Source: a virus
Virus record (IMG/VR): IMGVR_UViG_3300030116_004830
Span: 1-64,000 of that record
Reading direction: 5' to 3' (one strand)
Length of the DNA: 64,000 nucleotides
Position 1 is the stretch's first letter, and each line of letters begins with the position of its first letter. The notes under the pieces were generated by a model, which saw nothing but the letters and a program-made list of their open reading frames with translations, had not been told where the DNA came from and ran no database searches. This document shows, piece by piece, positions 1 through 64,000 of the stretch. Both the position numbers and the translations under genes were made by a program.

Positions 1-294
1 AATAAATTGTTTATGTCCTTTGGGACCTTTTCCTTTGTGGATTTTAAGAATGAAAATGTAACAGGGATGAAGTTACCCATCAAATGTTGGATACATACCC
101 ATCCCTTTGGTTCTGCTTATTTCAGTGGAACCGATATGAGAACAATCAATACTTGGAAGAGTGTTATGCTTAGTGCTATTGTTTTGGGAGATAATGAACA
201 TCAAACTTGGATGAACTCTAAACCCAATGAGGCAATTCATTATACCTATGCTAGAAGAAGAAGAGTAGAATTAAACAAAGGTGAAGAGGAATGA
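1..294 (+). CDS. JAB/MPN+ (JAMM) metallopeptidase, 5'-truncated
   Basis: JAMM motif WIHTHP-x5-S-x2-D (WIHTHPFGSAYFSGTD). The frame is open from base 1, so the start lies upstream of the window. Confidence 0.8.
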   Translation, partial: NKLFMSFGTFSFVDFKNENVTGMKLPIKCWIHTHPFGSAYFSGTDMRTINTWKSVMLSAIVLGDNEHQTWMNSKPNEAIHYTYARRRRVELNKGEEE

Positions 295-539
295 CCGAGG
301 AATACATTGGAGAAATACATACAGACCCTACTGTATTAGATGAATTAGCATATACTTGTTTTTGGTTTGAATCTTCTACTTTAGAAAAGGAACTATATCG
401 TGAAGGCATACCAATAACAAAGAGAATACTAACCGATATGTTAGCGAGAGTCCAAGATAGAATACACATGTGGTTAAATTTTGGCGATAAGATAACTCAA
501 CTTGTTGAGTTGGAAAAGAAAGGAAGTGAAGAGGAATGA
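291..539 (+). CDS. hypothetical protein
   Basis: ATGA overlap coupling on both sides, GGTGA/GAGG RBS. Confidence 0.7.
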   Translation: MTEEYIGEIHTDPTVLDELAYTCFWFESSTLEKELYREGIPITKRILTDMLARVQDRIHMWLNFGDKITQLVELEKKGSEEE

Positions 540-763
540 AATTAGAAGCAATAGGAGAATTTGTAGTATTGAAAGAATCAGAATCAAAGTTGGGTTCATT
601 CGTTATGAGTGAAACTCACAAAGGAGAAGTTGTCTCCGTTGGTCCTGATGTTGAAGGAATAGATGTAGGTGATGAGATTTATTTTCAGCCTAACAAGATT
701 ATCAAGTTGGGTGAATTTTTTGCAGTTCACAAACATGTAATTTGTAGTAAGGTGATTGAATGA
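536..763 (+). CDS. groES: GroES/Cpn10 co-chaperonin
   Basis: MKLEAIGEFVVL...GEVVSVGP...IDVGDEIYF matches the Cpn10 pattern; adjacent to groEL. Confidence 0.85.
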   Translation: MKLEAIGEFVVLKESESKLGSFVMSETHKGEVVSVGPDVEGIDVGDEIYFQPNKIIKLGEFFAVHKHVICSKVIE

Positions 764-912
764 GTGATAAAGTTACAATTGAAATCACTCCTAAACAATG
801 GGAGCATATTCAAGAATTGATGGTGTTCCATAATATTACACAAGAAGAGGCAATCACTTATTTGTTGGTAGTTGGAATGAGAGAAGTAGATTTTAGGGAG
901 GAAAACGTATGA
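760..912 (+). CDS. 50-aa ribbon-helix-helix-like protein (not in ORF track)
   Basis: Manual translation MSDKVTIEITPKQWEHIQELMVFHNITQEEAITYLLVVGMREVDFREENV; AAGGTGA RBS; ATGA overlaps with both groES and groEL. Confidence 0.6.
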   Translation: MSDKVTIEITPKQWEHIQELMVFHNITQEEAITYLLVVGMREVDFREENV

Positions 913-2432
913 TAGTAATAGGAGATGAAGCGAGAGATAAGATGCTAAATGGAATTAACTTGGTGGCTGATGCCGTCAAACCTACCCTTGGCCCAATGGC
1001 TAAGACGGTAGTTTTGAAGGAACATGGTAGACCTATCATCGTTAATGATGGTGTGACTGTTGCTAAGGCAGTAAGCCATGAAGATGAATTTGTAGATATG
1101 GGCGCTAAATTACTAATAGAAGTTGCAACACAAGCACAAAGTTTAGCAGGTGATGGGACGACCACTGCCTGTGTTTTGGCCCAAGCCTTTTGTGAAAAAG
1201 GAATGGAACTTATCAAAAAGGGAAACAACCCTGTTCATGTATCGAATAATTTGAAGAAGATAACTGATGAAATATCCACGGAACTTCTGGAAATGGCAAA
1301 ACCAATTTCAGATTCTAATGATATAGTGAATGTTGCCACAATTGCGGCTAACAATGATAAAGAAATTGGAACTTTAATTGCTAAAGCAATAGAAACAGTA
1401 GGTAATAGTGGAGTAGTTACTGTATCTGAATCTCAAGATATGAATACAACATTAGAAGTTGTTAATGGTTTAGAGATTGAAAGAGGATATAGACATCATC
1501 ACTTTACTACTGATAAAGATAAGAATCAAACAGTGATGGAGAACCCATTGGTTCTAGTATCTAATTTACAGATAGTTAGATTTCAAGAAATGGTTCCTTT
1601 ATTGGAAAAGGTCGCTGAAACTAAAAGACCACTAGTATTGATTTCTAGATTGTTAGAAGAACATGCTATGGCTAATCTAATCGTGAATGTAATGAATGGT
1701 ATTGTGAAGGTATGTCCCGTTGAATCGCCTGATTATGGACATATCTCTGATGCTCTTTTAGAAGATATTGCAATCGTTACTGGTGGTAAGTTTGTTGACT
1801 ATCACGCTAACCATAAGTTAGAGGATGTAGAGATTGAAGATTTAGGAACTGCCGATAAAATTACCATTAGGGAAAATAAGACCATCATTGTTAATGGTGG
1901 TGGAGAAAAGGAAGCCGTGGAAGCAAGAGCGAAGATGATTGAAGGCCATTTTGATTTAGCGGATAATGATTTTCAGTTAGACAAGATGAAAACTAGAGTT
2001 GCTAAACTACTAGGTGGCGTTGCAGTATTGAAGATTGGTGCTTCATCAGAAGTAGAGATGAGAGATACTATGGAAAGAGTAGATGATGCCTTGAACGCTA
2101 CTAGAGCCGCTATGGAATTAGGAGTAATTGAAGGCGGAGGATACACGCTTGCTATTAATAAAACGGCTTTACATAGTTATTGGGAATCCTGTTTTCAAGA
2201 ACCTTATTATCAAATTTTGAAAAATGCAGGGATTGAAAGACCAAAGAAGATTATACCGCTTAACGCAAGAACAAACAAGAAATGTGACTTCTACAAAGAA
2301 GGAATCATTGACCCAGTTAAGGTTACACTATCTTCATTGAATAGTGCATCCTCGGTTGCCGCTTTGGTCCTTACCTCTGAAGTTTTAGTGGGGGTGGAAG
2401 ACGATGTTATGTCGAAACAAGGGATGCTTTAA
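909..2432 (+). CDS. groEL: group I chaperonin GroEL/Cpn60
   Basis: TLGP, NDGVT, GDGTTT and DDALNATRAA motifs, GIIDPVKV; no GGM-repeat tail. Confidence 0.97.
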   Translation: MIVIGDEARDKMLNGINLVADAVKPTLGPMAKTVVLKEHGRPIIVNDGVTVAKAVSHEDEFVDMGAKLLIEVATQAQSLAGDGTTTACVLAQAFCEKGMELIKKGNNPVHVSNNLKKITDEISTELLEMAKPISDSNDIVNVATIAANNDKEIGTLIAKAIETVGNSGVVTVSESQDMNTTLEVVNGLEIERGYRHHHFTTDKDKNQTVMENPLVLVSNLQIVRFQEMVPLLEKVAETKRPLVLISRLLEEHAMANLIVNVMNGIVKVCPVESPDYGHISDALLEDIAIVTGGKFVDYHANHKLEDVEIEDLGTADKITIRENKTIIVNGGGEKEAVEARAKMIEGHFDLADNDFQLDKMKTRVAKLLGGVAVLKIGASSEVEMRDTMERVDDALNATRAAMELGVIEGGGYTLAINKTALHSYWESCFQEPYYQILKNAGIERPKKIIPLNARTNKKCDFYKEGIIDPVKVTLSSLNSASSVAALVLTSEVLVGVEDDVMSKQGML

Positions 2433-2507
2433 TCTCTCTCACAGAGGGTTTAGAAAGTGCCTAGCATGTCTCAAGGGATTTACTCCCGATAAAAGAGGTG
2501 AAGAGGA

Positions 2508-2594
2508 ATGAATAAGAAAACAAAAATGGAGGAACACATTGAGTGGATTCTAGCAATAACAAATTGCGTTGAAAAAATGGGGATGATTAAATGA
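2508..2594 (+). CDS. 28-aa hypothetical microprotein (not in ORF track)
   Basis: MNKKTKMEEHIEWILAITNCVEKMGMIK; GAGGTGA/GAGG RBS; ATGA overlap with next gene. Confidence 0.4.
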   Translation: MNKKTKMEEHIEWILAITNCVEKMGMIK

Positions 2595-2806
2595 AGAATG
2601 AAAAATTACTGTATCCTACATTAGCGATACAATTAGTAAATGAACAAGGCATACCATATGAAATGCCTGATGACTGGTTAGAAACTGTAATGTCCATAGG
2701 AGCGTTAATTCACGCTAAATATCAACTAGGAATAGACATAGTTTACGGCATGGCATCGAAAGAAGGTATGAATATAATTAATGAAGAGGTGGAAAATAAT
2801 GAGTGA
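2591..2806 (+). CDS. hypothetical protein
   Basis: ORF within tightly packed + strand operon. Confidence 0.65.
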   Translation: MKNEKLLYPTLAIQLVNEQGIPYEMPDDWLETVMSIGALIHAKYQLGIDIVYGMASKEGMNIINEEVENNE

Positions 2807-3329
2807 AGAAAAGAAAGAAGAAGAAAAGAAAGAAGTCAAAATCAAAGTAATGTTAGAAAAGGGAGAAGAAGACGTTTCTAAACTAAAGAAATGTGTAGAA
2901 CTAATTCTTAGTGATAAGGGCAAACTTGCCTTGGGTCAAGCCTTGACTAACACTATTCAATCAATGGAAAACAGAATGCCTGAGATGTGGAGAGAGTATG
3001 ATAAGTCGTTGAAAGATATGAAATATCTGCTGAGAAACATGGAGATTGAAAAGTCATTTCGTGTGGCTGACTCTATCAATAAAGACACCAAGTATTATGT
3101 TAAGAAGAATGGAGAAGTTATTGCAGAATACGATGATACGATTCACAATAGTATCGTAGCAGTAGAAGTAGCAAAGAATATGCATTCAGTGGATTCTAAC
3201 AACTATTACTCAGCAAGTGTAGAAGTTACCTTTAGTCCTGTATTGATTGAAGGTGGCAGTAAAGAGCCACAAGAAATTGGTCTATGGTCATCTGATTCAG
3301 TAATGACCGATGATGAGTTTGACTTTTGA
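2799..3329 (+). CDS. hypothetical protein
   Basis: Start moved to the ATG after the GAGGTGG RBS; acidic-aromatic C-terminus DDEFDF. Confidence 0.7.
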   Translation: MSEEKKEEEKKEVKIKVMLEKGEEDVSKLKKCVELILSDKGKLALGQALTNTIQSMENRMPEMWREYDKSLKDMKYLLRNMEIEKSFRVADSINKDTKYYVKKNGEVIAEYDDTIHNSIVAVEVAKNMHSVDSNNYYSASVEVTFSPVLIEGGSKEPQEIGLWSSDSVMTDDEFDF

Positions 3330-3338
3330 GGTGAACAA

Positions 3339-3608
3339 ATGAATGAAAAGGAAATAATTGAGAATATGTCCGAAGAGATTCTTAGGTTAAAAAAAGAATT
3401 GAGGAAGTATAAATGGACTAAAGACGAACCTTGCTCAAAAGCGATGAGCCATATTACAATGCACTTTTATTGGGATGAGGGGAACGAGTATCGGCCTCCC
3501 CAACCAAGGGTTTTCTATGACCCCATAGATGGGGTAGGAACAGATATACCTGTATTCAAATTAATAGAATACTTCCATGCTCAAGGGAGAGAATTAAATG
3601 ACGGATGA
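3339..3608 (+). CDS. hypothetical protein
   Basis: GAGGTGA RBS, operon packing. Confidence 0.7.
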   Translation: MNEKEIIENMSEEILRLKKELRKYKWTKDEPCSKAMSHITMHFYWDEGNEYRPPQPRVFYDPIDGVGTDIPVFKLIEYFHAQGRELNDG

Positions 3609-3825
3609 TGAATTGTTAGGTCGTATCCCTAGAGATGCTAAGAATGAATTCAAGGTAACTAGAGGTAGATACTGGAATACCGACTATGTGGATATTAGAT
3701 TACATACGAATGGTAATCATACAAAGAAAGGTATTCGACTTAACTTAGATGAACTGCTGGTTCTAAAACAGATATTAGAAAAAATAAAATTAGGAGATGA
3801 AAAAGATGGTATGGATATACAATGA
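3598..3825 (+). CDS. PC4/Sub1-like ssDNA-binding protein
   Basis: YVDIR...TKKGIRL PC4 signature. Confidence 0.8.
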   Translation: MTDDELLGRIPRDAKNEFKVTRGRYWNTDYVDIRLHTNGNHTKKGIRLNLDELLVLKQILEKIKLGDEKDGMDIQ

Positions 3826-4189
3826 AGAAGAATATAACGAATGGACTAAGGTTCATGCGAATTGGATGAGAGAGAATTTGCCTATTCAAATGGTTGAAGC
3901 CTTTGAAGGGGAATTGGAAACACTGGTAACAGATAAGGACAAACATGGTTTCATGATTTTCCATTTGTTGCATATGTCTACTCTTACAACAGATGATGGT
4001 TACTTGTATTGGGAAGAAGCCCAAAACACTTGGAACCTAGCACTACCAATGATGCAAGCATTCAATACAATGTGCATGGGTCTTGCTCAAAGAGCAAATG
4101 ATGAAAAGACACTACACGCAATTGGATTGGCTAATGCTCTAATGCTACAGATGTTTGCTCCACCTGACCAAGGATTTGAGGAAGAATGA
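3797..4189 (+). CDS. hypothetical protein
   Basis: AGGAG RBS, operon packing. Confidence 0.7.
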   Translation: MKKMVWIYNEEEYNEWTKVHANWMRENLPIQMVEAFEGELETLVTDKDKHGFMIFHLLHMSTLTTDDGYLYWEEAQNTWNLALPMMQAFNTMCMGLAQRANDEKTLHAIGLANALMLQMFAPPDQGFEEE

Positions 4190-4428
4190 ATGACCACCAA
4201 GATAGTGAGAACTTTTCTTACAATAGGTCTTGGGAAGAAATAGAGAACATGCTTCATCAAGCAGAGCGTGAACAGAATGACTGTTATATGCAATTACAGA
4301 ATTGTAAGAGAAAAGACCGCATGTATTGGATGAGAAAATACAAGGGTCTTGAAGGAGTTATCAATGGACTAAGATGGGTCCTTGGTGACTTAAGAATGAA
4401 TAAAAGAAAGGTATTGGGGAGAGAATAA
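4186..4428 (+). CDS. hypothetical helical protein
   Basis: ATGA and TAATG coupling. Confidence 0.7.
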   Translation: MNDHQDSENFSYNRSWEEIENMLHQAEREQNDCYMQLQNCKRKDRMYWMRKYKGLEGVINGLRWVLGDLRMNKRKVLGRE

Positions 4429-5963
4429 TGAAATGGATAGAGTTTTGCAGATTAATGCAAGCAGTAGAAAATAGAACTCCTACTAAGACAATCAGTTTGA
4501 TAGCAAAGGACTACGAACATAATTCTCAATTCATTAAGATTCTATCCCTAGAACTAGACGCTAACAATCTTGCTAGTAAGAAAGCCTTTAGGTGGGTAGT
4601 CAATGCGTTAGAAGTATTTGATGAAGAGGTTGAGTTAGCAATATACCAACATGGAGATATTGGTGAAGGAGTATATCACTTCGTCCAAGATGGTGAAGAT
4701 TCAGAAATGAATCTTAGTTCTGTCTTACACCTCTTATCTATGGATTGTAGTAAGAGTGATGGCCAATCCTACAATGCGTTTTATGTCGCATTCAATTCAA
4801 TGTCGGCATTAGAAAAGAAATGGTTTTTGAGATATTGGTTGAGGACTCCTAGAAATGGTATCAACAGTGGAACCGTTAGGAAGTTACTAGCCAAGATTTA
4901 CGGCAAGAAAGAAGCAGAAGTAAAGAAGCATAATCAGTTACACAGTTTAGAGGATATTTCTATCTTCTATGCTAGAGGTGAAGAACCTCCCAATGATTTG
5001 AAATTTGGTAGATACATAGCACCAATGTTGGCTAAGGCAGTGCCTAAAAAGAAATGGCCAAAGGAACATATTGTTGAATACAAGTATGATGGTGCTAGGT
5101 ATCAAATTCACAAAACGGGTTCTGTAGTTCTTGGAATTTCAATTATTATATTCAATCGTAAAGGTAAGATAGTAACTGATAAGTTCCCTGATATTGTAAA
5201 AGAAATTAGAAGTTGGAAATTCGATGAGTCATTTATTATTGATACAGAAATCTATCCTATTGAAAGTGACGGTAGACCTGCTCCTTTCAAGAAGATGGGA
5301 ACTCGCATTCACTCAAAGAATGTGAAGGAAGCGATTGAAAAATGCCCCGTAGAACTGGCAGTATTCGATTGTATGATGTTCAATGATGAAAACCTAATGG
5401 ATTCACCATTAAAAGATAGAATCAATACTATCGTTAAATTCCCAAAGCAAGCAGTTAGAAGCACTTTGAAAGAAGAAAACGATATATTCTACAATCTATC
5501 AATCAATGATGGTTATGAAGGTATTATGATTAAAGACCTTAATGCTACTTATCAAAGTGGTAAAAGGTCAGTTGCTTGGGCTAAATACAAACCTCCTAGG
5601 TTTGAATTAGATGTAGTAGTTACAGGAGCAAGATACGGTGATGGTAAAAGGTCTAGCGTGTTTGCATCTTATGATATTGCAGTAAAGAACGGTAACGAAT
5701 ATATATCAGTTGGAAGTATAGGAACGGGCTTTAGTGATATTGACCTATTGTATTTGACCAACGAAGGTAAAAAGATTGTATCAGGAATAGAAGGAACTAC
5801 ACACAAATGGCTTCCTAGAATAGTGTTGGAAGTCACTTGTGATTTAGTAACTAGAGATGCTAATAGTAATCTTGGATTAAGATTTCCTAGAATGCTTAGG
5901 ATAAGAACGGATAAACCTGTATCTGATATTAATACTTTAGAAGATGTGGAGGGAATGATATGA
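4428..5963 (+). CDS. lig: ATP-dependent DNA ligase (replication module)
   Basis: EYKYDGAR motif I, EGIMIK motif IV, WAKYK motif V, LRFPR motif VI, N-terminal DNA-binding domain. Confidence 0.95.
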   Translation: MKWIEFCRLMQAVENRTPTKTISLIAKDYEHNSQFIKILSLELDANNLASKKAFRWVVNALEVFDEEVELAIYQHGDIGEGVYHFVQDGEDSEMNLSSVLHLLSMDCSKSDGQSYNAFYVAFNSMSALEKKWFLRYWLRTPRNGINSGTVRKLLAKIYGKKEAEVKKHNQLHSLEDISIFYARGEEPPNDLKFGRYIAPMLAKAVPKKKWPKEHIVEYKYDGARYQIHKTGSVVLGISIIIFNRKGKIVTDKFPDIVKEIRSWKFDESFIIDTEIYPIESDGRPAPFKKMGTRIHSKNVKEAIEKCPVELAVFDCMMFNDENLMDSPLKDRINTIVKFPKQAVRSTLKEENDIFYNLSINDGYEGIMIKDLNATYQSGKRSVAWAKYKPPRFELDVVVTGARYGDGKRSSVFASYDIAVKNGNEYISVGSIGTGFSDIDLLYLTNEGKKIVSGIEGTTHKWLPRIVLEVTCDLVTRDANSNLGLRFPRMLRIRTDKPVSDINTLEDVEGMI

Positions 5964-6484
5964 ATGTATGTAGATGGAAAGGAACTAAAAGACAGGGAAG
6001 AATACTTTGTGGTAAACCCATTAGTGAAGTAGAGAGTATTACCACTGATGATGCAGTAATTACTTGCAGGGAATGTTTATTGTTAATTACTAAATTTAAT
6101 TCTAAGGCCAAACATATTCATCTAAATGCAGATTTCCTTTCCTTTGCTAACATAGGAGATAACGGCCTTGTAGATTTTGAGGATTACCAAGAAATAAAGG
6201 ACGGAAGAAAAAGAACAGGAGTCAAGGACGCTAAGGTTATCTGCAAAGAGGACTCACCTAATTTTTTTATTCCTGAACACAGAATAACGAATGACCCAAA
6301 AAAGGTATCATGCAAACATTGTTTGAAAATATGGGGTAAAAACGAAACAAAGAGATTTGTTCTAACAGGTATCATGTTGGAAACAGGTCTACCTTTGGTG
6401 AAAATCAATAGTAGAATTAGACACGCTTCAAGTAAGAAACTATCTAGTATGCTAGATAAGATGCTTTACGGAGACAAAGTATAA
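5960..6484 (+). CDS. hypothetical protein with two Cys-rich zinc-finger-like repeats
   Basis: ILCGK...VITCREC and VICKE...VSCKHC. Confidence 0.65.
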   Translation: MNVCRWKGTKRQGRILCGKPISEVESITTDDAVITCRECLLLITKFNSKAKHIHLNADFLSFANIGDNGLVDFEDYQEIKDGRKRTGVKDAKVICKEDSPNFFIPEHRITNDPKKVSCKHCLKIWGKNETKRFVLTGIMLETGLPLVKINSRIRHASSKKLSSMLDKMLYGDKV

Positions 6485-6485
6485 A

Positions 6486-6767
6486 TTGGTGATATTAATA
6501 CCACCTAACATGATACAATGGTTATTGAAGTCCATCCTATTTGTAATGGGTTGGGTGTATGTGGTTTTGGATAATTTTGTAAAATATCCGACAGAAGAAA
6601 TATGTGGAATAGAGATTGATGAAGATTTGAGAAAATTGGATAGAAAACAACTTTGCACATTACTAGAAATAAAATATGATTTAGGAGAGGATGAATTTTG
6701 GAATTTACCATCAACATCAAAGATTCGCCTAGGTTGCCAGTTGGCTTTAGACAAAAAGAAACAATAG
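6486..6767 (+). CDS. hypothetical protein, N-terminal hydrophobic segment
   Basis: ORF track; start uncertain. Confidence 0.55.
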   Translation: MVILIPPNMIQWLLKSILFVMGWVYVVLDNFVKYPTEEICGIEIDEDLRKLDRKQLCTLLEIKYDLGEDEFWNLPSTSKIRLGCQLALDKKKQ

Positions 6768-6781
6768 TGTGGGAACCTAAC

Positions 6782-7138
6782 ATGGAGTTCTACACTGATG
6801 AAAATATGAAACGCATATGGTCAGAAGAATATGGTAGAATAACTACTATATCTTTCATGGTCTATGGTGACTTAGGAAAGAGAGATAACCTTTCTATTAA
6901 TTACGCTATTCGTGATGGTATCGAAAACAAAAAGTTTGCACAGGTATTAGAAAGAATAGATTTTGATACCGCAGAATTATATGATTTACATCAAGGGATA
7001 TGTATCCAATGGATATTCCCTGATAAATTAGAAAACCTAGATGAAATAACAGATTTGATAGAAAGTGGTTTAGAGTATCTTAGAATTAAAAATGAATGTA
7101 TAGGAGCGATAGTAGATGTTTACGCAAGGACAACTTGA
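6782..7138 (+). CDS. hypothetical protein
   Basis: Start moved to ATG 6782; overlaps next gene. Confidence 0.6.
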   Translation: MEFYTDENMKRIWSEEYGRITTISFMVYGDLGKRDNLSINYAIRDGIENKKFAQVLERIDFDTAELYDLHQGICIQWIFPDKLENLDEITDLIESGLEYLRIKNECIGAIVDVYARTT

Positions 7139-7520
7139 AGGAGTAATTTATTCATTAGCATATCCTGAAATAGAAATCACAAAAGATGATAGACAATCAA
7201 TTGGATATAGAATAAGATTAAGAATTAATTTTAGAGCAAAGAATAATTTGTTCCTTCTTAAATTACAAAGAACCCTAGAGGACAAGGGAATACAGTCCTA
7301 TTACAAAGCAAAGGAGAAAGAAGGTAGGCCCTATCCCTTGCTTCGATTAACGAATGTAGATAATCTGATTAAGTTTTTCAGATTAATAGATTTACATGAG
7401 CCTACATCAAATAATAGATTCAATTCCTTTGAAGAAGTATTGACGCTTGTTTCCAATAAGCATCACTTGAAACAAAAAGGTTTTGAGCGCATATTGGAAA
7501 TAAAGGGGTTATTAACTTGA
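7116..7520 (+). CDS. degenerate single-motif LAGLIDADG-fold protein
   Basis: QLEGVIYSLA in place of the LAGLIDADG helix, then GYRIRLRINF strand and C-terminal KHHLKQKGFERILEIK typical of the family. Confidence 0.65.
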   Translation: MFTQGQLEGVIYSLAYPEIEITKDDRQSIGYRIRLRINFRAKNNLFLLKLQRTLEDKGIQSYYKAKEKEGRPYPLLRLTNVDNLIKFFRLIDLHEPTSNNRFNSFEEVLTLVSNKHHLKQKGFERILEIKGLLT

Positions 7521-8368
7521 GTTTAATGGATATGAGTAAAAAGGAAAGACCAATATTAATTACAGGAAAAAGCGGAACGGGAAAAACTACAATTGCTAAA
7601 TCAATGTCTAGAGAAGATTCTCTTATCTTCTATGCTAATGAGATAGAGGATAGAGATTGGAAGAGTGTAACTACAGATGTTATTATCGAAGAGGTTCACT
7701 ACAAACCTAATAAAGAAGTAATAATGAATGTAATTAGGAATTGTAAGAATCAAATTGTGCTTACATCAAACGATGAAAAAAGTATTCCATCGGAAATTAA
7801 GAACTGTTGTAGGGTTAAGAGAGCAGGTAGTGTCTGCCATAATCTAGATACTATCAAACAATTGGCTCCTAGAAGTAGTGAGCCTCACAATATAGAGATG
7901 AGTGTGTTTGAATTAGTAAGTGATTATCTAAAGAATACCAATCGTTCTCAAGTTCTTGAGAACCTTAAACACAACAGACCTGCCGATACTCAGATTATGA
8001 CTTGGCTAGGATTGAACATTCATCCTAACAAGTTAGTGTTCGTTGATGGAAGAGTGAAGAGAAGATGGTCAAGTGACTATTTTTACGAGTTATTGACGTA
8101 TTCCCATGATGGAAAGATGTATTCAAAAGTCACCTTTCCAAAGAGAGGTAACTATTCCAAAGTCCCTAATATCCTTAGAAAACTAAAGATAAAACCGAAT
8201 CAAGGTTATCTTCTGCCTCAATTATTACAAGATTCGGAATTTGAAAAATGGGCAACAAAGAGATTGAAAAGTGAAGAAACTAGAATTGTTGGTATTAAGG
8301 ATAAGAAGAGAGCGAGAAATGCTCCTATTATTCCTGATAGGACACTAAGATTAGAAGGATGGTTTTAG
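7517..8368 (+). CDS. divergent replication factor C large-subunit-like AAA+ protein
   Basis: Walker A GKSGTGKT, Walker B VIIEE, PIP-like C-terminus LRLEGWF, near rfcS. Confidence 0.7.
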   Translation: MSLMDMSKKERPILITGKSGTGKTTIAKSMSREDSLIFYANEIEDRDWKSVTTDVIIEEVHYKPNKEVIMNVIRNCKNQIVLTSNDEKSIPSEIKNCCRVKRAGSVCHNLDTIKQLAPRSSEPHNIEMSVFELVSDYLKNTNRSQVLENLKHNRPADTQIMTWLGLNIHPNKLVFVDGRVKRRWSSDYFYELLTYSHDGKMYSKVTFPKRGNYSKVPNILRKLKIKPNQGYLLPQLLQDSEFEKWATKRLKSEETRIVGIKDKKRARNAPIIPDRTLRLEGWF

Positions 8369-8369
8369 A

Positions 8370-8681
8370 ATGTTACAAAGTAAAACAAGAAGAGTAATCA
8401 AAGAACAACATCAAAAGTATGTAGATTACGGGTTATACCTATGGTATTTGACTTATGGCGATGAACCCTTTAGGTCCAAGGATATTCTTTGGATGGCTAA
8501 AGATAATGCTGATGATTACTTTAGATTAAGTGGGACTTATCTTAAGTTTCACATGAGAAACATGCCTACTGCTTACGCAACAGGAAGATATTTGTCTTCT
8601 TTGAACTATATCGAAAACGTAAGTAAAAGAAATGCGGCATGGAAAATAAATGTAGAAAAATATGAACAAGAGGTGATATAA
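8370..8681 (+). CDS. hypothetical protein
   Basis: TAATG coupling to rfcS. Confidence 0.65.
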   Translation: MLQSKTRRVIKEQHQKYVDYGLYLWYLTYGDEPFRSKDILWMAKDNADDYFRLSGTYLKFHMRNMPTAYATGRYLSSLNYIENVSKRNAAWKINVEKYEQEVI

Positions 8682-9619
8682 TGTTATGGACAGAAAAATA
8701 CAGACCGAAGAATATACATCAATTAATTGGACAAGAGTTATTCAAACTCGATGCTGAGAATTGGATAGAGAATAAGGAAATGCCTAATCTACTATTGTAT
8801 GGTGGAGCAGGAGTTGGAAAAACTACTGCCGCAGGTATTCTAGCAAATGAGATGCTAGGCACAGAAATTGATTCAAATTATTTTGAAATCAATGCTAGTG
8901 ATGATAGGAGATTAGAGGTAGTAAGAACTACCATCAAAGATATTGCTCAACAGAGAGCAATAGGTGAAGTTCCTTTCAAGATAGTATTACTAGATGAAAT
9001 GGATGGAATGACTCCTGATGCTCAGAATGCATTAAAGAGAATTATGGAAAGATACGAAAATAATGTTAGATTTATTATTACCGCTAATGATAGAAGTAGG
9101 ATTATCTATCCTCTTCAATCTAGATGTGCTAACTACTTCTTTTCTAATTTAGAAAACACTACAATTTTGAGTTTATTGCAAACAATTCTCAGACAGGAAC
9201 AAATTTCAAATCCGCCATCCGAGAGTGACTTGGGCGGGTTTATAACCCACTACAACGGTGATGTTCGTAGAACGATAACGGAAATGCAAGCCGCACTTGC
9301 AAGTGGACTGAGTTTGAGAAAACAATCAGAAAAGAGTTTGGAGAAATACGATAAAATCTTAGGATTGTTAAGCGAAGGAAATCACAATAAAGCATTAGAA
9401 GAATTACACAATGCCCTATATTCTGGAAAAACTGTAAAAGATATTTGTAATGGATTACACGAAGTTATTGTTAAAAGTGAAATTGAAGACAATTTGAAAT
9501 TCAAATATCTTAGAGCAGTAGGTGAATCAGAATGGAGAGGCAATTCAATGACCCCAAGAGTGCTAGTATCTTGGTTGGTATCTCAAATGAGAACTCAAGA
9601 TTCTCAAAGGAGAGTATAA
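8681..9619 (+). CDS. rfcS: replication factor C small subunit (clamp loader)
   Basis: WTEKYRP, GGAGVGKTT, EINASD, LLDEMD, LQSRC. Confidence 0.95.
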   Translation: MLWTEKYRPKNIHQLIGQELFKLDAENWIENKEMPNLLLYGGAGVGKTTAAGILANEMLGTEIDSNYFEINASDDRRLEVVRTTIKDIAQQRAIGEVPFKIVLLDEMDGMTPDAQNALKRIMERYENNVRFIITANDRSRIIYPLQSRCANYFFSNLENTTILSLLQTILRQEQISNPPSESDLGGFITHYNGDVRRTITEMQAALASGLSLRKQSEKSLEKYDKILGLLSEGNHNKALEELHNALYSGKTVKDICNGLHEVIVKSEIEDNLKFKYLRAVGESEWRGNSMTPRVLVSWLVSQMRTQDSQRRV

Positions 9620-9681
9620 TCCTTAACGGATAATTAGTGAAAGCAAGAAAAAAGAAAGAAAAAAACAATGGAGGAAACAAC

Positions 9682-10917
9682 ATGGAAATGAATAATGAAA
9701 TTGAAAAGTATGCTGAAATTATCGGCGTTACTGTTGAAGAGGCAACTGCTATCTTCAATGGTATCGTTACCGATAATAACTTGGACGTAAACACGGAGAA
9801 CGGCCTTAAGGTCGCAAGAAGTGTATTTAGGTCTAAGTTCAGTCAAGCAAGAGCAAGAATGATGAACGAACAAAAGACGGGCGAAACTTCCCAAGAGGAA
9901 TACACTGGCCCTACCTTTACAAAGACCGCAACAGGATTCTTTTATGCAGGAGATAATCCTACCAATTGGGAAGAGAGGAATAGAAACACTCTCTTAGCCG
10001 AATATCAAAGAGATGCAAATACCGCACTTAACAGTGGTAAGATTGCAGTTGCCGTTCTTCTTAGTGATGGTCGCTACGAGGTTAGCATCCTTCACGATGG
10101 AGAAATCACTACTAAGGTAATGGAGAAGTTACCTGATACTGAACCTATGCAGGTTGATGACGATAGGTGGATTATTCCTGTAGATAACAGGAAGGCCTTC
10201 CAAAGCGGTCAACCCAATAAGAACTACGGTAAACCAACTCCTCCTGAGAGATGGTCTAAGACCCTTTACTTTGTAGGTAAGGTAGGAGATGATACTGAAT
10301 ACTCTGAATATCAATTGAGATTGAACGGAGATATGGCGAAGAACTTCTCACCGAATACCTTTGTTTGGTGTTCACTAGAGGTTGTTCCTAATTCAAACAA
10401 TCCTAAGAATCTAAGCGCTAGAAAGGATGGAAGCACTGCTGACTCCCTACAGTATTTGGATAGTGATGAGAGTTTGCTTGAAGTCATTCAGAACGTTCTT
10501 GGAGATAAGGTATCTTCTCTAGTATCACTAGATGATTATCACTCAGAGAACTCTCACAAGGCTTACGCAGATAAGTTGGTTATTACCGATGGTAATGTTG
10601 CTAACATGAAGTTGGAGCCTAATTCAAATGGAACTAGAGTATTGTATCTAAGCGATTTGAATGCTGACTTCGATTACGAAGGTGAGGGATATTCATCGGT
10701 TACTGCATGGATTCCGCCGTCAATTGATATTGACTTTGGTATCGGTAGTAACGTAATTATCAGTGGAAGAACTTCACAGGGAACTGATGAAGAAGGCCAA
10801 CTTAGACCTGTTACTGTTAACGTCCTAGGACTACATGTAGTAGATAGACACGGTTCTGCTGATGTTTACAGTGAACCTGTTGAACAGGCTAATGACGATT
10901 GGTTCAGTTGGGACTAA
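9682..10917 (+). CDS. probable multi-OB-fold ssDNA-binding protein (RPA-like)
   Basis: Position in replication block, beta-rich C-terminal region (VLYLSD...VTAWIP...VIISGR), acidic-aromatic tail DDWFSWD; start at ATG after GGAGG. Confidence 0.55.
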   Translation: MEMNNEIEKYAEIIGVTVEEATAIFNGIVTDNNLDVNTENGLKVARSVFRSKFSQARARMMNEQKTGETSQEEYTGPTFTKTATGFFYAGDNPTNWEERNRNTLLAEYQRDANTALNSGKIAVAVLLSDGRYEVSILHDGEITTKVMEKLPDTEPMQVDDDRWIIPVDNRKAFQSGQPNKNYGKPTPPERWSKTLYFVGKVGDDTEYSEYQLRLNGDMAKNFSPNTFVWCSLEVVPNSNNPKNLSARKDGSTADSLQYLDSDESLLEVIQNVLGDKVSSLVSLDDYHSENSHKAYADKLVITDGNVANMKLEPNSNGTRVLYLSDLNADFDYEGEGYSSVTAWIPPSIDIDFGIGSNVIISGRTSQGTDEEGQLRPVTVNVLGLHVVDRHGSADVYSEPVEQANDDWFSWD

Positions 10918-10926
10918 TTGTAAAAA

Positions 10927-11035
10927 CACTTGCGGGGTTTATCGAATAATAAGGGAAAAAGAAGTCACACACATCGGGATAGTTATCCATTGAGTATCAC
11001 ATACTGTCGGATACGAATCCCTTCCCCCAAGAGTG
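10927..11035 (+). ncRNA. candidate structured intergenic element (multibranch)
   Basis: CTTGCGGGG 10929-37 pairs with CCCCCAAG 11024-31; AAGGGA 10951-56 pairs with TCCCTT 11018-23; three internal hairpins. Confidence 0.4.
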
Positions 11036-11057
11036 ATAACTAAAAGGAGAAATTAAT

Positions 11058-11942
11058 ATGAGTTTAACAAGTATGAAAAGCACAAAGAAAGAAGGAGCAG
11101 TAAAGCCTCAAGTCCAAAAGGAATTGCAATATCAGCAATGGAAGAAGGCAACTGCCGAACAAAGAAAGGCACAATTAAAGAGGAAGCATTCTCATTTGGT
11201 GGTATCTATTGCCGCTAAAGCAAAGAATGGTAAATCAGGTTTGGGCCTAGATATTAGAACGCCTCAAGAAGTAAAGGATGGACATGTTGTTCGCTTCCTA
11301 GATTTTGACGATGGCGCAGAAGTAACATGGAAAGCCTGTTGGGATTCAGACCCTAACATCTATGTTTACTGTCCTAATCATTACAACTCTGATGGAACAG
11401 AGAACTATGCATTAACTATGCAGAATGCTCTAAACTTCGTTAGAGAAACAGAAGAAATGATTGAAGATAAAGATACAAACGTTAGAGCATTTGTAGTTGA
11501 CGGAATGGATAAGTGGAACGATTGTGCTACTAACAAACTTCGTTACGAAATCAACAAGGGTGATAGGAAGAAAATGACGAATCCTATTTCCCCCACTGCC
11601 TATGGAGCAAGGAACATTGACCACAATGAGTTGTTCATTAGTGTGCTAAGGTTGGAATGCGATAAGGTATTTATTACCCATCTTAAGCCAACATTTAGTG
11701 ACCACATGAATCCTACACCAACAGGATTCGTTCCTAATTGGAATAAGGATGTTCCTGATAAGATGCTACAAATGATTGCTATCAAAGATGAATCTGTTGG
11801 TAACAATACTAAGTATGTAGCAAGGCTACAAGCAAGTAAAACAAATCCGAACATGGTAGGCAGAACATGGACTATTTTTGAGTCCAATGCTAAAGAGGCC
11901 AAATGGAACGGTATTCCTGAACTACAGAAGAGGGAAATTTAG
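11058..11942 (+). CDS. RecA-superfamily ATPase (RadA/Sak4/AAA_24-like recombinase)
   Basis: Variant Walker A AKAKNGKS, FLDFD, Walker B FVVDG, VFITH; lies between SSB and PCNA. Confidence 0.7.
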   Translation: MSLTSMKSTKKEGAVKPQVQKELQYQQWKKATAEQRKAQLKRKHSHLVVSIAAKAKNGKSGLGLDIRTPQEVKDGHVVRFLDFDDGAEVTWKACWDSDPNIYVYCPNHYNSDGTENYALTMQNALNFVRETEEMIEDKDTNVRAFVVDGMDKWNDCATNKLRYEINKGDRKKMTNPISPTAYGARNIDHNELFISVLRLECDKVFITHLKPTFSDHMNPTPTGFVPNWNKDVPDKMLQMIAIKDESVGNNTKYVARLQASKTNPNMVGRTWTIFESNAKEAKWNGIPELQKREI

Positions 11943-12046
11943 GCTCAATCGTGAGTAGGGTTTTGTTGGAGTAATAAAACAAAAAAGTGTTGGGTAGGGA
12001 GTAATCCCTTCAACAAGGGCAGGGGTGTCCTTTGATTTTCCCTATT
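11943..12046 (+). ncRNA. candidate structured intergenic element (cloverleaf-like, not tRNA)
   Basis: TAGGG/CCCTA closing stem enclosing three hairpins; GGAGTAAT occurs twice. Confidence 0.45.
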
Positions 12047-12067
12047 AGCGTAAGCAAGGTGATTAAA

Positions 12068-12844
12068 ATGCAAATTCAAGTAAACAAACAAGATATAATT
12101 GAGGCCATGAAAAATGTAGAACTCAAAGGAAAATGGGCGACAACGAGTGGACTATCTTCAAAATCTTTAGGTAAATATATTCAATTTCAATTAAGAGATA
12201 ATCAATTATTGTTAATCAATTCAGATGAATCGACTACTGCAATAAAGGCTATTCCTGTAGAAACAGAAGATACTGGTTCCTTTGTTTTAGATATTGAAAT
12301 GATGAAAAAGTATCTTACTAAAATGAATGATGATATTCTATTTGAAGTTGGAGATACCATAGTAATGAAGTCAGATGGTAAGAGGGCTACTATGCCTATA
12401 GTAGTTGAACATCCTTTTCATGGTAGAATCGAAAGGTTTGTGGCTCAATGGCCAATAGCCTTTGAAGAAGATTTAACGAGAATACCTACAATTGGTAGTA
12501 TCGAGTTTAACTGTGGTATTCAATTAACCGCAGATGAACTTCATAGTGCCATTGATGCTTGTGAAATAGTAAACAATGGTATCTATAAATTAGATTTTAG
12601 AGAGGCTGATGAAGTTAGTCGGCCTAAATTTATTATATCCTCTGAACAAACAATTTCCTCTTATAGGGAAGAAGTTTCTTTTTCTAATGTTATCGGAGAA
12701 GGAGCAACGGTATTGTTTAGTGGTCCTATGCACAAGTTCTTTGGAAAGAAAGATATTGTGAATATTTTCATTGGGGATGACCAACCCATTGTAATGATAA
12801 CAGAAAATAGCGCTTTGGTTCGTGCGCCAAGAATGGGTGTTTAA
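12068..12844 (+). CDS. pcn: DNA sliding clamp (PCNA-like)
   Basis: About 258 aa, two-domain clamp-like pattern, C-terminal LVRAPR (compare PCNA LAPR); sits next to RFC and PolB; AAGGTGA RBS. Confidence 0.8.
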   Translation: MQIQVNKQDIIEAMKNVELKGKWATTSGLSSKSLGKYIQFQLRDNQLLLINSDESTTAIKAIPVETEDTGSFVLDIEMMKKYLTKMNDDILFEVGDTIVMKSDGKRATMPIVVEHPFHGRIERFVAQWPIAFEEDLTRIPTIGSIEFNCGIQLTADELHSAIDACEIVNNGIYKLDFREADEVSRPKFIISSEQTISSYREEVSFSNVIGEGATVLFSGPMHKFFGKKDIVNIFIGDDQPIVMITENSALVRAPRMGV

Positions 12845-12845
12845 G

Positions 12846-14513
12846 ATGATAATTAGTTTTGTAGATTCAGATAAGACCATCAAGATTAGATGGAGAGATG
12901 AGAATAGAGAAAGAATGGAGAAATCAATTGAAGGCTTTAACCCTTATTTCTTTATTCGTTCTACAGATAAAAGACCTGAAACATACAAAACATCTCATAA
13001 GATTATAGGTGGTAAATCAGTTAAACAAACTGGATTCTATGAATACCAAACTGGTGATTACAAAAACCTACAAGGTCAATCTTTGACTAAGGTTTACTAT
13101 TCTAATCCTAAAGATAAATACAATGCAGTAAAACCATTTGTCGCTACATGGGAAGGAGATGTTCCTATCTGTCGTAGATATTGCGTAGATGAATTGGAGA
13201 ACGTCCCTGAATATGAGATGAGAAAATGGTATTGGGATATGGAATGGTTGCCTAAAGGCCACGAACATGAAGACGCTATTACTTGTATAGCAGTATATGA
13301 TAATTATACTAGTAAGAGTAAGTTATACACATGGTTTCCTGAACCCGAATTAGGAGAAAATAACGTCAAGTTTTCAGGATATTCGATTTACGATTCCGAA
13401 AAAGAAATGCTTGAATCATTCGTTAATGATTTACAAGAACAAGACCCTGATATGTTGATTGCTTGGTGGGGATTAAAATCAGACGTTCCACAATTGATTA
13501 AGAGAATGTTTGCTAACAAGATAGACCCAAGAAAGTTATCACCACATAAGGAAGTAAAGAATGTAGGATTCAATGCTTTAGGTAGTGTTGAGTATTCTAA
13601 CATTGAACAACCGATTCGTGGTAGGCTATGTTTGAATCTTGATTTGGCTTTTGAGAGGCAATGGATGGATGCTCAAAGAGGAACGCTACCAAGCAACTCA
13701 TTGGATTATTGTGCAAGTGTATCTGTTGGGGAAACTAAGAAGAAAGAATCTAAGTTTACTGATAGGAACGAATTTTTTAATCGAGCATGGTTAGAGGATA
13801 CTCAAAATTATCTTGAGTATTGTCTTCAAGATGCAGAGTTACTACATAAGATAGATGAAGAAATGGGATTGAGTGAAGGTGTATTGGCGGTTCAAAAAAT
13901 TGTGAAAGCACCGTTTGAAGATTGTTTCTTTGTTACCATGATTGCGGCCCCTTATTTCATGAGGAACGCCACATGGAAAGCCCCTACTGGAAAGAAAGGC
14001 GCTAAAGAGAAATACGATGGAGCAATGATTTACAATCCATTAGAAGAAGAAACAAATGGTTTACATCTAGGAGTTGCGGCTTTTGATTTTAGTTCGCTAT
14101 ATCCATCAGTTGCAGTAGCAAGAAATATCTCTTGGGAAACCAAATCCAATGAACCAACAGAGTTTGCAGTTAACATTAGAACACCTAGAAACCTAGGTGA
14201 AACTACTACTGAGGATTGGAGATATTACAAAACAGATGAACTCGGTCTACTACCAAAAATGATTCTAACTCTAAAGCCTCTTAGAAAACAATACAAGAGT
14301 AACATGTTAGAAGCATTACAAAATGGAAACAAGAAAGAATATGTTAAGTGGAACTCTATGCAAATGGCCACTAAAAGGTTACTAGCATCTCTATATGGAG
14401 CAACTGCCGCAGTAGGTTTTGGATGGTATGATTTAGATTTAGCCGCTAGTATTACTGCTAGTGCTAGAGAAGCAATTAGAGAAGCCGCATTTAAGGTGAG
14501 GGAATTAGAATGA
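12846..14513 (+). CDS. polB: family B DNA polymerase, N-terminal part (3'-5' exonuclease, motifs A and B)
   Basis: WDME ExoI, YCLQD ExoIII, DFSSLYPS motif A, KRLLASLYG motif B; ends just before motif C. Confidence 0.93.
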   Translation: MIISFVDSDKTIKIRWRDENRERMEKSIEGFNPYFFIRSTDKRPETYKTSHKIIGGKSVKQTGFYEYQTGDYKNLQGQSLTKVYYSNPKDKYNAVKPFVATWEGDVPICRRYCVDELENVPEYEMRKWYWDMEWLPKGHEHEDAITCIAVYDNYTSKSKLYTWFPEPELGENNVKFSGYSIYDSEKEMLESFVNDLQEQDPDMLIAWWGLKSDVPQLIKRMFANKIDPRKLSPHKEVKNVGFNALGSVEYSNIEQPIRGRLCLNLDLAFERQWMDAQRGTLPSNSLDYCASVSVGETKKKESKFTDRNEFFNRAWLEDTQNYLEYCLQDAELLHKIDEEMGLSEGVLAVQKIVKAPFEDCFFVTMIAAPYFMRNATWKAPTGKKGAKEKYDGAMIYNPLEEETNGLHLGVAAFDFSSLYPSVAVARNISWETKSNEPTEFAVNIRTPRNLGETTTEDWRYYKTDELGLLPKMILTLKPLRKQYKSNMLEALQNGNKKEYVKWNSMQMATKRLLASLYGATAAVGFGWYDLDLAASITASAREAIREAAFKVRELE

Positions 14514-14827
14514 GATTAAATGATTATCAAGGATTAGCAAGAAAAACTGCCTTATACCCAATGGAGGAAGGTTTGACTTATACTGCATTAGGATTATGCG
14601 GAGAAGCAGGTGAAGTTGCTGAGAAAATTAAGAAGTTCATTAGAGGAGATGAAGGAGTTTCTGTTAGAGAAGATTTACTACTAGAATTAGGAGATGTTCT
14701 ATGGTATCTTTCTAATTTGGCTTTTGAATGTGGCTATACTCTACAAGCAGTAGCAGAGGCTAACATCGAAAAACTAGACAATAGAAAGAAAAATAATACT
14801 ATCAAAGGCAGTGGTGATAAAAGATGA
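14510..14827 (+). CDS. mazG: MazG-like nucleotide pyrophosphohydrolase
   Basis: GLCGEAGEVAEKIKK...ELGDVLWY...NIEKL..R...GSGDKR. Confidence 0.92.
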   Translation: MRLNDYQGLARKTALYPMEEGLTYTALGLCGEAGEVAEKIKKFIRGDEGVSVREDLLLELGDVLWYLSNLAFECGYTLQAVAEANIEKLDNRKKNNTIKGSGDKR

Positions 14828-14949
14828 ATAGAATGTTCAAATGTAAACATTGCAATAAAATTGGTATGTCTGAACATTACATGAGATGTGTCCATTGTTA
14901 TGCTACAATGTCTAAGGATGAACTAAAGGAGTTGATAAAATGCAAATAG
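14824..14949 (+). CDS. 41-aa zinc-ribbon microprotein (not in ORF track)
   Basis: MNRMFKCKHCNKIGMSEHYMRCVHCYATMSKDELKELIKCK; ATGA overlap with mazG. Confidence 0.6.
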   Translation: MNRMFKCKHCNKIGMSEHYMRCVHCYATMSKDELKELIKCK

Positions 14950-15869
14950 TTTACGCACATACAGATTCACTATATGTTCCCGTTCCCTCTATAGAGAAGG
15001 CACTAGAAGTTAGAGAGGTATTGAATGACCACATTCAAGAAAATGTATTTCCTAATATTATGGGTTTAGAAAATCATCCTATGGATTTAGAGTTTGAAAA
15101 ATATTATTCGGTCTTAGGAGTAGGAGCCACAAAGAATAGAAATGCAGGTTTTATCTCTTGGAAAGATGGAGTGCATTTACACGAACCTGAGTTTTTCGCT
15201 ACAGGGTTTTCATTGAAGAGAATTGCTGAATCTAAGATTGCAAAGGATACTCAGAAAGAAGTCATAGAGATGTGGGTTAAACAGAAAACGGAAGATGAGA
15301 TAACAGAAAGAGTCAGAAGTATTTTTACAGATGTCCTAGAAGGCAGAGTTGAGAAATTAGACCTTGTTAAAAGAAGTAGATATAAGGACGAAAGAAAATA
15401 TCTAAAATGCAGATGTAAAAGAAAATACGATGTAGAATACGTTAGAAAGTTACTTCGTATAGTTCCTGATGCGTTATGTGAAAACGATAATTGTAACGCT
15501 AGGCTATCGGAACTTACTACATTAGAAGGTAAAAGACCTTCCTTTGGTGGAGGGTTCGCAGGAGTATTGTATTACAATGAACATGTAAAACCTCAAGATA
15601 AAATTGATGATTCCTTTTATCATATGAAATGTAAATTCAATGGTATGGTTCAACCAAATACCTTTACTAACATAAAAGGTGAATCTAAATCTGCGGGTTA
15701 TATTGCAGTAAAGAACTTAAATGAACTAGAAAATTACGAACCCGACTGGCCCTCGTTAGCCGAATCGGAAGTTCTCAAAAAAGCCAAGCCCATTTACGAT
15801 GCAATGGGTTGGGATATTAACGAAGTAAGAAAAGACAAAAAACAAAAAGAATTGGATGAGTGGTTTTAA
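14940..15869 (+). CDS. polB: family B DNA polymerase, C-terminal part (motif C, thumb, PIP box)
   Basis: YAHTDS motif C variant, LEFEK, KNRNAG (KKRY equivalent), C-terminal QKELDEWF PIP box; own AAGGAG RBS. Confidence 0.9.
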   Translation: MQIVYAHTDSLYVPVPSIEKALEVREVLNDHIQENVFPNIMGLENHPMDLEFEKYYSVLGVGATKNRNAGFISWKDGVHLHEPEFFATGFSLKRIAESKIAKDTQKEVIEMWVKQKTEDEITERVRSIFTDVLEGRVEKLDLVKRSRYKDERKYLKCRCKRKYDVEYVRKLLRIVPDALCENDNCNARLSELTTLEGKRPSFGGGFAGVLYYNEHVKPQDKIDDSFYHMKCKFNGMVQPNTFTNIKGESKSAGYIAVKNLNELENYEPDWPSLAESEVLKKAKPIYDAMGWDINEVRKDKKQKELDEWF

Positions 15870-16732
15870 TGAGTGAATATACATATCAATGGAATGCCGA
15901 ATGGATGAACGACCCTACTATGCCTTTATTGAAGGTAACAAAATCTTCACTGAATACTTTTGAGTTCTGTAGAAAACAATATGAGTTTCAATACATAGAA
16001 GGCAGAAGGTCTGAACCTAATGCGGCTATGGCTAGAGGTTCAACAGTTCACAATGCTTACGAAGATTTCTACAATGAATTTGAACTTAAGAAAGCAGAAG
16101 AAATGGATGAGAACTTATTGTATGAATATTGTATAGGTCTTTTTCCTATAGACGATTATGGTGAAGTGTATCAAAAGATGTCTGCGTTTGAAACTGAAAG
16201 ATTCTTGAAATCAAAGTCAGCAAATACTTTGCCTACATATTTACCAGTTGGTAACGAAATTAGATGTAACGCCCAACTAGAGATTAGTAGTTATGCAGGG
16301 GCTAAAGGTAGAAAGCCTCATTTTCATCTTAAGAGAGATTACACTGTTCATCTTCAAGGTATTATTGATAGAGTATTCCAAGAAGGAGAAGGTTACATCC
16401 CTGTTGAATTAAAAACAGGTATTTGGAAAGATAGAAAGCAATCTCACATGAGGAACGAAATGGCCTTCTACAAAGTCCTGATGGATGCAGACCCCGATGT
16501 TAGTATGGACCCTATTACTCATTGGGCATGGTATTATCCTGATTCTAATTATTTTCAATTGGAACCAATTAAGCCGCTTAATGAAAACAATATACCTAAG
16601 AGAATTGCTAAGTTGATTAAGGCTTACGAAGACAACAGGTTCCCCGCCTCGTATTTTCCTAAGAAATGCGAACATTGTTCATTTATAGGATTGTGCGACT
16701 CGGCGCAACAAGCGGAGTTATGGGATTGGTGA
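15869..16732 (+). CDS. solo Cas4-like PD-(D/E)xK exonuclease with 4Fe-4S cysteines
   Basis: N-terminal FCRKQ, GSTVH, GIID, ELKTG, C-terminal CEHCSFIGLC; ends QAELWDW. Confidence 0.85.
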   Translation: MSEYTYQWNAEWMNDPTMPLLKVTKSSLNTFEFCRKQYEFQYIEGRRSEPNAAMARGSTVHNAYEDFYNEFELKKAEEMDENLLYEYCIGLFPIDDYGEVYQKMSAFETERFLKSKSANTLPTYLPVGNEIRCNAQLEISSYAGAKGRKPHFHLKRDYTVHLQGIIDRVFQEGEGYIPVELKTGIWKDRKQSHMRNEMAFYKVLMDADPDVSMDPITHWAWYYPDSNYFQLEPIKPLNENNIPKRIAKLIKAYEDNRFPASYFPKKCEHCSFIGLCDSAQQAELWDW

Positions 16733-16734
16733 TT

Positions 16735-16950
16735 ATGAAAGAAAGAGCAAAGAAGATTTGGTTTCTAACAGTAGATGCTCTCACTATTTTGGTGTTGTTA
16801 ATATGGAATGTTAGTATTATCCTAGTGATAGGAGTAGCATTGATTCCCGTATTAACGTGGAGATTTTTATTTGGGACCAAGAAAGAGATTACTAGATATG
16901 CAAAGGAGGGTTTGAAAAATGAAGGAAAAGATACTAGCGAAGATAAATAG
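16735..16950 (+). CDS. small membrane protein
   Basis: Long hydrophobic stretch; GGTGA RBS before ATG 16735. Confidence 0.6.
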   Translation: MKERAKKIWFLTVDALTILVLLIWNVSIILVIGVALIPVLTWRFLFGTKKEITRYAKEGLKNEGKDTSEDK

Positions 16951-17422
16951 TAAGGACTGGAAGTTTCATGAGTTATTGAAACTGAAAGAAGTTGCTAAAT
17001 CTGTCTCAGAAGAACTTTACCATGAGTTAAACTTGAACGACCAACTTGAACTAGTTTGGGAAGTAATGTTAGATAATACAGAATGGACAAATCAAGGCAG
17101 GTATGCTACCTTTGGTTCTTTGTTTAAAAAGTTAGTAACAGAGAAACTGGAAGAACAAGTAATGATTGTTTTTCAGGATAAATTTGAATCAGCAACAGTA
17201 AACTTTGGAGCAGAAAAAACTGAAACCCCCTTAGTTCCAGTGGAAAAACCTGCATCATTAGCGGATAAATATGCTAAAGACCCAATGGAGGATTTAGTAA
17301 AAGGAAAGGATGTAGATGTTCCTGTTAAGAATGTAAAACCTACCTTAAAAGAAAAGGATGGTCAAGTCGAGACAAGATTAGGTAATGTAAAAGTAAAGAG
17401 AGTTGGTGGAAATGGTCTTTGA
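16919..17422 (+). CDS. hypothetical protein
   Basis: GGAGG RBS. Confidence 0.7.
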   Translation: MKEKILAKINSKDWKFHELLKLKEVAKSVSEELYHELNLNDQLELVWEVMLDNTEWTNQGRYATFGSLFKKLVTEKLEEQVMIVFQDKFESATVNFGAEKTETPLVPVEKPASLADKYAKDPMEDLVKGKDVDVPVKNVKPTLKEKDGQVETRLGNVKVKRVGGNGL

Positions 17423-17567
17423 TGAAATGTTAGAAGGACAAAAGAAATTGACGGAAACGATGGAAGAAATCCATCAAACCCTCAAATTCAGCAATCGAAT
17501 AATTATGATGGTTAATGTCGTTAATATTCTTACCATTATCGTAGTCGGTTTGGTGTTATTCCAATGA
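17412..17567 (+). CDS. 51-aa coiled-coil protein with C-terminal TM helix (not in ORF track)
   Basis: MVFDEMLEGQKKLTETMEEIHQTLKFSNRIIMMVNVVNILTIIVVGLVLFQ; GGTGG RBS. Confidence 0.55.
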   Translation: MVFDEMLEGQKKLTETMEEIHQTLKFSNRIIMMVNVVNILTIIVVGLVLFQ

Positions 17568-17579
17568 AGAGGAATAGAT

Positions 17580-17738
17580 ATGAGTTGGCTTAAAGAGAAA
17601 AACAAAAGAAGTTACGAGGAAGCCCAATATAGACGGGCTATTTACAGAGAAATAATATCAGCCGAATATTTCTTTCTAAAGGACTATATGTTTACCTTTG
17701 AATTAAAAGACGGCAAACTAATAAGGGTGAAAGAATGA
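17580..17738 (+). CDS. 52-aa hypothetical protein (not in ORF track)
   Basis: MSWLKEKNKRSYEEAQYRR...KLIRVKE; GAGG RBS; ATGA overlap with primase. Confidence 0.5.
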   Translation: MSWLKEKNKRSYEEAQYRRAIYREIISAEYFFLKDYMFTFELKDGKLIRVKE

Positions 17739-18841
17739 AGTTTCCTAGAGAAGTATGGCCAAGTGCTAACAAACAAACTAATACTTTTGCTAGTAAGAGA
17801 AAGTTGGTTCATAGTAAAGAAGAGTTCGACTCTTGGGTTAAGACCCATAATGGAAAAATGAACTGTTATACATCAGTATATGATTATGCTCAATACACCC
17901 ATAAACAAGCAGTAACGGACACCGTTATTCTTGATAGAGTGTTTCTAGATTTTGACGCTCATCATGGTGAAGTAGATAGCAGGACTGGGGCGCAAACAAT
18001 TAGTGAAGCACAGATTCAATTATGTTTAGATGATTTGCTAGATGTTTCAGTTTATTTAGAAGAGAAGGACTATTGCTATGATATTTCATTTTCAGGGAGA
18101 GGATTTCATGTATATGTGTATGGTAATATTATTCCTGTAAATCAGATTCGCAGGTTGACCGCATTCTTTAATGAAATGAAAGAGTTAACCTCTAATGGAA
18201 CTTTAGATAGTTCAGCGATTTCACCTAGAAGATTGAGGCGTATTCGTAATACTATGAACCTGAAAGCGTCTTATGGTGACGGTTGTTACTATTCAATACC
18301 ACTATCAATAGACGACATCAGAAACAAAACTGTTAGTCAGATTTTAGAATTAGCAAAAAGACCCGAAGGGGTATCCATTAGATATGGTTCTACATTAGTT
18401 AATTGGCCACAAGTTCCTGAAATTAAAGAATCAGAGATTGAAGCAGAAGTTATCAATGCAGGTAACTTACCTCTTCCACCATGCATGTATAGTGCTATTA
18501 TGGTTGAGAATCCAACTGATGAAGCAAGAGCATATCTTGTTAGTTGGTATAAGGACCTATTACTATGGTCAGATTTCAATGTAGGTTTTACAGAAACACA
18601 AGTTACTCCAAACATGTCCACTAGATTGAATATCATAAATCAGATTACGGCTGAGATAAAACACTTACATGAAACACATAATGTATGGTTAGATTTTGAT
18701 GAAGCCATAACAAAATACAGAGTTGGTTTTGTAGTTAATGGAAACTATAATTTCCCTAATTGTGATAAACTGATTGCTAATGGATACTGTATCGGAACAT
18801 GTTGGAGATTAAAGGATTACACAAAGGAGATGAAAGAATGA
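17735..18841 (+). CDS. archaeo-eukaryotic primase, PriS catalytic domain fused to PriL-like Fe-S domain
   Basis: FLDFD motif I, SGRGFH motif II, PPC and C-terminal C-x8-C-x3-C cluster. Confidence 0.85.
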   Translation: MKFPREVWPSANKQTNTFASKRKLVHSKEEFDSWVKTHNGKMNCYTSVYDYAQYTHKQAVTDTVILDRVFLDFDAHHGEVDSRTGAQTISEAQIQLCLDDLLDVSVYLEEKDYCYDISFSGRGFHVYVYGNIIPVNQIRRLTAFFNEMKELTSNGTLDSSAISPRRLRRIRNTMNLKASYGDGCYYSIPLSIDDIRNKTVSQILELAKRPEGVSIRYGSTLVNWPQVPEIKESEIEAEVINAGNLPLPPCMYSAIMVENPTDEARAYLVSWYKDLLLWSDFNVGFTETQVTPNMSTRLNIINQITAEIKHLHETHNVWLDFDEAITKYRVGFVVNGNYNFPNCDKLIANGYCIGTCWRLKDYTKEMKE

Positions 18842-18924
18842 GACAAACTACGTTATTTGAATTTGGATTAAGAATAGAAGGACAAACTACACTAGAAGAT
18901 TTTGGGTTAGTATTTGAGGAATAA
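18838..18924 (+). CDS. 28-aa tandem PIP-box microprotein (not in ORF track)
   Basis: MRQTTLFEFGLRIEGQTTLEDFGLVFEE; AAGGAG RBS; ATGA overlap with primase stop; fills the gap exactly. Confidence 0.7.
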   Translation: MRQTTLFEFGLRIEGQTTLEDFGLVFEE

Positions 18925-18926
18925 AT

Positions 18927-19622
18927 ATGAAGTTAATTATTGATAGCAGAGAAACTTCGGGTCTTACCAATGAAGTAGAAATTAAAGCCGCTAAACTCAA
19001 TTTAGTTACCGAGAAGAAGTGGCTAGAGGTAGGAGATTATGTCTTTGGAGATGTATGCTTTGAAGCAAAATCTACACATGATTTTCTATCGTCTGTTATC
19101 AGTAAGAGATTATGGACCCAATTAGATAACATGGATAGATGCTACAAAACGAATGTAGTAATTATCTATGGTTCTTTGAGAGATGCATTAAGTTATACTA
19201 GTTATTCTGCTAAGTATAACAATATGCCTAGACAAAGAAAAATGCAATTACTTACTAACAAATTCTATGGAGCAATAGGTAGAATCATTCTTGATTCTGA
19301 TATTAAACCTATATGGGTAATAGACGAATATGCGGCGGCATCTATTATTTGTAGCGTTGCTAAGATGCAACCAATTGAAAGGTCGCCAATTAAACCCCAT
19401 CTGTTTAAGAGATTTACAACAGATGATATTAGATTAAACATGTTAGCATCAATTAAAGGTGTTAGCGAAAAGAAAGCAAAATTATTGCTAGAAAAGTTCG
19501 GTTCTCTTATGGAGATAGGAGATTGCGATAAAAGAGAATTATGTTCTCTAGATGGTATTGGAGATACTACTGCTGATAGGATACTATCAGCCTTTAACTC
19601 AGACAAGGAGGTTAGACAATGA
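18927..19622 (+). CDS. ERCC4/XPF-family structure-specific nuclease with HhH domain
   Basis: IIDSRE, VGDY, EAKS..DF, tandem HhH (IKGVSEKKA, LDGIGDTTA). Confidence 0.92.
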   Translation: MKLIIDSRETSGLTNEVEIKAAKLNLVTEKKWLEVGDYVFGDVCFEAKSTHDFLSSVISKRLWTQLDNMDRCYKTNVVIIYGSLRDALSYTSYSAKYNNMPRQRKMQLLTNKFYGAIGRIILDSDIKPIWVIDEYAAASIICSVAKMQPIERSPIKPHLFKRFTTDDIRLNMLASIKGVSEKKAKLLLEKFGSLMEIGDCDKRELCSLDGIGDTTADRILSAFNSDKEVRQ

Positions 19623-21190
19623 ACGAATACGATGATGAAACACTAGAAGCCGAAGAACAATACGTTAGAGAAATAGATTTACCTGCGGTAGTTAGAAATT
19701 GGGAAAAGACGGCAATTAGTTTTTCAAGACATAACAACATCCCGTCAATTTTAGGGTTCTATTCAATTTTAGGAGATTTAGTTAAAAGATTCATTGAGAT
19801 ACCTTATGGTCAAACTACTACTGATACTCGCCTTCATTATGTTTGGATTCAAACCGCTAGGTCGGGAAAGACAACATTGGTAATGTATGTTCTTACTCCT
19901 GTCGCTAAGAAAATCTATGAAGATTTGAAAGATGACCCATATGTAGAATCAGCCGTTCTGAATCTTGCAGATTATACTACTGCGGCTTTAGTAGGCGACC
20001 ACATCTTTAATGAGAAATTTAAGGAAGATGCCGAAGATATTCTTTCAAGAGAACTAAGAGCAATCGAGGGCGACCCTATGAATGGGGTTGCGCCAACTAG
20101 AAATTTTACAACTGATGATGAAAGAATTCAAGCAGTAAATGATGCATATGAAACTTATGAAATAACTAAGGATAGATGGATTATTGATTATGGACCGTTG
20201 CATGGAGAAGGTATTTGGTTTGCGGATGAGTTTGAAGGTAGCGGGGTTTTCAAGGATAAAGCCCACAAAGAGAATATGAACATTCTATTTCAGACATTAA
20301 TGAACAACTTTCACAGTGGGGCGAATGAGTATCCTAAAGCATTGAAAGGTAAACCTACCATTCATTTGAATTCAAAGCATACTATGATTGCTCTTACATT
20401 TCCACCCGAACATCTTCTAAAGACGGTAGCCGATAAGGGTATTCTTCAAAGGTTTTTACCATTTATTTGGGATGTTCCTGATGATATTCTAACCGCTATG
20501 AGAAAAGAAGTTATTGGAGGATTCGGAACTAGAGTAGAAAAGAGAGGACCACCGCTACATTTAGCAAAGGGGTTACTGGAAATCTACAAGGCAACTAAGG
20601 CCCAATTTGAATCCAATGGAAAAGACCCTTTCAATACTATTGCCTATCATCCATCGTCTAAAGATGCACTAGATATGGCTCACGATTCTATCTTGAAATA
20701 TATTGATAATCTGCATCCTAAGATTCGTAATGTGGTTCGTTTGTTTGAAATGAATCTATTAGAATACATAGGTAAATTAGCAGTATTGAATACTTTGGCT
20801 ATGGCTAAGAACATCGAAGATGTAAATCAAAGGTTCGTTGTCTATCCACAAAACGTAAGACAAGGTGCGTATATAGTTAGAAAGTGCTATGTAACTTTGG
20901 TCGAATGGCTAGAAAATGCTATCAAGGCAGATAAGTCACTTATCAGAACAAAAAGTAATTGGAAGGAGTTCCAACATGCTTATCAAGTGGCTATGGATAG
21001 GGCTAAATCACAGGAAGTATTAGAAGGGGGATTTGTTTGGAAGAGATTAGTGTTGGAAGAAGCGGCCAAAATAATAGGCCAATCACCAAAGACAATCAAT
21101 GATAAATTCAACAAGTTAAGTGAAATGTTTGAGGAAAAGAAGGAAGGAGTTAAACCTTATATCAGACCGAAAAAACAACAGGAGGAATAG
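19619..21190 (+). CDS. divergent AAA+ ATPase, probable replicative helicase
   Basis: Walker A ARSGKT, Walker B WFADE, GILQRF Arg finger, possible C-terminal winged helix. Confidence 0.6.
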   Translation: MNEYDDETLEAEEQYVREIDLPAVVRNWEKTAISFSRHNNIPSILGFYSILGDLVKRFIEIPYGQTTTDTRLHYVWIQTARSGKTTLVMYVLTPVAKKIYEDLKDDPYVESAVLNLADYTTAALVGDHIFNEKFKEDAEDILSRELRAIEGDPMNGVAPTRNFTTDDERIQAVNDAYETYEITKDRWIIDYGPLHGEGIWFADEFEGSGVFKDKAHKENMNILFQTLMNNFHSGANEYPKALKGKPTIHLNSKHTMIALTFPPEHLLKTVADKGILQRFLPFIWDVPDDILTAMRKEVIGGFGTRVEKRGPPLHLAKGLLEIYKATKAQFESNGKDPFNTIAYHPSSKDALDMAHDSILKYIDNLHPKIRNVVRLFEMNLLEYIGKLAVLNTLAMAKNIEDVNQRFVVYPQNVRQGAYIVRKCYVTLVEWLENAIKADKSLIRTKSNWKEFQHAYQVAMDRAKSQEVLEGGFVWKRLVLEEAAKIIGQSPKTINDKFNKLSEMFEEKKEGVKPYIRPKKQQEE

Positions 21191-21193
21191 AAA

Positions 21194-21427
21194 ATGAAAG
21201 TAACATGGGAAAATAAGTATGTGGTTTTTGATGTTAATGATGGACCTAAAACCATGATTGACGCACTGAACCTAGAGGGAGCAGAAGGATGGGAGGTAGC
21301 ATCTATTGTTAGCGTAGCAGGTAACAAATTATGTGCCTTCCTGAAAAGAGGGGACTATATTATGGAACCTTCTCCTGAAGAGGAAAAGAGAGATGAAGTG
21401 CTGAAATTATGGGGCGGAAAGGAATGA
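21194..21427 (+). CDS. DUF4177-like small protein
   Basis: LNLEGAEGWEV...FLKR pattern. Confidence 0.65.
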   Translation: MKVTWENKYVVFDVNDGPKTMIDALNLEGAEGWEVASIVSVAGNKLCAFLKRGDYIMEPSPEEEKRDEVLKLWGGKE

Positions 21428-22023
21428 ATAATGTCCTTGCAATCGACTTAGAAACCAAGAATCTCTCCACAGATATTGGAGGGTGGGGTAATACCCATAT
21501 GTTTCTTGTATCTACAGTAACTACTTGGAATGGAGATACTGGGACTGTCTATGTAGATGAACCAGTATCGGATACCTTTTCTAAATCAGGAATTCAAACT
21601 AAACCGATTAGAGAACTAAAGTTTGATTTGGATGAACATTTCAAGAAAGGAGGCATTCTATTAGGACACAACATTGTGGCCTTTGACCTACCTGTTCTTA
21701 GAGATGCCTTAGATATTTATTGTATTAGAAAATACATTACCAATAAACAGTATATTGATACTAGCCAGTATTTTGTTTCCAATCATGGCGAGAGATATTC
21801 ATTGAATAATCTAGTAGACCATACTTTAGGAAAACAAAAAACACTAAGCAGTATGGACGCTCCTAAACTATGGAAGGCAGGGGAATACGATATTGTCGTA
21901 GATTATTGTCTAAAGGATTCACAATTAGTTTATGACCTATGGAAACATGGACAAGATAATGGTGTTGTAAAGGCATTCAATATTAATGAAGAAAAAGAAA
22001 TAACAATGGAGGTGGAATGGTAA
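21424..22023 (+). CDS. RNase H-fold DEDD 3'-5' exonuclease
   Basis: IDLET, GHNIVAFD, YCLKD. Confidence 0.85.
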   Translation: MNNVLAIDLETKNLSTDIGGWGNTHMFLVSTVTTWNGDTGTVYVDEPVSDTFSKSGIQTKPIRELKFDLDEHFKKGGILLGHNIVAFDLPVLRDALDIYCIRKYITNKQYIDTSQYFVSNHGERYSLNNLVDHTLGKQKTLSSMDAPKLWKAGEYDIVVDYCLKDSQLVYDLWKHGQDNGVVKAFNINEEKEITMEVEW

Positions 22024-22181
22024 TGGATACAGCAGAAGTTTTCGGTTGGATATTATTTTTCGTCTTTATTAGCGTTCTTTTCTTTGCGGCTTTTGGAGGA
22101 GCATCTGTAACAGAAGATTCTGTTGAAGAATATATCCAAAATCTAATGCAAGAAGAAGCGGCTAATAAGGGTAGAAGATAA
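22023..22181 (+). CDS. 52-aa membrane microprotein (not in ORF track)
   Basis: MDTAEVFGWILFFVFISVLFFAAFGGASV...; TAATG coupling on both sides; GGAGGTGG RBS. Confidence 0.6.
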   Translation: MDTAEVFGWILFFVFISVLFFAAFGGASVTEDSVEEYIQNLMQEEAANKGRR

Positions 22182-22312
22182 TGGGACTAAAGTATAGATG
22201 TAAAGAATGTTCTAGATATATCGTGCCTAGGCGCATAAAAGGTCACTATATTGGTGATAACGAAGTTATCAAAATATGGGAATGTCCTGCATGTTTAGCC
22301 TTATGGAGATAG
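22181..22312 (+). CDS. 43-aa zinc-ribbon microprotein (not in ORF track)
   Basis: MGLKYRCKECSRYIVPRRIKGHYIGDNEVIKIWECPACLALWR. Confidence 0.6.
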   Translation: MGLKYRCKECSRYIVPRRIKGHYIGDNEVIKIWECPACLALWR

Positions 22313-22347
22313 AAAAAGATAAGTAGTTTACTTTCTACACCTCTGTT

Positions 22348-22539
22348 ATGGTCGGTTTATTGAGCGTATTGGGAGTTAGTGGAATGATTACTTTAGTAGG
22401 ATTTGGATGGTATCTCACCATCGAAAAACAATTATCAAAAGCATTCGATATAGAAATTTTTGATGATGAAGAAGAACTCATTAATCTCTTCAAAAACGGA
22501 TTAAGAAATTCTTGTTGGGAAGAAACCGAAGATTGCTAG
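22348..22539 (+). CDS. small membrane-anchored protein
   Basis: N-terminal hydrophobic helix. Confidence 0.5.
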   Translation: MVGLLSVLGVSGMITLVGFGWYLTIEKQLSKAFDIEIFDDEEELINLFKNGLRNSCWEETEDC

Positions 22540-22554
22540 AATATCGAGATTGAA

Positions 22555-22685
22555 AAAAATGACCCCCCATAACGGGGGGCATATTTCAATGAAAAATGTG
22601 AAAATGGGAGGGCGAAATCTCGCCTAGCCCATAAAATTTTTTTTTAAAAATAAAATGGGTGAGATTATTCTCGCCTATATTATCT
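22555..22685. terminator. convergence zone with three GC hairpins and A/T tracts (bidirectional terminator candidate)
   Basis: C6-ATAAC-G6 at 22563-79; ATGGG..GGCGA-AATC-TCGCC..CCCAT at 22604-32; ATGGGTGAGA-TTAT-TCTCGCCTAT at 22655-78; T9 tract between the last two. Confidence 0.55.
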
Positions 22686-22918
22686 TCATTTAAATATCAT
22701 TAATGTCTTACCAAGACATATTTCGCCACTGATTTGAGATTAAAATTCAAAAAATGTTGATTCCAGAAAAAAGAATACTTTTTTCATCCCACTGATAATA
22801 AGCGGAAGCCATGTGCCTATCATAGATAGCACAATAACTGTTATACAAGCAAGTCCACAAGAATCTACAATTGAATGCGAAGAGGAAACAATCACTTCAC
22901 TCTCATTCACTTCTATCA

Positions 22919-23560
22919 CTAAGCCATTGTTACAGTAGATGTAGTTTGATTTGTTTGGCCATTTGTATTGGTCGCTTGTAGAGTAAAAGTTACCTGCGCT
23001 CCATTTTGAAATTCAGTTGCATCAAAACCTCCTCCTGTTGTTCCACCAGCATTTCCTTGTAATGCTAGTTCTTGAAATATAATGTAAAATTCATTGGTTG
23101 TAGAAAGACCTCCTTGTGCGTTACTAGCAACTACATCTATTATCTTATTTCCATTTGCAAAAACAGCATCTAATCCTCCACTACCACCAACAACTGTAGT
23201 AGGGTCAGGGTTATCCATCCATGCTATCAAATCCATATGCGCCCTTCCCACTCCATCACTAACTGTGCTAAATAAGGGATTACCTACAACTCCACTTACA
23301 GATGGAGTAATACTTACAGCCGCTATTGACCCACCATTACCGCTATAAGAAATTGATAACTTAACAGTATGCTCAGACCCAAATATTCCCGCACCGTTAG
23401 GAATCATGGTTATTGCAGGAGAACCTGCACCTCCACCACCACTCATAGGATTAGTGCTTCCAAGATTTAAAGCAGACATTCCAACAAGAGGAGATGCACC
23501 TGCACCCGCAGACGAGGCTTGCTCAACAACCCCATAAGTCCAATGAAAACCTGTAGCCAC
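22919..23560 (-). CDS. Gly/Ser/Thr-rich virion (tail) protein
   Basis: Composition; last gene of the tail operon. Confidence 0.55.
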   Translation of the reverse strand: MATGFHWTYGVVEQASSAGAGASPLVGMSALNLGSTNPMSGGGGAGSPAITMIPNGAGIFGSEHTVKLSISYSGNGGSIAAVSITPSVSGVVGNPLFSTVSDGVGRAHMDLIAWMDNPDPTTVVGGSGGLDAVFANGNKIIDVVASNAQGGLSTTNEFYIIFQELALQGNAGGTTGGGFDATEFQNGAQVTFTLQATNTNGQTNQTTSTVTMA

Positions 23561-23564
23561 TTAA

Positions 23565-25658
23565 TCACCCAATGACTTGCCAGTTATCTGCGGCCCAACA
23601 AAGATATGTTTTAGCAGTATCATCCTCAATATTTTCAGCCGCATAAGAACCCGCCCCATTGAATCTAGTATTTGTTGTATCTGCTGATACAATTTTTCCA
23701 GTAAGCGTCCCACCTGAATTATTGATAATAGTAAATTGAACTCCTACATCTGTTGCTCCTACATCGGGTAAAGTAACGATAGAAGAAGAATTGTTCATTA
23801 TGATAACTGTTCCTGAATCAGCAATTGCAGGAGAATAAGTAGCGGCTCCAACCACTGCAACTGCGGCTCTTGAAAATGCTCCTGCGTAAACAGTAGCGTT
23901 AGTAGAAGTAGGATAACCTATTCTAGATAATACAGTAGAAACTGTATCGTCATCATCGTTAATGAATGATAATCCCATTTTTAATTCTCCACCCTTATCA
24001 GTGGTAGTATGGTCTTCTGTTGCATAAGCGGCTATAAACGCAGATGCTTCAGTAATACTGCTTGGGACATTACCATCAGTAGAATCAAAACCTATACCTC
24101 CTAATATATCACCCTCAGAAGTGCTAGAATCTTCTCTAACGATTTGAATACCATCAAAAGCATCCCCACCTGTTACATTTACTTGAAAGATATTAGAAGG
24201 GGCATTAGTGTTTATTCCTACTCTATCAGTTCCAGCATCTACTTGAAATAAATTATCTATATTGTCGCCATCTACTCTAAAATTAATATCTTGATTGGAG
24301 GCGTTTATTGCTACTTGGCTAGTTTCTAATTGTATATTGTTCATATAACTTGAACCATTTCTTGTTCTTAATAGCAACCTACCCTTTTCTGAACCATTAG
24401 CAACAGCATGAGCATCAGCAAAGATATGTGCATATTCAAAATCATTACCTGCATCATCTTGACCTACAAATCTAATTGTGCCTATATCATCACTATCTAC
24501 ACCAACTCCGCTTCCTCCGCTTCCTTGACTTCGATAAAGTTGTAATTCGGGAGCCTCATCTGAACTTGCTTGAGTAGATTCAATAGTAACTAAAGGCCCT
24601 GCCGTTGCTCCCTTAACATGTAATACTGGAGCAACCGCAGTATCAGTTCCACCAGTAGTTGAATCACTTTCAACCTTTAGAGTTGTAGCGTTTACGGCTG
24701 AAGCATGGTCATTTTTAATATATACTACATTTCTTGTTGAAGTAGAACTTGAATCAGAAATAATGTTCAGCGCTGAACCTGTGGTTAATCCATCCGCAGT
24801 AATATCAATTACTTTAGCAGTAGTAATTCCATCAGCAGTAATATCGAAAGCATCGGTAGTGGTAGCCGCAGAAGTAAGAGTTAGTAAACTTCCATCAAAA
24901 GTTAGGTTGGCTTCTCCATTAATTCCACCTGCACCATCAGCAGTTGTTACTCGATTATTACCATCGTTTGCTAAAGATGCCCCACCTGCTAATGCTACAA
25001 TACTAGAAACGGTTACTGATTTAATTACATCAGAACTTCCAGTATCTTGAATTAGAACTTTATCATCAGTAGCAACACTAGCGGTTCCAATACCAGTAAT
25101 GAATAATCCACTTGATGTTCCCGAAATAGAACCTGCTTCCGTATAAGTATTAGAATTCTCATAACCAATTGATAACTTATTTTCTGTTTTACTAGTAGTA
25201 AATGTTTGAAAAGCAACAGTTGAATGAGTATCAGTAGATTGAACTTTAATTAGAGAAATAGGAGTTAGAGTAACCGTTAGGTCAGGAACTACACCATCAC
25301 TTGTTCCTGCAACTATATTGATTGTCCCTGTTCCGTCACCATCATCAGCAAAGGCTACCCAATGATACAAAGCGCCCGAAGAAGGTTTGTTAATCGTAGT
25401 AGCAGAAAGAGCATCAACCGCAATATATTGTCCGTTTGAGAACCCCTTACCTGCCGTTAATGCTACTTGGATATTTGCTCCACTAGTTGTAAATGTATGA
25501 GCAAATCCTAATGTTGCTCCATCCTTTAAAGCATAATTGCCTTGAGTCATTGAATGTAATCCTTTGAATAATCCAGAATGAGGAGAATCTATTTTGTCTA
25601 TCAATTGACTCGTAGGTGTTGCCGATAAACTACTGAGTATTCCGCTATTTGCTACCAT
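23565..25658 (-). CDS. tail fibre / receptor-binding protein
   Basis: Fibre motifs GEANLTFDG, INFRVDGD, RVGINTNAP, DITADG repeats, C-terminal VTLP...GVQFTIIN knob. Confidence 0.8.
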   Translation of the reverse strand: MVANSGILSSLSATPTSQLIDKIDSPHSGLFKGLHSMTQGNYALKDGATLGFAHTFTTSGANIQVALTAGKGFSNGQYIAVDALSATTINKPSSGALYHWVAFADDGDGTGTINIVAGTSDGVVPDLTVTLTPISLIKVQSTDTHSTVAFQTFTTSKTENKLSIGYENSNTYTEAGSISGTSSGLFITGIGTASVATDDKVLIQDTGSSDVIKSVTVSSIVALAGGASLANDGNNRVTTADGAGGINGEANLTFDGSLLTLTSAATTTDAFDITADGITTAKVIDITADGLTTGSALNIISDSSSTSTRNVVYIKNDHASAVNATTLKVESDSTTGGTDTAVAPVLHVKGATAGPLVTIESTQASSDEAPELQLYRSQGSGGSGVGVDSDDIGTIRFVGQDDAGNDFEYAHIFADAHAVANGSEKGRLLLRTRNGSSYMNNIQLETSQVAINASNQDINFRVDGDNIDNLFQVDAGTDRVGINTNAPSNIFQVNVTGGDAFDGIQIVREDSSTSEGDILGGIGFDSTDGNVPSSITEASAFIAAYATEDHTTTDKGGELKMGLSFINDDDDTVSTVLSRIGYPTSTNATVYAGAFSRAAVAVVGAATYSPAIADSGTVIIMNNSSSIVTLPDVGATDVGVQFTIINNSGGTLTGKIVSADTTNTRFNGAGSYAAENIEDDTAKTYLCWAADNWQVIG

Positions 25659-25659
25659 C

Positions 25660-26085
25660 TTATTCTACCTCCAATGTGTATATCACTTCGATTGTGTCTG
25701 TTGTTGAAAAGTTTCCTATTGCGTCAAAGTTAATTCTAGAAAGCATAATATTTTCCTTTTCCGAAGCCCCTGTAGCATCGAAGGAAGCACTTTCAATTTC
25801 AGCCATTTCTGCATCAGTAGCAACATCACCAAAGAACCCTACTTCTCTAATTGTATATCCTTGAAGTTCAGTTCCAGTAAATGAGCCTCTAAATTCTACT
25901 ACCTTATCGTCCGAAGAACTAGAAGTAGTTGAAGAATCTGTAGATGCAGGTAATGGAACATCGAGAGTTGTAGAAGTAGGATTAGTTCCACCTCCACCTG
26001 TTCCAAGTTTTACTTTTCCTGATGTAGCACCAAAAAATTCTCTTAAGAATAGCGCCATTTTCTTCTTTGTTGTATCCGTTATCAT
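25660..26085 (-). CDS. tail fibre attachment / baseplate protein (DUF3751-like)
   Basis: MITD...KLGTG...TIREVGFF...LSR pattern. Confidence 0.65.
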   Translation of the reverse strand: MITDTTKKKMALFLREFFGATSGKVKLGTGGGGTNPTSTTLDVPLPASTDSSTTSSSSDDKVVEFRGSFTGTELQGYTIREVGFFGDVATDAEMAEIESASFDATGASEKENIMLSRINFDAIGNFSTTDTIEVIYTLEVE

Positions 26086-29000
26086 GTTAAATCCTCCTCT
26101 CTAATTATCTCTGTTACTGTTTCTTGTGGTCCCATAGTTGTCCCGAAATCTAATTTTCTTGAAGTTAATGTTTGGAATCCTAGTGTGAAAGCATTGGTAT
26201 CCGCTAAACCTATCCTTCTGATGACTAAACTTAATTCTTTCAGTTTAACGGAGTCAAAGAAATCTAAAGGAGCAGTAGTAGAAGTAAACTGACTTCCTCT
26301 AATCGAGGCCGAATTTGATTTATTCAGCATCGACAATTCTGCAAATCTATTTGCTAAATCTTTACGATATGTTCCTACTTCTAATTCTATTAGTCCCTTC
26401 AATTCTCTTCTAATTTCATAGACCTTGTAGGTATCTTTGGGAACTCCCTCAGATGGGAAATCAAGAGTAACAATGTCTCCCGCCTTTACAAATTCAATTC
26501 CAGTAATCGACATTCTTACAGTAAATCTATCATCACCCTCGGAGTGAGCCTTGAGTAATCCTTTCGCACGATTATCTACATCATCTTGTGAAACAAGTTC
26601 CATGTTTACCTCTTCTAAGGTTTTCTTACCAAACTTGTCGATACTCTTGCGGTTTCTCTTAATTGATTTTATTCCGTTACCATATACAATAATTTCATTG
26701 TAAAGGTCAAAGGTAGATTTATTTCTAGTTACGCTAATTATCTTCAAATCATTATTTTCATATGAAAGAGTAACATCTCTAAAGTCCAAATCATTACTTT
26801 GTTTAATTAAAGATACTCCCTTTTCATCTACTCTAATCTCTTTTTCTTTGTATTTAGCGGCGAAATTAGTAGCATTGAACAAGTCAACTCCTTGGAAATT
26901 AGGAGAAATATAGTAGGGATATTCTCTATTATCTGAAATATCATACGATATACCTTCATCAGATAATACATTATTGACTATGTTTTCTACCTCTTCTCCT
27001 ATCACTAATGTAGAACCTATTCTAGCAGAAGTCACATCTTCTATGTTAACTGGAACATTACTCTTAATGGTAAATATTTCACCAAAAGAAACTAATCCTA
27101 ATAGCGGTTGCTCGATTTTACCTATTGATAATTTACATAATGGAGTTTCATCATAGTAATTGGTATTGACTCCCATAGATATTTTTTGTTTATTTACTCC
27201 ATCTGTAAGAAGCATGTTGTATGCCTCTCCATTCTTGAATGTGTTACGATTACCACTTGGGTTAAACAAGTGAGAATAATTCCTTAGAACTGTATATGTA
27301 TTATTGTAGACATAACCTGTTCCACTGTGATTAGTTCCTCTATATTGCCCTGCTATAGTTAAACTGCTTGTGCTTTCTATGGACTTAACGAAATAATTAC
27401 CATGTAATAATCTAATTACATCTCCTTCTTGTATTACACTAGAAGTAAACAAACTACTACTAGTGACTGTTGACGATTTATCATTTACTGCAACAGTGCC
27501 TATTTCTTTGAATTTTGAATGCCTAGCATCCATATCTACGGCTAAATACATAGACATTGGAGGTTCATTATCACCGATTGTCCCATCATAATTACTCAAT
27601 ATTTGTTCTTCATCAGGACCAGTAAAGTTATTGCTAGAATTAATATTAGTAAGGCTAGGAACATAACCATACATAGAATCGGATTGAGGCATTTTAGTAG
27701 TGGAACCTGATAGTTTTCCGATGGATATTTCATTAGGAGAATTAGGCCATAGACAAGTTTCAGCAGGGCGCATCACTCTATAGTTATTGAAGAACTGAAC
27801 CTCCCCACTCTTATTGTGAGGGATATTATCTATTAATAATTCATGAGCCACTTCCTTTCCTGTTGCGTTTCTTCGATGTTCATGGACATAGATAATATGG
27901 TCAGGGTCTACCATACAATCATCTAAACCAGTTGAGCCTCCTCCTGAGCCTCTAAATCCTAAAGTATTACTTTGAGTTGCCGCAGTAGGGGTATTACTAA
28001 GAGTAAATTGACTCGCTGAATCTACAGAATTAATAACGAAACTGGCTATTCCATGCCCCTTAACTAGCATTCCTGCTCTCAGTAATTGCCTAATATCTTC
28101 ATCTCCTGTATATGTTACTACCCCATTAGAATTAGAATAGGCACAATTAGACAAAAAGAAATCTTCTTCAATAACTCTAATTTTAGTAGAGCGCTCACCA
28201 TCAGTCCCAAAAAGAGGAGAAATATAAGCGGCAGGAATATCATAGGCTTCATCAGCAAGAACTGAACCATAGGTGTTTACGGTTAATTCTCCACTAAAGG
28301 GAGCAAAATTCCTTCTAGATGTTTTCTTTCCTTCTTCAGTTCCAAAATTAGCGACTAAATACATTCCAGTTAAATCTACGAAATTAAGCCAAGAATTTTT
28401 ATCATTATGGTTGAAGTTCCTGTCCGAACTTGAATCATTAGGAGAAGGGGAACTTAGTATTCTTAATACTCCTAAATCCTTATTTGTATTAGATACGTTA
28501 TCTCTAGATTGTTGATTTATGGAACGGAAGGTGAATACCCCTTCTTGTCTTTCGTTTGCATCAATATCGCCACCAGTAGTATTCAATGTTGATTTACAAA
28601 TTCCTCCTAAAAATAATTCAGGATGAAAAACACCAAAAACTCCGTTAGCAATATATCCCGTTCCTTGCCCGACATAACTAAATTGATTAGCGTTTTGAGT
28701 TAAATCTGAATTAAAATTAGCAAACCCTGATTTCCAATTACCTAGTGTAGTTAAGAAGTTAAATTCATTGCTTTTCTCATTAAAATAAGATGCAGTATCT
28801 ATATTACCTGCACCATCACCATAAATGGCTTCTGACTTATTGGCATCACTAGTAGCAGGTGCAGATAATCTAGGCCTTGAATGACCGAAATTTTTAGTTA
28901 TTCCTTGTTGTAAATTTCTAATCAATGTTCTTGCGCCCACTGGTAAATTAGTCGGCAAAGAATCTTCAACAGTATATCCCGCTAAACTAATAACGGAACA

Positions 29001-32000
29001 TCCAGCATACGGATTTCCTCCGTGTTGTATGAATTCTAATACGTTAGACGGATGACTGTATTCTGTATCTATGGTATTATCTACGTTGTAATGCAGTTCA
29101 TCGTTATTATTCAACGCCACTGCGTTTCTTGAAAACAAGGTAATTTGAGTAGCAGTAACGGCTTTGACTTTTCCTACGGGGTTATTAGAGGGGTCATAAA
29201 CAACTGAATTAACAGGGAATTTAGAAACGGCATCAGAACTTCCACCTGAACCATCATCTACTGTTATTGTAAATTGATTTTCTGAACTAAAATTACTTTC
29301 ATTAACTACTACACCACTATTCGCAGGAGTCATTGACCTATTTACTAAATATCTTTTATCTTGCATACTATTAATCGTTAGACCAGTAGAAATTTTACTA
29401 GCAGAAGTAGCGTAAAAGGTTCTAAATGCAGGAGGTAAGGCAATTATTGGATTATAGGCTATTTGCGAACTAGAAGGTAAATTAAAGGCGTAGGTAGTAT
29501 CTCCTCCCGTTGGGTCAGTAGCATTACTAACAGGGTCAATTATTGCGTGGGGACCCATCGCTTGAATGAAGTTTCTAGTGAAACTTCTAAGGAATTTTGG
29601 TGATGGGTCATCAGATGAAGGCTCACTAATATTAGCATCTATGTTGGTATCATCGGGTCCTGCATCTGTTTTTTCATAAGCGGCATTGTGAATTGCTAAT
29701 CCTATTGGTCCGTTTGATGGCCTATTAGGACCATGTGAAGTATGGTTGCTCCCTTCTTCCACTACTCCGTAAGGAATTTGGTAAAACAGATATGGTAATA
29801 CCCCATTAACGGGATGTCTAGTATGAGGAATTAAATCATAAGTAGTATCCTGACTGGCCGCCTCATGATAAGAGGCGTTCCACATCTGTTGAAGCATATG
29901 AGTTTCAGCCTTCTCTGTAGGAGCAGTAAAGGTATTCTTTCCTCCTTTGCCTTTAGTTCGGAATCTAAAGAAAGAATCCCAATAATCTTGTTCGGCTAAG
30001 GTAGAAGTTCCATCGCTTACAACGTAAAGATAACCATGATATAATCCTGCACTACCATCTGATTTTATTATTTTACGACTAGCCCCTTCAAGTTCTATGT
30101 GATGTTCAAAAGTTAAATTTACATTATTAGCAGAAGAACCAGTAAAATTAGCACTAATTACAAACTCAGTAACATCTGTTCCTTCTGTTCCTGTAGTAAT
30201 AGAAACAACAGAAGCGTTATCAGGAAATCCTGATATTGTCCCAGTTGGTCTTACTTCCATCCCAATTCTTACATTCGCAGAAGCATCACATGTAATACTA
30301 GCAGAGCCATTCGTAATATCACAAGTGTTATCAGTAACCGCATCAGCAGTTCTTTTTACCTTTCCGAGATAATGCCCTGTGCATGTAAATATTTGGTCGC
30401 CAGTTTGCAGTAAAGCACTAGGATTATTATCTAAATTAATGATAGTATCACCATCTCCATAAAAAGCACTTAAGAAGTTAGCATCACTTCCCGTTGTTCT
30501 CAAAGGTAATCTTTTGAGAGCCTGATACCTACTGTATTCAAAATTAGGAGTAGTCATTTTTGTTATATCAGAAGGTAATCTTTCAGGGTCTATTAGATTG
30601 AAATGCCAGTCGTAAGTGCAATCAATTAATCTCATCAACCCAAATCTTTTCATTTCAGATGGAGCAATAGAGGCACTACTAATAGGAATAGTAGTATAAT
30701 TATCATCAGTTTCTTCTTCATCTTGTAAAGTTCCTTCATAATGTGCATGAGGTGTATTACTATTTGAAAACGAACTCTTAGATTTTAACAACAAACTGTA
30801 ATCGGAAAAACTTCTACTAATTGCTGTTTCGCTACTAGAATCGTAATTAACAACGCCTGAATATCCAATATGGTGTTTTCTCGACATAGAATCGGGATAC
30901 ATATCGGCGGAAGAAAAGATAAACCATCTTAGTGCTTTAGGGTCAGGCAATTCCCAATGGTCCTTTGCCCTAGTGATTCCATCAAATTTAGGACCAATCC
31001 AAGGCGGATGTAAAACGGTTATTTCCTCATAACCCGTAGTGGTCTTTGCTGAACCTCCAACGAATCCTACACCTGCGGTTCCTATCTTAGTAAAGGGAGG
31101 CTTCGTAGTATCCATTGTAAATTTACCTGCAACATCAGCGCTTAATGCAGATAATTTAAATGTTCTATTATTGTTTTTATCATTTTGTCCACCTATCTTA
31201 ACCCATTGACTACCTAAACTCTCTGTAATAGTATCACTGCTTCCTGCATTAGGCTCAATATAAGATGCCGCACTACCTCCTGCATAAGTAATATCATAAT
31301 CAAAATCGTCAGAGTCGGAGGCTAAGGCTTTCCATTTTCTATATTTTAAAACCGTATGAGGAACAGTGCTATTTTCAGGAGCATCCAAATCTTCTTGCCA
31401 GTCCCCTCCTCTGTGATTATCATGTAATCTAGCCATATATCTAGGATAAATACCTACACGATATTGGGTGTGGTCAGGAGTTACAATAGCAGTTCCATGC
31501 TTATCGAAGTCAGCAAAGTTACTACCCATAACAGGTCTAAAGTCCCTAGATTCAGGAGAAAGATATTCCAAGAAGAAATTTGGTTTTCTAATACCATTAG
31601 TTAACTCAACAGAATCATTGGTATAAGGTTCTAATAAAGTATCAGATGCGCTATCATAAGCCATTCTTGTTATACCCCAAGCAAAATCATTATTGTGATA
31701 ACCATAAGGAAATTTCATTAATTTATTTTTACCATATTTAGCATCAGATATTCTGTATGCAGTAGCATAACCATTCACTCTACCTTTTTCAAAAGAATAA
31801 GTGGTTTTGGGTTTTCCGTCCTTTAATCTCCTACTAACATATGAAAGGTATTTACCCTTCTGCAAACCAAAGTATCTCCATTTGGTATTACCGTATCTAT
31901 CAATTAAATCAGACATTATAGTTAAGGCTGTAGAATGTGGTTGGTATGCTCCTGCGCTACTTTCTGCTACACTGCCATCAGTAACATAATGGAATAAACC

Positions 32001-35000
32001 TGAAGCCCACTTGATAGGTTTACAATTACCATCTGCTTCATTAGGACTAGACAATATAGGATTGGTTAGAGTTAAAACTCCTCCTTGACTTAATCCCTGT
32101 GTATTTAGGAAGTATAGACCTTGAGTAAAATAGTCGGTTAAAACCGTTATTCTAACTGTTTGGCCACTACTATCATTTGAAAATGAACCAAGACCAGAGG
32201 CAGGAATTTTACCACTAGGATGTTTTCTAGTGAATAATATAACTTCGGTATCGTCTTCAAATACATGGCCGATAGAAAACACTCCTAAGTTATCATACAT
32301 TGAATGAGAAACTAGACCTTCAATTTTAATTCGCATACCTGCTTCTAAACTTTGTAAAAAGGCTTGTGCAGTAGCATCACTACTTTTTATTACTGCGGCA
32401 TTAAATTCTGTAGAAGCAAATGTTGTAGCGCTTGCATAATTACTAAAGTGTATTCCTGTTCCTGAAAAATATTGAGCAGGAGAAGCATCACCATAATATT
32501 TCATAATCTTTTCAGTAGCAGTTATAGTTTTGAAAAGGGGTCTATCTAGAGTAAAGGCTACTCTATCATTTAAAATTCCATCACTAGACCCTAAACTAAT
32601 ATCTATAATTTTACCAAACAGTTCTCCGTTTTCATCAAAGATATAATCTCCCTGCTTTAATTCTTCCATCCAACTAGCCTGTGCTATTTGGAATACTCCA
32701 TTATATCCGTTTATTTCAGAACTAGTAAATGCCCCTACTTGTAATAGATATTTATCTCTAGAATCTATCGGGTTATCATCTATTCTAGCGAATACTGCGG
32801 GACAAATTGGAGCCATTTCTATGATAGTTTCTCGTTCATTAGATGATAAATTAATTACATCATATTCTGTTAATGAATTTACAGTGTGAAAATTGACGTA
32901 ATTGATTCCATATTTATTGGTAATTTCATCTGCTAAATTACAATAAAAGGGATAATCGTAATCTACACCATCAGGACTGTTAATGCTATATCCTTTAGCC
33001 AATGGATGAGAACTACTAGAGGTTCCCACTAAGTCAGTTCCATCTTTAAATGGAGCATAATCATCAGTTAGTGTTAATGATTTTCCACCAGTAAATATTA
33101 TGCCTTTATCTTTAGTTCCTAATAACGAATTAACCCTTGTAGAATTAAAAGGATTAGCGGAAAGAGATTTGGCTAAACTAACGGTATTACCTTTGATATA
33201 TTGTCTATAGATGTTAGCGGTAGATGTATCAGCCAAATCTTGTGAATTAGGAAATATTTCACTAGGAGTTTGATAAAAACTACCCATTAGAGTTTCGCCA
33301 TCTTTCAATCTTGTAGGAATACCTTCTTCAAACAAAATCACGGCAGGGGTAAAATCACCATCACTATCAACATCAGTGATTTTATGCACTCTACCTAAAA
33401 ATACACCTTGAGTAGTGTATATCAAATCACCCTGTTGTATAGTTAATGTTGTGCCTTGGGTAGTAGTAGATGAAGAGATTTGATTAACTTGAATTTCAGT
33501 TGTTCCAACAGGATAAGTTCCATCATCAGTAAAGGTTGTGCCGTGAGTAGTATGGTTATGAGTAGTAAGTTCGACTTGACCAAATGCCGCCATTCTTTCT
33601 ACTGGACCGACAGTAGAGTAAACAATGTCTTCTGTAAATTTAAAATCTTTATTTACAATAGGCCCTAACAAATCAGAAACAGTATTTCTACCTCTAATTT
33701 TTAATTTAAACATTCCATCTTCTATTACCTGCTCTACACTTTCAACAGTCCCTTTGAAAACGGTTCTTTCAATATCAATGGTTCCTGAGAAATAATCTAG
33801 ATAACTTAGAACTCCTCTTGCATAAAAGTTGGTAGAAGAATCAGACCTATTCAAATCATAACGATAAGCAGAACCGCCGCCATCTAATCCTGAATTTATG
33901 GAATAACCGTAAAGGGAAACATTTGAAATTTTATCTAAGTAAGGAGTAACATCTGTTCGATTGAAATTTTCTAAAAATCTTTCATCCTTAAGATGAGTTT
34001 GTAGTTTCAAGAAACTATTGTGCTTGTCTCCATATTCTACTTTAATACGATGACCTGTAACTGGGCCTCCCTTTAGGACCAAGTGAATATCATTATTTCT
34101 TGAGTGGGATGCCTTTTCTAATTCTATTTCTCCTACATTTAAGGTAGGTCTAGTGTTAGCCCCTGCCCCTGTAATACTATCATTTGTAGGATTAAGAGTT
34201 TCAATTAAGGTTTCATAATCTCTAACATTTCTATTCCAATTATTATCAGCAACGGAATGATTACCTGATAAAATATAATTAGTAATTTTAGAATCAATTG
34301 GAATATTTGTAAGTAAATTGTCTGCTAAGAACGAATATTTTCTTCTAAATGCTTTTGCGCTAAAAGAAGGAACGGTAGTCATAGCAGTAACGCTAGTTAG
34401 AACGTATTCTGTATCCGTAGCCTTTCTCCAACTACGAACTCCCATTGCTTGAGTAGTCCCATTATTAGTTCCTGATGCTTTATTATCAATCTTATCAATA
34501 TTAAAATGATAAAGAGTTCCATCTATGTTTGTAGTAATGGTATCATTAAGCGGGTCATATCTACTACCTGTAGAGGTGCTACTATTAGGAATAACAGAAG
34601 ATAAAAGAAATTTCATATCTTTTTGATTACCTAAATTATTAGCCTGTATTGTATCTACTCCTGTTATAGGCACTGAATACTCTACATCAGCAATTGGAAA
34701 TGTTCTTTCTTTACCTACTGTTTCACTTTCAATAATATGGTTAATTAGAATTGAATCTCCTTCTTTTATTTTCTTAGCAAGAATCTTTTGAGTATCAGCA
34801 AATACAATATCTACATAACCACCAGTAGAAGTTACTGATTCATATTCTATCATCTCCATAGCATTAGGAATAATTGTATTTGTAAGTGGAGAATCACAAT
34901 AATGCATGTATCGTGAATAACCCGTTGTAGTAGAATAAAGAGCATCATCTGTTGTTCTGTTAGCCATTCTAAAAGAATCCTTAAATTCGTTATTTGAATC

Positions 35001-36713
35001 TACTAATGAGTAAATCTTGTTATGGTCTAAATCTACAGAACTAGCAAGAGTAATAATTTTCTTAGAAGTAGAGGCCACATTGTCTTGTGCGGTAAAATCT
35101 CCTGTATCTAAAGTAATAGTATTAGAAATTGATTCTGTAGCACTATCTATACAATAAACATCATCATTTGCCGATGTTGCTGAACCCAATACCGCTATTC
35201 TCGTATCTCTCAATATACCATCTATTCCCCAGTTAGTTCCTTCGGTTCCATCTAAGTCGGTAGTAAACGCATCTGCGGCCCCAGTAATAGTATCGTTAGA
35301 ACCCCCATTATCGTTCAATCTAACTGCGGTATTAGAATAACTTCGATAATTTACTGCCGCAGGATTGTCTGCCTTATACATCATATCTACTAAGGTAGCC
35401 TCCATAGTAAATGGCCCATAATCTACAATATGTGCTTCATACTCTTGGTCGGTAACAAAGGTAGAATAAGTGTAGATATGGGCTGAACCAGTCCACGATG
35501 AACTTCTAAGAATATATCTCGTAGCAGGTTCTAACCTGTCTTTTCCATTTAAGAAATAAAAGAATGGTCGAGATACATGGGTGTTAATATGATGTCTTAT
35601 ACTAGAATCTGTAGCCTGTAAACCATAAGCACAAGCAACTAATGTTTGATTATCTGAATCTATCTTAGGTAGATTAGAATCTAAAGAAGAAAAGACCGCA
35701 AACTTAGTATCTTTAGGAATATCTACACCTAATGAAGGACTAAATTCTATTCTATCTCCAAAAACATCATCCTCTAATATCTCAGTAATTTTAGCAAAAT
35801 GATGTTTATTTCCATCGTCAGAATAAACTAACACCCATAAATGGTCAATGTTTTGTTTTAAGAATACTTCATCATTAGCGTAACTATCAGGGGTAGTATT
35901 ATTGAATCCTCTAACAACAGTTAAATCATTAGAACTAATATTGGTGATAAGCATTTCTTCATTTTTAACAATAATAATATCGTTAATCGAAAGACCACTT
36001 GCACTAGTTACTGCAACAATAGTATCAGTAGCAGTTTCACTTCCACTTAATGTAGTTAAATGTGAAATAAATCGCTGTCCTGTTTGGGACAAAAAATCAA
36101 ACGTCTTCAATTGGTTTCCTGAAGTAACTGATAGATTCGATAAATGGTCACTAATGGTAGTAGAATTAGGATATACTCGATTTACTGCTGAATAAGTTTG
36201 AGTGGTAAAAGATAAACCGATTGTTCCATTACCTGTTGGTGCATTTGATAGAACTAAACTAGTGCCATCTGTTACTGAACTCACTGTAGTATTATCAGGT
36301 ATTATTCCACCAGTAGGTCCTACGGACATTCCTGCAACTATACCTGTCGTATCCCCACTACTTATCGTAGTATTTCCACTGCTTACTGTAAAGGTTGTAA
36401 CTACTTGATGTGATTGATTGATTCCTTTAGTTACATTAGCCATTGTAACATTATCTGCTTTGTGTATTTCATAACTATTAATTGATTCATCAGCAGTAAA
36501 CGCAGTAAAGTTAGCAAACGCTTCTCCCATCGTTCCTCTAGTAAGTAGAGGATTTAGAGGGGTTTTGTAAAGCGCCTTATCGAATATATTGTCTAGATAA
36601 TTAGCCGAAGAAGAAGTTGATTTTCCACTTACTACCGTTTGAGCGCTAGTGCTTTCGACATTCCCTTTACCCATAGCAAAGACACCAGTAAAATTACCCA
36701 TGCCTTTGGTCAT
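26082..36713 (-). CDS. giant 3543-aa tail-tip/baseplate-hub-like protein
   Basis: Hub-like segments VFKGTVESV...LKIRGR and SIDKFGKK...AKGLL...KAGDIVTL, many repeated beta modules, downstream of tape measure. Confidence 0.7.
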   Translation of the reverse strand: MTKGMGNFTGVFAMGKGNVESTSAQTVVSGKSTSSSANYLDNIFDKALYKTPLNPLLTRGTMGEAFANFTAFTADESINSYEIHKADNVTMANVTKGINQSHQVVTTFTVSSGNTTISSGDTTGIVAGMSVGPTGGIIPDNTTVSSVTDGTSLVLSNAPTGNGTIGLSFTTQTYSAVNRVYPNSTTISDHLSNLSVTSGNQLKTFDFLSQTGQRFISHLTTLSGSETATDTIVAVTSASGLSINDIIIVKNEEMLITNISSNDLTVVRGFNNTTPDSYANDEVFLKQNIDHLWVLVYSDDGNKHHFAKITEILEDDVFGDRIEFSPSLGVDIPKDTKFAVFSSLDSNLPKIDSDNQTLVACAYGLQATDSSIRHHINTHVSRPFFYFLNGKDRLEPATRYILRSSSWTGSAHIYTYSTFVTDQEYEAHIVDYGPFTMEATLVDMMYKADNPAAVNYRSYSNTAVRLNDNGGSNDTITGAADAFTTDLDGTEGTNWGIDGILRDTRIAVLGSATSANDDVYCIDSATESISNTITLDTGDFTAQDNVASTSKKIITLASSVDLDHNKIYSLVDSNNEFKDSFRMANRTTDDALYSTTTGYSRYMHYCDSPLTNTIIPNAMEMIEYESVTSTGGYVDIVFADTQKILAKKIKEGDSILINHIIESETVGKERTFPIADVEYSVPITGVDTIQANNLGNQKDMKFLLSSVIPNSSTSTGSRYDPLNDTITTNIDGTLYHFNIDKIDNKASGTNNGTTQAMGVRSWRKATDTEYVLTSVTAMTTVPSFSAKAFRRKYSFLADNLLTNIPIDSKITNYILSGNHSVADNNWNRNVRDYETLIETLNPTNDSITGAGANTRPTLNVGEIELEKASHSRNNDIHLVLKGGPVTGHRIKVEYGDKHNSFLKLQTHLKDERFLENFNRTDVTPYLDKISNVSLYGYSINSGLDGGGSAYRYDLNRSDSSTNFYARGVLSYLDYFSGTIDIERTVFKGTVESVEQVIEDGMFKLKIRGRNTVSDLLGPIVNKDFKFTEDIVYSTVGPVERMAAFGQVELTTHNHTTHGTTFTDDGTYPVGTTEIQVNQISSSTTTQGTTLTIQQGDLIYTTQGVFLGRVHKITDVDSDGDFTPAVILFEEGIPTRLKDGETLMGSFYQTPSEIFPNSQDLADTSTANIYRQYIKGNTVSLAKSLSANPFNSTRVNSLLGTKDKGIIFTGGKSLTLTDDYAPFKDGTDLVGTSSSSHPLAKGYSINSPDGVDYDYPFYCNLADEITNKYGINYVNFHTVNSLTEYDVINLSSNERETIIEMAPICPAVFARIDDNPIDSRDKYLLQVGAFTSSEINGYNGVFQIAQASWMEELKQGDYIFDENGELFGKIIDISLGSSDGILNDRVAFTLDRPLFKTITATEKIMKYYGDASPAQYFSGTGIHFSNYASATTFASTEFNAAVIKSSDATAQAFLQSLEAGMRIKIEGLVSHSMYDNLGVFSIGHVFEDDTEVILFTRKHPSGKIPASGLGSFSNDSSGQTVRITVLTDYFTQGLYFLNTQGLSQGGVLTLTNPILSSPNEADGNCKPIKWASGLFHYVTDGSVAESSAGAYQPHSTALTIMSDLIDRYGNTKWRYFGLQKGKYLSYVSRRLKDGKPKTTYSFEKGRVNGYATAYRISDAKYGKNKLMKFPYGYHNNDFAWGITRMAYDSASDTLLEPYTNDSVELTNGIRKPNFFLEYLSPESRDFRPVMGSNFADFDKHGTAIVTPDHTQYRVGIYPRYMARLHDNHRGGDWQEDLDAPENSTVPHTVLKYRKWKALASDSDDFDYDITYAGGSAASYIEPNAGSSDTITESLGSQWVKIGGQNDKNNNRTFKLSALSADVAGKFTMDTTKPPFTKIGTAGVGFVGGSAKTTTGYEEITVLHPPWIGPKFDGITRAKDHWELPDPKALRWFIFSSADMYPDSMSRKHHIGYSGVVNYDSSSETAISRSFSDYSLLLKSKSSFSNSNTPHAHYEGTLQDEEETDDNYTTIPISSASIAPSEMKRFGLMRLIDCTYDWHFNLIDPERLPSDITKMTTPNFEYSRYQALKRLPLRTTGSDANFLSAFYGDGDTIINLDNNPSALLQTGDQIFTCTGHYLGKVKRTADAVTDNTCDITNGSASITCDASANVRIGMEVRPTGTISGFPDNASVVSITTGTEGTDVTEFVISANFTGSSANNVNLTFEHHIELEGASRKIIKSDGSAGLYHGYLYVVSDGTSTLAEQDYWDSFFRFRTKGKGGKNTFTAPTEKAETHMLQQMWNASYHEAASQDTTYDLIPHTRHPVNGVLPYLFYQIPYGVVEEGSNHTSHGPNRPSNGPIGLAIHNAAYEKTDAGPDDTNIDANISEPSSDDPSPKFLRSFTRNFIQAMGPHAIIDPVSNATDPTGGDTTYAFNLPSSSQIAYNPIIALPPAFRTFYATSASKISTGLTINSMQDKRYLVNRSMTPANSGVVVNESNFSSENQFTITVDDGSGGSSDAVSKFPVNSVVYDPSNNPVGKVKAVTATQITLFSRNAVALNNNDELHYNVDNTIDTEYSHPSNVLEFIQHGGNPYAGCSVISLAGYTVEDSLPTNLPVGARTLIRNLQQGITKNFGHSRPRLSAPATSDANKSEAIYGDGAGNIDTASYFNEKSNEFNFLTTLGNWKSGFANFNSDLTQNANQFSYVGQGTGYIANGVFGVFHPELFLGGICKSTLNTTGGDIDANERQEGVFTFRSINQQSRDNVSNTNKDLGVLRILSSPSPNDSSSDRNFNHNDKNSWLNFVDLTGMYLVANFGTEEGKKTSRRNFAPFSGELTVNTYGSVLADEAYDIPAAYISPLFGTDGERSTKIRVIEEDFFLSNCAYSNSNGVVTYTGDEDIRQLLRAGMLVKGHGIASFVINSVDSASQFTLSNTPTAATQSNTLGFRGSGGGSTGLDDCMVDPDHIIYVHEHRRNATGKEVAHELLIDNIPHNKSGEVQFFNNYRVMRPAETCLWPNSPNEISIGKLSGSTTKMPQSDSMYGYVPSLTNINSSNNFTGPDEEQILSNYDGTIGDNEPPMSMYLAVDMDARHSKFKEIGTVAVNDKSSTVTSSSLFTSSVIQEGDVIRLLHGNYFVKSIESTSSLTIAGQYRGTNHSGTGYVYNNTYTVLRNYSHLFNPSGNRNTFKNGEAYNMLLTDGVNKQKISMGVNTNYYDETPLCKLSIGKIEQPLLGLVSFGEIFTIKSNVPVNIEDVTSARIGSTLVIGEEVENIVNNVLSDEGISYDISDNREYPYYISPNFQGVDLFNATNFAAKYKEKEIRVDEKGVSLIKQSNDLDFRDVTLSYENNDLKIISVTRNKSTFDLYNEIIVYGNGIKSIKRNRKSIDKFGKKTLEEVNMELVSQDDVDNRAKGLLKAHSEGDDRFTVRMSITGIEFVKAGDIVTLDFPSEGVPKDTYKVYEIRRELKGLIELEVGTYRKDLANRFAELSMLNKSNSASIRGSQFTSTTAPLDFFDSVKLKELSLVIRRIGLADTNAFTLGFQTLTSRKLDFGTTMGPQETVTEIIREEDLT

Positions 36714-39190
36714 GATTCATCCCCCTCAAATCTAAAGTAAACTAGAGTATTTCTAAAGTTAGGAACAAGAGTATCAATACTATTGAATCTATCTTTGTAT
36801 CCTCTTGTAATAGCAAATTCGTGCATTTCTCCCATGAACTGTGAACCTCTTCTAATCTCTAAACTGTCGTTACCGTTAGAGCCTAAGAAGCAATCGGTAG
36901 CGTTTAATTCAAATTCAGAAAAGTTTACTGTTGTCCTAATTGTAACATCTGTTAAAGTGCCGCTAGTATGAGGTCCACTAGCAATACTATTTATGCAATT
37001 GATAGAAAAAGTGTTATCTGTTATCACTGTAACTTTCCAAACTCCATCTAAATTAGTAACTCCTGTTCCTTCTAATTTAATCCAATCGTTTGTAGCCAAT
37101 CCATGATTATCTTGAGTAGTAACTGTAGCAGTTGCGGATGAACCTGTAATTGAAGCAAATCTAATTTTACCCTCACTAAATATTTCAGTATCTAATTCTT
37201 TACCATCTAAAAATAAACTAATACGATTAGCATTATTATCATAAGCCATAGCAAGATGAAACGGTCTTAAAACATAGGAGGCTTCTTTCCATGTATCCCC
37301 CAATAGATGTGCGCCGTATTCATCTGAATCAGCCAAACTATTACCACTACCATCTACTATCTTTAGACCATTAGTAAATCCAGTATCAGGTAATGAACAG
37401 TATAATGTTCTAGAAAACATTTCTTCTTCATTTGAGGAAATTAAATAGTTAGCATTAGTAGCCCCAGTTAAGCCGTATGAATCTAAAGAAGTAGTTACTG
37501 GGTTATTACCTCTAACTACTGTTATCTTATTTTTTTCTATACTTCTTATTTCCATAGGTTCCGAATCATTCCAAAGAACCCCGCCTATACTTAATTTACT
37601 AGCATCATCAACATGAATAATAGTTTCAGTGGTCGTTCTTATTGGTTTAGTTAGTTTACATTTAGCCATAGAAACCACATCGCTTCTATTGGAAGAACTA
37701 TTTACACCAATATTAGCAATATATCCTAGATATGTAGGTTGTTTTCCATGTTCCAAAGAAGCAGAATATACTCCCGTAGAACTAGATTGAGCATATAAAT
37801 TACATCCTTTCCAAATATGCGGAGACATATCTAGATTACCAGTATCAATACTTGTTGAATCATATTGGTAATATGCCCCTGCACCATCGTTAAATGATAA
37901 TTGATAATGTCTTGTTTGAAAATGAATCGCTACAGTATCAGTAGCGGCGGCTACAGTTTCAGCAGTGAATAGATTAACACCTGAAGTAAACGGCTCTAAT
38001 TCTATTACTGTAGTGCTAATTTTTTCTTTGACTTTGTAATGACCGTCATTCTTTGTTGAGCCAATTACTTTGATGTAATCTCCTGTGTTTAATCCTGCGG
38101 CAAAGGTAGTGTTTTGTAAAGTGATTTTATTTCCATCTGTAAGTGAACCATCATACTCTCCAAATAGAACAAATGTTACCGCACTAGATATTGTTACCGC
38201 ATTATGATAAAATCTTTCAGCGTATATCTGATTAGAACTTGTATTGATTTTCTTATGGTATCTAACTACATCTTCTATTCCAAAGTAAACAGGTCTACCA
38301 AATACCTCATCAACCGATTCTGTTTGTTCTACTGTCTTACCAAAATATTCTTCATTAGCAGTAATAACAGGAACAGCGCTTTGGACGGTAACTGTTCTAA
38401 TATGACCATGCCTATCTTTACCTTTAATTACACAACCTAACTTATATTCAGCAGGTTGATTCATTGTAGTTCTAGTCATATTCTTTAGATAGAACTGGCA
38501 TGTTTCATTATGAAATATCGTCATTTTATGATTGATACGATTATCGCCATAAACCTCAGCATCAACGGCGTGAGTAGTAGCAGTAGTTCCATTTTGCGCT
38601 CTAGCAACTACAATGGTTTTAGACGTTGATATACTTACAACTTCCATTTGTTCATTACCTATTCTAATATTGGTTCCGCCCACTATGTTGTCGATATTAG
38701 ATAATGTTAAAGTCGTAGCAGAATCATTTACTGCAACGGCTAAATAAGCAACAAGTTCATGAGAAAAGTATGCTGATGTTCTAGAACTGTTACCAGTTCC
38801 TAATTGCCCTCTAGGAGAATAAAACTTATTCAATGGTAATTCTAAAGATGCGCTATTATACTTTGTAGCAAGAGTAGGTGTTCCTCCTCCTGAGATGTAA
38901 TCAGCAATTAGACGATGACCAAATCCGTTTACGTCATAAGGAGTTATGATTCCTTCTATTGTAAACGAATCAGCCAATGACCATAGACCATATTTTGCAT
39001 CGTCATCATCAGCAGTTTCATCAATTTCAATACCCGCATTATTTTGAGCATCGCCCATTGCACTTTCAACATAAGTAACATCAGGTCCTTTAGGAATATG
39101 CTTACTATAATCTAAATGAACATAGCCATCTCCCATAATAGGAAAGACCAACGCCTTTTTATTACCAGCATATATTCTATAGTTAGACAT
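36710..39190 (-). CDS. tail protein with LamG/concanavalin-like domain and inserted beta modules
   Basis: SFTIEGIITP...HLAMAYD..RISLFLDG...FMGEMHEFAIT; start moved to MSNY. Confidence 0.7.
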   Translation of the reverse strand: MSNYRIYAGNKKALVFPIMGDGYVHLDYSKHIPKGPDVTYVESAMGDAQNNAGIEIDETADDDDAKYGLWSLADSFTIEGIITPYDVNGFGHRLIADYISGGGTPTLATKYNSASLELPLNKFYSPRGQLGTGNSSRTSAYFSHELVAYLAVAVNDSATTLTLSNIDNIVGGTNIRIGNEQMEVVSISTSKTIVVARAQNGTTATTHAVDAEVYGDNRINHKMTIFHNETCQFYLKNMTRTTMNQPAEYKLGCVIKGKDRHGHIRTVTVQSAVPVITANEEYFGKTVEQTESVDEVFGRPVYFGIEDVVRYHKKINTSSNQIYAERFYHNAVTISSAVTFVLFGEYDGSLTDGNKITLQNTTFAAGLNTGDYIKVIGSTKNDGHYKVKEKISTTVIELEPFTSGVNLFTAETVAAATDTVAIHFQTRHYQLSFNDGAGAYYQYDSTSIDTGNLDMSPHIWKGCNLYAQSSSTGVYSASLEHGKQPTYLGYIANIGVNSSSNRSDVVSMAKCKLTKPIRTTTETIIHVDDASKLSIGGVLWNDSEPMEIRSIEKNKITVVRGNNPVTTSLDSYGLTGATNANYLISSNEEEMFSRTLYCSLPDTGFTNGLKIVDGSGNSLADSDEYGAHLLGDTWKEASYVLRPFHLAMAYDNNANRISLFLDGKELDTEIFSEGKIRFASITGSSATATVTTQDNHGLATNDWIKLEGTGVTNLDGVWKVTVITDNTFSINCINSIASGPHTSGTLTDVTIRTTVNFSEFELNATDCFLGSNGNDSLEIRRGSQFMGEMHEFAITRGYKDRFNSIDTLVPNFRNTLVYFRFEGDES

Positions 39191-39194
39191 AATA

Positions 39195-39989
39195 TCACAA
39201 ACTTGCAAAGGCTATTTCAAACTGTAAATTAAATTCAACAAATGGTTGGCCTCCTACAAGTGTAGTATCGAAGGACCTAACGAATCCAGCAACTCCTTCT
39301 GTAATATTTACAGCAGTGTTAATCGGTTTAGGAAAACTAGAAATTGGTAAACTAAACTTAGCATCTAATTCTGATGCACCCTTATCTCTAACTCCATAAT
39401 TGAAGGGAACTAAGGGAGCATCTTCTACTGAGGTTTGAGAGCCAACAGTAATGGCTTCTCCTGAAGCGGTTTCATCATGGTAAGTCCAATTAGGACCTAC
39501 TCTAGAAGGAATTAGAATATTTAATTTGTTTAGATTCTGATTAGGTTGCATGAATGATGAATCAACATAAGAGTGTATTAGTTGGGCTACTTCTTGTGCG
39601 GTCATAAAAACAGTGCATCTCTTTCCATCAGCATCCGTGTATGTATTTGAGGAATCTGTAGGGTCTACTTCACTTTCAGGCAAATCGTTTGCAGAAAATT
39701 GTTTTGTGATATTCTGTTCAGTAATAATTCCGCTAAGTTGAATTGACTTTGTGGCCATACCCAAATCAAGTCCTAGAGAAACAGATTCACCAGTAGCGAT
39801 ACCAATAGCAGGTGTAGGAAAAGACATGATGTTTTTAGCAGTGGATATACTTACATTGTCGCATTTAAGAGCAATACGATTTGAAGAAAATGAATCCATT
39901 GTAGAGGTATCAGGAGAATCGCTAAACGAACTTCTAGAACTTAAATCAAGAAAGACGTAATGGACATTATCGGGCGACTCAGTTGGCAT
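39195..39989 (-). CDS. distal tail / tube-initiator-like protein
   Basis: Immediately after tape measure; DLGMATKSIQLSG pattern. Confidence 0.55.
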   Translation of the reverse strand: MPTESPDNVHYVFLDLSSRSSFSDSPDTSTMDSFSSNRIALKCDNVSISTAKNIMSFPTPAIGIATGESVSLGLDLGMATKSIQLSGIITEQNITKQFSANDLPESEVDPTDSSNTYTDADGKRCTVFMTAQEVAQLIHSYVDSSFMQPNQNLNKLNILIPSRVGPNWTYHDETASGEAITVGSQTSVEDAPLVPFNYGVRDKGASELDAKFSLPISSFPKPINTAVNITEGVAGFVRSFDTTLVGGQPFVEFNLQFEIAFASL

Positions 39990-39991
39990 AT

Positions 39992-42235
39992 CTAGAACCT
40001 CACATTAGTAGACGAAGAGGTAGTTCTATTTATTTCGGTGCTAACCATTCTACCTATCTTCTTTGCAATATCTCTTAACTCACTATCAGACGCACCTAAT
40101 CTTCCATTGACGTTAACACTGATATTATTTGTAACGCTCCCTCCCATCATTGACTTAGTGGTATCGTTTGAATGAATTCTTGTTCCTCTTGGAAGATTAA
40201 TTAATTCGGGACCTCTTTCACCAACCATCGACATTCCTCCTTTACTAATCCCTCCCATATGGAAAGGATTGAAAGCATCCTTTAATTTTGCAAATTCTCC
40301 TGTAATAAAATTAATAATCTTATCAATGAATTCTCCTCCCTTAGTTAATAACATTGGAAAGAAATCATTCTGAACATATTTAGCAAATGATGATATTGCT
40401 CCTGCCACTGTGTCCGTCCAAAACTTCACTGAAAGTATTTTTTTAACTCCTGCTATTACACCCATTATAACAGTAACATATGTTTTAATTACAAACGCAA
40501 CATACGCAATCGCTAATCTAATTACTAATTTTACTGCTCCTTTAAGGACGCTCCATAATATCTTGTATAATCCTTTATACAAACCTAATATTCCTTGGAA
40601 AAGTTTAGTGAATCTTTCCTTTAGTGTTCCTCCACCAAAGAATGCTTCAAAGATTAGAATGGCCCCACCAAACATATCTTTAATTCCATCAAATACTCCT
40701 CTTAGAGCATCCATCAAAGTTTCCATTACTTGCGCTTTTTCAAATATCTTTTTGATAACAACAAAGGCGAGTAATGCTCCTACTAAGAACATGATAAAAT
40801 ACATTGAATAGAGCATAGCCATCTTCATTACTTTACCTATAATTGAAAAAATAGGAGTAATCTTTTTCATTAAAACTGCTCTAGCGCCGCCCTGTTTTTT
40901 AACATACGCCTGTCCTTCTGAAATTTTCTTTCTTAATCCCTCAAAGCGTTTACCTTCAGGCCCTTTCTTGCTATCTTCCTTAAGAAATTTGAATCCTTTT
41001 GAAATATTCTCAAATCCTAAACCAAAGGTCATGAATCTCTCAGTGCCTTTTCCTATGAATTTTAAAACTTTAATTCTCATTTCATGATGTTTCTTTGCGT
41101 CATCGGCTCTTTGTTGTAATGCGGCCCTTAGTTGGCCCATACTGCCTTCATCTATTCCCTTATCACCCAATCTTCTTACACGACTACTTGCTATCCTCTG
41201 CCCTCGTTCCGCTTTCTGTCGTTTCTCAATTAATTTAGCCATAGGACCTGTTATCGCTTTACCCGTTTTAGAATCTATTCCTTTCTTAAGTTCATCTTCC
41301 GAATAAGTTGTAGTTAATTTACCCATTTCTTCCTTTATCTTTTCTAATTTCTTATCGGCTTTTATTTTCTTTTGAATTGCCGTTTCATATCTTGTTAGGT
41401 CTTCATTGGTAAACTTTGTTTTTCTTAAGAAACTCTTATTTCTTAATCTCTCTTCTCTTTCTAAGGCTTTCTGTAAGGCTTTACCCTCGGCTTTTAGATT
41501 GTCTTTTAATTGTTCATGGGTGGCTTCATATGCGTTTAATGTCCTTGCTAATGCTAATTGTTTTGCCTTTTCTATTTTCTTAAGAGCCTGTTCCTCGGTA
41601 TCTCTAGCATCTTCCGTTGCCGCCTTTAGAGCCTCAAAGGTATTTTTGTATTCTAAATTAGATTCAATTAATTTTTTGTGGTTATTTGCCTCTCCCATTA
41701 ATTTTAATTGTTTTTCTACCTGTTCTATATTGTTAGTCAATTCGCCCATAGCAAGTGCTTGCTCATTAGCGGCCTTAGTTGCTTCTTCGGTTCTACTCTG
41801 AAAACCATCCATAACTTGTCCTACGGCTCTAACATAATTTTGCAATTTCCATAAAGGACTACCTGATAATATGCGACTAAACATAGTCCATTTTTTACCA
41901 TAACCATCTACGTTATTAGCGGCCTTAGCAAACTTTCTAGTGAAACTTTCTGTTGTTGCATTAACTGTTTCTTGGGCCTTTACCAAAGAATATAACTCCG
42001 CAGTAGATTTTTTGGTTTCTTCAGTGCCATCACTTACTGCTTCGTTGTTAGCCCTTTGTGCAACTACTCCCTTCTCTAAAGCCTGTAACATTTTTTTGTT
42101 GTTATTGATTAAATGTCCCATTGCTTTATGAGTTTTCATTGTGCTTTTAGTCATAGATTCTAACATCTTTACGACTGGCTCAATATTTTTAGCAAGAGGG
42201 GCTAACTGCGAATTTATATCAGCCAATGAACTCAT
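39992..42235 (-). CDS. tail tape measure protein
   Basis: Long helical protein with hydrophobic segments and C-terminal GG...VGERGPEL; follows tail chaperones. Confidence 0.85.
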   Translation of the reverse strand: MSSLADINSQLAPLAKNIEPVVKMLESMTKSTMKTHKAMGHLINNNKKMLQALEKGVVAQRANNEAVSDGTEETKKSTAELYSLVKAQETVNATTESFTRKFAKAANNVDGYGKKWTMFSRILSGSPLWKLQNYVRAVGQVMDGFQSRTEEATKAANEQALAMGELTNNIEQVEKQLKLMGEANNHKKLIESNLEYKNTFEALKAATEDARDTEEQALKKIEKAKQLALARTLNAYEATHEQLKDNLKAEGKALQKALEREERLRNKSFLRKTKFTNEDLTRYETAIQKKIKADKKLEKIKEEMGKLTTTYSEDELKKGIDSKTGKAITGPMAKLIEKRQKAERGQRIASSRVRRLGDKGIDEGSMGQLRAALQQRADDAKKHHEMRIKVLKFIGKGTERFMTFGLGFENISKGFKFLKEDSKKGPEGKRFEGLRKKISEGQAYVKKQGGARAVLMKKITPIFSIIGKVMKMAMLYSMYFIMFLVGALLAFVVIKKIFEKAQVMETLMDALRGVFDGIKDMFGGAILIFEAFFGGGTLKERFTKLFQGILGLYKGLYKILWSVLKGAVKLVIRLAIAYVAFVIKTYVTVIMGVIAGVKKILSVKFWTDTVAGAISSFAKYVQNDFFPMLLTKGGEFIDKIINFITGEFAKLKDAFNPFHMGGISKGGMSMVGERGPELINLPRGTRIHSNDTTKSMMGGSVTNNISVNVNGRLGASDSELRDIAKKIGRMVSTEINRTTSSSTNVRF

Positions 42236-42239
42236 TTAA

Positions 42240-42820
42240 TCACCTCTTAGCCTTCTTCATTTCCTTATCTATCTCTTCGGCCTTGTATGTCTCCACTTCT
42301 GCATGAACCATTAACATATCTCTAACCAGCGATGCTGGCATTTGATATACATCCAATGGGCTTATCCCTAATGCCTTAGAAAGGCTATAAACGGTAATTA
42401 GAGATACCATTTGAGGGTCGGATTTTCTTCCCCTTACTGCATCTCTGATTCTTCGTTTTTTGTATCATCCCCTGTTAGTTCTTGAAGGGGATTAGGTAGA
42501 ATGTCTTTTAACTGAGAACCAAGGTAAGGACTCAATCTAATCAAGTCCATCTTACCTAATGAAGGCTCTGTCTTTTCTACAAAGTTATCAATCATATAAT
42601 GATATAGATTATTCAAATCAATATCCATATCGCCTGTTTTTGGATTAACTTTCATGACGGAAGCCATTGCCGCTTCTACTTGTAGCCATGTTGGTTCTTT
42701 AATCCATATTTTCAGGTATTCTTCGCTATTCTCAGCAATTCTGAGATAGTATTCTTTCGGTTGTGTTGCCGCAAAAAGCAACGCTTTATCACTAACTATT
42801 TTCTTATTTTCTTCTAACAT
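42240..42820 (-). CDS. tail assembly chaperone GT (-1 frameshift product)
   Basis: A AAA AAC slippery site at 42461-42455; the -1 frame is open to TGA at 42242-42240. Confidence 0.8.
42434..42820 (-). CDS. tail assembly chaperone G
   Basis: Between tail tube and tape measure; start moved to ATG 42820 after AAAGGTGG. Confidence 0.75.
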   Translation of the reverse strand: MLEENKKIVSDKALLFAATQPKEYYLRIAENSEEYLKIWIKEPTWLQVEAAMASVMKVNPKTGDMDIDLNNLYHYMIDNFVEKTEPSLGKMDLIRLSPYLGSQLKDILPNPLQELTGDDTKNEESEMQ

Positions 42821-42874
42821 TTTATCCACCTTTCTTACCAACAAACATACAAACGGTGTTGGTGGAATCTAATA

Positions 42875-43123
42875 TCACTCGGAAGTTTCTGAACTCTCTT
42901 TTTCCTCCGATGATTCTTGGGCTTCAATCTCCGCCTTTCTTTGTTCTTTAGCGGCCTGTCTTTCAGCCTCTTCTGCCTTGGCTTTTTCTTCTTCTGCTTT
43001 AGCCTGTGCTTTAGCCGCTTTTTCCTGAGCCTTTTTCTCGGCTCTTGTTTTCTTAGCCTCTTCTTCTTCGGCTAATCTTTGAGCATACAATCTCTTTTTC
43101 TCATATTTATCCATTCTAATCAC
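42875..43123 (-). CDS. E/K/A-rich helical low-complexity protein
   Basis: Composition; GGGTGA RBS. Confidence 0.6.
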   Translation of the reverse strand: MIRMDKYEKKRLYAQRLAEEEEAKKTRAEKKAQEKAAKAQAKAEEEKAKAEEAERQAAKEQRKAEIEAQESSEEKESSETSE

Positions 43124-44736
43124 CCTTGTAGAACCCAGTGAGTTTTAACTTCACACTTACTCATTGTTCTCGGCATAACAGTGCCTTCAATTGTAATTGG
43201 TCCCTTATCATCAGGAACAGTAAGAGTAGCAGTGCTTAGGAAATAATCTTGGAAGTTTAGCAAGATTTGTTCTCCGCTATCTTTATCGAATTGTAGAACA
43301 ATCTCATTTGTTGAACCCAAATCTTCAGCATTATTCAACAATTCTTGGAATAACTTATCATCAGTAACTAGAGCAGTAAAGGCAATCTCATATGTCCTTT
43401 GAGCAGGAATAGCATTCTTAATCGCTTTACTAGAAACACCAACATATCTTTTATCTTGTAGATTGTTATTAATCGTTAAAGAGAGATTGGTAATCTTTAG
43501 GAAGGTTTGACCAAAGCAACTAAACAATCCACTAGAGAAAAAGAACGGTTCTAATCCGCCATTTGCTCCTGTTCCTGATGGGTAGTTGAATAGAGATGTG
43601 TCTGTCCCTACATTATTTCTAGGAGTGTAAACTTGTGTTGTAGTCAAATCATTAATGTAATCAACCGTTCTAGTGTTAAGGTCCATCGTCATTTTAACTT
43701 CTTCATTCTCGTTAGCAGTTAGAGTAAAAGTGTTTACTCGATTACCTCTAGCAATTCTAACAAGGGTTTCTGTTTCTGTAGCGACTCCTTGAGTAGCAGT
43801 TACATTTGATGTTTTAGCAATACTGTGTTCTAAAGAGAAAGAAGGCAAATCAGTTCCATTAGCCTCTGAGAATTCATAGGTAATAGGGTTTTGAATTACA
43901 CCTGCCGCAGTAAAAGTAGGAACAGTTAGTTTGTTCAAATTACTATGAGTATCTATACTATGAATAACTGGGGGTAATAATTGAGTATCTTCTCTAGACC
44001 TGTAAAAAATTGGCCCTTGATTAAGATGAGCAGTTTCAAAAGAACCACCGTGAGCAGTAGAAGAAGTATCTCCTGTATCAATGTAAACTTGGTCAGTTGT
44101 TCCCGACTCTGCTAAGAACAAAGATTGAGGAACAGTAGAACCCGAAGCAGAAGTGTATTTTGCACCAGTGCATTTACCTAATGCATAATACAACCATGTT
44201 CCTTGATTAGCAATTAATCCAATATTACCTCCACTTGCGGTTTCAATTCCTTTGTATTGATAACTAAAGTTTCTACTACCTCCAAGTGAAAGATTCATCT
44301 GTTTCATCTCTATCTCAGTATTTGGGAAAGTAGCAGTTTCTACAAGGCCCATCCAGTTATCAGCGTTTAACTTTAAAGAATTTGAACCTATTCTAGAAGC
44401 AGGACAAGGTGTTCCATAAGGATGAATATGGAAAAAGTCAGAATCATCAGAAGCAAAAGTAATAGAGGGAACTGGACTTACTGTAAATGTTGTAGTAGTA
44501 TTGCTAGTAATAGTATGCATAGTAGATGCATTGCTATCGTCAGCATTAAAAATTTCTACTGTGCATCCCTTATACAAATCAGGAACTAATTCCATCGTTG
44601 TAAAAGGAGCCAACGGAGCAATTATACCCGTTGCTTCTGTTGATGCGCTTTCATCTATAAATCCACTTAGCGTCAATTCTGGAACAAACGCTATGTTTGC
44701 TTGGCTTCCTACAAATATATCTTCATTTACGGTCAT
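43120..44736 (-). CDS. major tail tube protein
   Basis: LPSFSLE, VNTFTLT, NLSLTINNNL and RTYEIAF tube-like motifs; position. Confidence 0.75.
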   Translation of the reverse strand: MTVNEDIFVGSQANIAFVPELTLSGFIDESASTEATGIIAPLAPFTTMELVPDLYKGCTVEIFNADDSNASTMHTITSNTTTTFTVSPVPSITFASDDSDFFHIHPYGTPCPASRIGSNSLKLNADNWMGLVETATFPNTEIEMKQMNLSLGGSRNFSYQYKGIETASGGNIGLIANQGTWLYYALGKCTGAKYTSASGSTVPQSLFLAESGTTDQVYIDTGDTSSTAHGGSFETAHLNQGPIFYRSREDTQLLPPVIHSIDTHSNLNKLTVPTFTAAGVIQNPITYEFSEANGTDLPSFSLEHSIAKTSNVTATQGVATETETLVRIARGNRVNTFTLTANENEEVKMTMDLNTRTVDYINDLTTTQVYTPRNNVGTDTSLFNYPSGTGANGGLEPFFFSSGLFSCFGQTFLKITNLSLTINNNLQDKRYVGVSSKAIKNAIPAQRTYEIAFTALVTDDKLFQELLNNAEDLGSTNEIVLQFDKDSGEQILLNFQDYFLSTATLTVPDDKGPITIEGTVMPRTMSKCEVKTHWVLQG

Positions 44737-44760
44737 TTTCTTTCACCTTTTTTTACTTAC

Positions 44761-45348
44761 TTACACGGCTACTGCGAATTTCTTCATCGTCACATTTACT
44801 TTATACCCAAATAATCTCTTTGCTTTATTATTGGATTCTGTTCTTCCTCCTAATATGATATGATTCATTTTTAATGAGTCGCCGTTAATTGTAACTGTTG
44901 CTCCTTTCCTCTTTGCTTCTAAGGTGTGCCTAAGCGACTTATAAAGTGATTCCAATCTATCATGTGCAAAGATGTTATCTGCCGCCCTAGTGTCTCCTCC
45001 GCTAATAGTCCGTATATGGCAAGTTATATTATATATTTCATTGCGAACATCCCAAGAAATAGTAGGATATTCTATATCTTGACCATCTTCAAACACTATA
45101 ATTAGGTCTGAAGAAGTAGCCCCACCAATTGCAGGACTAGTTTGATTTAACAAACTATACTGTCTAGCCTGTCCTCTACTTACTTTACCCGATGTTCCAT
45201 CAGTAGAACCGCCCGAAGATAAATTACGAATATCAAGAATTGTAGGTTTAACTCTATGACTACTGGATATACCTAGTGTATTCTGCATAACAGAAGCCGA
45301 AGGCCAATTGTCTCTTAACAATTGAACTAGGTATGTTACTTCATCCAT
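44761..45348 (-). CDS. tail completion/terminator-like protein
   Basis: Size and position upstream of tail tube. Confidence 0.5.
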   Translation of the reverse strand: MDEVTYLVQLLRDNWPSASVMQNTLGISSSHRVKPTILDIRNLSSGGSTDGTSGKVSRGQARQYSLLNQTSPAIGGATSSDLIIVFEDGQDIEYPTISWDVRNEIYNITCHIRTISGGDTRAADNIFAHDRLESLYKSLRHTLEAKRKGATVTINGDSLKMNHIILGGRTESNNKAKRLFGYKVNVTMKKFAVAV

Positions 45349-45536
45349 TATAAGCCACTTTCCTTAACTATCTTTTCTAATCTTGCGATTACTTCTTTTT
45401 CTACGGCTTCTGCCATATACTTCTCAATCTCTGCATCTGAATAAGTATAGTCGCCTAGACCACTTTCTTCAAATAATTTATTCCTTTCTTCATACATTCT
45501 CTGTATTTGTTTAACCAATTTCATTACTTCACTCAA
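45348..45536 (-). CDS. hypothetical protein
   Basis: Translationally coupled. Confidence 0.6.
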   Translation of the reverse strand: MSEVMKLVKQIQRMYEERNKLFEESGLGDYTYSDAEIEKYMAEAVEKEVIARLEKIVKESGL

Positions 45537-46647
45537 TCAAGAACACCCCTTCTTTCTTTCCATCCACCATTGCCATTGCTTCTTTTCTCAGAATATCATA
45601 TTTTTCCTTTACCGAAATTTGATTATCCGATTCTGTAATAAGAACAGTAGCATCATCGGAACGAAGAATCTCACATGCTACAAGTTTAGTAGCCGCATCA
45701 GTAATCTGAGCAGGGACAGTTCCACTACCTGCAAAGTAAGTTGCCCTTATTGAGTTAAGATGAATATATGGAAACTTATCCCTAAAGAAAATTCTACCTT
45801 CTCTACCAATTTTCCACCAATCATCCATTCTTCCAGTATCTTGTTTATCAGTAAATCCACTAACACTTATTCCATGTTCATTTGTGGTAGCCGAATTACC
45901 ATTCAAATAAATAGAACAACCTGCACCGTCATCACTCGGAAGTAAAGAAGAAATGAGAACCTTATTTGAGTCCTCAGAATCCAAACAAGCGTAAAAGAAA
46001 TCAGAAACCTGCTTTGCTCCTGTAGAATCTGTTTGACCCTTTGCCTGAGTAGCACCTGTTAATGACGCAGTTTTAGATGGATACTTCTCATTGATTAATG
46101 AAACAAGTTCCTCTGCGGCAGTTTTGTTGCCATAAGTAGTATCGAATCTCGAATTGGTAGTTCCTGCAAGTAAATTGAATACTAATCCGCTATTAGGTAA
46201 TCGAAGATTAATTGTAGTTGTTCCGCTAATCATTGATGTATAATCATTCATTGTTACTGACGCTTCTGCACCACAAATGTTAGTCCATTTGTTACCTTCC
46301 CAAATATCTAAACGAATCATCTTAGAAATACTGTGTCTATCTAACTGAACAAACCCGATATAATCACGGTATCTACCAATTGCATAATGACCTACACCAA
46401 AAGTAAAATTATGATATTCCTTTTCGTAAAGTAATCTTCTCCAAGATGTTTTGGTTTTACTATCAATAAAATCCTCTATTCGTTTAATGAACTCTCCTAC
46501 CTCTGAATGCATAGGAGTAGTGTTAGCAGAAAATGGAGGAATTTGTAATAGTTCTGCTACCTTATCGGCAGTAGTATAATATCCTCTACCTAATGAATAA
46601 TCGGGATTAATAACAGTAGTATCAGAAGGCGATTTATACTGAGACAT
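45529..46647 (-). CDS. head-tail adaptor-like protein with internal insertion
   Basis: YTTADKV...IDSKT N-terminus and ATYFAG...VPAQITDAATKLVA C-terminus typical of connector proteins. Confidence 0.7.
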   Translation of the reverse strand: MSQYKSPSDTTVINPDYSLGRGYYTTADKVAELLQIPPFSANTTPMHSEVGEFIKRIEDFIDSKTKTSWRRLLYEKEYHNFTFGVGHYAIGRYRDYIGFVQLDRHSISKMIRLDIWEGNKWTNICGAEASVTMNDYTSMISGTTTINLRLPNSGLVFNLLAGTTNSRFDTTYGNKTAAEELVSLINEKYPSKTASLTGATQAKGQTDSTGAKQVSDFFYACLDSEDSNKVLISSLLPSDDGAGCSIYLNGNSATTNEHGISVSGFTDKQDTGRMDDWWKIGREGRIFFRDKFPYIHLNSIRATYFAGSGTVPAQITDAATKLVACEILRSDDATVLITESDNQISVKEKYDILRKEAMAMVDGKKEGVFLIE

Positions 46648-46650
46648 TTA

Positions 46651-47949
46651 TCATGCCTCCTTAGCAACTGGTATTTTTGAAATAGCCTCTTCTAATTTTT
46701 CTAATCTAGCCTTTAATAGATTTAGATAATATTTACGAGCCATATTGATTTTATCTGCTGTAAACTCACCTGCTCTACCTGCCGTCATTCCTGCACGACC
46801 AAGACCTCTAACCCTTTCAGTTTGACCAGTAGTAGCCGCCATTGTAGTTTTAGGTTTTAGAATAGCCGTTTTGATTTTTCTCCAAACTGTTTTGATTTCA
46901 ACTAGGTTATTCAATTCGTCCCCTTCAAATTTAGGAATTTTTTCACCCTCATCATCTAATTTAAATTTACCATAATTAGGATTATCTTCGGTATCATAAA
47001 TGGTTTCAGGTTCTCCTTTTTCATTTGTAATAGTGGTTGGTTTTCTGATAGTTCTTCTATCATCTATCTCATACAATTTTTTTTCCGATATTGGTTTAAG
47101 AAGAATAGTAAGAGTCATAGTAAAATCATATAGAATATCCTTATCCAATATATCTCTAGGAGTGTTCTTAATTATGATTCTCTCTAAATCCTTCTTGTTT
47201 TCAAATATAGAATCAATCAATATGTTTCCAAAATTTTCACCTTCATCTTTTAATGCTAAAGTCCCCTTTAATCCATCGGAAATTTCTACTATAGAAGAAT
47301 CGGAATCAGGAGATGTTCTAGGCTTTTTTGGTTTATGCAAAGCAACTTCTATTCCTAATTTTTCATACCATTTTATTTTACCGTGTTCTTCTTCAGGAGT
47401 ATCAGAGCGCATATTAAATTTCAGAACTATTTTATTTTCAGGACTGTTTTCATCATAAGTAAGGAACTCTTTTAATTTTGCTTTAGTTTCAGTGCCGAAA
47501 ACAGCATCTTGAAGCCTCTTTTCAAAATCTTTTAGAGTATATTCCTGTTCTAAAGCATCTTTTTCTTTAAATGGAGTAATCAATTGTTCTGTCTTAGGAA
47601 TGTTTCTTACATCCTTTAATTTATAATCTTCAGGAAATTCGTCTAAATTCATATGTTCTTTTAATTTGCCCAAAGGAATATCTGTTACCAATTCCTTTAA
47701 TGAAGCATTCATTAATTTATCAAGAGTTTTCTTACTAGTTTTTTTCAAATACTCTTCTGTCTCTTTAGTATATGATTGTCCTCTTTCCTCTAGCAGTTCG
47801 TCCTGCTCATCTAAGATTTCATCTTCTAATTCATCAATTTGATTCTTCCTATCTTGTTGATAAGGTATGAGAATATAATCTCTAAAGGACTGATAGAATC
47901 TACTATCGCTGACCTCTTGAAGAGTGCCGTCATACCATATTAGTTTCAT
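46651..47949 (-). CDS. hypothetical charged protein
   Basis: 432-aa ORF in operon; no recognised motif. Confidence 0.7.
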   Translation of the reverse strand: MKLIWYDGTLQEVSDSRFYQSFRDYILIPYQQDRKNQIDELEDEILDEQDELLEERGQSYTKETEEYLKKTSKKTLDKLMNASLKELVTDIPLGKLKEHMNLDEFPEDYKLKDVRNIPKTEQLITPFKEKDALEQEYTLKDFEKRLQDAVFGTETKAKLKEFLTYDENSPENKIVLKFNMRSDTPEEEHGKIKWYEKLGIEVALHKPKKPRTSPDSDSSIVEISDGLKGTLALKDEGENFGNILIDSIFENKKDLERIIIKNTPRDILDKDILYDFTMTLTILLKPISEKKLYEIDDRRTIRKPTTITNEKGEPETIYDTEDNPNYGKFKLDDEGEKIPKFEGDELNNLVEIKTVWRKIKTAILKPKTTMAATTGQTERVRGLGRAGMTAGRAGEFTADKINMARKYYLNLLKARLEKLEEAISKIPVAKEA

Positions 47950-47954
47950 TTAAA

Positions 47955-48668
47955 TCACGCAAGCCACTTAGCCCAAGCCGCACCCTTTTGAATCATCTTA
48001 CCTAATCCTAATCCACTATTAGGAGGAGAGTAGGTCGCTTGACCAGTAGCAGGGTCTATCCAGTATGGATTATTGTAATTATCATAACCGCTAGGAGGAA
48101 CAGGATAACCACTTTGATTGGTCATTGCACCTTGTCCCATAGCCATGTTTTGATTCATGTTCCCCATCATTGGTTGACCTTGAATATTAGCAGGAGTATT
48201 GTTTTGCATTTGTGGTTGTCCTCCCATTGCTGGTTGTCCTCCCATTACTGGTTGCCCTCCTCCATCTCCAAAACCTTGAGCCTCTAAATACTGATTCTTT
48301 GCCATTTGTCTTTGATATACAACCTCTTGATTAATTGAAGATTGTAAAATCTGTTGAATATCTAATTGAATATTTTCTTCTGTAATTCTTTCATACTCAG
48401 CAAGACATGCCTTTTCTAGAGTAATATCTCCTTGAGTGGCTTCTAATTTAAAATGCAATTTAGTTAGCATCCTACTCATTACTCTTTCAATAACATCTTC
48501 CAATAGTTTCTCATAAGAGGTAAAGAAGGCTTCACCATGATAAAGTAAAAACTCTTCAACATGGTTATCTTGTAGAGTCAAAAGGTTATTCATAGCCTTG
48601 AAACTCTTATCGTTGTTTTGGCTCATTTGGCTCGCTAAAGCACTGTTGCTTGTTCCTAGTAATCCCAT
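47955..48668 (-). CDS. helical protein with Q/G/M/P/Y-rich low-complexity region and amphipathic C-terminus
   Basis: GGQPVMGGQPAMGGQPQM repeats; ends GLGKMIQKGAAWAKWLA. Confidence 0.75.
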   Translation of the reverse strand: MGLLGTSNSALASQMSQNNDKSFKAMNNLLTLQDNHVEEFLLYHGEAFFTSYEKLLEDVIERVMSRMLTKLHFKLEATQGDITLEKACLAEYERITEENIQLDIQQILQSSINQEVVYQRQMAKNQYLEAQGFGDGGGQPVMGGQPAMGGQPQMQNNTPANIQGQPMMGNMNQNMAMGQGAMTNQSGYPVPPSGYDNYNNPYWIDPATGQATYSPPNSGLGLGKMIQKGAAWAKWLA

Positions 48669-49291
48669 TATTCATCACCTATTAATTCATCAATCTGTCC
48701 CATCTTACCCTTTAGTTCCATTAGTAGTATCATTAGTTTTTCTTCAGCAGTAGTCGTATCCGCCTTCGGGGGTTGTATTTCCCATCCCTTAGAGGTTAAT
48801 GAAATTATATCCTTCTCCGTTAAAGCAGTAAGCGGCCCCCTACTTATTACATTCGGCATTCTTGCTTTGGGAATATACTTTTTGAACTCTAATCCATGTT
48901 TTTCAGCAATCAATTGTTGCTCTAACATTTCCATCTGTTTGAACATAGAAGAATGTTTAGGACAATAAGTTCCTCTTAATGGTCTACCCTTATGAACATG
49001 AGATAATGGAATAGGAGGTCTAAGTGTATCTCCTGCGTCCCACACATGATGAACTCCACAAACTACACATCTATCTTTAATGTTAAATTTATAACCGTAT
49101 TTTACCAACAATAGGCTTTTCTTTTCAGGCATTAATACCTTGGTTATCTCTTTCATTTGTTTCTTAGTATCAAGAGATTTATATTCAAAATTAATAATGG
49201 GTCCTGCGGCCCTAGCAGAGTTCTTCATTCTTAATGGGTTAATCATTGTATTATCATTACCGATTATATTCGGTGTATATATTGCCGTCAT
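48668..49291 (-). CDS. zinc-finger protein with C-terminal coiled coil
   Basis: CVVC...CPKH. Confidence 0.7.
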   Translation of the reverse strand: MTAIYTPNIIGNDNTMINPLRMKNSARAAGPIINFEYKSLDTKKQMKEITKVLMPEKKSLLLVKYGYKFNIKDRCVVCGVHHVWDAGDTLRPPIPLSHVHKGRPLRGTYCPKHSSMFKQMEMLEQQLIAEKHGLEFKKYIPKARMPNVISRGPLTALTEKDIISLTSKGWEIQPPKADTTTAEEKLMILLMELKGKMGQIDELIGDE

Positions 49292-49295
49292 TTTA

Positions 49296-49973
49296 TCAAT
49301 ACTCCTTTATCATAGACATTATTCCTCGGTAAACCATTTCGGGGTCTGACTTGGCAGATACGATGTATTTGAAACATGGTATTCCCTTATCTTGTAACCG
49401 TTGCATACCGAGCCTGAACGGTTCAAAAATTGGATGTTTCTCGATAGGTCCGTTGTGTTCATATTTATCCTTCCATAAATCATACTTGTTAGCCCATATG
49501 CCTACTGCGATTGGAAAGTCCTTGTCCTTCTTTCTTTTAGTTTTACCCTTTCCTAATCTCCAAAAATCATCACAAATCGTATCTACTAAAAATTGCCAAG
49601 AGAGTTGATGTTCTAAATTATAGGCTTCTGATAAATGGCGGTCATCAATCATGAATATAAGATATTTTACCTTCCTTTTCATCATATCGTTTTTCCACGC
49701 ATCCCAGTAATATGATTGACCTCCTACATCAGCAGTTTTGATTGTCCTACTATCTTTATCTATTTTTACTGTTTTTCTAGAGGCACGATGTAAACCTTCT
49801 GTTCTATTCTGAATAACTGGAACTTCTCCTCTAGTTCTTAACTGTCGATGAAGGGTTGTTTTACCCGCCTTACTAGCACCATACACTCCAAAATTTATAG
49901 CATGAATTCTTTGGTAAAGGCTCATAGCCGCTTCTGCCGCTAAAATTGAAAAGCCTGTTAAAAGCGTAGCCAT
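49296..49973 (-). CDS. Arf/Sar1-like small GTPase (Ras superfamily)
   Basis: G1 GASKAGKTT, G2 RTEG, G3 DVGGQ, LIFMID, G4 ANKYD, G5 SAK; N-terminal hydrophobic/amphipathic helix. Confidence 0.9.
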   Translation of the reverse strand: MATLLTGFSILAAEAAMSLYQRIHAINFGVYGASKAGKTTLHRQLRTRGEVPVIQNRTEGLHRASRKTVKIDKDSRTIKTADVGGQSYYWDAWKNDMMKRKVKYLIFMIDDRHLSEAYNLEHQLSWQFLVDTICDDFWRLGKGKTKRKKDKDFPIAVGIWANKYDLWKDKYEHNGPIEKHPIFEPFRLGMQRLQDKGIPCFKYIVSAKSDPEMVYRGIMSMIKEY

Positions 49974-49976
49974 ACA

Positions 49977-50195
49977 TTAGTCCCACCCAATTAACTCCTT
50001 AAAACCATCAATTGCCAACCCAAGTAAATCAATACCGAATGAACCCATGATGTTACCGACCAAAAAGAAAAACACCGTAGAGCCAACGCCCCATAACCAG
50101 TATCTTACTTTTAGAAAGAAAATATCGGCAGAATGCGCTCTAGATAAATCGTATGCTAACGACTGTTCATCTACTCCTAAGAGCCTATCTAACAT
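49977..50195 (-). CDS. small membrane protein
   Basis: Hydrophobic YWLWGVGSTVFFFLVGNIMG; AAGGTGA RBS. Confidence 0.75.
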   Translation of the reverse strand: MLDRLLGVDEQSLAYDLSRAHSADIFFLKVRYWLWGVGSTVFFFLVGNIMGSFGIDLLGLAIDGFKELIGWD

Positions 50196-50207
50196 TGGAC
50201 ATCACCT

Positions 50208-50588
50208 TCATTCTAGTGCTTGAAGGAATGTTTCAGATACCTCATCATAGGGGGATTGTGGGCCACTGTAGTAGGTTAGATTTTTACCTTTCATGGATTC
50301 TCTAATCTTCTGCTTTTGTTGCTCATCTCTTTGTTTCTTTTCCCAATACATATCTATCTTTCGATTCAATAACCACATTTCAAATCTATCATTCACTGCT
50401 AAATCAAACAGTGCTTTCTGTAGCATTATTACGCCTACAGTAATCAGTCCAAACAATATTGCATGTGTAACCGCAGTAAACGGTAATTGGCCACCATATG
50501 CAGAATAGAAATAAACATTCATTCCGCACATTGCGCCTACATACATTATCGTCATTATTAGCCTAGTATCTTTATTGATAGCCGCCAT
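50208..50588 (-). CDS. two-TM membrane protein with coiled-coil tail
   Basis: Two hydrophobic helices followed by a charged helix; start moved to MAAINK. Confidence 0.75.
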   Translation of the reverse strand: MAAINKDTRLIMTIMYVGAMCGMNVYFYSAYGGQLPFTAVTHAILFGLITVGVIMLQKALFDLAVNDRFEMWLLNRKIDMYWEKKQRDEQQKQKIRESMKGKNLTYYSGPQSPYDEVSETFLQALE

Positions 50589-50598
50589 TATATCCCTC

Positions 50599-50931
50599 TC
50601 AATTAAATTCAACGGTGAATACTTGACTGGTTCCTGCCGCAACAGTAACATCTGCATATAGTCCGTTTCTGAAAACTACACCATGCATATCTGCTTCCGC
50701 AGAACCATTAATCAAACTGTTAGGGTCCATTCCTACAATCAATTGGCCAATAAGGTTACTATTTGCTTTCGCCCCTGATGAAGCCACATCATACAGTTTG
50801 ATGTAAGCAACGTCACCTGCACCAGTTACCATTCCGTGAACGCTAATCAATTTGCCCTGTCCAATCGTTATTTGAGTATCAGCAGTAATAGCATTACTAC
50901 TCCTACATCCACCTATTCCAGTCATCCGCAT
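50599..50931 (-). CDS. small beta-sandwich virion protein
   Basis: GKLISVHG...IKLYD...GVVFRNGLY pattern; near capsid gene. Confidence 0.6.
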   Translation of the reverse strand: MRMTGIGGCRSSNAITADTQITIGQGKLISVHGMVTGAGDVAYIKLYDVASSGAKANSNLIGQLIVGMDPNSLINGSAEADMHGVVFRNGLYADVTVAAGTSQVFTVEFN

Positions 50932-50971
50932 TACCTCGTTAAGAGATGCTAAATACTTTCAGCGTATAAGG

Positions 50972-51367
50972 TTACTCATCAGCAGAAGTTTCTTCTGAGG
51001 TTTCCTCAACAGGGGTTTCAGTAGCAGATTTTGAAGAAGTCAAAGTAGATTTGACTGTCTCTACTGCTTTCTTTGGAACCTCTGCCGCTTTCTTTGTTAC
51101 GGACTTCTTAGGCATCAATGCTGTCTTTACTGCTTTAGGCTCAACACTAAGTTTTTCTCCCATTTCAGTAAGCAATTCTTCAGGTAGGTCTTTGAAATCT
51201 GCATCAGTGAATTCCACTAGAAAATCAGGGTTCTTCATATACATAACTGCAATTTGAGAATTAACTTCTTGAGTAACCCCTGCTACGAATCTAATGTTCT
51301 GAAAAACAAAAGAAGATACACCATCTCCTTGTTGTTCATCTCTAGGTAATAGAGTTAGTTTAGCCAA
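50972..51367 (-). CDS. hypothetical protein
   Basis: GGGTGA RBS, TTG start. Confidence 0.65.
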   Translation of the reverse strand: MAKLTLLPRDEQQGDGVSSFVFQNIRFVAGVTQEVNSQIAVMYMKNPDFLVEFTDADFKDLPEELLTEMGEKLSVEPKAVKTALMPKKSVTKKAAEVPKKAVETVKSTLTSSKSATETPVEETSEETSADE

Positions 51368-51377
51368 GGTATCACCC

Positions 51378-51752
51378 TCAAATTAAACCGTAAACTCTTA
51401 GCCTAAACTGCATCCCACTGTGGGTATTACCATCAGTTTGTTCTGCTGGTGTGGCTTGTAGAGCGTCTACTATCAACATAGTGAATTGAGTAGCACTAGT
51501 ATATCCACCACCAGTTGTAGTAGTTCCATCTATTACAAAGGTCGGATAGAACTTCACATTCGCAGTTCCAGTATGAGTAACTGCGCTAACGGTAGATAGT
51601 CCAAAGTCAGACGCACTGAATACAACACCTGCTGAATCATAAGTAGAAACATCTACGAAAGCATCAACAAAGTATTCATCGCCCGAAACTCTAGGAGCAG
51701 TTGCTCCTTTATGGTCAGCCAAGATATGAACTTCAAATACTTCTTCGGTCAC
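51378..51752 (-). CDS. putative capsid decoration protein
   Basis: Directly downstream of capsid gene; beta-rich. Confidence 0.55.
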   Translation of the reverse strand: MTEEVFEVHILADHKGATAPRVSGDEYFVDAFVDVSTYDSAGVVFSASDFGLSTVSAVTHTGTANVKFYPTFVIDGTTTTGGGYTSATQFTMLIVDALQATPAEQTDGNTHSGMQFRLRVYGLI

Positions 51753-51763
51753 TTAAAATCACC

Positions 51764-53125
51764 TCACTTCAAGTTGGTGATTTTTCCTTGTCCCTTAAAG
51801 AAGGTGCAACCAGTTTCACCCATTGTTCTGTAAAGACCTCTGTTACCTAGGACTCCAACACCGAATGGGTTTCCATGAGAAATACCGTCCTCAAAGTATT
51901 GGGTAGGCTTCATTGTAGCAAACCATAGATGGTCAGTGTCTAGCAATAGCATGTCGGATAGACCGCTTGTTGCCGCACCTGTCTTTGGCATGTCCTTACA
52001 AGGAATTAGAGGAATATCGTAGTATGTTGCAACTCTGAATCCAACTTCTGCACCCTTTACGCCCTTTACACCGTTATGGGTTGGAATAACTTCCTTAGCG
52101 TCCATGAATCTTTCTTGGCTCTGTAGCAAGTCAGACAATGCTTGAATGGTATCGTATCCAGTTAGGATAACCTTTGGAGTTCCACCATTCAATCTTAGGT
52201 TCTGAATAACATCGTTAATGATGCTTAGAGTTAGAACACGACCCGCAGTAGCGTAAGATGCACCGTAGTTAACAACCGAATCCATGAAAGATGCGCCTGT
52301 TGCTCTTGAGGTGTTACCGTAAAGAGTTGTTACATCAGCGTCTAGGTCAGCAATAGCAGATGAAACGCTTGAAAGCCTATCAAGTTCACCACCGCTATCG
52401 GACAACTCATCGTTACTGCTAACAATCTTCAATAGAGAAGTATAGTTTTCACGAATTCTTCCGCTTGAAGTATCTGCTCCAAGTGTATCGTAGTTCTCAA
52501 GAGGCATTACTAGCATAACCGACTGAGATTCTGCGTGGAATTTACCCATATCCTCACGAATGAGTTTACGAATATCTCCAACACCATCATCAATCTTAGC
52601 CATTTCAGCCGCAAGTTCGGAGTAATCGAACATATGAGCGACAATCTTTGGGTTCATGTATAGAGTGGTGTATTCAGGAGCAAGGGCTTCCAACTGTGTG
52701 CTATCCAATGCTTCGTTTTCACCGACACCACCGAGCAAATCTCCATCAGGAGTTTCTGAACCTTGAACACCACTTCCAGTAGTTGCACCTACAGCGAATG
52801 CCGCCGCACTTCCACCTTGAGGTCTGTTAATCATAACTCTCCAGCCGCTTGAAGTGTATGGCCTCTTAGGTAGAATAGATAGTGGGTTGATTTCTTGGTT
52901 AATCATTGACCAAACTTTCTGACCGTAAACCATGTTGTAAAGTGCAGTTAGGTTTGTTGCCGCAGTTCCGTTAAGAGTTAGTGCAGTGTCGGACGAACCA
53001 GTGAATCCACTGTTGATTCCGCCAACAATACCTGCCGCCTTCAAAAGGTTGTTTCCACCTACGTTACCATAGGTTGCTCTTTCCAAATCTTGAATTGTGT
53101 TAATGTATTTCGTCATTTTTTTCAT
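51764..53125 (-). CDS. major capsid protein (HK97 fold)
   Basis: Follows prohead protease; size; P-domain-like TYYDIPLIP...MLLLDTD; high-expression codon style. Confidence 0.85.
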   Translation of the reverse strand: MKKMTKYINTIQDLERATYGNVGGNNLLKAAGIVGGINSGFTGSSDTALTLNGTAATNLTALYNMVYGQKVWSMINQEINPLSILPKRPYTSSGWRVMINRPQGGSAAAFAVGATTGSGVQGSETPDGDLLGGVGENEALDSTQLEALAPEYTTLYMNPKIVAHMFDYSELAAEMAKIDDGVGDIRKLIREDMGKFHAESQSVMLVMPLENYDTLGADTSSGRIRENYTSLLKIVSSNDELSDSGGELDRLSSVSSAIADLDADVTTLYGNTSRATGASFMDSVVNYGASYATAGRVLTLSIINDVIQNLRLNGGTPKVILTGYDTIQALSDLLQSQERFMDAKEVIPTHNGVKGVKGAEVGFRVATYYDIPLIPCKDMPKTGAATSGLSDMLLLDTDHLWFATMKPTQYFEDGISHGNPFGVGVLGNRGLYRTMGETGCTFFKGQGKITNLK

Positions 53126-53149
53126 CTCCTTATTGTTTCTCTAATGGGA

Positions 53150-54655
53150 TTAGAGTTGTCCCTCCAATCTTTCAACTAGAGCGTTAATGTCGCTCCAATC
53201 CATCTTTGCGATTTCGTCACCATTAGGAATGTTAAGTTCTGCAACTGCTTCTTCTTGCTTACGAATTACAGTTTCTTCTTCTGCCTTTAGATTGTTAAGA
53301 AGGTCAGCGAATTGCTTTCTCAACTCAGTTACTTCTGCCTTAGCATCGTAGTTTGCCTTCTCAATTTCCTCGGTCTTAGCAACCATTTCAGAATTGAATC
53401 TTGCTTGGAATCCTTCCTTTACTTTATCAAAAGCCATCTTCTCAAGTTGTTCTGCCTTGAATTCAGCGTAAGCCTTCTCCAAGTTTTCAGCAGATAGGTC
53501 AAGAGTAGTTTGGTCTTCAAACTTAGCCATGTATTTGCTGTCCAATTGTGGATGAGCATCATCTACATATTCACCAGCGTTTCCTGCTTCTACTTGACCA
53601 GTAGCCAAATCAGGCTTTGACTTTCTTTCGGTATCCATGTATTCTCCACCCATACCTTTTTCGTCCATCATCTCTTTATCAGGCATATTAGGATTCATTG
53701 CTTCAACATCCTCTTCTGCGTTTTCAATTTCTTCTTCTTCTTTAGCAACCATTTCTGTTCCCTCGGATGTTTTCTGATTTTTCTCTATGTTCTTATTAAC
53801 GTTTTCTGCTGAATCCGTGTTTTCCATATCTTTCATAGCATTAAATTGGTCAACCATTTGTCTTAGTTCATCCTTTTCCATAATGCCTCTACCTAATACT
53901 CTTTCATATGGAGCCATCTCTACTTTACCAGTAGTGTTTTCCATATCTTCTTTCATAGCGTCAATTACATCTTTCTTCTTGTAATCCCCGCTAGTCAATA
54001 CTTCAAGGTATTGCATTTTTACTACGCTTTCATTATTGTATGCGGAATTTGCCGCATCCAACGTCTTGTTCAGTTCTTCTAGTGCTTTGCTTATTGCATT
54101 CATTTTATCACCTTTATCCATTTTTAGTATATCGAATTTTGCTTCAGGGTTAATACCCTTTTCACAAATCGTTACTTCATGGAGTTCTAATTTGGAGATT
54201 TCATTGTATTCTCCGTATTCTTTGTGGGTCTTCTTTCTCTTTTCTAAGGCTTGACCCCCAATACTAAATGAGCGTAGAGAACCATCTCTGATTTCTCTAC
54301 CAACCTCTTTTGCCTTTTCAATATCTTCTCTCATCTTAATGACGACAAAGAATCCAACATCGTCTACTTCTGTCTTGTAGAGTTTACCTGTCTTATCTCT
54401 GTAACTAGGAATAACTTCTCCTACTTGAACATTAGAATGATTAGTCATTACGTTTCTAAACTTCGTAATTTTCATGTATTTGTTTACTGCTTCTTGTAGT
54501 GCATCAAGAGTAATAAGGTCGTTTTGCTTATCTACCATTTCAATAGAAGCATAACCTCCAATGACTAAGTTATTGGATTTAAGGATGGTAAAGGGGTCAT
54601 TTCTAATAGCGTTGATAGAAGTGACCGCACTACCCATGCGTGATACTTTTTTCAC
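53150..54655 (-). CDS. prohead protease fused to scaffolding domain
   Basis: GYAS...VDKQND, catalytic H (NHSN), SFSIGG, LHEVT...INPEA; acidic coiled-coil C-terminal half. Confidence 0.9.
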   Translation of the reverse strand: MKKVSRMGSAVTSINAIRNDPFTILKSNNLVIGGYASIEMVDKQNDLITLDALQEAVNKYMKITKFRNVMTNHSNVQVGEVIPSYRDKTGKLYKTEVDDVGFFVVIKMREDIEKAKEVGREIRDGSLRSFSIGGQALEKRKKTHKEYGEYNEISKLELHEVTICEKGINPEAKFDILKMDKGDKMNAISKALEELNKTLDAANSAYNNESVVKMQYLEVLTSGDYKKKDVIDAMKEDMENTTGKVEMAPYERVLGRGIMEKDELRQMVDQFNAMKDMENTDSAENVNKNIEKNQKTSEGTEMVAKEEEEIENAEEDVEAMNPNMPDKEMMDEKGMGGEYMDTERKSKPDLATGQVEAGNAGEYVDDAHPQLDSKYMAKFEDQTTLDLSAENLEKAYAEFKAEQLEKMAFDKVKEGFQARFNSEMVAKTEEIEKANYDAKAEVTELRKQFADLLNNLKAEEETVIRKQEEAVAELNIPNGDEIAKMDWSDINALVERLEGQL

Positions 54656-54675
54656 AATTTCTATATTAGGTTTGC

Positions 54676-64000: not shown

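What the first reader, a model, noticed from the sequence alone, without database searches (positions are those of the whole stretch)
18838..18924. 28-aa microprotein consisting of two tandem PCNA-interacting (PIP) boxes
Missed by the ORF track: MRQTTLFEFGLRIEGQTTLEDFGLVFEE. It has two copies of Q-T-T-L-x-x-F-G-L, matching the archaeal PIP consensus QxxLxxF(F), and nothing else. It has its own RBS and is coupled to primase. Inference: a bivalent clamp-binding peptide that blocks host PCNA (p21-like host replication shut-off) or regulates the viral clamp.
Basis: partly seen in the sequence, partly recalled or inferred. Interest (0 to 1): 0.75.

Follow-up and report, generated by a model that had tools for sequence, protein, structure and literature searches.

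The report
Viral mini-protein of two clamp-docking motifs
A tailed virus of abundant ocean archaea encodes a real, conserved 28-residue protein that is little more than two copies of the tail its own DNA polymerase carries for docking on the sliding clamp, so it probably works by occupying a clamp's docking pocket, although binding is untested.

Summary
Window 18838-18924 (+) is a 28-codon ORF with an ATGA overlap on the primase stop and GGAG 9 nt upstream. It holds two Q-T-T-L-x-x-F-G-L units 13 residues apart.

It is a real gene. There are 32 distinct core variants in more than 50 magrovirus-type contigs, and synonymous changes outnumber replacements between close pairs. The start codon is kept in three different frame relations to the primase. 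It forms a family of 27-52 aa stand-alone proteins with no fused form found and no match in 596 Gb of cellular genomes.

New here: the units have the same flavour, Q-[TKRM]-[TS]-L-x-[DE]-aromatic, as the C-terminal tail of the virus's own PolB (QKELDEWF). In a third lineage the gene sits directly after a PolB that lacks that tail.

The gene is accessory. Five complete relatives carry the viral PCNA-fold clamp but not the gene.

Best reading: a free decoy for the clamp's docking pocket. Binding, and whether the target is the viral or the host clamp, are untested; the complex prediction gave no verdict. Two units 13 residues apart cannot reach two pockets of one ring.

This scan has reported look-alike double-PIP mini-proteins after polB in other marine archaeal viruses.

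The parts
18838..18924 (+). 28-codon micro-ORF (tandem PIP-like mini-protein) including the TAA stop
   Evidence: Conserved as a separate ORF in more than 50 contigs. The A4 profile hits only this place in the whole 87.6-kb genome, E=2e-18.
18826..18829 (+). GGAG Shine-Dalgarno-like site 9 nt before the ATG
   Evidence: GGAG/GGAGG lies 8-12 nt upstream in most of the lineages checked (not in L117 or L217; differently placed in L218 and L242). This includes lineages where the ORF sits in an intergenic gap (L116, L119).
18844..18870 (+). Unit 1, QTTLFEFGL. Family consensus: Q-[TKMLR]-T-L-[FYD]-[ED]-[FYW]-G-[LM]
   Evidence: Q, T and L are invariant and G is present in 31 of 32 distinct variants.
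18883..18909 (+). Unit 2, QTTLEDFGL. Family consensus: Q-[TMS]-[TSKQ]-[LI]-x-[DE]-[FYW]-x-x
   Evidence: In relatives it is a canonical PIP box (QTQLTDFF, QTQLTDFY).
17735..18841 (+). AEP-type primase (368 aa); its stop overlaps the micro-ORF start
   Evidence: PHROG primase E=1.4e-10. AF2 model pLDDT 72; all top Foldseek hits are AEP primases at modest scores. DxD and SGxGFH motifs are visible in the translation.
18927..19622 (+). Short XPF-type nuclease (ERCC4 + HhH2) with no PIP tail
   Evidence: Pfam ERCC4 1.7e-14, HHH_5 9.8e-10; C-termini.
12068..12844 (+). Viral PCNA-fold sliding clamp (258 aa)
   Evidence: AF2 pLDDT 92. Foldseek top hits are archaeal PCNAs, TM about 0.7, E=1e-13. No Pfam hit.
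14940..15869 (+). PolB C-terminal half
   Evidence: Pfam DNA_pol_B.
15843..15866 (+). C-terminal PIP box of PolB, QKELDEWF, the motif that the micro-ORF units resemble
   Evidence: 28 distinct tails, consensus Q-[TKRMQS]-[TS]-L-x-[ED]-W-[FW] followed by the stop.
12822..14513 (+). PolB N-terminal half
   Evidence: Pfam DNA_pol_B and exonuclease domain.
8681..9619 (+). Clamp loader small subunit (RFC-S)
   Evidence: PHROG clamp loader 5.8e-57.

Best explanation
The ORF is a separately translated 28-residue protein of a magrovirus (a tailed virus of Poseidoniales archaea). It consists of two PIP-type clamp-docking units and an acidic end. The units copy the flavour of the C-terminal tail by which the virus's own family-B polymerase should dock on a PCNA-type clamp, but with a weaker anchor: F-G in place of W-F.

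The most likely mechanism is competition. The free peptide sits in the hydrophobic docking pocket of a PCNA-type clamp and keeps polymerase or other clients off it, as a decoy or regulator.

Shown: the gene is real, it is under protein-level selection, the motif is shared with the PolB tail, the virus has its own clamp and loader, and the gene is accessory.

Inferred: binding to a clamp, and competition with clients.

Unresolved: whether the target is the viral clamp, the host PCNA or both. I put this at about even. The motif matches the viral PolB tail, which points to the viral clamp. The patchy, dispensable distribution in a variable slot is more typical of an anti-host gene.
For: 1. Protein-level selection.
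- Window vs L097: 5 synonymous and 0 replacement changes in 24 codons. L096 vs L100: 7 vs 1. Mean pN/pS is 0.45.
- Motif positions are invariant while linker positions vary.

2. A separate gene.
- The ATG is kept in three frame relations to the primase: ATGA, TAATG, and in frame after TAA.
- A GGAG site is present even where the ORF is intergenic.
- The family consists of 27-52 aa stand-alone proteins, and no longer fused form was found.

3. PIP identity.
- The core Q-[TKRM]-[TS]-L-x-[DE]-aromatic is shared with 28 distinct PolB C-terminal tails.
- After the micro-ORFs themselves, the weak next hits of the micro-ORF profile in the loci held include PolB C-termini, E about 0.4.
- Relatives have canonical QxxLxxF[FY] second units.

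4. Clamp-centred replisome: PCNA-fold clamp and clamp loader.

5. In lineage C the gene starts on, or just after, the stop of an unsplit PolB that lacks the Q-type tail.

6. The gene is virus-only.
Against: No binding evidence of any kind exists.

Position 8 is Gly in both units in this window, so the second aromatic of the textbook PIP box is missing.

Five complete relatives have the clamp but not the gene, so it is not needed for clamp function.

A virus competing with its own polymerase needs a rationale, such as timing, client exchange or exclusion of host proteins, and none is shown.

The peptide is acidic, whereas strong PIP peptides usually have basic flanks (from general knowledge).
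Confidence: 0.5

Rival explanations
1. Trans-acting adaptor or switch. One unit binds a clamp and the other binds a replisome enzyme that has no PIP tail of its own: the neighbouring primase or XPF here, PolB in lineage C. This would tether the enzyme to the clamp or hand the primer over, as the PolD cPIP binds either PCNA or primase.
For: The gene is translationally coupled to the primase and XPF, and neither has a PIP tail. In lineage C it is coupled to a PolB without a Q-type tail. The two units differ consistently: G-L always follows unit 1, while the end of unit 2 varies. [quoted passage not shown] The spacing is too short for two pockets of one ring.
Against: The units resemble the polymerase's own tail, which suggests the same partner rather than a complementary one. 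No docking site for such a motif is known on this primase or XPF. Most relatives run primase and XPF without the gene.
Confidence: 0.2
2. The peptide binds some other partner through the repeated amphipathic unit, for example a host replication or repair protein that is not a clamp. On this reading the PIP likeness is superficial.
For: Gly at position 8 departs from the PIP consensus. No family or structure match was found.
Against: The shared flavour with PolB tails at five positions. Canonical second units occur in relatives. The gene lies in a clamp-centred replication module.
Confidence: 0.15
3. The ORF is only a translational-coupling device or upstream ORF for the XPF gene, and the peptide itself has no function.
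For: Tight stop/start overlaps on both sides. Most lineages couple primase directly to XPF.
Against: Residue-specific conservation with synonymous change. The same peptide occurs at a different locus, after PolB. A coupling ORF needs no fixed sequence.
Confidence: 0.05
4. It is a frameshift or read-through extension that gives the primase (or PolB) a PIP tail.
For: ATGA overlap in this window; the frame is open for 13 codons upstream.
Against: The frame relation differs between lineages: -1, 0 with a stop, and separated by 60-310 nt containing stops. There is no conserved slippery site. ATG and GGAG are conserved.
Confidence: 0.03

Closest known systems
C-terminal PIP boxes of clamp clients, above all the magrovirus PolB tail (QKELDEWF in this window); also archaeal FEN1, RFC-L and PolB tails
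   Same: Q at position 1, Leu at 4, acidic at 6, aromatic at 7, and the T/S preference at 3. Same genome and same replication module.
   Different: Here the motif is not the tail of an enzyme. It is the whole protein, and it occurs twice. Positions 7-8 are F-G rather than W-F, and the motif is not at the extreme C-terminus.
p21 (CDKN1A) C-terminal PIP peptide
   Same: A PIP peptide without catalytic function that can block other clients' access to PCNA (PMC6204406).
   Different: p21 is a 164-aa cell-cycle regulator with one strong PIP box and basic flanks (general knowledge). This is a 28-aa viral protein with two weaker, acidic units. There is no homology.
TIP, the Thermococcales inhibitor of PCNA (PDB 5DA7)
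   Same: A small protein encoded in an archaeon that targets PCNA through a PIP-like motif (PMC6204406; the 5DA7 clamp chain is among the fold hits of the viral clamp).
   Different: TIP has a non-canonical PIP followed by a 17-residue helix and breaks the trimer. No sequence match: the profile search of the PDB is empty.
PolD DP2 iPIP and cPIP (Pyrococcus abyssi)
   Same: Two PIP-type motifs in one short stretch. The cPIP binds either PCNA or primase (PMC7101311).
   Different: These are tails of a large polymerase, about 40 residues apart, and lack the Q. Here there is a free peptide with a 4-residue linker.
Phage-encoded clamp binders such as Twort Gp168 (PDB 7EVP)
   Same: A small viral protein that binds a sliding clamp (entry title).
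   Different: The target is the bacterial beta clamp and the protein is folded, not a bare tandem motif. There is no homology.

Membership tests
PIP box (Qxxhxxaa; PMC6204406) | Gln at position 1 | tested here: met
   Invariant in both units in 32 distinct variants.
PIP box (Qxxhxxaa; PMC6204406) | Aliphatic L/I/M at position 4 | tested here: met
   Leu in 32/32 for unit 1; Leu 30 and Ile 2 for unit 2.
PIP box (Qxxhxxaa; PMC6204406) | Aromatic residue at position 7 | tested here: met
   F, Y or W in all variants of both units.
PIP box (Qxxhxxaa; PMC6204406) | Aromatic residue at position 8 | tested here: not met
   Gly in both units of this window. Gly in 31/32 for unit 1. In unit 2, F or Y in only 6 of 32 relatives. 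The window's units are therefore PIP-like, not canonical.
PIP box (Qxxhxxaa; PMC6204406) | Binds the hydrophobic pocket under the interdomain connector loop of a PCNA | not testable with these tools
   The one complex prediction gave no verdict, which is not evidence either way. It needs ITC, BLI or a crystal structure.
Clamp inhibitors of the p21 or TIP kind | Sequence or fold homology to p21 or TIP | tested here: not met
   The A4 profile search of all PDB chains found nothing better than E=2.1. No Pfam or PHROG family.
Clamp inhibitors of the p21 or TIP kind | Inhibits clamp-dependent DNA synthesis | not testable with these tools
   Requires a biochemical assay.
Magrovirus tandem-PIP mini-protein family (defined here, alignment A4) | A 27-52 aa stand-alone ORF with M-x(0-5)-Q-x-T-L-x-[DE]-aromatic-G-L, a 4-residue linker ending in G, then Q-x-x-[LI]-x-[DE]-aromatic | tested here: met
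   The window ORF scores E=2e-18 against the profile. Members are listed.
Dual PCNA/primase-binding peptide (PolD cPIP type) | Binds the primase as well as PCNA | not tested
   Only gene adjacency to an AEP primase is seen.

The most novel reading that the evidence does not exclude
The mini-protein is a free, diffusible switch of the viral replisome. Its two non-identical units bind different partners in turn: the clamp and the viral primase (or PolB in lineages whose polymerase lost its own tail). A 28-residue peptide would then coordinate primer hand-off or client exchange on the clamp, a job done in cells by tails built into large polymerases. Alternatively, it cross-links two clamp rings.
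Probability: 0.15. Interest if true: 0.8.

Novelty: new variant of a known kind. Interest (0 to 1): 0.6.

Why it matters
PIP boxes are known as tails of enzymes or of larger regulators. A gene whose whole product is two such boxes, kept across several lineages of one of the most abundant virus groups of the surface ocean, would be the smallest dedicated clamp-directed protein described.

It gives a cheap, direct experiment: a synthetic 28-mer against two recombinant clamps. That experiment addresses how a virus with its own clamp, loader and polymerase keeps its replisome apart from, or imposes it on, that of an uncultured host.

The comparison of gene positions also suggests how such micro-genes arise. 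The gene sits after the primase where PolB keeps its tail, and after PolB where the tail is missing, which points to an origin from polymerase tails.

Tried and rejected
- **Complex prediction.** Viral clamp (alignment A2) plus the window peptide with two extra N-terminal residues (window:18832-18921): ipSAE 0.04 and 0.14, below the mark. No verdict, and not evidence either way.
- **RNA evidence.** Two marine RNA-library runs hold only short contigs of relatives over the primase 3' part (18454-18801). Nothing covers the micro-ORF, so this says nothing.
- **The search for homologous proteins.** The 28-mer is too short. The 41-aa open frame searched against longer proteins found no fused form, which is weak evidence.
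- **The look-up of encoding contigs.** Contexts of the P0051-P0064 family members were recovered through DNA pattern scans instead.
- **Host PIP flavour.** No Poseidoniales genome could be reached. Scans with RFC-S and primase found only mis-binned virus contigs and unrelated archaea. A taxon name is not accepted as a centre.
- **Known families.** Pfam, PHROGs and a PDB profile search found none.
- **Frameshift or read-through fusion to the primase.** Rejected on the varying frame relations.
- **Homology between this ORF and the hydrophobic 29-aa ORF at the same slot in the sister clade.** The DNA alignment was inconclusive.
- **P0063 (585 aa).** The only long hit of the profile search. It is a repeat protein matching half a unit, and I judged it spurious.

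Full report
**1. What is there**

Window 18838-18924 (+) is a 28-codon ORF.
- Its ATG overlaps the TGA of the upstream 368-aa gene as ATGA.
- GGAG lies at 18826-18829.
- The next gene starts 2 nt after the stop.
- The peptide has two units, QTTLFEFGL (residues 3-11) and QTTLEDFGL (16-24), then an acidic end. The units share 20 of 27 nucleotides, which fits an internal duplication.

**2. Context**

The window is the left 64 kb of an 87.6-kb virus record that is 96% complete. Replication genes lie on the + strand up to about 22 kb, and morphogenesis genes lie on the - strand. The content and order match magroviruses, the tailed viruses of Poseidoniales (PMC10768690):
- clamp loader;
- a 258-aa clamp. 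It has no Pfam hit, but the AF2 model has pLDDT 92 and its best fold matches are archaeal PCNAs at TM about 0.7;
- PolB split into two genes, and a Cas4-like nuclease;
- the 368-aa protein upstream of the ORF, an AEP primase. Evidence: a PHROG primase hit and only AEP primases among the fold hits, at modest scores;
- a short XPF nuclease of ERCC4 plus HhH2.

**3. Is it a gene?**

Yes, on four lines of evidence.
- **Spread.** In IMG/VR contigs whose primase is 70-96% identical, the ORF is present with 11 distinct nucleotide versions.
- **Selection.** Between close pairs the changes are mostly synonymous: window vs L097 has 5 synonymous and 0 replacement changes, and L096 vs L100 has 7 vs 1. Mean pN/pS is 0.45. 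Replacements fall on the linker and the x positions of the motif, while Q, T, L, E/D, G and the aromatic residues are fixed.
- **Independent start.** The ATG is kept although the frame relation to the primase changes between lineages: ATGA, TAATG, or in frame directly after TAA. GGAG/GGAGG sits 8-12 nt upstream in most lineages checked, including those where the ORF lies in an intergenic gap. This excludes a frameshift extension of the primase and argues against a mere coupling ORF.
- **A family.** A profile of the peptide, searched against 1.84 billion representative proteins, found 13 further proteins. All are 27-52 aa and stand alone. The only other hit was one spurious repeat protein.

**4. 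Distribution**

- A degenerate 60-nt pattern found 19 IMG/VR contigs and 38 true metagenome contigs. It matched once, unexamined and presumably by chance, in 596 Gb of cellular genomes.
- On a tree of the neighbouring XPF the gene occupies two separate clades, with a minimum of 2 changes.
- Most other lineages join the primase directly to XPF.
- A sister clade has an unrelated hydrophobic 29-aa ORF in the same slot.
- Five complete genomes without the gene at this slot have no copy elsewhere, whereas the window's own genome scores E=2e-18 as a positive control. All five still carry the viral clamp.

The gene is therefore accessory. It is not a core part of the clamp machinery.

**5. What the motif is**

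The decisive comparison is inside the virus. The PolB C-terminal half always ends in a textbook C-terminal PIP box. This window has QKELDEWF, and relatives have QTTLDEWF, QTTLEEWF and QKTLEEWF.
- Over 28 distinct tails the consensus is Q-[TKRMQS]-[TS]-L-x-[ED]-W-[FW].
- Over 32 distinct mini-protein cores, unit 1 is Q-[TKMLR]-T-L-x-[ED]-[FYW]-G-[LM].
- Unit 2 is Q-[TMS]-[TSKQ]-[LI]-x-[DE]-[FYW]-x.

The two share not only the defining Q, L and aromatic positions. They also share the T/S at position 3 and the acid at position 6, which the general PIP consensus (Qxxhxxaa; PMC6204406) leaves free.

After the micro-ORFs themselves, the weak next matches of the mini-protein profile in the loci held include PolB C-termini (E about 0.4). 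Some relatives have fully canonical second units, QTQLTDFF and QTQLTDFY. The systematic difference is the anchor: W-F at the very end of PolB against F-G-L inside the peptide. In this window neither unit has the second aromatic residue, so the units are PIP-like rather than canonical.

**6. A third lineage**

In four metagenome contigs (L217, L218, L225, L242) the same mini-protein does not follow the primase. It follows an unsplit PolB instead.
- In three contigs its start overlaps the PolB stop. In L242 a 47-aa zinc-ribbon ORF lies between.
- Those PolBs lack the Q-type tail and end in P-[RK]-[ND]-L-[FL]-type sequences.
- Their unit 1 often carries Trp at position 7, as PolB tails do.

The link to the primase is therefore lineage-specific. 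The constant link is to the replication module and to the polymerase tail. This fits an origin of the micro-gene from a polymerase tail, though that is not proved.

**7. Mechanism**

*Shown:* a real micro-gene, protein-level constraint on two PIP-like units, mimicry of the virus's own polymerase tail, a virus-encoded PCNA-fold clamp and loader, and dispensability.

*Inferred:* the peptide sits in the docking pocket of a PCNA-type clamp and competes with clients.

Mimicry of the client tail favours a decoy over an adaptor, because an adaptor would be expected to carry a complementary surface rather than a copy.

Two units 13 residues apart span at most about 45 A. Neighbouring pockets are about 70 A apart in P. 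abyssi PCNA (PMC7101311). The two units therefore cannot fill two pockets of one ring. The second unit may raise rebinding, bridge two rings, or bind another partner. The precedent for another partner is the PolD cPIP, which binds either PCNA or primase.

Which clamp is targeted is open. The motif matches the viral PolB tail, which points to the viral clamp. The patchy distribution in a variable slot is what anti-host genes typically show. I could not obtain host sequences to compare.

**8. What failed**

- The one complex prediction gave no verdict.
- RNA libraries did not cover the ORF.

**9. Comparison and novelty**

The peptide works like a PIP peptide of the p21 kind, or a small clamp binder such as TIP or phage Gp168. 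It is homologous to none of them, and I found no paper describing it.

It is a new variant of a known kind: a stand-alone tandem PIP micro-gene.

This scan has already reported look-alike double-PIP mini-proteins directly after polB in other marine archaeal viruses. Those notes agree with lineage C here but are not independent evidence.

What this report adds:
- the primase-linked form;
- the quantitative match to the PolB tail;
- the complementary pattern of tail presence and gene position;
- the geometric limit on bivalent binding;
- the demonstration that the gene is accessory.

Noticed in passing
L024:2880-2999 and L026:2879-2998 (also L009, L010 just after the primase): In the sister clade the slot between primase and XPF holds an unrelated, strongly hydrophobic ORF of about 29 aa (a likely membrane mini-protein) instead of the PIP mini-protein. 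The slot looks like a hotspot for micro-genes. The DNA alignment could not show whether the two ORFs are related.
   Followed up: partly
window 16709-16729 (end of the Cas4-like nuclease, 15860-16732): The PD-(D/E)XK nuclease ends in QQAELWDW. Relatives end in A-Q-E-D-T-W-V or similar, a conserved Q...W C-terminal tail that may be a second kind of clamp-docking motif.
   Followed up: partly
window 22000-22020 (end of the 204-aa exonuclease, 21409-22023): The DnaQ-like exonuclease ends in ...MEVEW. All relatives seen end in [LM]-E-[VL]-x-W, another conserved Trp-terminal tail in the replication module.
   Followed up: no
P0060, P0061, P0064: Some family members carry a third conserved piece after the two units, L-Y-[AT]-S-Q-x-P-P, which suggests a further partner in those lineages. 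Their genomic context could not be fetched.
   Followed up: no
L013:2520-2998: In the closest relative (96-98% identical neighbours), two extra small Cys-rich ORFs (93 and 66 aa, CxxC pairs) are inserted between the mini-protein and XPF.
   Followed up: no
L242:2022-2165 and L242:2266-2576: Lineage C surrounds the mini-protein with several zinc-ribbon-like ORFs of 42-60 aa with CxxC...CxxC. One of them is coupled by ATGA to the mini-protein start.
   Followed up: no
window 12068-12844: By sequence profile the viral clamp matches only bacterial beta-clamp domains (1vpk, E=9e-6). Its predicted fold is closest to archaeal PCNAs, and it hits no Pfam PCNA model. Unit 1 of the mini-protein also reads Q-x-x-L-F, like the bacterial clamp-binding pentapeptide QL[SD]LF (from memory).
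   Followed up: partly
window 14510-14827: A 105-aa ORF of unknown function sits between the two halves of the split PolB, with overlapping stop and start.
   Followed up: no
L113, L133, L134, L213 (NZMJ01000151.1, NZMJ01000161.1) and L214 (JBMTKL010000122.1): Magrovirus-type contigs are binned in public MAGs labelled Maricaulis sp. and Acholeplasmataceae bacterium. These are probably mis-binned viral contigs.
   Followed up: no

What the first reader, a model, noticed from the sequence alone, without database searches (positions are those of the whole stretch)
47955..50588. Five-gene Arf-like GTPase and membrane-protein cassette inside the virion morphogenesis operon: candidate viral egress or membrane-remodelling machine
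Seen: five tightly coupled genes (gaps of 0-12 nt) between the capsid and head-tail genes. They encode a two-TM protein with coiled coil, a small TM protein, a small GTPase, a CxxC...CxxH zinc-finger protein, and a Q/G/M/P/Y low-complexity protein ending in an amphipathic helix. Established: Arf/Sar1 GTPases use an N-terminal amphipathic helix to recruit coats and bend membranes. Most archaea lack peptidoglycan, so holin-endolysin lysis does not apply directly. No lysis gene is recognisable elsewhere in this window. Inference: the cassette is a GTP-timed membrane-disruption, vesiculation or assembly-site system expressed late. I do not know of it having been described.
Basis: partly seen in the sequence, partly recalled or inferred. 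Interest (0 to 1): 0.92.

Follow-up and report, generated by a model that had tools for sequence, protein, structure and literature searches.

The report
Magrovirus Arf-like GTPase membrane cassette
A tailed virus of abundant ocean archaea carries its own very divergent Arf-type GTP switch, always in one block with two small membrane proteins and two orphan proteins. The block moves as a unit between virus lineages and is an untested candidate for how these viruses act on, or break out through, the host membrane.

Summary
Five minus-strand genes (47955-50588) lie 12, 3, 4 and -1 nt apart, between the capsid gene and the tail genes of a magrovirus-type genome. They encode a probable two-TM protein, a 72-aa TM protein, a complete small GTPase, a Cys/His protein and a Q/G/M/N/P-rich protein.

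The GTPase family profile matches Arf-family structures best: Arl3 1.3e-12, then Asgard ArfR, Arf1 and Sar1. The family is small and seen almost only on viral contigs.

All five genes keep their order in every one of 80 related loci that is long enough. All 25 capsid-anchored records carry one GTPase. The GTPase is better conserved than the capsid protein.

The same architecture recurs in two more distant lineages, at different genome positions. C, D and E are homologous there; A and B match only in position and topology. So it is a self-contained, relocatable unit.

The function is unknown. The membrane-remodelling or egress reading is plausible but untested. The zinc ligands and the catalytic Gln are not conserved, and the "amphipathic" N-helix is mostly just hydrophobic.

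No paper I could search describes the cassette. This scan has already reported it on at least 58 other genomes, with the same verdict.

The parts
50208..50588 (-). Gene A: 126-aa membrane protein. One clear TM (residues 38-56), a probable TM (about 10-28) and a charged helical C-terminus.
   Evidence: ORF. Start at 50588 supported by relatives (lengths 123-135 aa, gap about 9 nt to the upstream gene). Hydropathy. No Pfam, PHROG or PADLOC family. Positional and topological analogues in groups 2 and 3; hhalign only E 0.0036.
49977..50195 (-). Gene B: 72-aa protein with a conserved LSRAHSAD motif and a Gly-rich hydrophobic helix (residues 37-62).
   Evidence: Present in 78 of 80 related loci. A small TM ORF sits in the same place in 66 group-2 loci and in group 3. 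No detectable sequence homology between groups.
49296..49973 (-). Gene C: 225-aa small GTPase of the Arf/Sar/G-alpha clade.
   Evidence: Pfam Arf E 1.3e-4, 21.9 bits against a cut-off of 22.3. Family profile A2 against PDB: Arl3 1.3e-12, ArfR 8OUN 6.6e-12, Arf1 about 5e-10, Sar1 1.2e-9. Invariant G1-G5 residues. Only 84 representatives at E<=1e-3 among 1.84 billion.
49902..49970 (-). N-terminal hydrophobic helix of the GTPase (residues 2-24; G7, F8 and E14 invariant among close relatives).
   Evidence: AF2 helix 2-24 at low confidence (pLDDT 52-64). Invariants. Hydrophobic moment 0.23, mean hydrophobicity 0.30. A hydrophobic N-terminus is present in all distant members.
49521..49559 (-). Lys/Arg-rich insert of the GTPase (residues 139-151, RLGKGKTKRKKDK) between helix 3 and the G4 strand.
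   Evidence: Read from the sequence. A 12-residue window with 4-8 K/R lies between G3 and G4 in all three groups.
48668..49291 (-). Gene D: 207-aa orphan protein. Small beta/knuckle core with C75, C78, C110 and H113 (48953-49069), then long helices.
   Evidence: Group-1 HMM hits the gene directly downstream of the GTPase in 66 of 80 group-2 loci. tblastn 31% identity to group 3. AF2 pLDDT 73, core about 90. No fold match: Foldseek E>=2, VIA Z<=4.3. No Pfam or PDB sequence match.
47955..48668 (-). Gene E: 237-aa orphan protein. Hydrophobic N-terminal tip (MGLLG), acidic helical core (21-131), G/Q/N/M/P-rich region (132-205) and a conserved C-terminus ...GLGLGKMIQKGAAWAKWLA.
   Evidence: Core homologous to the equivalent group-2 protein by hhalign (probability 93.5%, E 2.3e-7). 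No Pfam, PDB or Atlas match.

Best explanation
The five genes form one conserved, self-contained functional unit of magrovirus-type archaeal viruses.

**Proposed mechanism.**
- At the centre is a virus-specific small GTPase of the Arf/Sar/G-alpha clade.
- Its hydrophobic N-terminal helix and Lys/Arg-rich loop would place it on the host cytoplasmic membrane.
- There it would meet two integral membrane proteins, A and B.
- Two orphan soluble partners would act as regulator and effector: D (Cys/His knuckle plus long helices) and E (hydrophobic tip, acidic helical core, Gln/Gly/Met-rich region).

**Likely job.** The most likely job is a GTP-switched action on the host membrane late in infection, probably release of virions. 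No other egress or lysis gene is recognisable.

**Shown.**
- Gene structure, and purifying selection on all five genes.
- Arf-clade affinity of the GTPase.
- Hydrophobic partners.
- Strict co-occurrence, and relocation as a unit.

**Inferred.**
- Membrane localisation.
- Physical complex.
- Late timing, from co-orientation and 0-12 nt spacing with the structural genes.
- A role in egress.

The confidence figure is for the egress reading. I would give about 0.65 to the weaker claim of a membrane-associated GTPase unit.
For: **Co-occurrence.**
- A-B-C-D-E are in the same order in all 80 GTPase-anchored IMG/VR loci wherever the contig reaches.
- 25 of 25 capsid-anchored records of 25 kb or more carry exactly one GTPase.

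**Relocation as a unit.**
- A second magrovirus group has a capsid protein 38-49% identical and a GTPase about 30% identical. It has the same architecture about 21 kb upstream of the capsid gene, and no cassette between capsid and tail.
- A third lineage (110 kb, GC 52.5%) has the cassette next to a chaperonin.

**Homology between groups.**
- C, D and E are homologous across groups.
- With the third lineage the window shares only chaperonin, PolB, the GTPase and D by tblastn.

**Constraint.**
- Mean pairwise identity is 0.70 for the GTPase against 0.67 for the capsid protein.
- All five genes track capsid divergence, Spearman rho 0.53-0.70.
- dN/dS is 0.04-0.22.

**Family and membrane features.**
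- Arf-family best hits.
- A hydrophobic N-terminus in every family member.
- TM segments in A and B.

**Gap this could fill.**
- No Pfam or PHROG lysis family in the late region.
- A 2024 review calls the egress machinery of archaeal tailed viruses completely uncharacterised (PMC10791045).

**Precedent.** An Arf-like GTPase operon (ArvABC) drives vesicle formation in Euryarchaeota (PMC10927574).
Against: - There is no functional, localisation or expression evidence.
- The N-terminal helix has a low hydrophobic moment (0.23) and an invariant Glu. It may pack on the G domain or bind a partner rather than lipid.
- The residue after DxGG varies (Q, E, D, H), so GTP hydrolysis may differ or be weak in many members.
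- A and B match no known holin family. There is no enzyme that could attack an S-layer.
- Such high, capsid-like conservation is unusual for lysis genes of bacteriophages (my own knowledge).
- In this window's group the cassette sits among head-tail connector genes, which would also suit a morphogenesis role.
Confidence: 0.35

Rival explanations
1. Morphogenesis factor. The unit is a non-structural assembly device. It could be a membrane-anchored platform or a GTP-checked chaperone step for head completion or head-tail joining. It has nothing to do with release.
For: - In this window's group it sits between capsid and accessory head genes and the neck and tail genes, with 0-12 nt spacing.
- Its conservation matches that of the capsid protein.
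- In group 2 it lies upstream of the portal and protease genes on the same strand.
Against: - Tailed-virus assembly has no known need for integral membrane proteins or a small GTPase (my own knowledge).
- The closest cultured relatives, haloviruses HCTV-1 and HVTV-1, share the capsid module. They show no tblastn match to the GTPase at E<=1.
- Its position relative to the structural genes is not fixed.
Confidence: 0.2
2. Host-membrane takeover other than lysis. The GTPase might drive vesicle formation as ArvA does (decoys, membrane supply, export), block host division, or exclude superinfecting viruses.
For: - ArvA, an Arf-like GTPase with an N-terminal helix, is required for vesicle formation in Haloferax. 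Its operon holds a Zn-ribbon partner (PMC10927574).
- The viral unit likewise pairs a GTPase with a Cys/His protein directly downstream.
- Membrane proteins in late operons of phages are often exclusion factors (my own knowledge).
Against: - OapC/ArvC (PF09845) gives no hit in the genome even at E<=1.
- None of the five proteins hits a DUF2073/ArvB-type or any other Pfam family apart from the GTPase.
- None of the five matches any PADLOC defence model.
- Exclusion and arms-race genes are usually patchy and fast-evolving (my own knowledge). This unit is universal in the records tested and slow-evolving.
Confidence: 0.2
3. The five proteins are ordinary structural virion components.
For: They lie in the structural gene block of this lineage. 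The Atlas neighbours of E are uncharacterised viral proteins, at scores too low to count (0.78).
Against: - A and B have TM segments.
- C is a complete P-loop GTPase.
- None matches a PHROG structural family. The one weak hit, phrog_78 at E 0.0014, was on the 149-aa form of A and covers only its charged tail.
- The unit lies far from the capsid genes in other lineages.
Confidence: 0.05

Closest known systems
Arf-family small GTPases: eukaryotic Arf1, Arl3, Arl8 and Sar1; Asgard ArfR (GerdArfR1, PDB 8OUN/8OUM; bioRxiv 10.1101/2024.02.28.582541)
   Same: - Complete G1-G5 motifs.
- DVGGQ followed by Trp residues.
- An N-terminal helix ahead of strand 1.
- Best family-profile matches in the PDB: Arl3 1.3e-12, 8OUN 6.6e-12, Arf1 about 5e-10, Sar1 1.2e-9.
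- Pfam Arf is the strongest hit among family members, best 1.9e-15, in 16 of 33.
   Different: - The window protein alone is below the Pfam Arf cut-off (21.9 against 22.3 bits).
- No canonical Arf or Ras appears among the 84 library hits of the close-family profile.
- It is about 45 residues longer, with a Lys/Arg-rich insert.
- The N-helix is hydrophobic with a low moment.
- The catalytic residue varies (Q, E, D, H).
- It is encoded by viruses. Among 185,579 species genomes only two contigs of one MAG match, and these are probably mis-binned viral DNA.
- The interswitch toggle that defines Arf proteins could not be tested.
ArvA-ArvB-ArvC (OapABC), the archaeal vesiculating GTPase operon of Haloferax volcanii and other Euryarchaeota and DPANN (PMC10927574)
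   Same: An Arf-like small GTPase with a hydrophobic N-terminal helix, in a conserved operon with small partner proteins. One partner is a Cys-rich (Zn-ribbon) protein downstream. The operon acts on the cytoplasmic membrane of ESCRT-poor archaea.
   Different: - The partners are unrelated. There is no OapC (PF09845) hit in the genome and no DUF2073-type hit.
- The viral unit adds two integral membrane proteins and a Gln/Gly/Met-rich protein.
- It is viral, not cellular.
- Direct similarity of C to ArvA was not tested, because no ArvA sequence was available through the tools.
Holin-based lysis cassettes of tailed bacteriophages
   Same: Small membrane proteins with 1-2 TM segments and charged C-termini, tightly packed in a late operon. 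In group 2 the unit lies upstream of the packaging and head genes, where lambdoid phages keep their lysis genes (my own knowledge).
   Different: - No match to any holin, endolysin or spanin family.
- No wall-degrading enzyme.
- A GTPase and two orphan soluble proteins have no counterpart in such cassettes.
- Much stronger sequence conservation than is typical for holins (my own knowledge).
Heterotrimeric G-alpha Ras-like domain
   Same: DVGGQ motif and a long N-terminal helix. Foldseek hits of the low-confidence model are at E about 5e-4, TM about 0.4. MiniGq scores 6.9e-11 in the profile search.
   Different: No helical domain. The model is poor (pLDDT 65) and the TM-scores are low. Arf-family chains score better by sequence profile.

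Membership tests
Arf family (Arf/Arl/Sar/ArfR) | Complete small-GTPase G1-G5 motifs | tested here: met
   GASKAGKTT, T58, DVGGQ, NKYD and SAK. G37, K38, T39, T40, T58, D82, G85, N162, K163, D165, S206, A207 and K208 are invariant in 20 relatives.
Arf family (Arf/Arl/Sar/ArfR) | Scores above the curated Pfam Arf (PF00025) threshold | tested here: not met
   The window protein scores 21.9 bits, E 1.3e-4, against a cut-off of 22.3. 16 of 33 family members hit Arf at E<=0.01, best 1.9e-15.
Arf family (Arf/Arl/Sar/ArfR) | Closer to Arf-family proteins than to Ras, Rab or other GTPases | tested here: met
   Family profile A2 against PDB: Arl3 1.3e-12, ArfR 8OUN 6.6e-12, Arf1 about 5e-10, Sar1 1.2e-9, HRas 5.9e-9. 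The margin over G-alpha (miniGq 6.9e-11) is small.
Arf family (Arf/Arl/Sar/ArfR) | N-terminal amphipathic helix | tested here: inconclusive
   Helix 2-24 is predicted at pLDDT 52-64. Hydrophobic moment 0.23, mean hydrophobicity 0.30; 0.30-0.46 in other groups. It is hydrophobic but only weakly amphipathic.
Arf family (Arf/Arl/Sar/ArfR) | Interswitch toggle coupling nucleotide state to release of the N-helix (the feature named as defining in 10.1101/2024.02.28.582541) | not testable with these tools
   The switch and interswitch region of the model has pLDDT below 50 (residues 35-86). GDP- and GTP-bound structures are needed.
ArvABC (OapABC) vesiculation operon | ArvC/OapC Zn-ribbon protein (PF09845) near the GTPase | tested here: not met
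   No PF09845 match in the whole 87,650-bp record at E<=1. The control search found the family above cut-off in 2 genomes. D has no Pfam hit.
ArvABC (OapABC) vesiculation operon | ArvB/OapB (DUF2073, SepF-like) directly downstream of the GTPase | tested here: not met
   A, B, D and E have no Pfam family at E<=0.1 apart from one chance-level Mo25 hit on E.
ArvABC (OapABC) vesiculation operon | GTPase orthologous to ArvA (HVO_3014) | not tested
   No ArvA sequence could be obtained through the tools. NCBIfam gives only the generic small_GTP domain.
Holin-endolysin lysis cassette | Small membrane protein(s) with 1-3 TM segments and a charged C-terminus | tested here: met
   A has TM 38-56 (KD 2.09), a probable TM at 10-28 and a C-terminus with 11 K/R and 12 D/E. 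B has one helix at KD 1.6-1.7.
Holin-endolysin lysis cassette | Membership of a described holin, endolysin or spanin family | tested here: not met
   No Pfam or PHROG lysis family for the five proteins or for the other late-region proteins scanned.
ESCRT-III/Snf7 (considered for E) | Snf7-type helical core detectable by sequence | tested here: not met
   No Pfam hit. The E family profile finds no ESCRT-III, PspA or Vipp1 chain in the PDB even at E<=10. The core is acidic, net -7.

The most novel reading that the evidence does not exclude
The cassette is a previously unknown kind of virus egress machine for wall-less, S-layer archaea. A virus-encoded Arf-like GTPase is recruited by two viral membrane proteins. 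With a Gln/Gly/Met-rich effector it vesiculates or ruptures the host membrane at a GTP-set time. It would fill the role that holin-endolysin systems play in bacteriophages and virus-associated pyramids play in crenarchaeal viruses.
Probability: 0.25. Interest if true: 0.9.

Novelty: new variant of a known kind. Interest (0 to 1): 0.72.

Why it matters
- **An open question.** Magroviruses are among the most abundant archaeal viruses of the surface ocean. How any tailed archaeal virus leaves its host is unknown (PMC10791045).
- **A concrete candidate.** The GTPase cassette is universal in every record tested here and evolves slowly. It is one of only four genes recognisably shared with a very distant lineage, so it is a good candidate to test.
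- **Wider reach of Arf-type GTPases.** Arf-type, helix-anchored GTPases would extend from eukaryotes, Asgard archaea and the euryarchaeal ArvA system into viruses of prokaryotes. This bears on how old GTPase-driven membrane remodelling is.
- **New families.** D and E have no known fold or sequence relatives.
- **Limit.** The hosts are uncultured, so tests must be heterologous or in vitro.

Tried and rejected
- **Complex of C with D**: no verdict, score 0.00. This counts neither for nor against binding.
- **RNA runs for 45000-54000**: none was listed.
The contexts of the most distant singleton GTPases (P0156, P0177, P0178 and others) could not be read.
- **Viral-contig scans** with P0156, P0130 and P0135 found no confirmed locus.
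- **Genome-contig scan.** Alignment A2 was too diverse to use. A1 found only two contigs, both in one Maricaulis MAG.
- **Fold of D.**
  - Foldseek found nothing below E 2.
  - VIA-align's best was Z 4.3, on helical hairpins only.
  - The PDB sequence profile found nothing below E 0.5.
- **Atlas searches of D and E**: best scores 0.80 and 0.78, at chance level.
- **E as ESCRT-III.**
  - The MG[LI]FG tip recalled the N-terminal insertion motif of CHMP3, but that is from memory only.
  - No sequence support was found.
  - The core is acidic. In group 2 the tip is often MAWW or MVWPF instead.
  - I kept only 'short hydrophobic N-terminal tip'.
- **phrog_78 'tail terminator'** hit of the 149-aa form of A (E 0.0014): it covers only the charged tail, so I treat it as chance.
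- **Foldseek of the GTPase model** gave G-alpha Ras-like domains (E about 5e-4, TM about 0.4). The model is poor (pLDDT 65). I read this as a long N-helix on a Ras-like core, not as membership.
- **PADLOC**: no hit.
- **D as an Arf-GAP-like zinc finger**: the Zn ligands and the Arg residues are not invariant.
- **Group 3 capsid or portal**: not found in a record that is 79% complete. This shows nothing either way.
Full report
**1. What is in the window**

The window is part of an 87,650-bp viral record with the gene content described for magroviruses.

Plus-strand replication block:
- chaperonin, 909-2432
- ATP-dependent ligase, 4428-5963
- RFC-like clamp loader, 8681-9619
- family-B DNA polymerase in two ORFs
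- Cas4-like nuclease

Minus-strand late block:
- portal, 60796-62454
- a second ligase, 54676-57159
- prohead protease, 53150-54655
- major capsid protein (MCP), 51764-53125
- tail tube, 43120-44736
- tape measure, 39992-42235

The capsid protein is 26-27% identical to those of haloviruses HCTV-1 and HVTV-1. A ligase embedded in the structural module was described by Philosof et al. for magrovirus groups A and B (PMC5434244).

**2. The observation**

Five minus-strand genes occupy 47955-50588, with gaps of 12, 3, 4 and -1 nt.

- **A** (126 aa) has one clear and one probable TM segment and a charged C-terminus.
- **B** (72 aa) has a conserved LSRAHSAD motif and a Gly-rich hydrophobic helix.
- **C** (225 aa) has all five G motifs.
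- **D** (207 aa) has C75-x2-C78 ... C110-x2-H113.
- **E** (237 aa) has four parts:
  - a hydrophobic tip
  - an acidic helical core
  - a G/Q/N/M/P-rich stretch
  - a conserved Trp-rich C-terminus

All five are under purifying selection, with dN/dS about 0.04-0.22 against close relatives.

**3. The GTPase**

- Alone, it scores just under the Pfam Arf threshold: 21.9 against 22.3 bits. Against the PDB it finds only marginal Arl8 and Arf4 hits.
- A profile of close relatives, searched against 1.84 billion representative proteins, found only 84 at E<=1e-3. Most are fragments or singletons from metagenomes. The family is therefore small.
- It is seen almost only on viral contigs. One weak member is a Heimdallarchaeial 'Rab family GTPase'.
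- A profile including the distant members finds Arf-family structures first: Arl3 1.3e-12, Asgard ArfR 8OUN 6.6e-12, Arf1 about 5e-10, Sar1 1.2e-9. G-alpha and Ras follow close behind.
- Pfam Arf is the strongest family among members.
- Every member has a hydrophobic N-terminal segment and a Lys/Arg-rich insert between G3 and G4.

Caveats:
- The N-helix has a low hydrophobic moment, 0.23.
- The residue after DxGG is Q or E in this group, Q, E or D in group 2, and H (as in Sar1) in group 3.
- The AF2 model is poor (pLDDT 65).
- The interswitch toggle that defines Arf proteins (10.1101/2024.02.28.582541) cannot be judged.

I place the protein in the Arf/Sar/G-alpha clade, not inside the Arf family proper.

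**4.

- Among 80 IMG/VR loci fetched with the GTPase (64-96% identity), A-B-C-D-E appear in the same order wherever the contig reaches. They lie between the capsid block and the 372-aa neck-region gene.
- Starting instead from the capsid protein, 25 of 25 records of 25 kb or more have exactly one GTPase.
- In 42 non-redundant loci the mean pairwise identities are as follows:

| Protein | Mean pairwise identity |
|---|---|
| GTPase | 0.70 |
| Capsid protein | 0.67 |
| E | 0.63 |
| D | 0.55 |
| A | 0.54 |
| B | 0.50 |

- All five track capsid divergence, Spearman rho 0.53-0.70. This fits mostly vertical co-inheritance.

**5. The unit moves as a block**

*Group 2.*
- The GTPase is about 30% identical and the capsid protein 38-49% identical.
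- These viruses have a 150-200-aa protein with one or two TM-like segments and a Q/E/M-rich tail, then a 73-89-aa TM protein, the GTPase, a D homologue, an E homologue and usually a further roughly 80-aa two-TM protein.
- The block lies about 21 kb upstream of the capsid gene on the same strand, after a roughly 2,000-aa protein. The capsid-to-neck interval has no cassette.

*Group 3.*
- In this 110-kb record with GC 52.5%, the same five-gene architecture follows a chaperonin.
- By tblastn this record shares only chaperonin, PolB, the GTPase (35% identity) and D (31% identity) with the window.

*Homology between groups.*
- D is found by HMM in 66 of 80 group-2 loci.
- E matches its group-2 counterpart by hhalign at 93.5% probability, E 2.3e-7.
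- A is suggestive only (E 0.0036), and B is similar only in size, place and topology.
- D's second Cys is Asp in many group-2 members. In group 3 the second Cys and the His are lost. Zinc binding is therefore not a conserved property.

**6. What the partners are**

- D folds with a confident core (pLDDT about 90 for residues 30-135). It matches no solved fold and no sequence family.
- E matches nothing.
- None of the five hits a defence model.
- A complex prediction of C with D gave no verdict.

**7. Interpretation**

- The evidence shows a conserved functional unit centred on an Arf-clade GTPase with hydrophobic partners. It does not show what the unit does.
- I favour a GTP-switched action on the host membrane late in infection, most likely release. 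Three points favour this:
  - No other lysis or egress gene is recognisable.
  - The egress machinery of archaeal tailed viruses is unknown (PMC10791045).
  - An Arf-like GTPase operon (ArvABC) drives vesiculation in Euryarchaeota (PMC10927574).
- The viral partners are not ArvB or ArvC. The parallel is one of working principle, not of membership.
- The rivals cannot be excluded: a morphogenesis role, vesiculation or exclusion, and least likely a structural role.

**8. Novelty**

- None of the magrovirus, Poseidoniales-virus or archaeal tailed-virus papers I could search mentions a GTPase.
- Some IMG records carry the automatic name 'GTPase SAR1 family protein'.
- This scan has already reported the same cassette on at least 58 other genomes, with the same verdict.
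  - the capsid-anchored universality test
  - the three different genomic contexts
  - E homology across groups
  - the non-conservation of the Zn ligands and of the catalytic residue
  - the finding that the GTPase and D are among only four genes shared with the GC-rich third lineage

Noticed in passing
window 12822-15869 (+): The family-B DNA polymerase is split into two ORFs: 12822-14513 (exonuclease domain plus the start of the polymerase domain) and 14940-15869 (the rest of the polymerase domain). A 105-aa ORF (14510-14827) lies between them. Group 3 record G030 matches both parts. This could be a split gene, an intein, or the footprint of a homing endonuclease.
   Followed up: partly
window 909-2432 (+): A virus-encoded group II chaperonin (Cpn60_TCP1, E 6.5e-44). 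It is one of only four genes shared by tblastn with the distant GC-rich lineage, where the chaperonin lies directly upstream of the GTPase cassette.
   Followed up: partly
window 26082-36713 (-): A 3,543-aa ORF downstream of the tail genes with no Pfam family at E<=0.01.
   Followed up: no
L115 13-6102 (+), and the same place in about 40 group-2 loci: A roughly 2,000-aa protein with several Cys clusters and no Pfam hit lies directly upstream of the cassette in many group-2 viruses.
   Followed up: no
group-1 loci, for example L042, L054, L063, L071, L074 and L075: Some relatives have an extra 250-575 nt between B and C or between C and D, enough for a small inserted gene. The rest of the cassette is unchanged.
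   Followed up: no
L175, L176 (NZMJ01000024.1, NZMJ01000101.1): The only genome-collection hits to the GTPase (61-64% identity) lie on two contigs of a MAG labelled Maricaulis, an alphaproteobacterium. They are most likely magrovirus contigs binned by mistake.
   Followed up: no
window 62454-63872 (-): A 472-aa protein upstream of the portal has an HNH-endonuclease-like PHROG hit in its C-terminal part (E 6.7e-7). It may be the inserted nuclease, or part of the terminase region, that Philosof et al. describe in the structural module.
   Followed up: no
L115 9370-9678 (-): A DUF6171 Cys-rich protein (E 3.6e-7) is encoded on the opposite strand just downstream of the group-2 cassette.
   Followed up: no
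window 46651-47949 (-): The 432-aa acidic, Lys/Glu-rich gene directly downstream of E is the least conserved gene of the block. It is detectable in only about a quarter of related loci, and the interval it occupies varies from about 1.0 to 2.8 kb.
   Followed up: no

What the first reader, a model, noticed from the sequence alone, without database searches (positions are those of the whole stretch)
49296..49973. Eukaryote-like Arf-family signature GTPase encoded by an archaeal tailed virus
All five G boxes are intact, and the resemblance is specifically to Arf1. Matches (this protein vs Arf1): AGKTTL..L...GE vs AGKTTILYKLKLGE; DVGGQ, identical and including the catalytic Gln; LIFMID vs LIFVVD; ANKYD vs ANKQD; MVYRGI vs GLYEGL. 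It has a 24-aa N-terminal hydrophobic helix but no Gly2, so it is Sar1-like rather than myristoylated. A basic insert (GKGKTKRKKDK) could bind anionic lipids. Arf-like GTPases are regarded as eukaryotic/Asgard signature proteins, so a copy in a probable Poseidoniales virus matters for the family's origin.
Basis: partly seen in the sequence, partly recalled or inferred. Interest (0 to 1): 0.85.

Follow-up and report, generated by a model that had tools for sequence, protein, structure and literature searches.

The report
Magrovirus Arf-like GTPase membrane cassette
A tailed virus of the abundant ocean archaea (Marine Group II) encodes a real, strongly conserved small GTP switch whose predicted fold is closest to Arf proteins; its sequence forms a separate, virus-only family, and it always sits beside small membrane proteins, which makes it an untested candidate for how these viruses act on the host membrane.

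Summary
The ORF (49296-49973, minus strand, 225 aa) is real, intact and under strong purifying selection (omega about 0.11). It has all five G boxes, an N-terminal hydrophobic helix and a conserved basic insert. The window is a magrovirus (87.6-kb record).

The gene occurs on about 500 viral contigs, plus more than 80 with a 30%-identical subfamily. It always lies in a tight cassette: two small membrane proteins, the GTPase, a Cys/His (zinc-type) protein and a Gln/Gly/Met-rich protein.

Arf likeness is only partly supported.
- For: the 37 best structural matches are all Arf-family proteins; the six Arf references are the six best BLASTP hits of 40; the switch II pattern DxGG..W is Arf/Sar/G-alpha type.
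- Against: Pfam Arf is below cut-off, and that model also fires in E. coli. Equal-depth profile comparison does not prefer Arf to Rab, and Arf-Rab is far closer than virus-Arf. Switch I to G3 spacing is 24, not 19. The 'catalytic' Gln varies (Q/E/D/H). Rooted trees are unresolved.

It is a distinct viral family with an Arf-like fold, not a textbook Arf, and it does not bear on Arf origins as it stands. No homologue was found in the cellular genomes searched. This scan has already met the same cassette in at least 44 other magrovirus genomes, with the same reading. Function is untested.

The parts
49296..49973 (-). Gene for the 225-aa small GTPase (P0001); the stop codon is at 49296-49298
   Evidence: ORF and translation. 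AF2 model with pLDDT 90 and pTM 0.86 shows a Ras-like G-domain fold. omega is about 0.11.
49905..49970 (-). N-terminal hydrophobic helix, aa 2-23 (G7 and F8 invariant and E14 nearly invariant in the close family)
   Evidence: Predicted helix 2-23. Mean hydrophobicity 0.69-0.76, hydrophobic moment 0.17-0.21, KD19 1.49. Conservation.
49857..49880 (-). G1 / P-loop, GASKAGKT (aa 32-39)
   Evidence: G32, G37, K38, T39 and T40 are invariant in the close family.
49800..49802 (-). Switch I Thr58, in the invariant R57-T58-x-G60
   Evidence: HMMER aligns it to the PTxG Thr of Arl8.
49695..49730 (-). G3 / switch II, DVGGQ (82-86) through Trp93, which lies 7 residues after the catalytic position
   Evidence: D82 and G85 are invariant over all subfamilies. 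Trp at +7 occurs in 166/166 viral sequences and 7/7 Arf references, but in 0/105 Rab/Ran/Rho references.
49518..49559 (-). Basic insert RLGKGKTKRKKDKD (aa 139-152, net +6), between helix 3 and strand 5; predicted as a small hairpin
49479..49490 (-). G4, NKYD (aa 162-165)
   Evidence: N162 and K163 invariant and D165 nearly invariant over all subfamilies. NK[YF]D in 81/81 close loci.
49350..49358 (-). G5, SAK (aa 206-208)
   Evidence: SAK in 81/81 close loci.
49977..50195 (-). o72: 72-aa small membrane protein, 3 nt upstream of the GTPase gene
   Evidence: TM-like segment at aa 37-62. Present in 79/80 close loci. Positional equivalents exist in L156 (81 aa) and L323 (74 aa).
50208..50657 (-). 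o149: 149-aa membrane protein with a basic, Gln-rich tail
   Evidence: TM-like segment at aa 61-84. Present in 77/80 close loci. Positional equivalent in L156 (186 aa, TM plus coiled-coil-like).
48668..49291 (-). o207: 207-aa Cys/His (probable zinc-binding) protein, 4 nt downstream of the GTPase gene
   Evidence: C75, C110 and H113 are invariant and C78 is nearly invariant (C-x2-C ... C-x2-H) in both subfamilies. Present in 79/80 close loci. No Pfam or PHROG family. The AF2 model is poor, pLDDT 58.6.
47955..48668 (-). o237: 237-aa Gln/Gly/Met/Asn-rich protein; its start overlaps the o207 stop by 1 nt
   Evidence: Present in 69/80 close loci. Compositional equivalents follow the GTPase in L156 (209 aa) and L323 (251 aa). 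Composition.

Best explanation
The gene encodes a functional small GTPase that belongs to a distinct family found only in viruses. Its fold is closest to GTP-bound Arf/Arl proteins. I infer that it works as a membrane-attached GTP switch. The uniformly hydrophobic N-terminal helix, helped by the strongly basic surface and insert, would hold it at the host cytoplasmic membrane, probably packed against the two small membrane proteins encoded just upstream. The downstream Cys/His protein and Gln/Gly/Met-rich protein would be its regulator and/or effector. The five genes form one tightly packed, translationally coupled unit inside the late (virion) gene block, so the switch would act late in infection. 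The most likely job is remodelling or breaching the host membrane for virion release. Shown here: the gene is real, conserved and under selection; the G-domain fold and motifs; the virus-only distribution; the conserved cassette. Inferred only: GTP binding and hydrolysis, membrane attachment, contacts between partners, timing, and the egress role.
For: Gene and family: the ORF is intact. There are 335 clusters and 499 viral contigs of the close family, and 81 contigs of a roughly 30%-identical subfamily. omega has a median of 0.11. The G1, G3 and G4 residues are conserved across all subfamilies.
Sequence: the Arf family leads the PDB lists of four separately profiled subfamilies, only narrowly ahead of KRas for the window's own subfamily. 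The six Arf references are the six best BLASTP hits among 40 references. DxGG plus Trp at +7 is present in 166/166 viral and 7/7 Arf sequences against 0/105 Rab/Ran/Rho.
Membrane link: the N-terminal helix covers residues 2-23 with mean hydrophobicity about 0.7. There is no C-terminal Cys motif. Net charge is +13 and the insert is +6. TM segments are predicted in o72 and o149.
Cassette: gaps between genes are 12, 3, 4 and -1 nt, with GGAG/GGTGA-like sites upstream. The immediate neighbours are present in 77-79 of 80 loci. The same order is kept at about 30% GTPase identity in L156, and the core (TM protein, GTPase, Q/G/M-rich protein beside head genes) is kept in L323.
Virus-only: only 2 loci were found in 185,579 species genomes, both mis-binned magrovirus contigs. 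Nothing beyond P-loop level was found in 300 genomes of one bacterial phylum. The exhaustive single-sequence search over 1.84 billion representatives returned 63 hits; the sources of the hits I looked up gave no organism, and the subfamilies that could be traced lie on viral contigs.
Precedent: the Arf-like ArvA drives vesicle formation in Euryarchaeota from an operon that includes a Zn-ribbon protein (PMC10927574).
Against: No experiment or expression datum bears on function. No RNA run was listed as holding the stretch. Membrane attachment is predicted from sequence only: KD19 is 1.49, just under the usual TM threshold, and the hydrophobic moment is too low for a classic amphipathic helix. 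The cassette lies between the capsid and neck/tail genes, a position that fits an assembly role equally well. Known lysis cassettes of tailed viruses usually lie outside the head-tail block (general knowledge). The partner proteins have no recognisable family, and o207 did not fold confidently, so 'regulator or effector' rests on gene order alone. The catalytic-position residue varies among Q, E, D and H, so the hydrolysis mechanism may differ from Arf.
Confidence: 0.5

Rival explanations
1. Virion-assembly factor. The membrane-anchored GTPase and its two membrane partners would form a membrane-bound platform or chaperone that starts or checks head assembly or head-tail joining, as phage T4 starts prohead assembly on the inner membrane. 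It would not act on the membrane itself.
For: The cassette lies directly between the major capsid gene (51764-53125) and the neck/tail genes, with the tail tube at 43120-44736. In the distant L323 lineage it again lies beside prohead-protease-like and capsid-like genes. It is co-oriented and tightly packed with the morphogenesis genes. The T4 analogy is general knowledge.
Against: In the divergent subfamily (L156) the cassette is preceded by a 1664-aa protein, not by the capsid gene. No known tailed-virus assembly pathway uses a Ras-like GTPase. No PHROG family matches the GTPase.
Confidence: 0.2
2. A true member of the Arf family (the Asgard ArfR / eukaryotic Arf lineage), captured by a virus and since evolved fast, and therefore informative about where Arf came from.
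For: The top 37 structural matches are all Arf family. Asgard ArfR (8OUN) is the best PDB sequence hit for subfamilies A1 and A4. Outlying relatives pass the Pfam Arf cut-off over the whole model: P0160 27.2 bits, P0179 25.5 and P0169 26.8. DxGG..W and the N-terminal helix are present. The best tree under a site-heterogeneous model joins Arf with the viral clade.
Against: That join has support of only 18, and it flips to viral plus outgroup (support 62) under LG+G4. Equal-depth hhalign does not prefer Arf to Rab for A1 or A4, and Arf-Rab (about 150) is far closer than virus-Arf (44-88). The Thr-to-Asp spacing is 24 or 32-34 against an invariant 19 in Arf. There is no Trp before the G3 Asp, G5 is SAK, and the Gln varies. 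The Pfam Arf model is non-specific at this score level. The literature reports ArfR as almost confined to Asgard archaea, whereas the presumed host is a euryarchaeon.
Confidence: 0.12
3. A descendant of a prokaryotic small GTPase that is only superficially Arf-like, such as host ArvA, archaeal ArfL, Rup, or the uncharacterised bacterial 'G domain / Arf-like' proteins. It would have been taken from a host and diverged beyond recognition. This concerns origin, and is compatible with the membrane-switch function.
For: ArvA also has Pfam Arf as its nearest family and has an N-terminal helix (PMC10927574). The nearest non-viral look-alikes in the ESM Atlas are bacterial G-domain clusters of 200-250 aa in which 17-67% of members carry Pfam Arf. 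Magroviruses are known to have taken genes from archaea and from bacteria (PMC5434244).
Against: The exhaustive single-sequence search returned only 63 hits, and none of those I could trace is cellular. The cassette neighbours do not match ArvB (DUF2073) or ArvC (DUF2072). I could not fetch ArvA, ArfL or Rup sequences, so there was no direct test.
Confidence: 0.2
4. A host-takeover or superinfection-exclusion factor that changes the host envelope or signalling, rather than an egress device.
For: Predicted membrane location and the presence of small membrane partners. Giant viruses encode Ras-superfamily GTPases, which are thought to manipulate host trafficking (BFVD hits; function from general knowledge).
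Against: The position inside the late structural block and the tight coupling to it fit late expression better than early takeover. The gene is universally kept in the same place across lineages.
Confidence: 0.08

Closest known systems
Arf family small GTPases (eukaryotic Arf1, Arf6, Arl1, Arl3, Arl8; Asgard ArfR such as GerdArfR1, PDB 8OUN/8OUM; bioRxiv 10.1101/2024.02.28.582541)
   Different: Identity is only 16-25%. Sequence matches cover only G1 to beta4. Pfam Arf is below cut-off. Switch I to G3 spacing is 24 against 19. There is no Trp before the G3 Asp, G5 is SAK rather than CAT-like, and the Gln is replaced by Glu, Asp or His in many members. A basic hairpin is inserted between helix 3 and strand 5. 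The N-terminal helix is hydrophobic rather than amphipathic. Profile distance to Arf is larger than the Arf-Rab distance.
ArvA-ArvB-ArvC (OapABC), the archaeal vesiculating GTPase operon of Haloferax volcanii and other Euryarchaeota and DPANN (PMC10927574)
   Same: Both are small, Arf-like GTPases with an N-terminal hydrophobic or amphipathic helix, encoded in an operon with a zinc-type protein, in (or infecting) Euryarchaeota. For ArvA, membrane deformation is the demonstrated function.
   Different: No detectable homology of the viral neighbours to DUF2073 or DUF2072. The viral cassette adds two small membrane proteins and a Gln/Gly/Met-rich protein. Homology of the GTPase itself to ArvA could not be tested here.
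SRbeta and Sar1
   Different: Pfam SRPRB scores only 15 bits. There is no SRalpha or COPII context. The gene is viral.
Ras-superfamily GTPases of giant viruses (for example the mimivirus Rab, PDB 5XC5)
   Different: Those are recent copies of eukaryotic Rab, Ran, Ras or Arf, scoring 200 bits or more on their Pfam models, in viruses of eukaryotes. This family has no close cellular counterpart and occurs in tailed viruses of archaea.

Membership tests
Ras-like (extended Ras) small GTPase superfamily | G1 GxxxxGK[ST], switch I Thr, G3 DxxG, G4 NKxD and G5 SA-type motifs, in order, on a roughly 170-aa alpha/beta G domain | tested here: met
Arf family (Arf/Arl/Sar1, including Asgard ArfR) | Passes the curated Pfam PF00025 threshold, with Arf as the specific best family | tested here: inconclusive
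   The score is 21.9 bits against a cut-off of 22.3; Arf is the top family, with Ras at 12.4 bits. Outlying relatives pass at 25.5-27.2 bits. However, the model also passes its cut-off in 12 of 14 control prokaryote genomes and rings in 13, E. coli among them. True Rabs also hit it at E<1e-10.
Arf family (Arf/Arl/Sar1, including Asgard ArfR) | N-terminal amphipathic helix that binds membrane in the GTP state | tested here: inconclusive
   A helix at 2-23 is predicted. It is uniformly hydrophobic, with mean hydrophobicity 0.69-0.76 and moment 0.17-0.21; the family median moment is 0.34, and 33 of 157 members are TM-like. Nucleotide dependence cannot be tested here.
Arf family (Arf/Arl/Sar1, including Asgard ArfR) | Interswitch toggle (two-residue register shift of beta2-beta3 between the GDP and GTP states) | not testable with these tools
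   This needs structures of both nucleotide states. Only one AF2 state was obtained, and it resembles the GTP forms.
Arf family (Arf/Arl/Sar1, including Asgard ArfR) | Arf-type switch I to G3 spacing (Thr to Asp = 19) and Trp directly before the G3 Asp (WDxGGQ) | tested here: not met
   The spacing is 24 in the close family and 32-34 in the divergent subfamily, against 19 in 7/7 Arf references. The residue before the Asp is Ala, Ser or Thr, never Trp.
Arf family (Arf/Arl/Sar1, including Asgard ArfR) | Switch II signature DxGG[QH] followed by Trp at +7 | tested here: met
   Present in 166/166 viral sequences and 7/7 Arf references, and in 0/105 Rab/Ran/Rho references. That Sar1 and G-alpha share this signature is from memory.
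Arf family (Arf/Arl/Sar1, including Asgard ArfR) | Conserved catalytic Gln in G3 | tested here: not met
   It is Gln in this protein. Across the family it is Glu in 23 of 32 representatives, Q70/E11 in the nearest loci, Q/E/D in the divergent subfamily, and His or Glu in the outliers.
Arf family (Arf/Arl/Sar1, including Asgard ArfR) | Fold closer to Arf than to other small GTPase families | tested here: met
Arf family (Arf/Arl/Sar1, including Asgard ArfR) | Phylogenetic placement inside or sister to Arf/ArfR | tested here: inconclusive
   The viral clade is monophyletic (SH-aLRT 97) and separate from Arf (99) and from Ras-like (97). Rooted with Era/Der, LG+G4 gives viral plus outgroup (62), while LG+C20 gives Arf plus viral (18).
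Arf family (Arf/Arl/Sar1, including Asgard ArfR) | Profile-profile similarity higher to Arf than to Rab at equal depth | tested here: not met
   A1: 44.5 against Arf, and mean 48.9 (37.6-56.4) against Rab. A4: 58.2 against 62.1. Only the outlying groups prefer Arf: A5 68.5 against 48.7, and A6 81.1 against 63.3. Arf against Rab is about 150.
Rab/Ras/Rho/Ran | DTAGQ in G3 and C-terminal Cys lipidation motif (Rab, Ras, Rho) | tested here: not met
   G3 is DxGG, never DTAG. The C terminus is ...KEY, with no Cys. The references end in CC, CxC or CaaX-like motifs.
ArvA/ArvB/ArvC vesiculation operon | GTPase followed by a DUF2073 protein (ArvB) and a DUF2072 Zn-ribbon protein (ArvC) | tested here: not met
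   Pfam scans of o207, o237, o72, o149 and the L156 equivalents at E<=0.1 gave no DUF2072 or DUF2073 hit. The definitions come from PMC10927574.
ArvA/ArvB/ArvC vesiculation operon | GTPase orthologous to ArvA (HVO_3014) | not tested
   No ArvA sequence could be obtained. Archaeal genomes could not be reached with the genome search from a virus record.
MglA | MglA-type G domain with a partner MglB (roadblock) gene | tested here: inconclusive
   No roadblock or longin-type Pfam hit was found in the cassette proteins. No MglA sequence was available for direct comparison.
Magroviruses (viruses of Marine Group II archaea, order Magrovirales) | Tailed-virus structural module plus a near-complete archaeal-type replisome, chaperonin, and a second ligase inside the structural module | tested here: met
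   The window carries chaperonin, ligase, RFC, split PolB, HK97-type capsid, prohead protease, portal, tail tube and a ligase domain in the structural block. This matches the description in PMC5434244, where split DNAP is a group B1 trait. The host assignment is the literature's and was not tested here.

The most novel reading that the evidence does not exclude
Magroviruses, among the most abundant viruses in the surface ocean, carry a self-contained membrane machine driven by a GTP switch: an Arf-fold GTPase, two small membrane proteins, a zinc protein and a low-complexity protein. This machine would remodel or open the host membrane to release virions. That would be a new kind of egress system for tailed viruses, and a case of Arf-style, GTP-controlled membrane action outside eukaryotes and Asgard archaea.
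Probability: 0.25. Interest if true: 0.85.

Novelty: new variant of a known kind. Interest (0 to 1): 0.6.

Why it matters
Small Ras/Arf-type GTPases are essentially unknown in tailed viruses of bacteria and archaea: there is no PHROG family, no GenBank phage match, and the viral structure library holds only giant-virus examples. Here such a GTPase is a conserved hallmark gene of one of the ocean's most abundant virus groups, and it is fixed in a cassette with membrane proteins. How tailed archaeal viruses leave their hosts is largely unknown (review PMC10791045), and the three magrovirus papers I checked do not mention this gene. The cassette gives a concrete, testable candidate.

The family has an Arf-like fold but is not demonstrably part of the Arf lineage, and Arf-like GTPases are already known in Euryarchaeota (ArvA).

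Tried and rejected
As a result, the contexts of several metagenomic relatives and GTPase-o207 binding were not tested.
- The genome search cannot reach archaeal (host or Asgard) genomes from a virus record. Host ArvA, ArfL and ArfR comparisons could therefore not be made.
- The search for related loci with the broad alignment A3 had no conserved stretch to search with.
- The bridge search with P0160 returned only 4 proteins and no named cellular GTPase.
- tblastn against GenBank phage records found no match.
- P0184 (group A6) was not found on viral contigs, so its origin is unknown.
- RNA: no RNA holder was listed. Laying four metatranscriptome runs at 80% identity gave only short pieces from relatives: contigs of about 150 nt over o207 and o149, and pieces of at most 52 nt over the GTPase. 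This says nothing usable about expression.
- o207 was folded from an 18-sequence alignment. The model had pLDDT 58.6 and pTM 0.42, too poor for a fold search.
- Bacterial-type promoter and terminator scans were at or below the shuffled expectation, and the consensus does not apply to archaea.
- The idea that the Arg before switch I Thr58 is an MglA- or G-alpha-style built-in arginine finger rests on memory only. The Arg is not conserved in the outlying groups, so I make no claim.
- An unrooted tree of three clades cannot show sisterhood, and outgroup rooting depended on the model.
Full report
**What is there.** The minus-strand ORF at 49296-49973 encodes a 225-aa protein, P0001. Its motifs are a P-loop GASKAGKT (aa 32-39), a switch I Thr58 inside an invariant R-T-x-G, G3 DVGGQ (82-86), G4 NKYD (162-165) and G5 SAK (206-208). 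AlphaFold2, run on a 43-sequence alignment without templates, gives a confident G-domain model (pLDDT 90, pTM 0.86). The model has a helix over residues 2-23 and a small extra hairpin that carries the basic insert RLGKGKTKRKKDKD between helix 3 and strand 5. Its literal motif comparisons also hold against real Arf genes that I fetched from giant-virus contigs and verified at 214 bits on Pfam Arf.

**The genome.** The window is part of an 87,650-bp IMG/VR virus record judged 96% complete. It carries a Cpn60/TCP1-type chaperonin, an ATP-dependent ligase, an RFC-like clamp loader and a split family-B polymerase on the plus strand. On the minus strand it carries portal, prohead protease, an HK97/SU10-type capsid protein, a tail tube protein and a second ligase domain embedded in the structural block. 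This matches the published description of magroviruses, including the odd second ligase and the split polymerase of group B1 (PMC5434244). The host assignment to Marine Group II archaea is the literature's, not mine.

**A conserved, virus-only family.**
- A word-indexed search found 335 clusters at E<=1e-3, all from marine metagenomes at 60-95% identity, on contigs of up to 96 kb.
- An exhaustive phmmer over 1.84 billion representatives found only 63 hits. The full-length divergent ones are 194-277 aa at 27-41% identity. None carries an informative name or an organism in its source.
- The viral contig collection holds 499 contigs with the close family and 81 with a roughly 30%-identical subfamily, on contigs of up to 118 kb.
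- Among 185,579 species genomes, only two loci matched. Both lie in one 'Maricaulis' MAG, on contigs that carry magrovirus capsid and protease genes, so they are mis-binned virus. The same MAG holds a third copy.
- In 300 further genomes of that bacterial phylum, only partial P-loop-level matches appeared.
- Pairwise dN/dS against 24 relatives has a median of 0.11; the least saturated pair gives 0.05.

**The cassette.** The gene is one of five packed with gaps of 12, 3, 4 and -1 nt, each preceded by a GGAG/GGTGA-like site. In order they are:
- o149, with one strong TM segment;
- o72, a small TM protein;
- the GTPase;
- o207, whose invariant C-x2-C ... C-x2-H set suggests zinc binding;
- o237, which is Gln/Gly/Met/Asn-rich.

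The immediate neighbours are present in 77-79 of 80 related loci. The same order survives in the divergent subfamily: in L156 it runs TM/coiled-coil protein, small TM protein, GTPase, a protein with the same RGTYCP[EK]H motif, then a Q/G/M-rich protein. In a still more distant viral lineage (L323), a small TM protein, the GTPase and a Q/G/M-rich protein sit beside prohead-protease-like and capsid-like genes. None of the partners has a Pfam or PHROG family.

**Is it an Arf? Evidence for.**
- Sequence profiles. Profiles of four subfamilies, built separately, each put the Arf family first against PDB sequences. A1: ArfR 8OUN 0.0048 and Arl8 0.006, but KRas 0.007. A4: 8OUN 3.9e-7, with no Ras or Rab below 0.01. 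A5: nearly all Arf/Arl. A6: Arf1 3e-8, then Arl8, ArfR and Sar1. 8OUN and 8OUM are GerdArfR1.
- Single-sequence comparison. In BLASTP of P0001 against 40 references, the six Arf references are the six best hits.
- Switch II. The pattern DxGG followed by Trp at +7 is present in 166/166 viral sequences and 7/7 Arf references, but in 0/105 Rab/Ran/Rho references.
- Architecture. The roughly 30-residue N-terminal extension and the lack of a C-terminal Cys motif fit Arf/Sar/SRbeta architecture.

**Is it an Arf? Evidence against.**
- Pfam Arf scores 21.9 bits, under the 22.3 cut-off, and covers only residues 30-113.
- The control search shows that the same model passes its cut-off in 12 of 14 well-known prokaryote genomes and rings in 13, E. 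coli among them. True Rabs hit it at E<1e-10. The Pfam hit alone therefore means little.
- With reference depth equalised (six sequences each), hhalign gives A1 44.5 against Arf, and 37.6-56.4 against eight Rab samples. A4 gives 58.2 against 53.8-67.4. Only the small outlying groups A5 and A6 prefer Arf. Arf against Rab scores about 150, so the viral family is much further from Arf than Rab is.
- The switch I Thr to G3 Asp spacing is 24 (32-34 in the divergent subfamily), against an invariant 19 in the Arf references.
- There is no Trp before the G3 Asp, and G5 is SAK.
- The 'catalytic' Gln is Glu in 23 of 32 cluster representatives, and Q, E, D or H elsewhere.
- The N-terminal helix has high mean hydrophobicity (about 0.7) but a low hydrophobic moment (about 0.2), with KD19 of 1.49. 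It looks more like a weak anchor than a Sar1-type amphipathic helix.

**Phylogeny.** With Arf, Rab, Ran and Rho references, the viral sequences, including groups A5 and A6, form one clade (SH-aLRT 97) separate from Arf (99) and from the Ras-like group (97). A three-way split cannot show sisterhood, so I rooted the tree with Era/Der G domains. Under LG+G4 the outgroup joins the viral clade (support 62). Under LG+C20+F+G4 the best tree joins Arf with the viral clade (support 18). The question is unresolved and depends on the model. ArfR, ArfL, Rup, MglA and ArvA sequences could not be obtained.

**Verdict on identity.** This is a distinct, fast-evolving, virus-only family of the extended Ras class. 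Its fold is Arf-like and its switch II is of the Arf/Sar/G-alpha type. It is not shown to be a member of the Arf family, and two features of Arf proper were tested and not met.

The framing also needs updating. ArvA, an Arf-like GTPase that drives vesicle formation, is widespread in Euryarchaeota and DPANN and is encoded with a Zn-ribbon protein (PMC10927574). The viral neighbours show no homology to ArvB or ArvC.

**Most likely mechanism (inferred).** I propose a membrane-attached GTP switch. It would be held at the host membrane by the hydrophobic N-terminal helix and the basic surface (net charge +13), probably together with the two small membrane proteins. The Cys/His and Q/G/M-rich proteins would act as regulator and/or effector. 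It would work late in infection, most plausibly in membrane remodelling or virion release. I put this at about 0.5, with egress specifically at about 0.25-0.3. The main rival is a membrane-bound role in head assembly, which the position beside capsid genes fits equally well.

**Literature and earlier notes.** The three magrovirus papers I searched do not mention a GTPase, and a full-text search for magrovirus plus GTPase found nothing. This scan, however, has already met the same cassette in at least 44 other magrovirus genomes (50 findings). The follow-up readings there match mine: a very divergent Arf-like GTPase in a membrane cassette, with function untested. The notes listed to me mention none of the following, which I add here: the equal-depth profile comparison, the motif-spacing and Trp+7 tests against fetched references, the specificity control on Pfam Arf, the dense structural ranking, and the model-dependent rooted trees.

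Noticed in passing
window 26082-36713 (-): A single ORF of 3543 aa lies in the tail region, followed by ORFs of 832, 264 and 747 aa. It is presumably a giant tail, fibre or tape-measure-like protein. It was not annotated here.
   Followed up: no
window 12822-14513 and 14940-15869 (+): The family-B DNA polymerase is split into two ORFs with a gap of about 430 nt. The first carries the exonuclease and the start of the polymerase domain, and the second carries Pfam DNA_pol_B positions 223-359. The magrovirus paper reports split DNAP for group B1.
   Followed up: partly
window 54676-57159 (-): An 827-aa ORF inside the structural block carries an ATP-dependent DNA ligase domain only at aa 244-428. 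The flanking roughly 240 and 400 residues have no family. The second, structural-module ligase is a known magrovirus oddity.
   Followed up: partly
L002, L003, L311-L313 (GenBank MAG 'Maricaulis sp.' NZMJ01; handle G001): A bacterial MAG holds three separate magrovirus-type contigs with the GTPase cassette, which looks like mis-binned viral DNA. The copy on G001:C111 belongs to the divergent subfamily and has one in-frame TGA.
   Followed up: partly
L156 112-5106 (+): In the divergent subfamily the cassette is preceded not by the capsid gene but by a 1664-aa protein with many CxxC pairs and no annotation.
   Followed up: no
window about 22000-23000: GC skew and coding strand switch here. Plus-strand replication genes are on the left and minus-strand structural genes on the right, so the two modules converge.
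   Followed up: no
Pfam PF00025 control: In six-frame genome searches, the Pfam Arf model exceeds its gathering score in 12 of 14 control prokaryote genomes and rings in 13, E. coli among them. Borderline Arf hits in prokaryotic or viral proteins are therefore not specific.
   Followed up: yes
window 50599-50931 and 50208-50657 (-): The ORFs o110 and o149 overlap by 59 nt as called from the first start codons. The true start of o149 may be an internal Met.
   Followed up: no
P0169, P0173, P0179, P0184 (group A6): A small group of metagenomic proteins is related to the viral family at E 1e-4 to 1e-6. These have an Arf-type PTxG switch I and the strongest Arf1 profile hit (3e-8), but they were not found on viral contigs. 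Their origin, cellular or viral, is unknown, and they could be a bridge to cellular relatives.
   Followed up: partly
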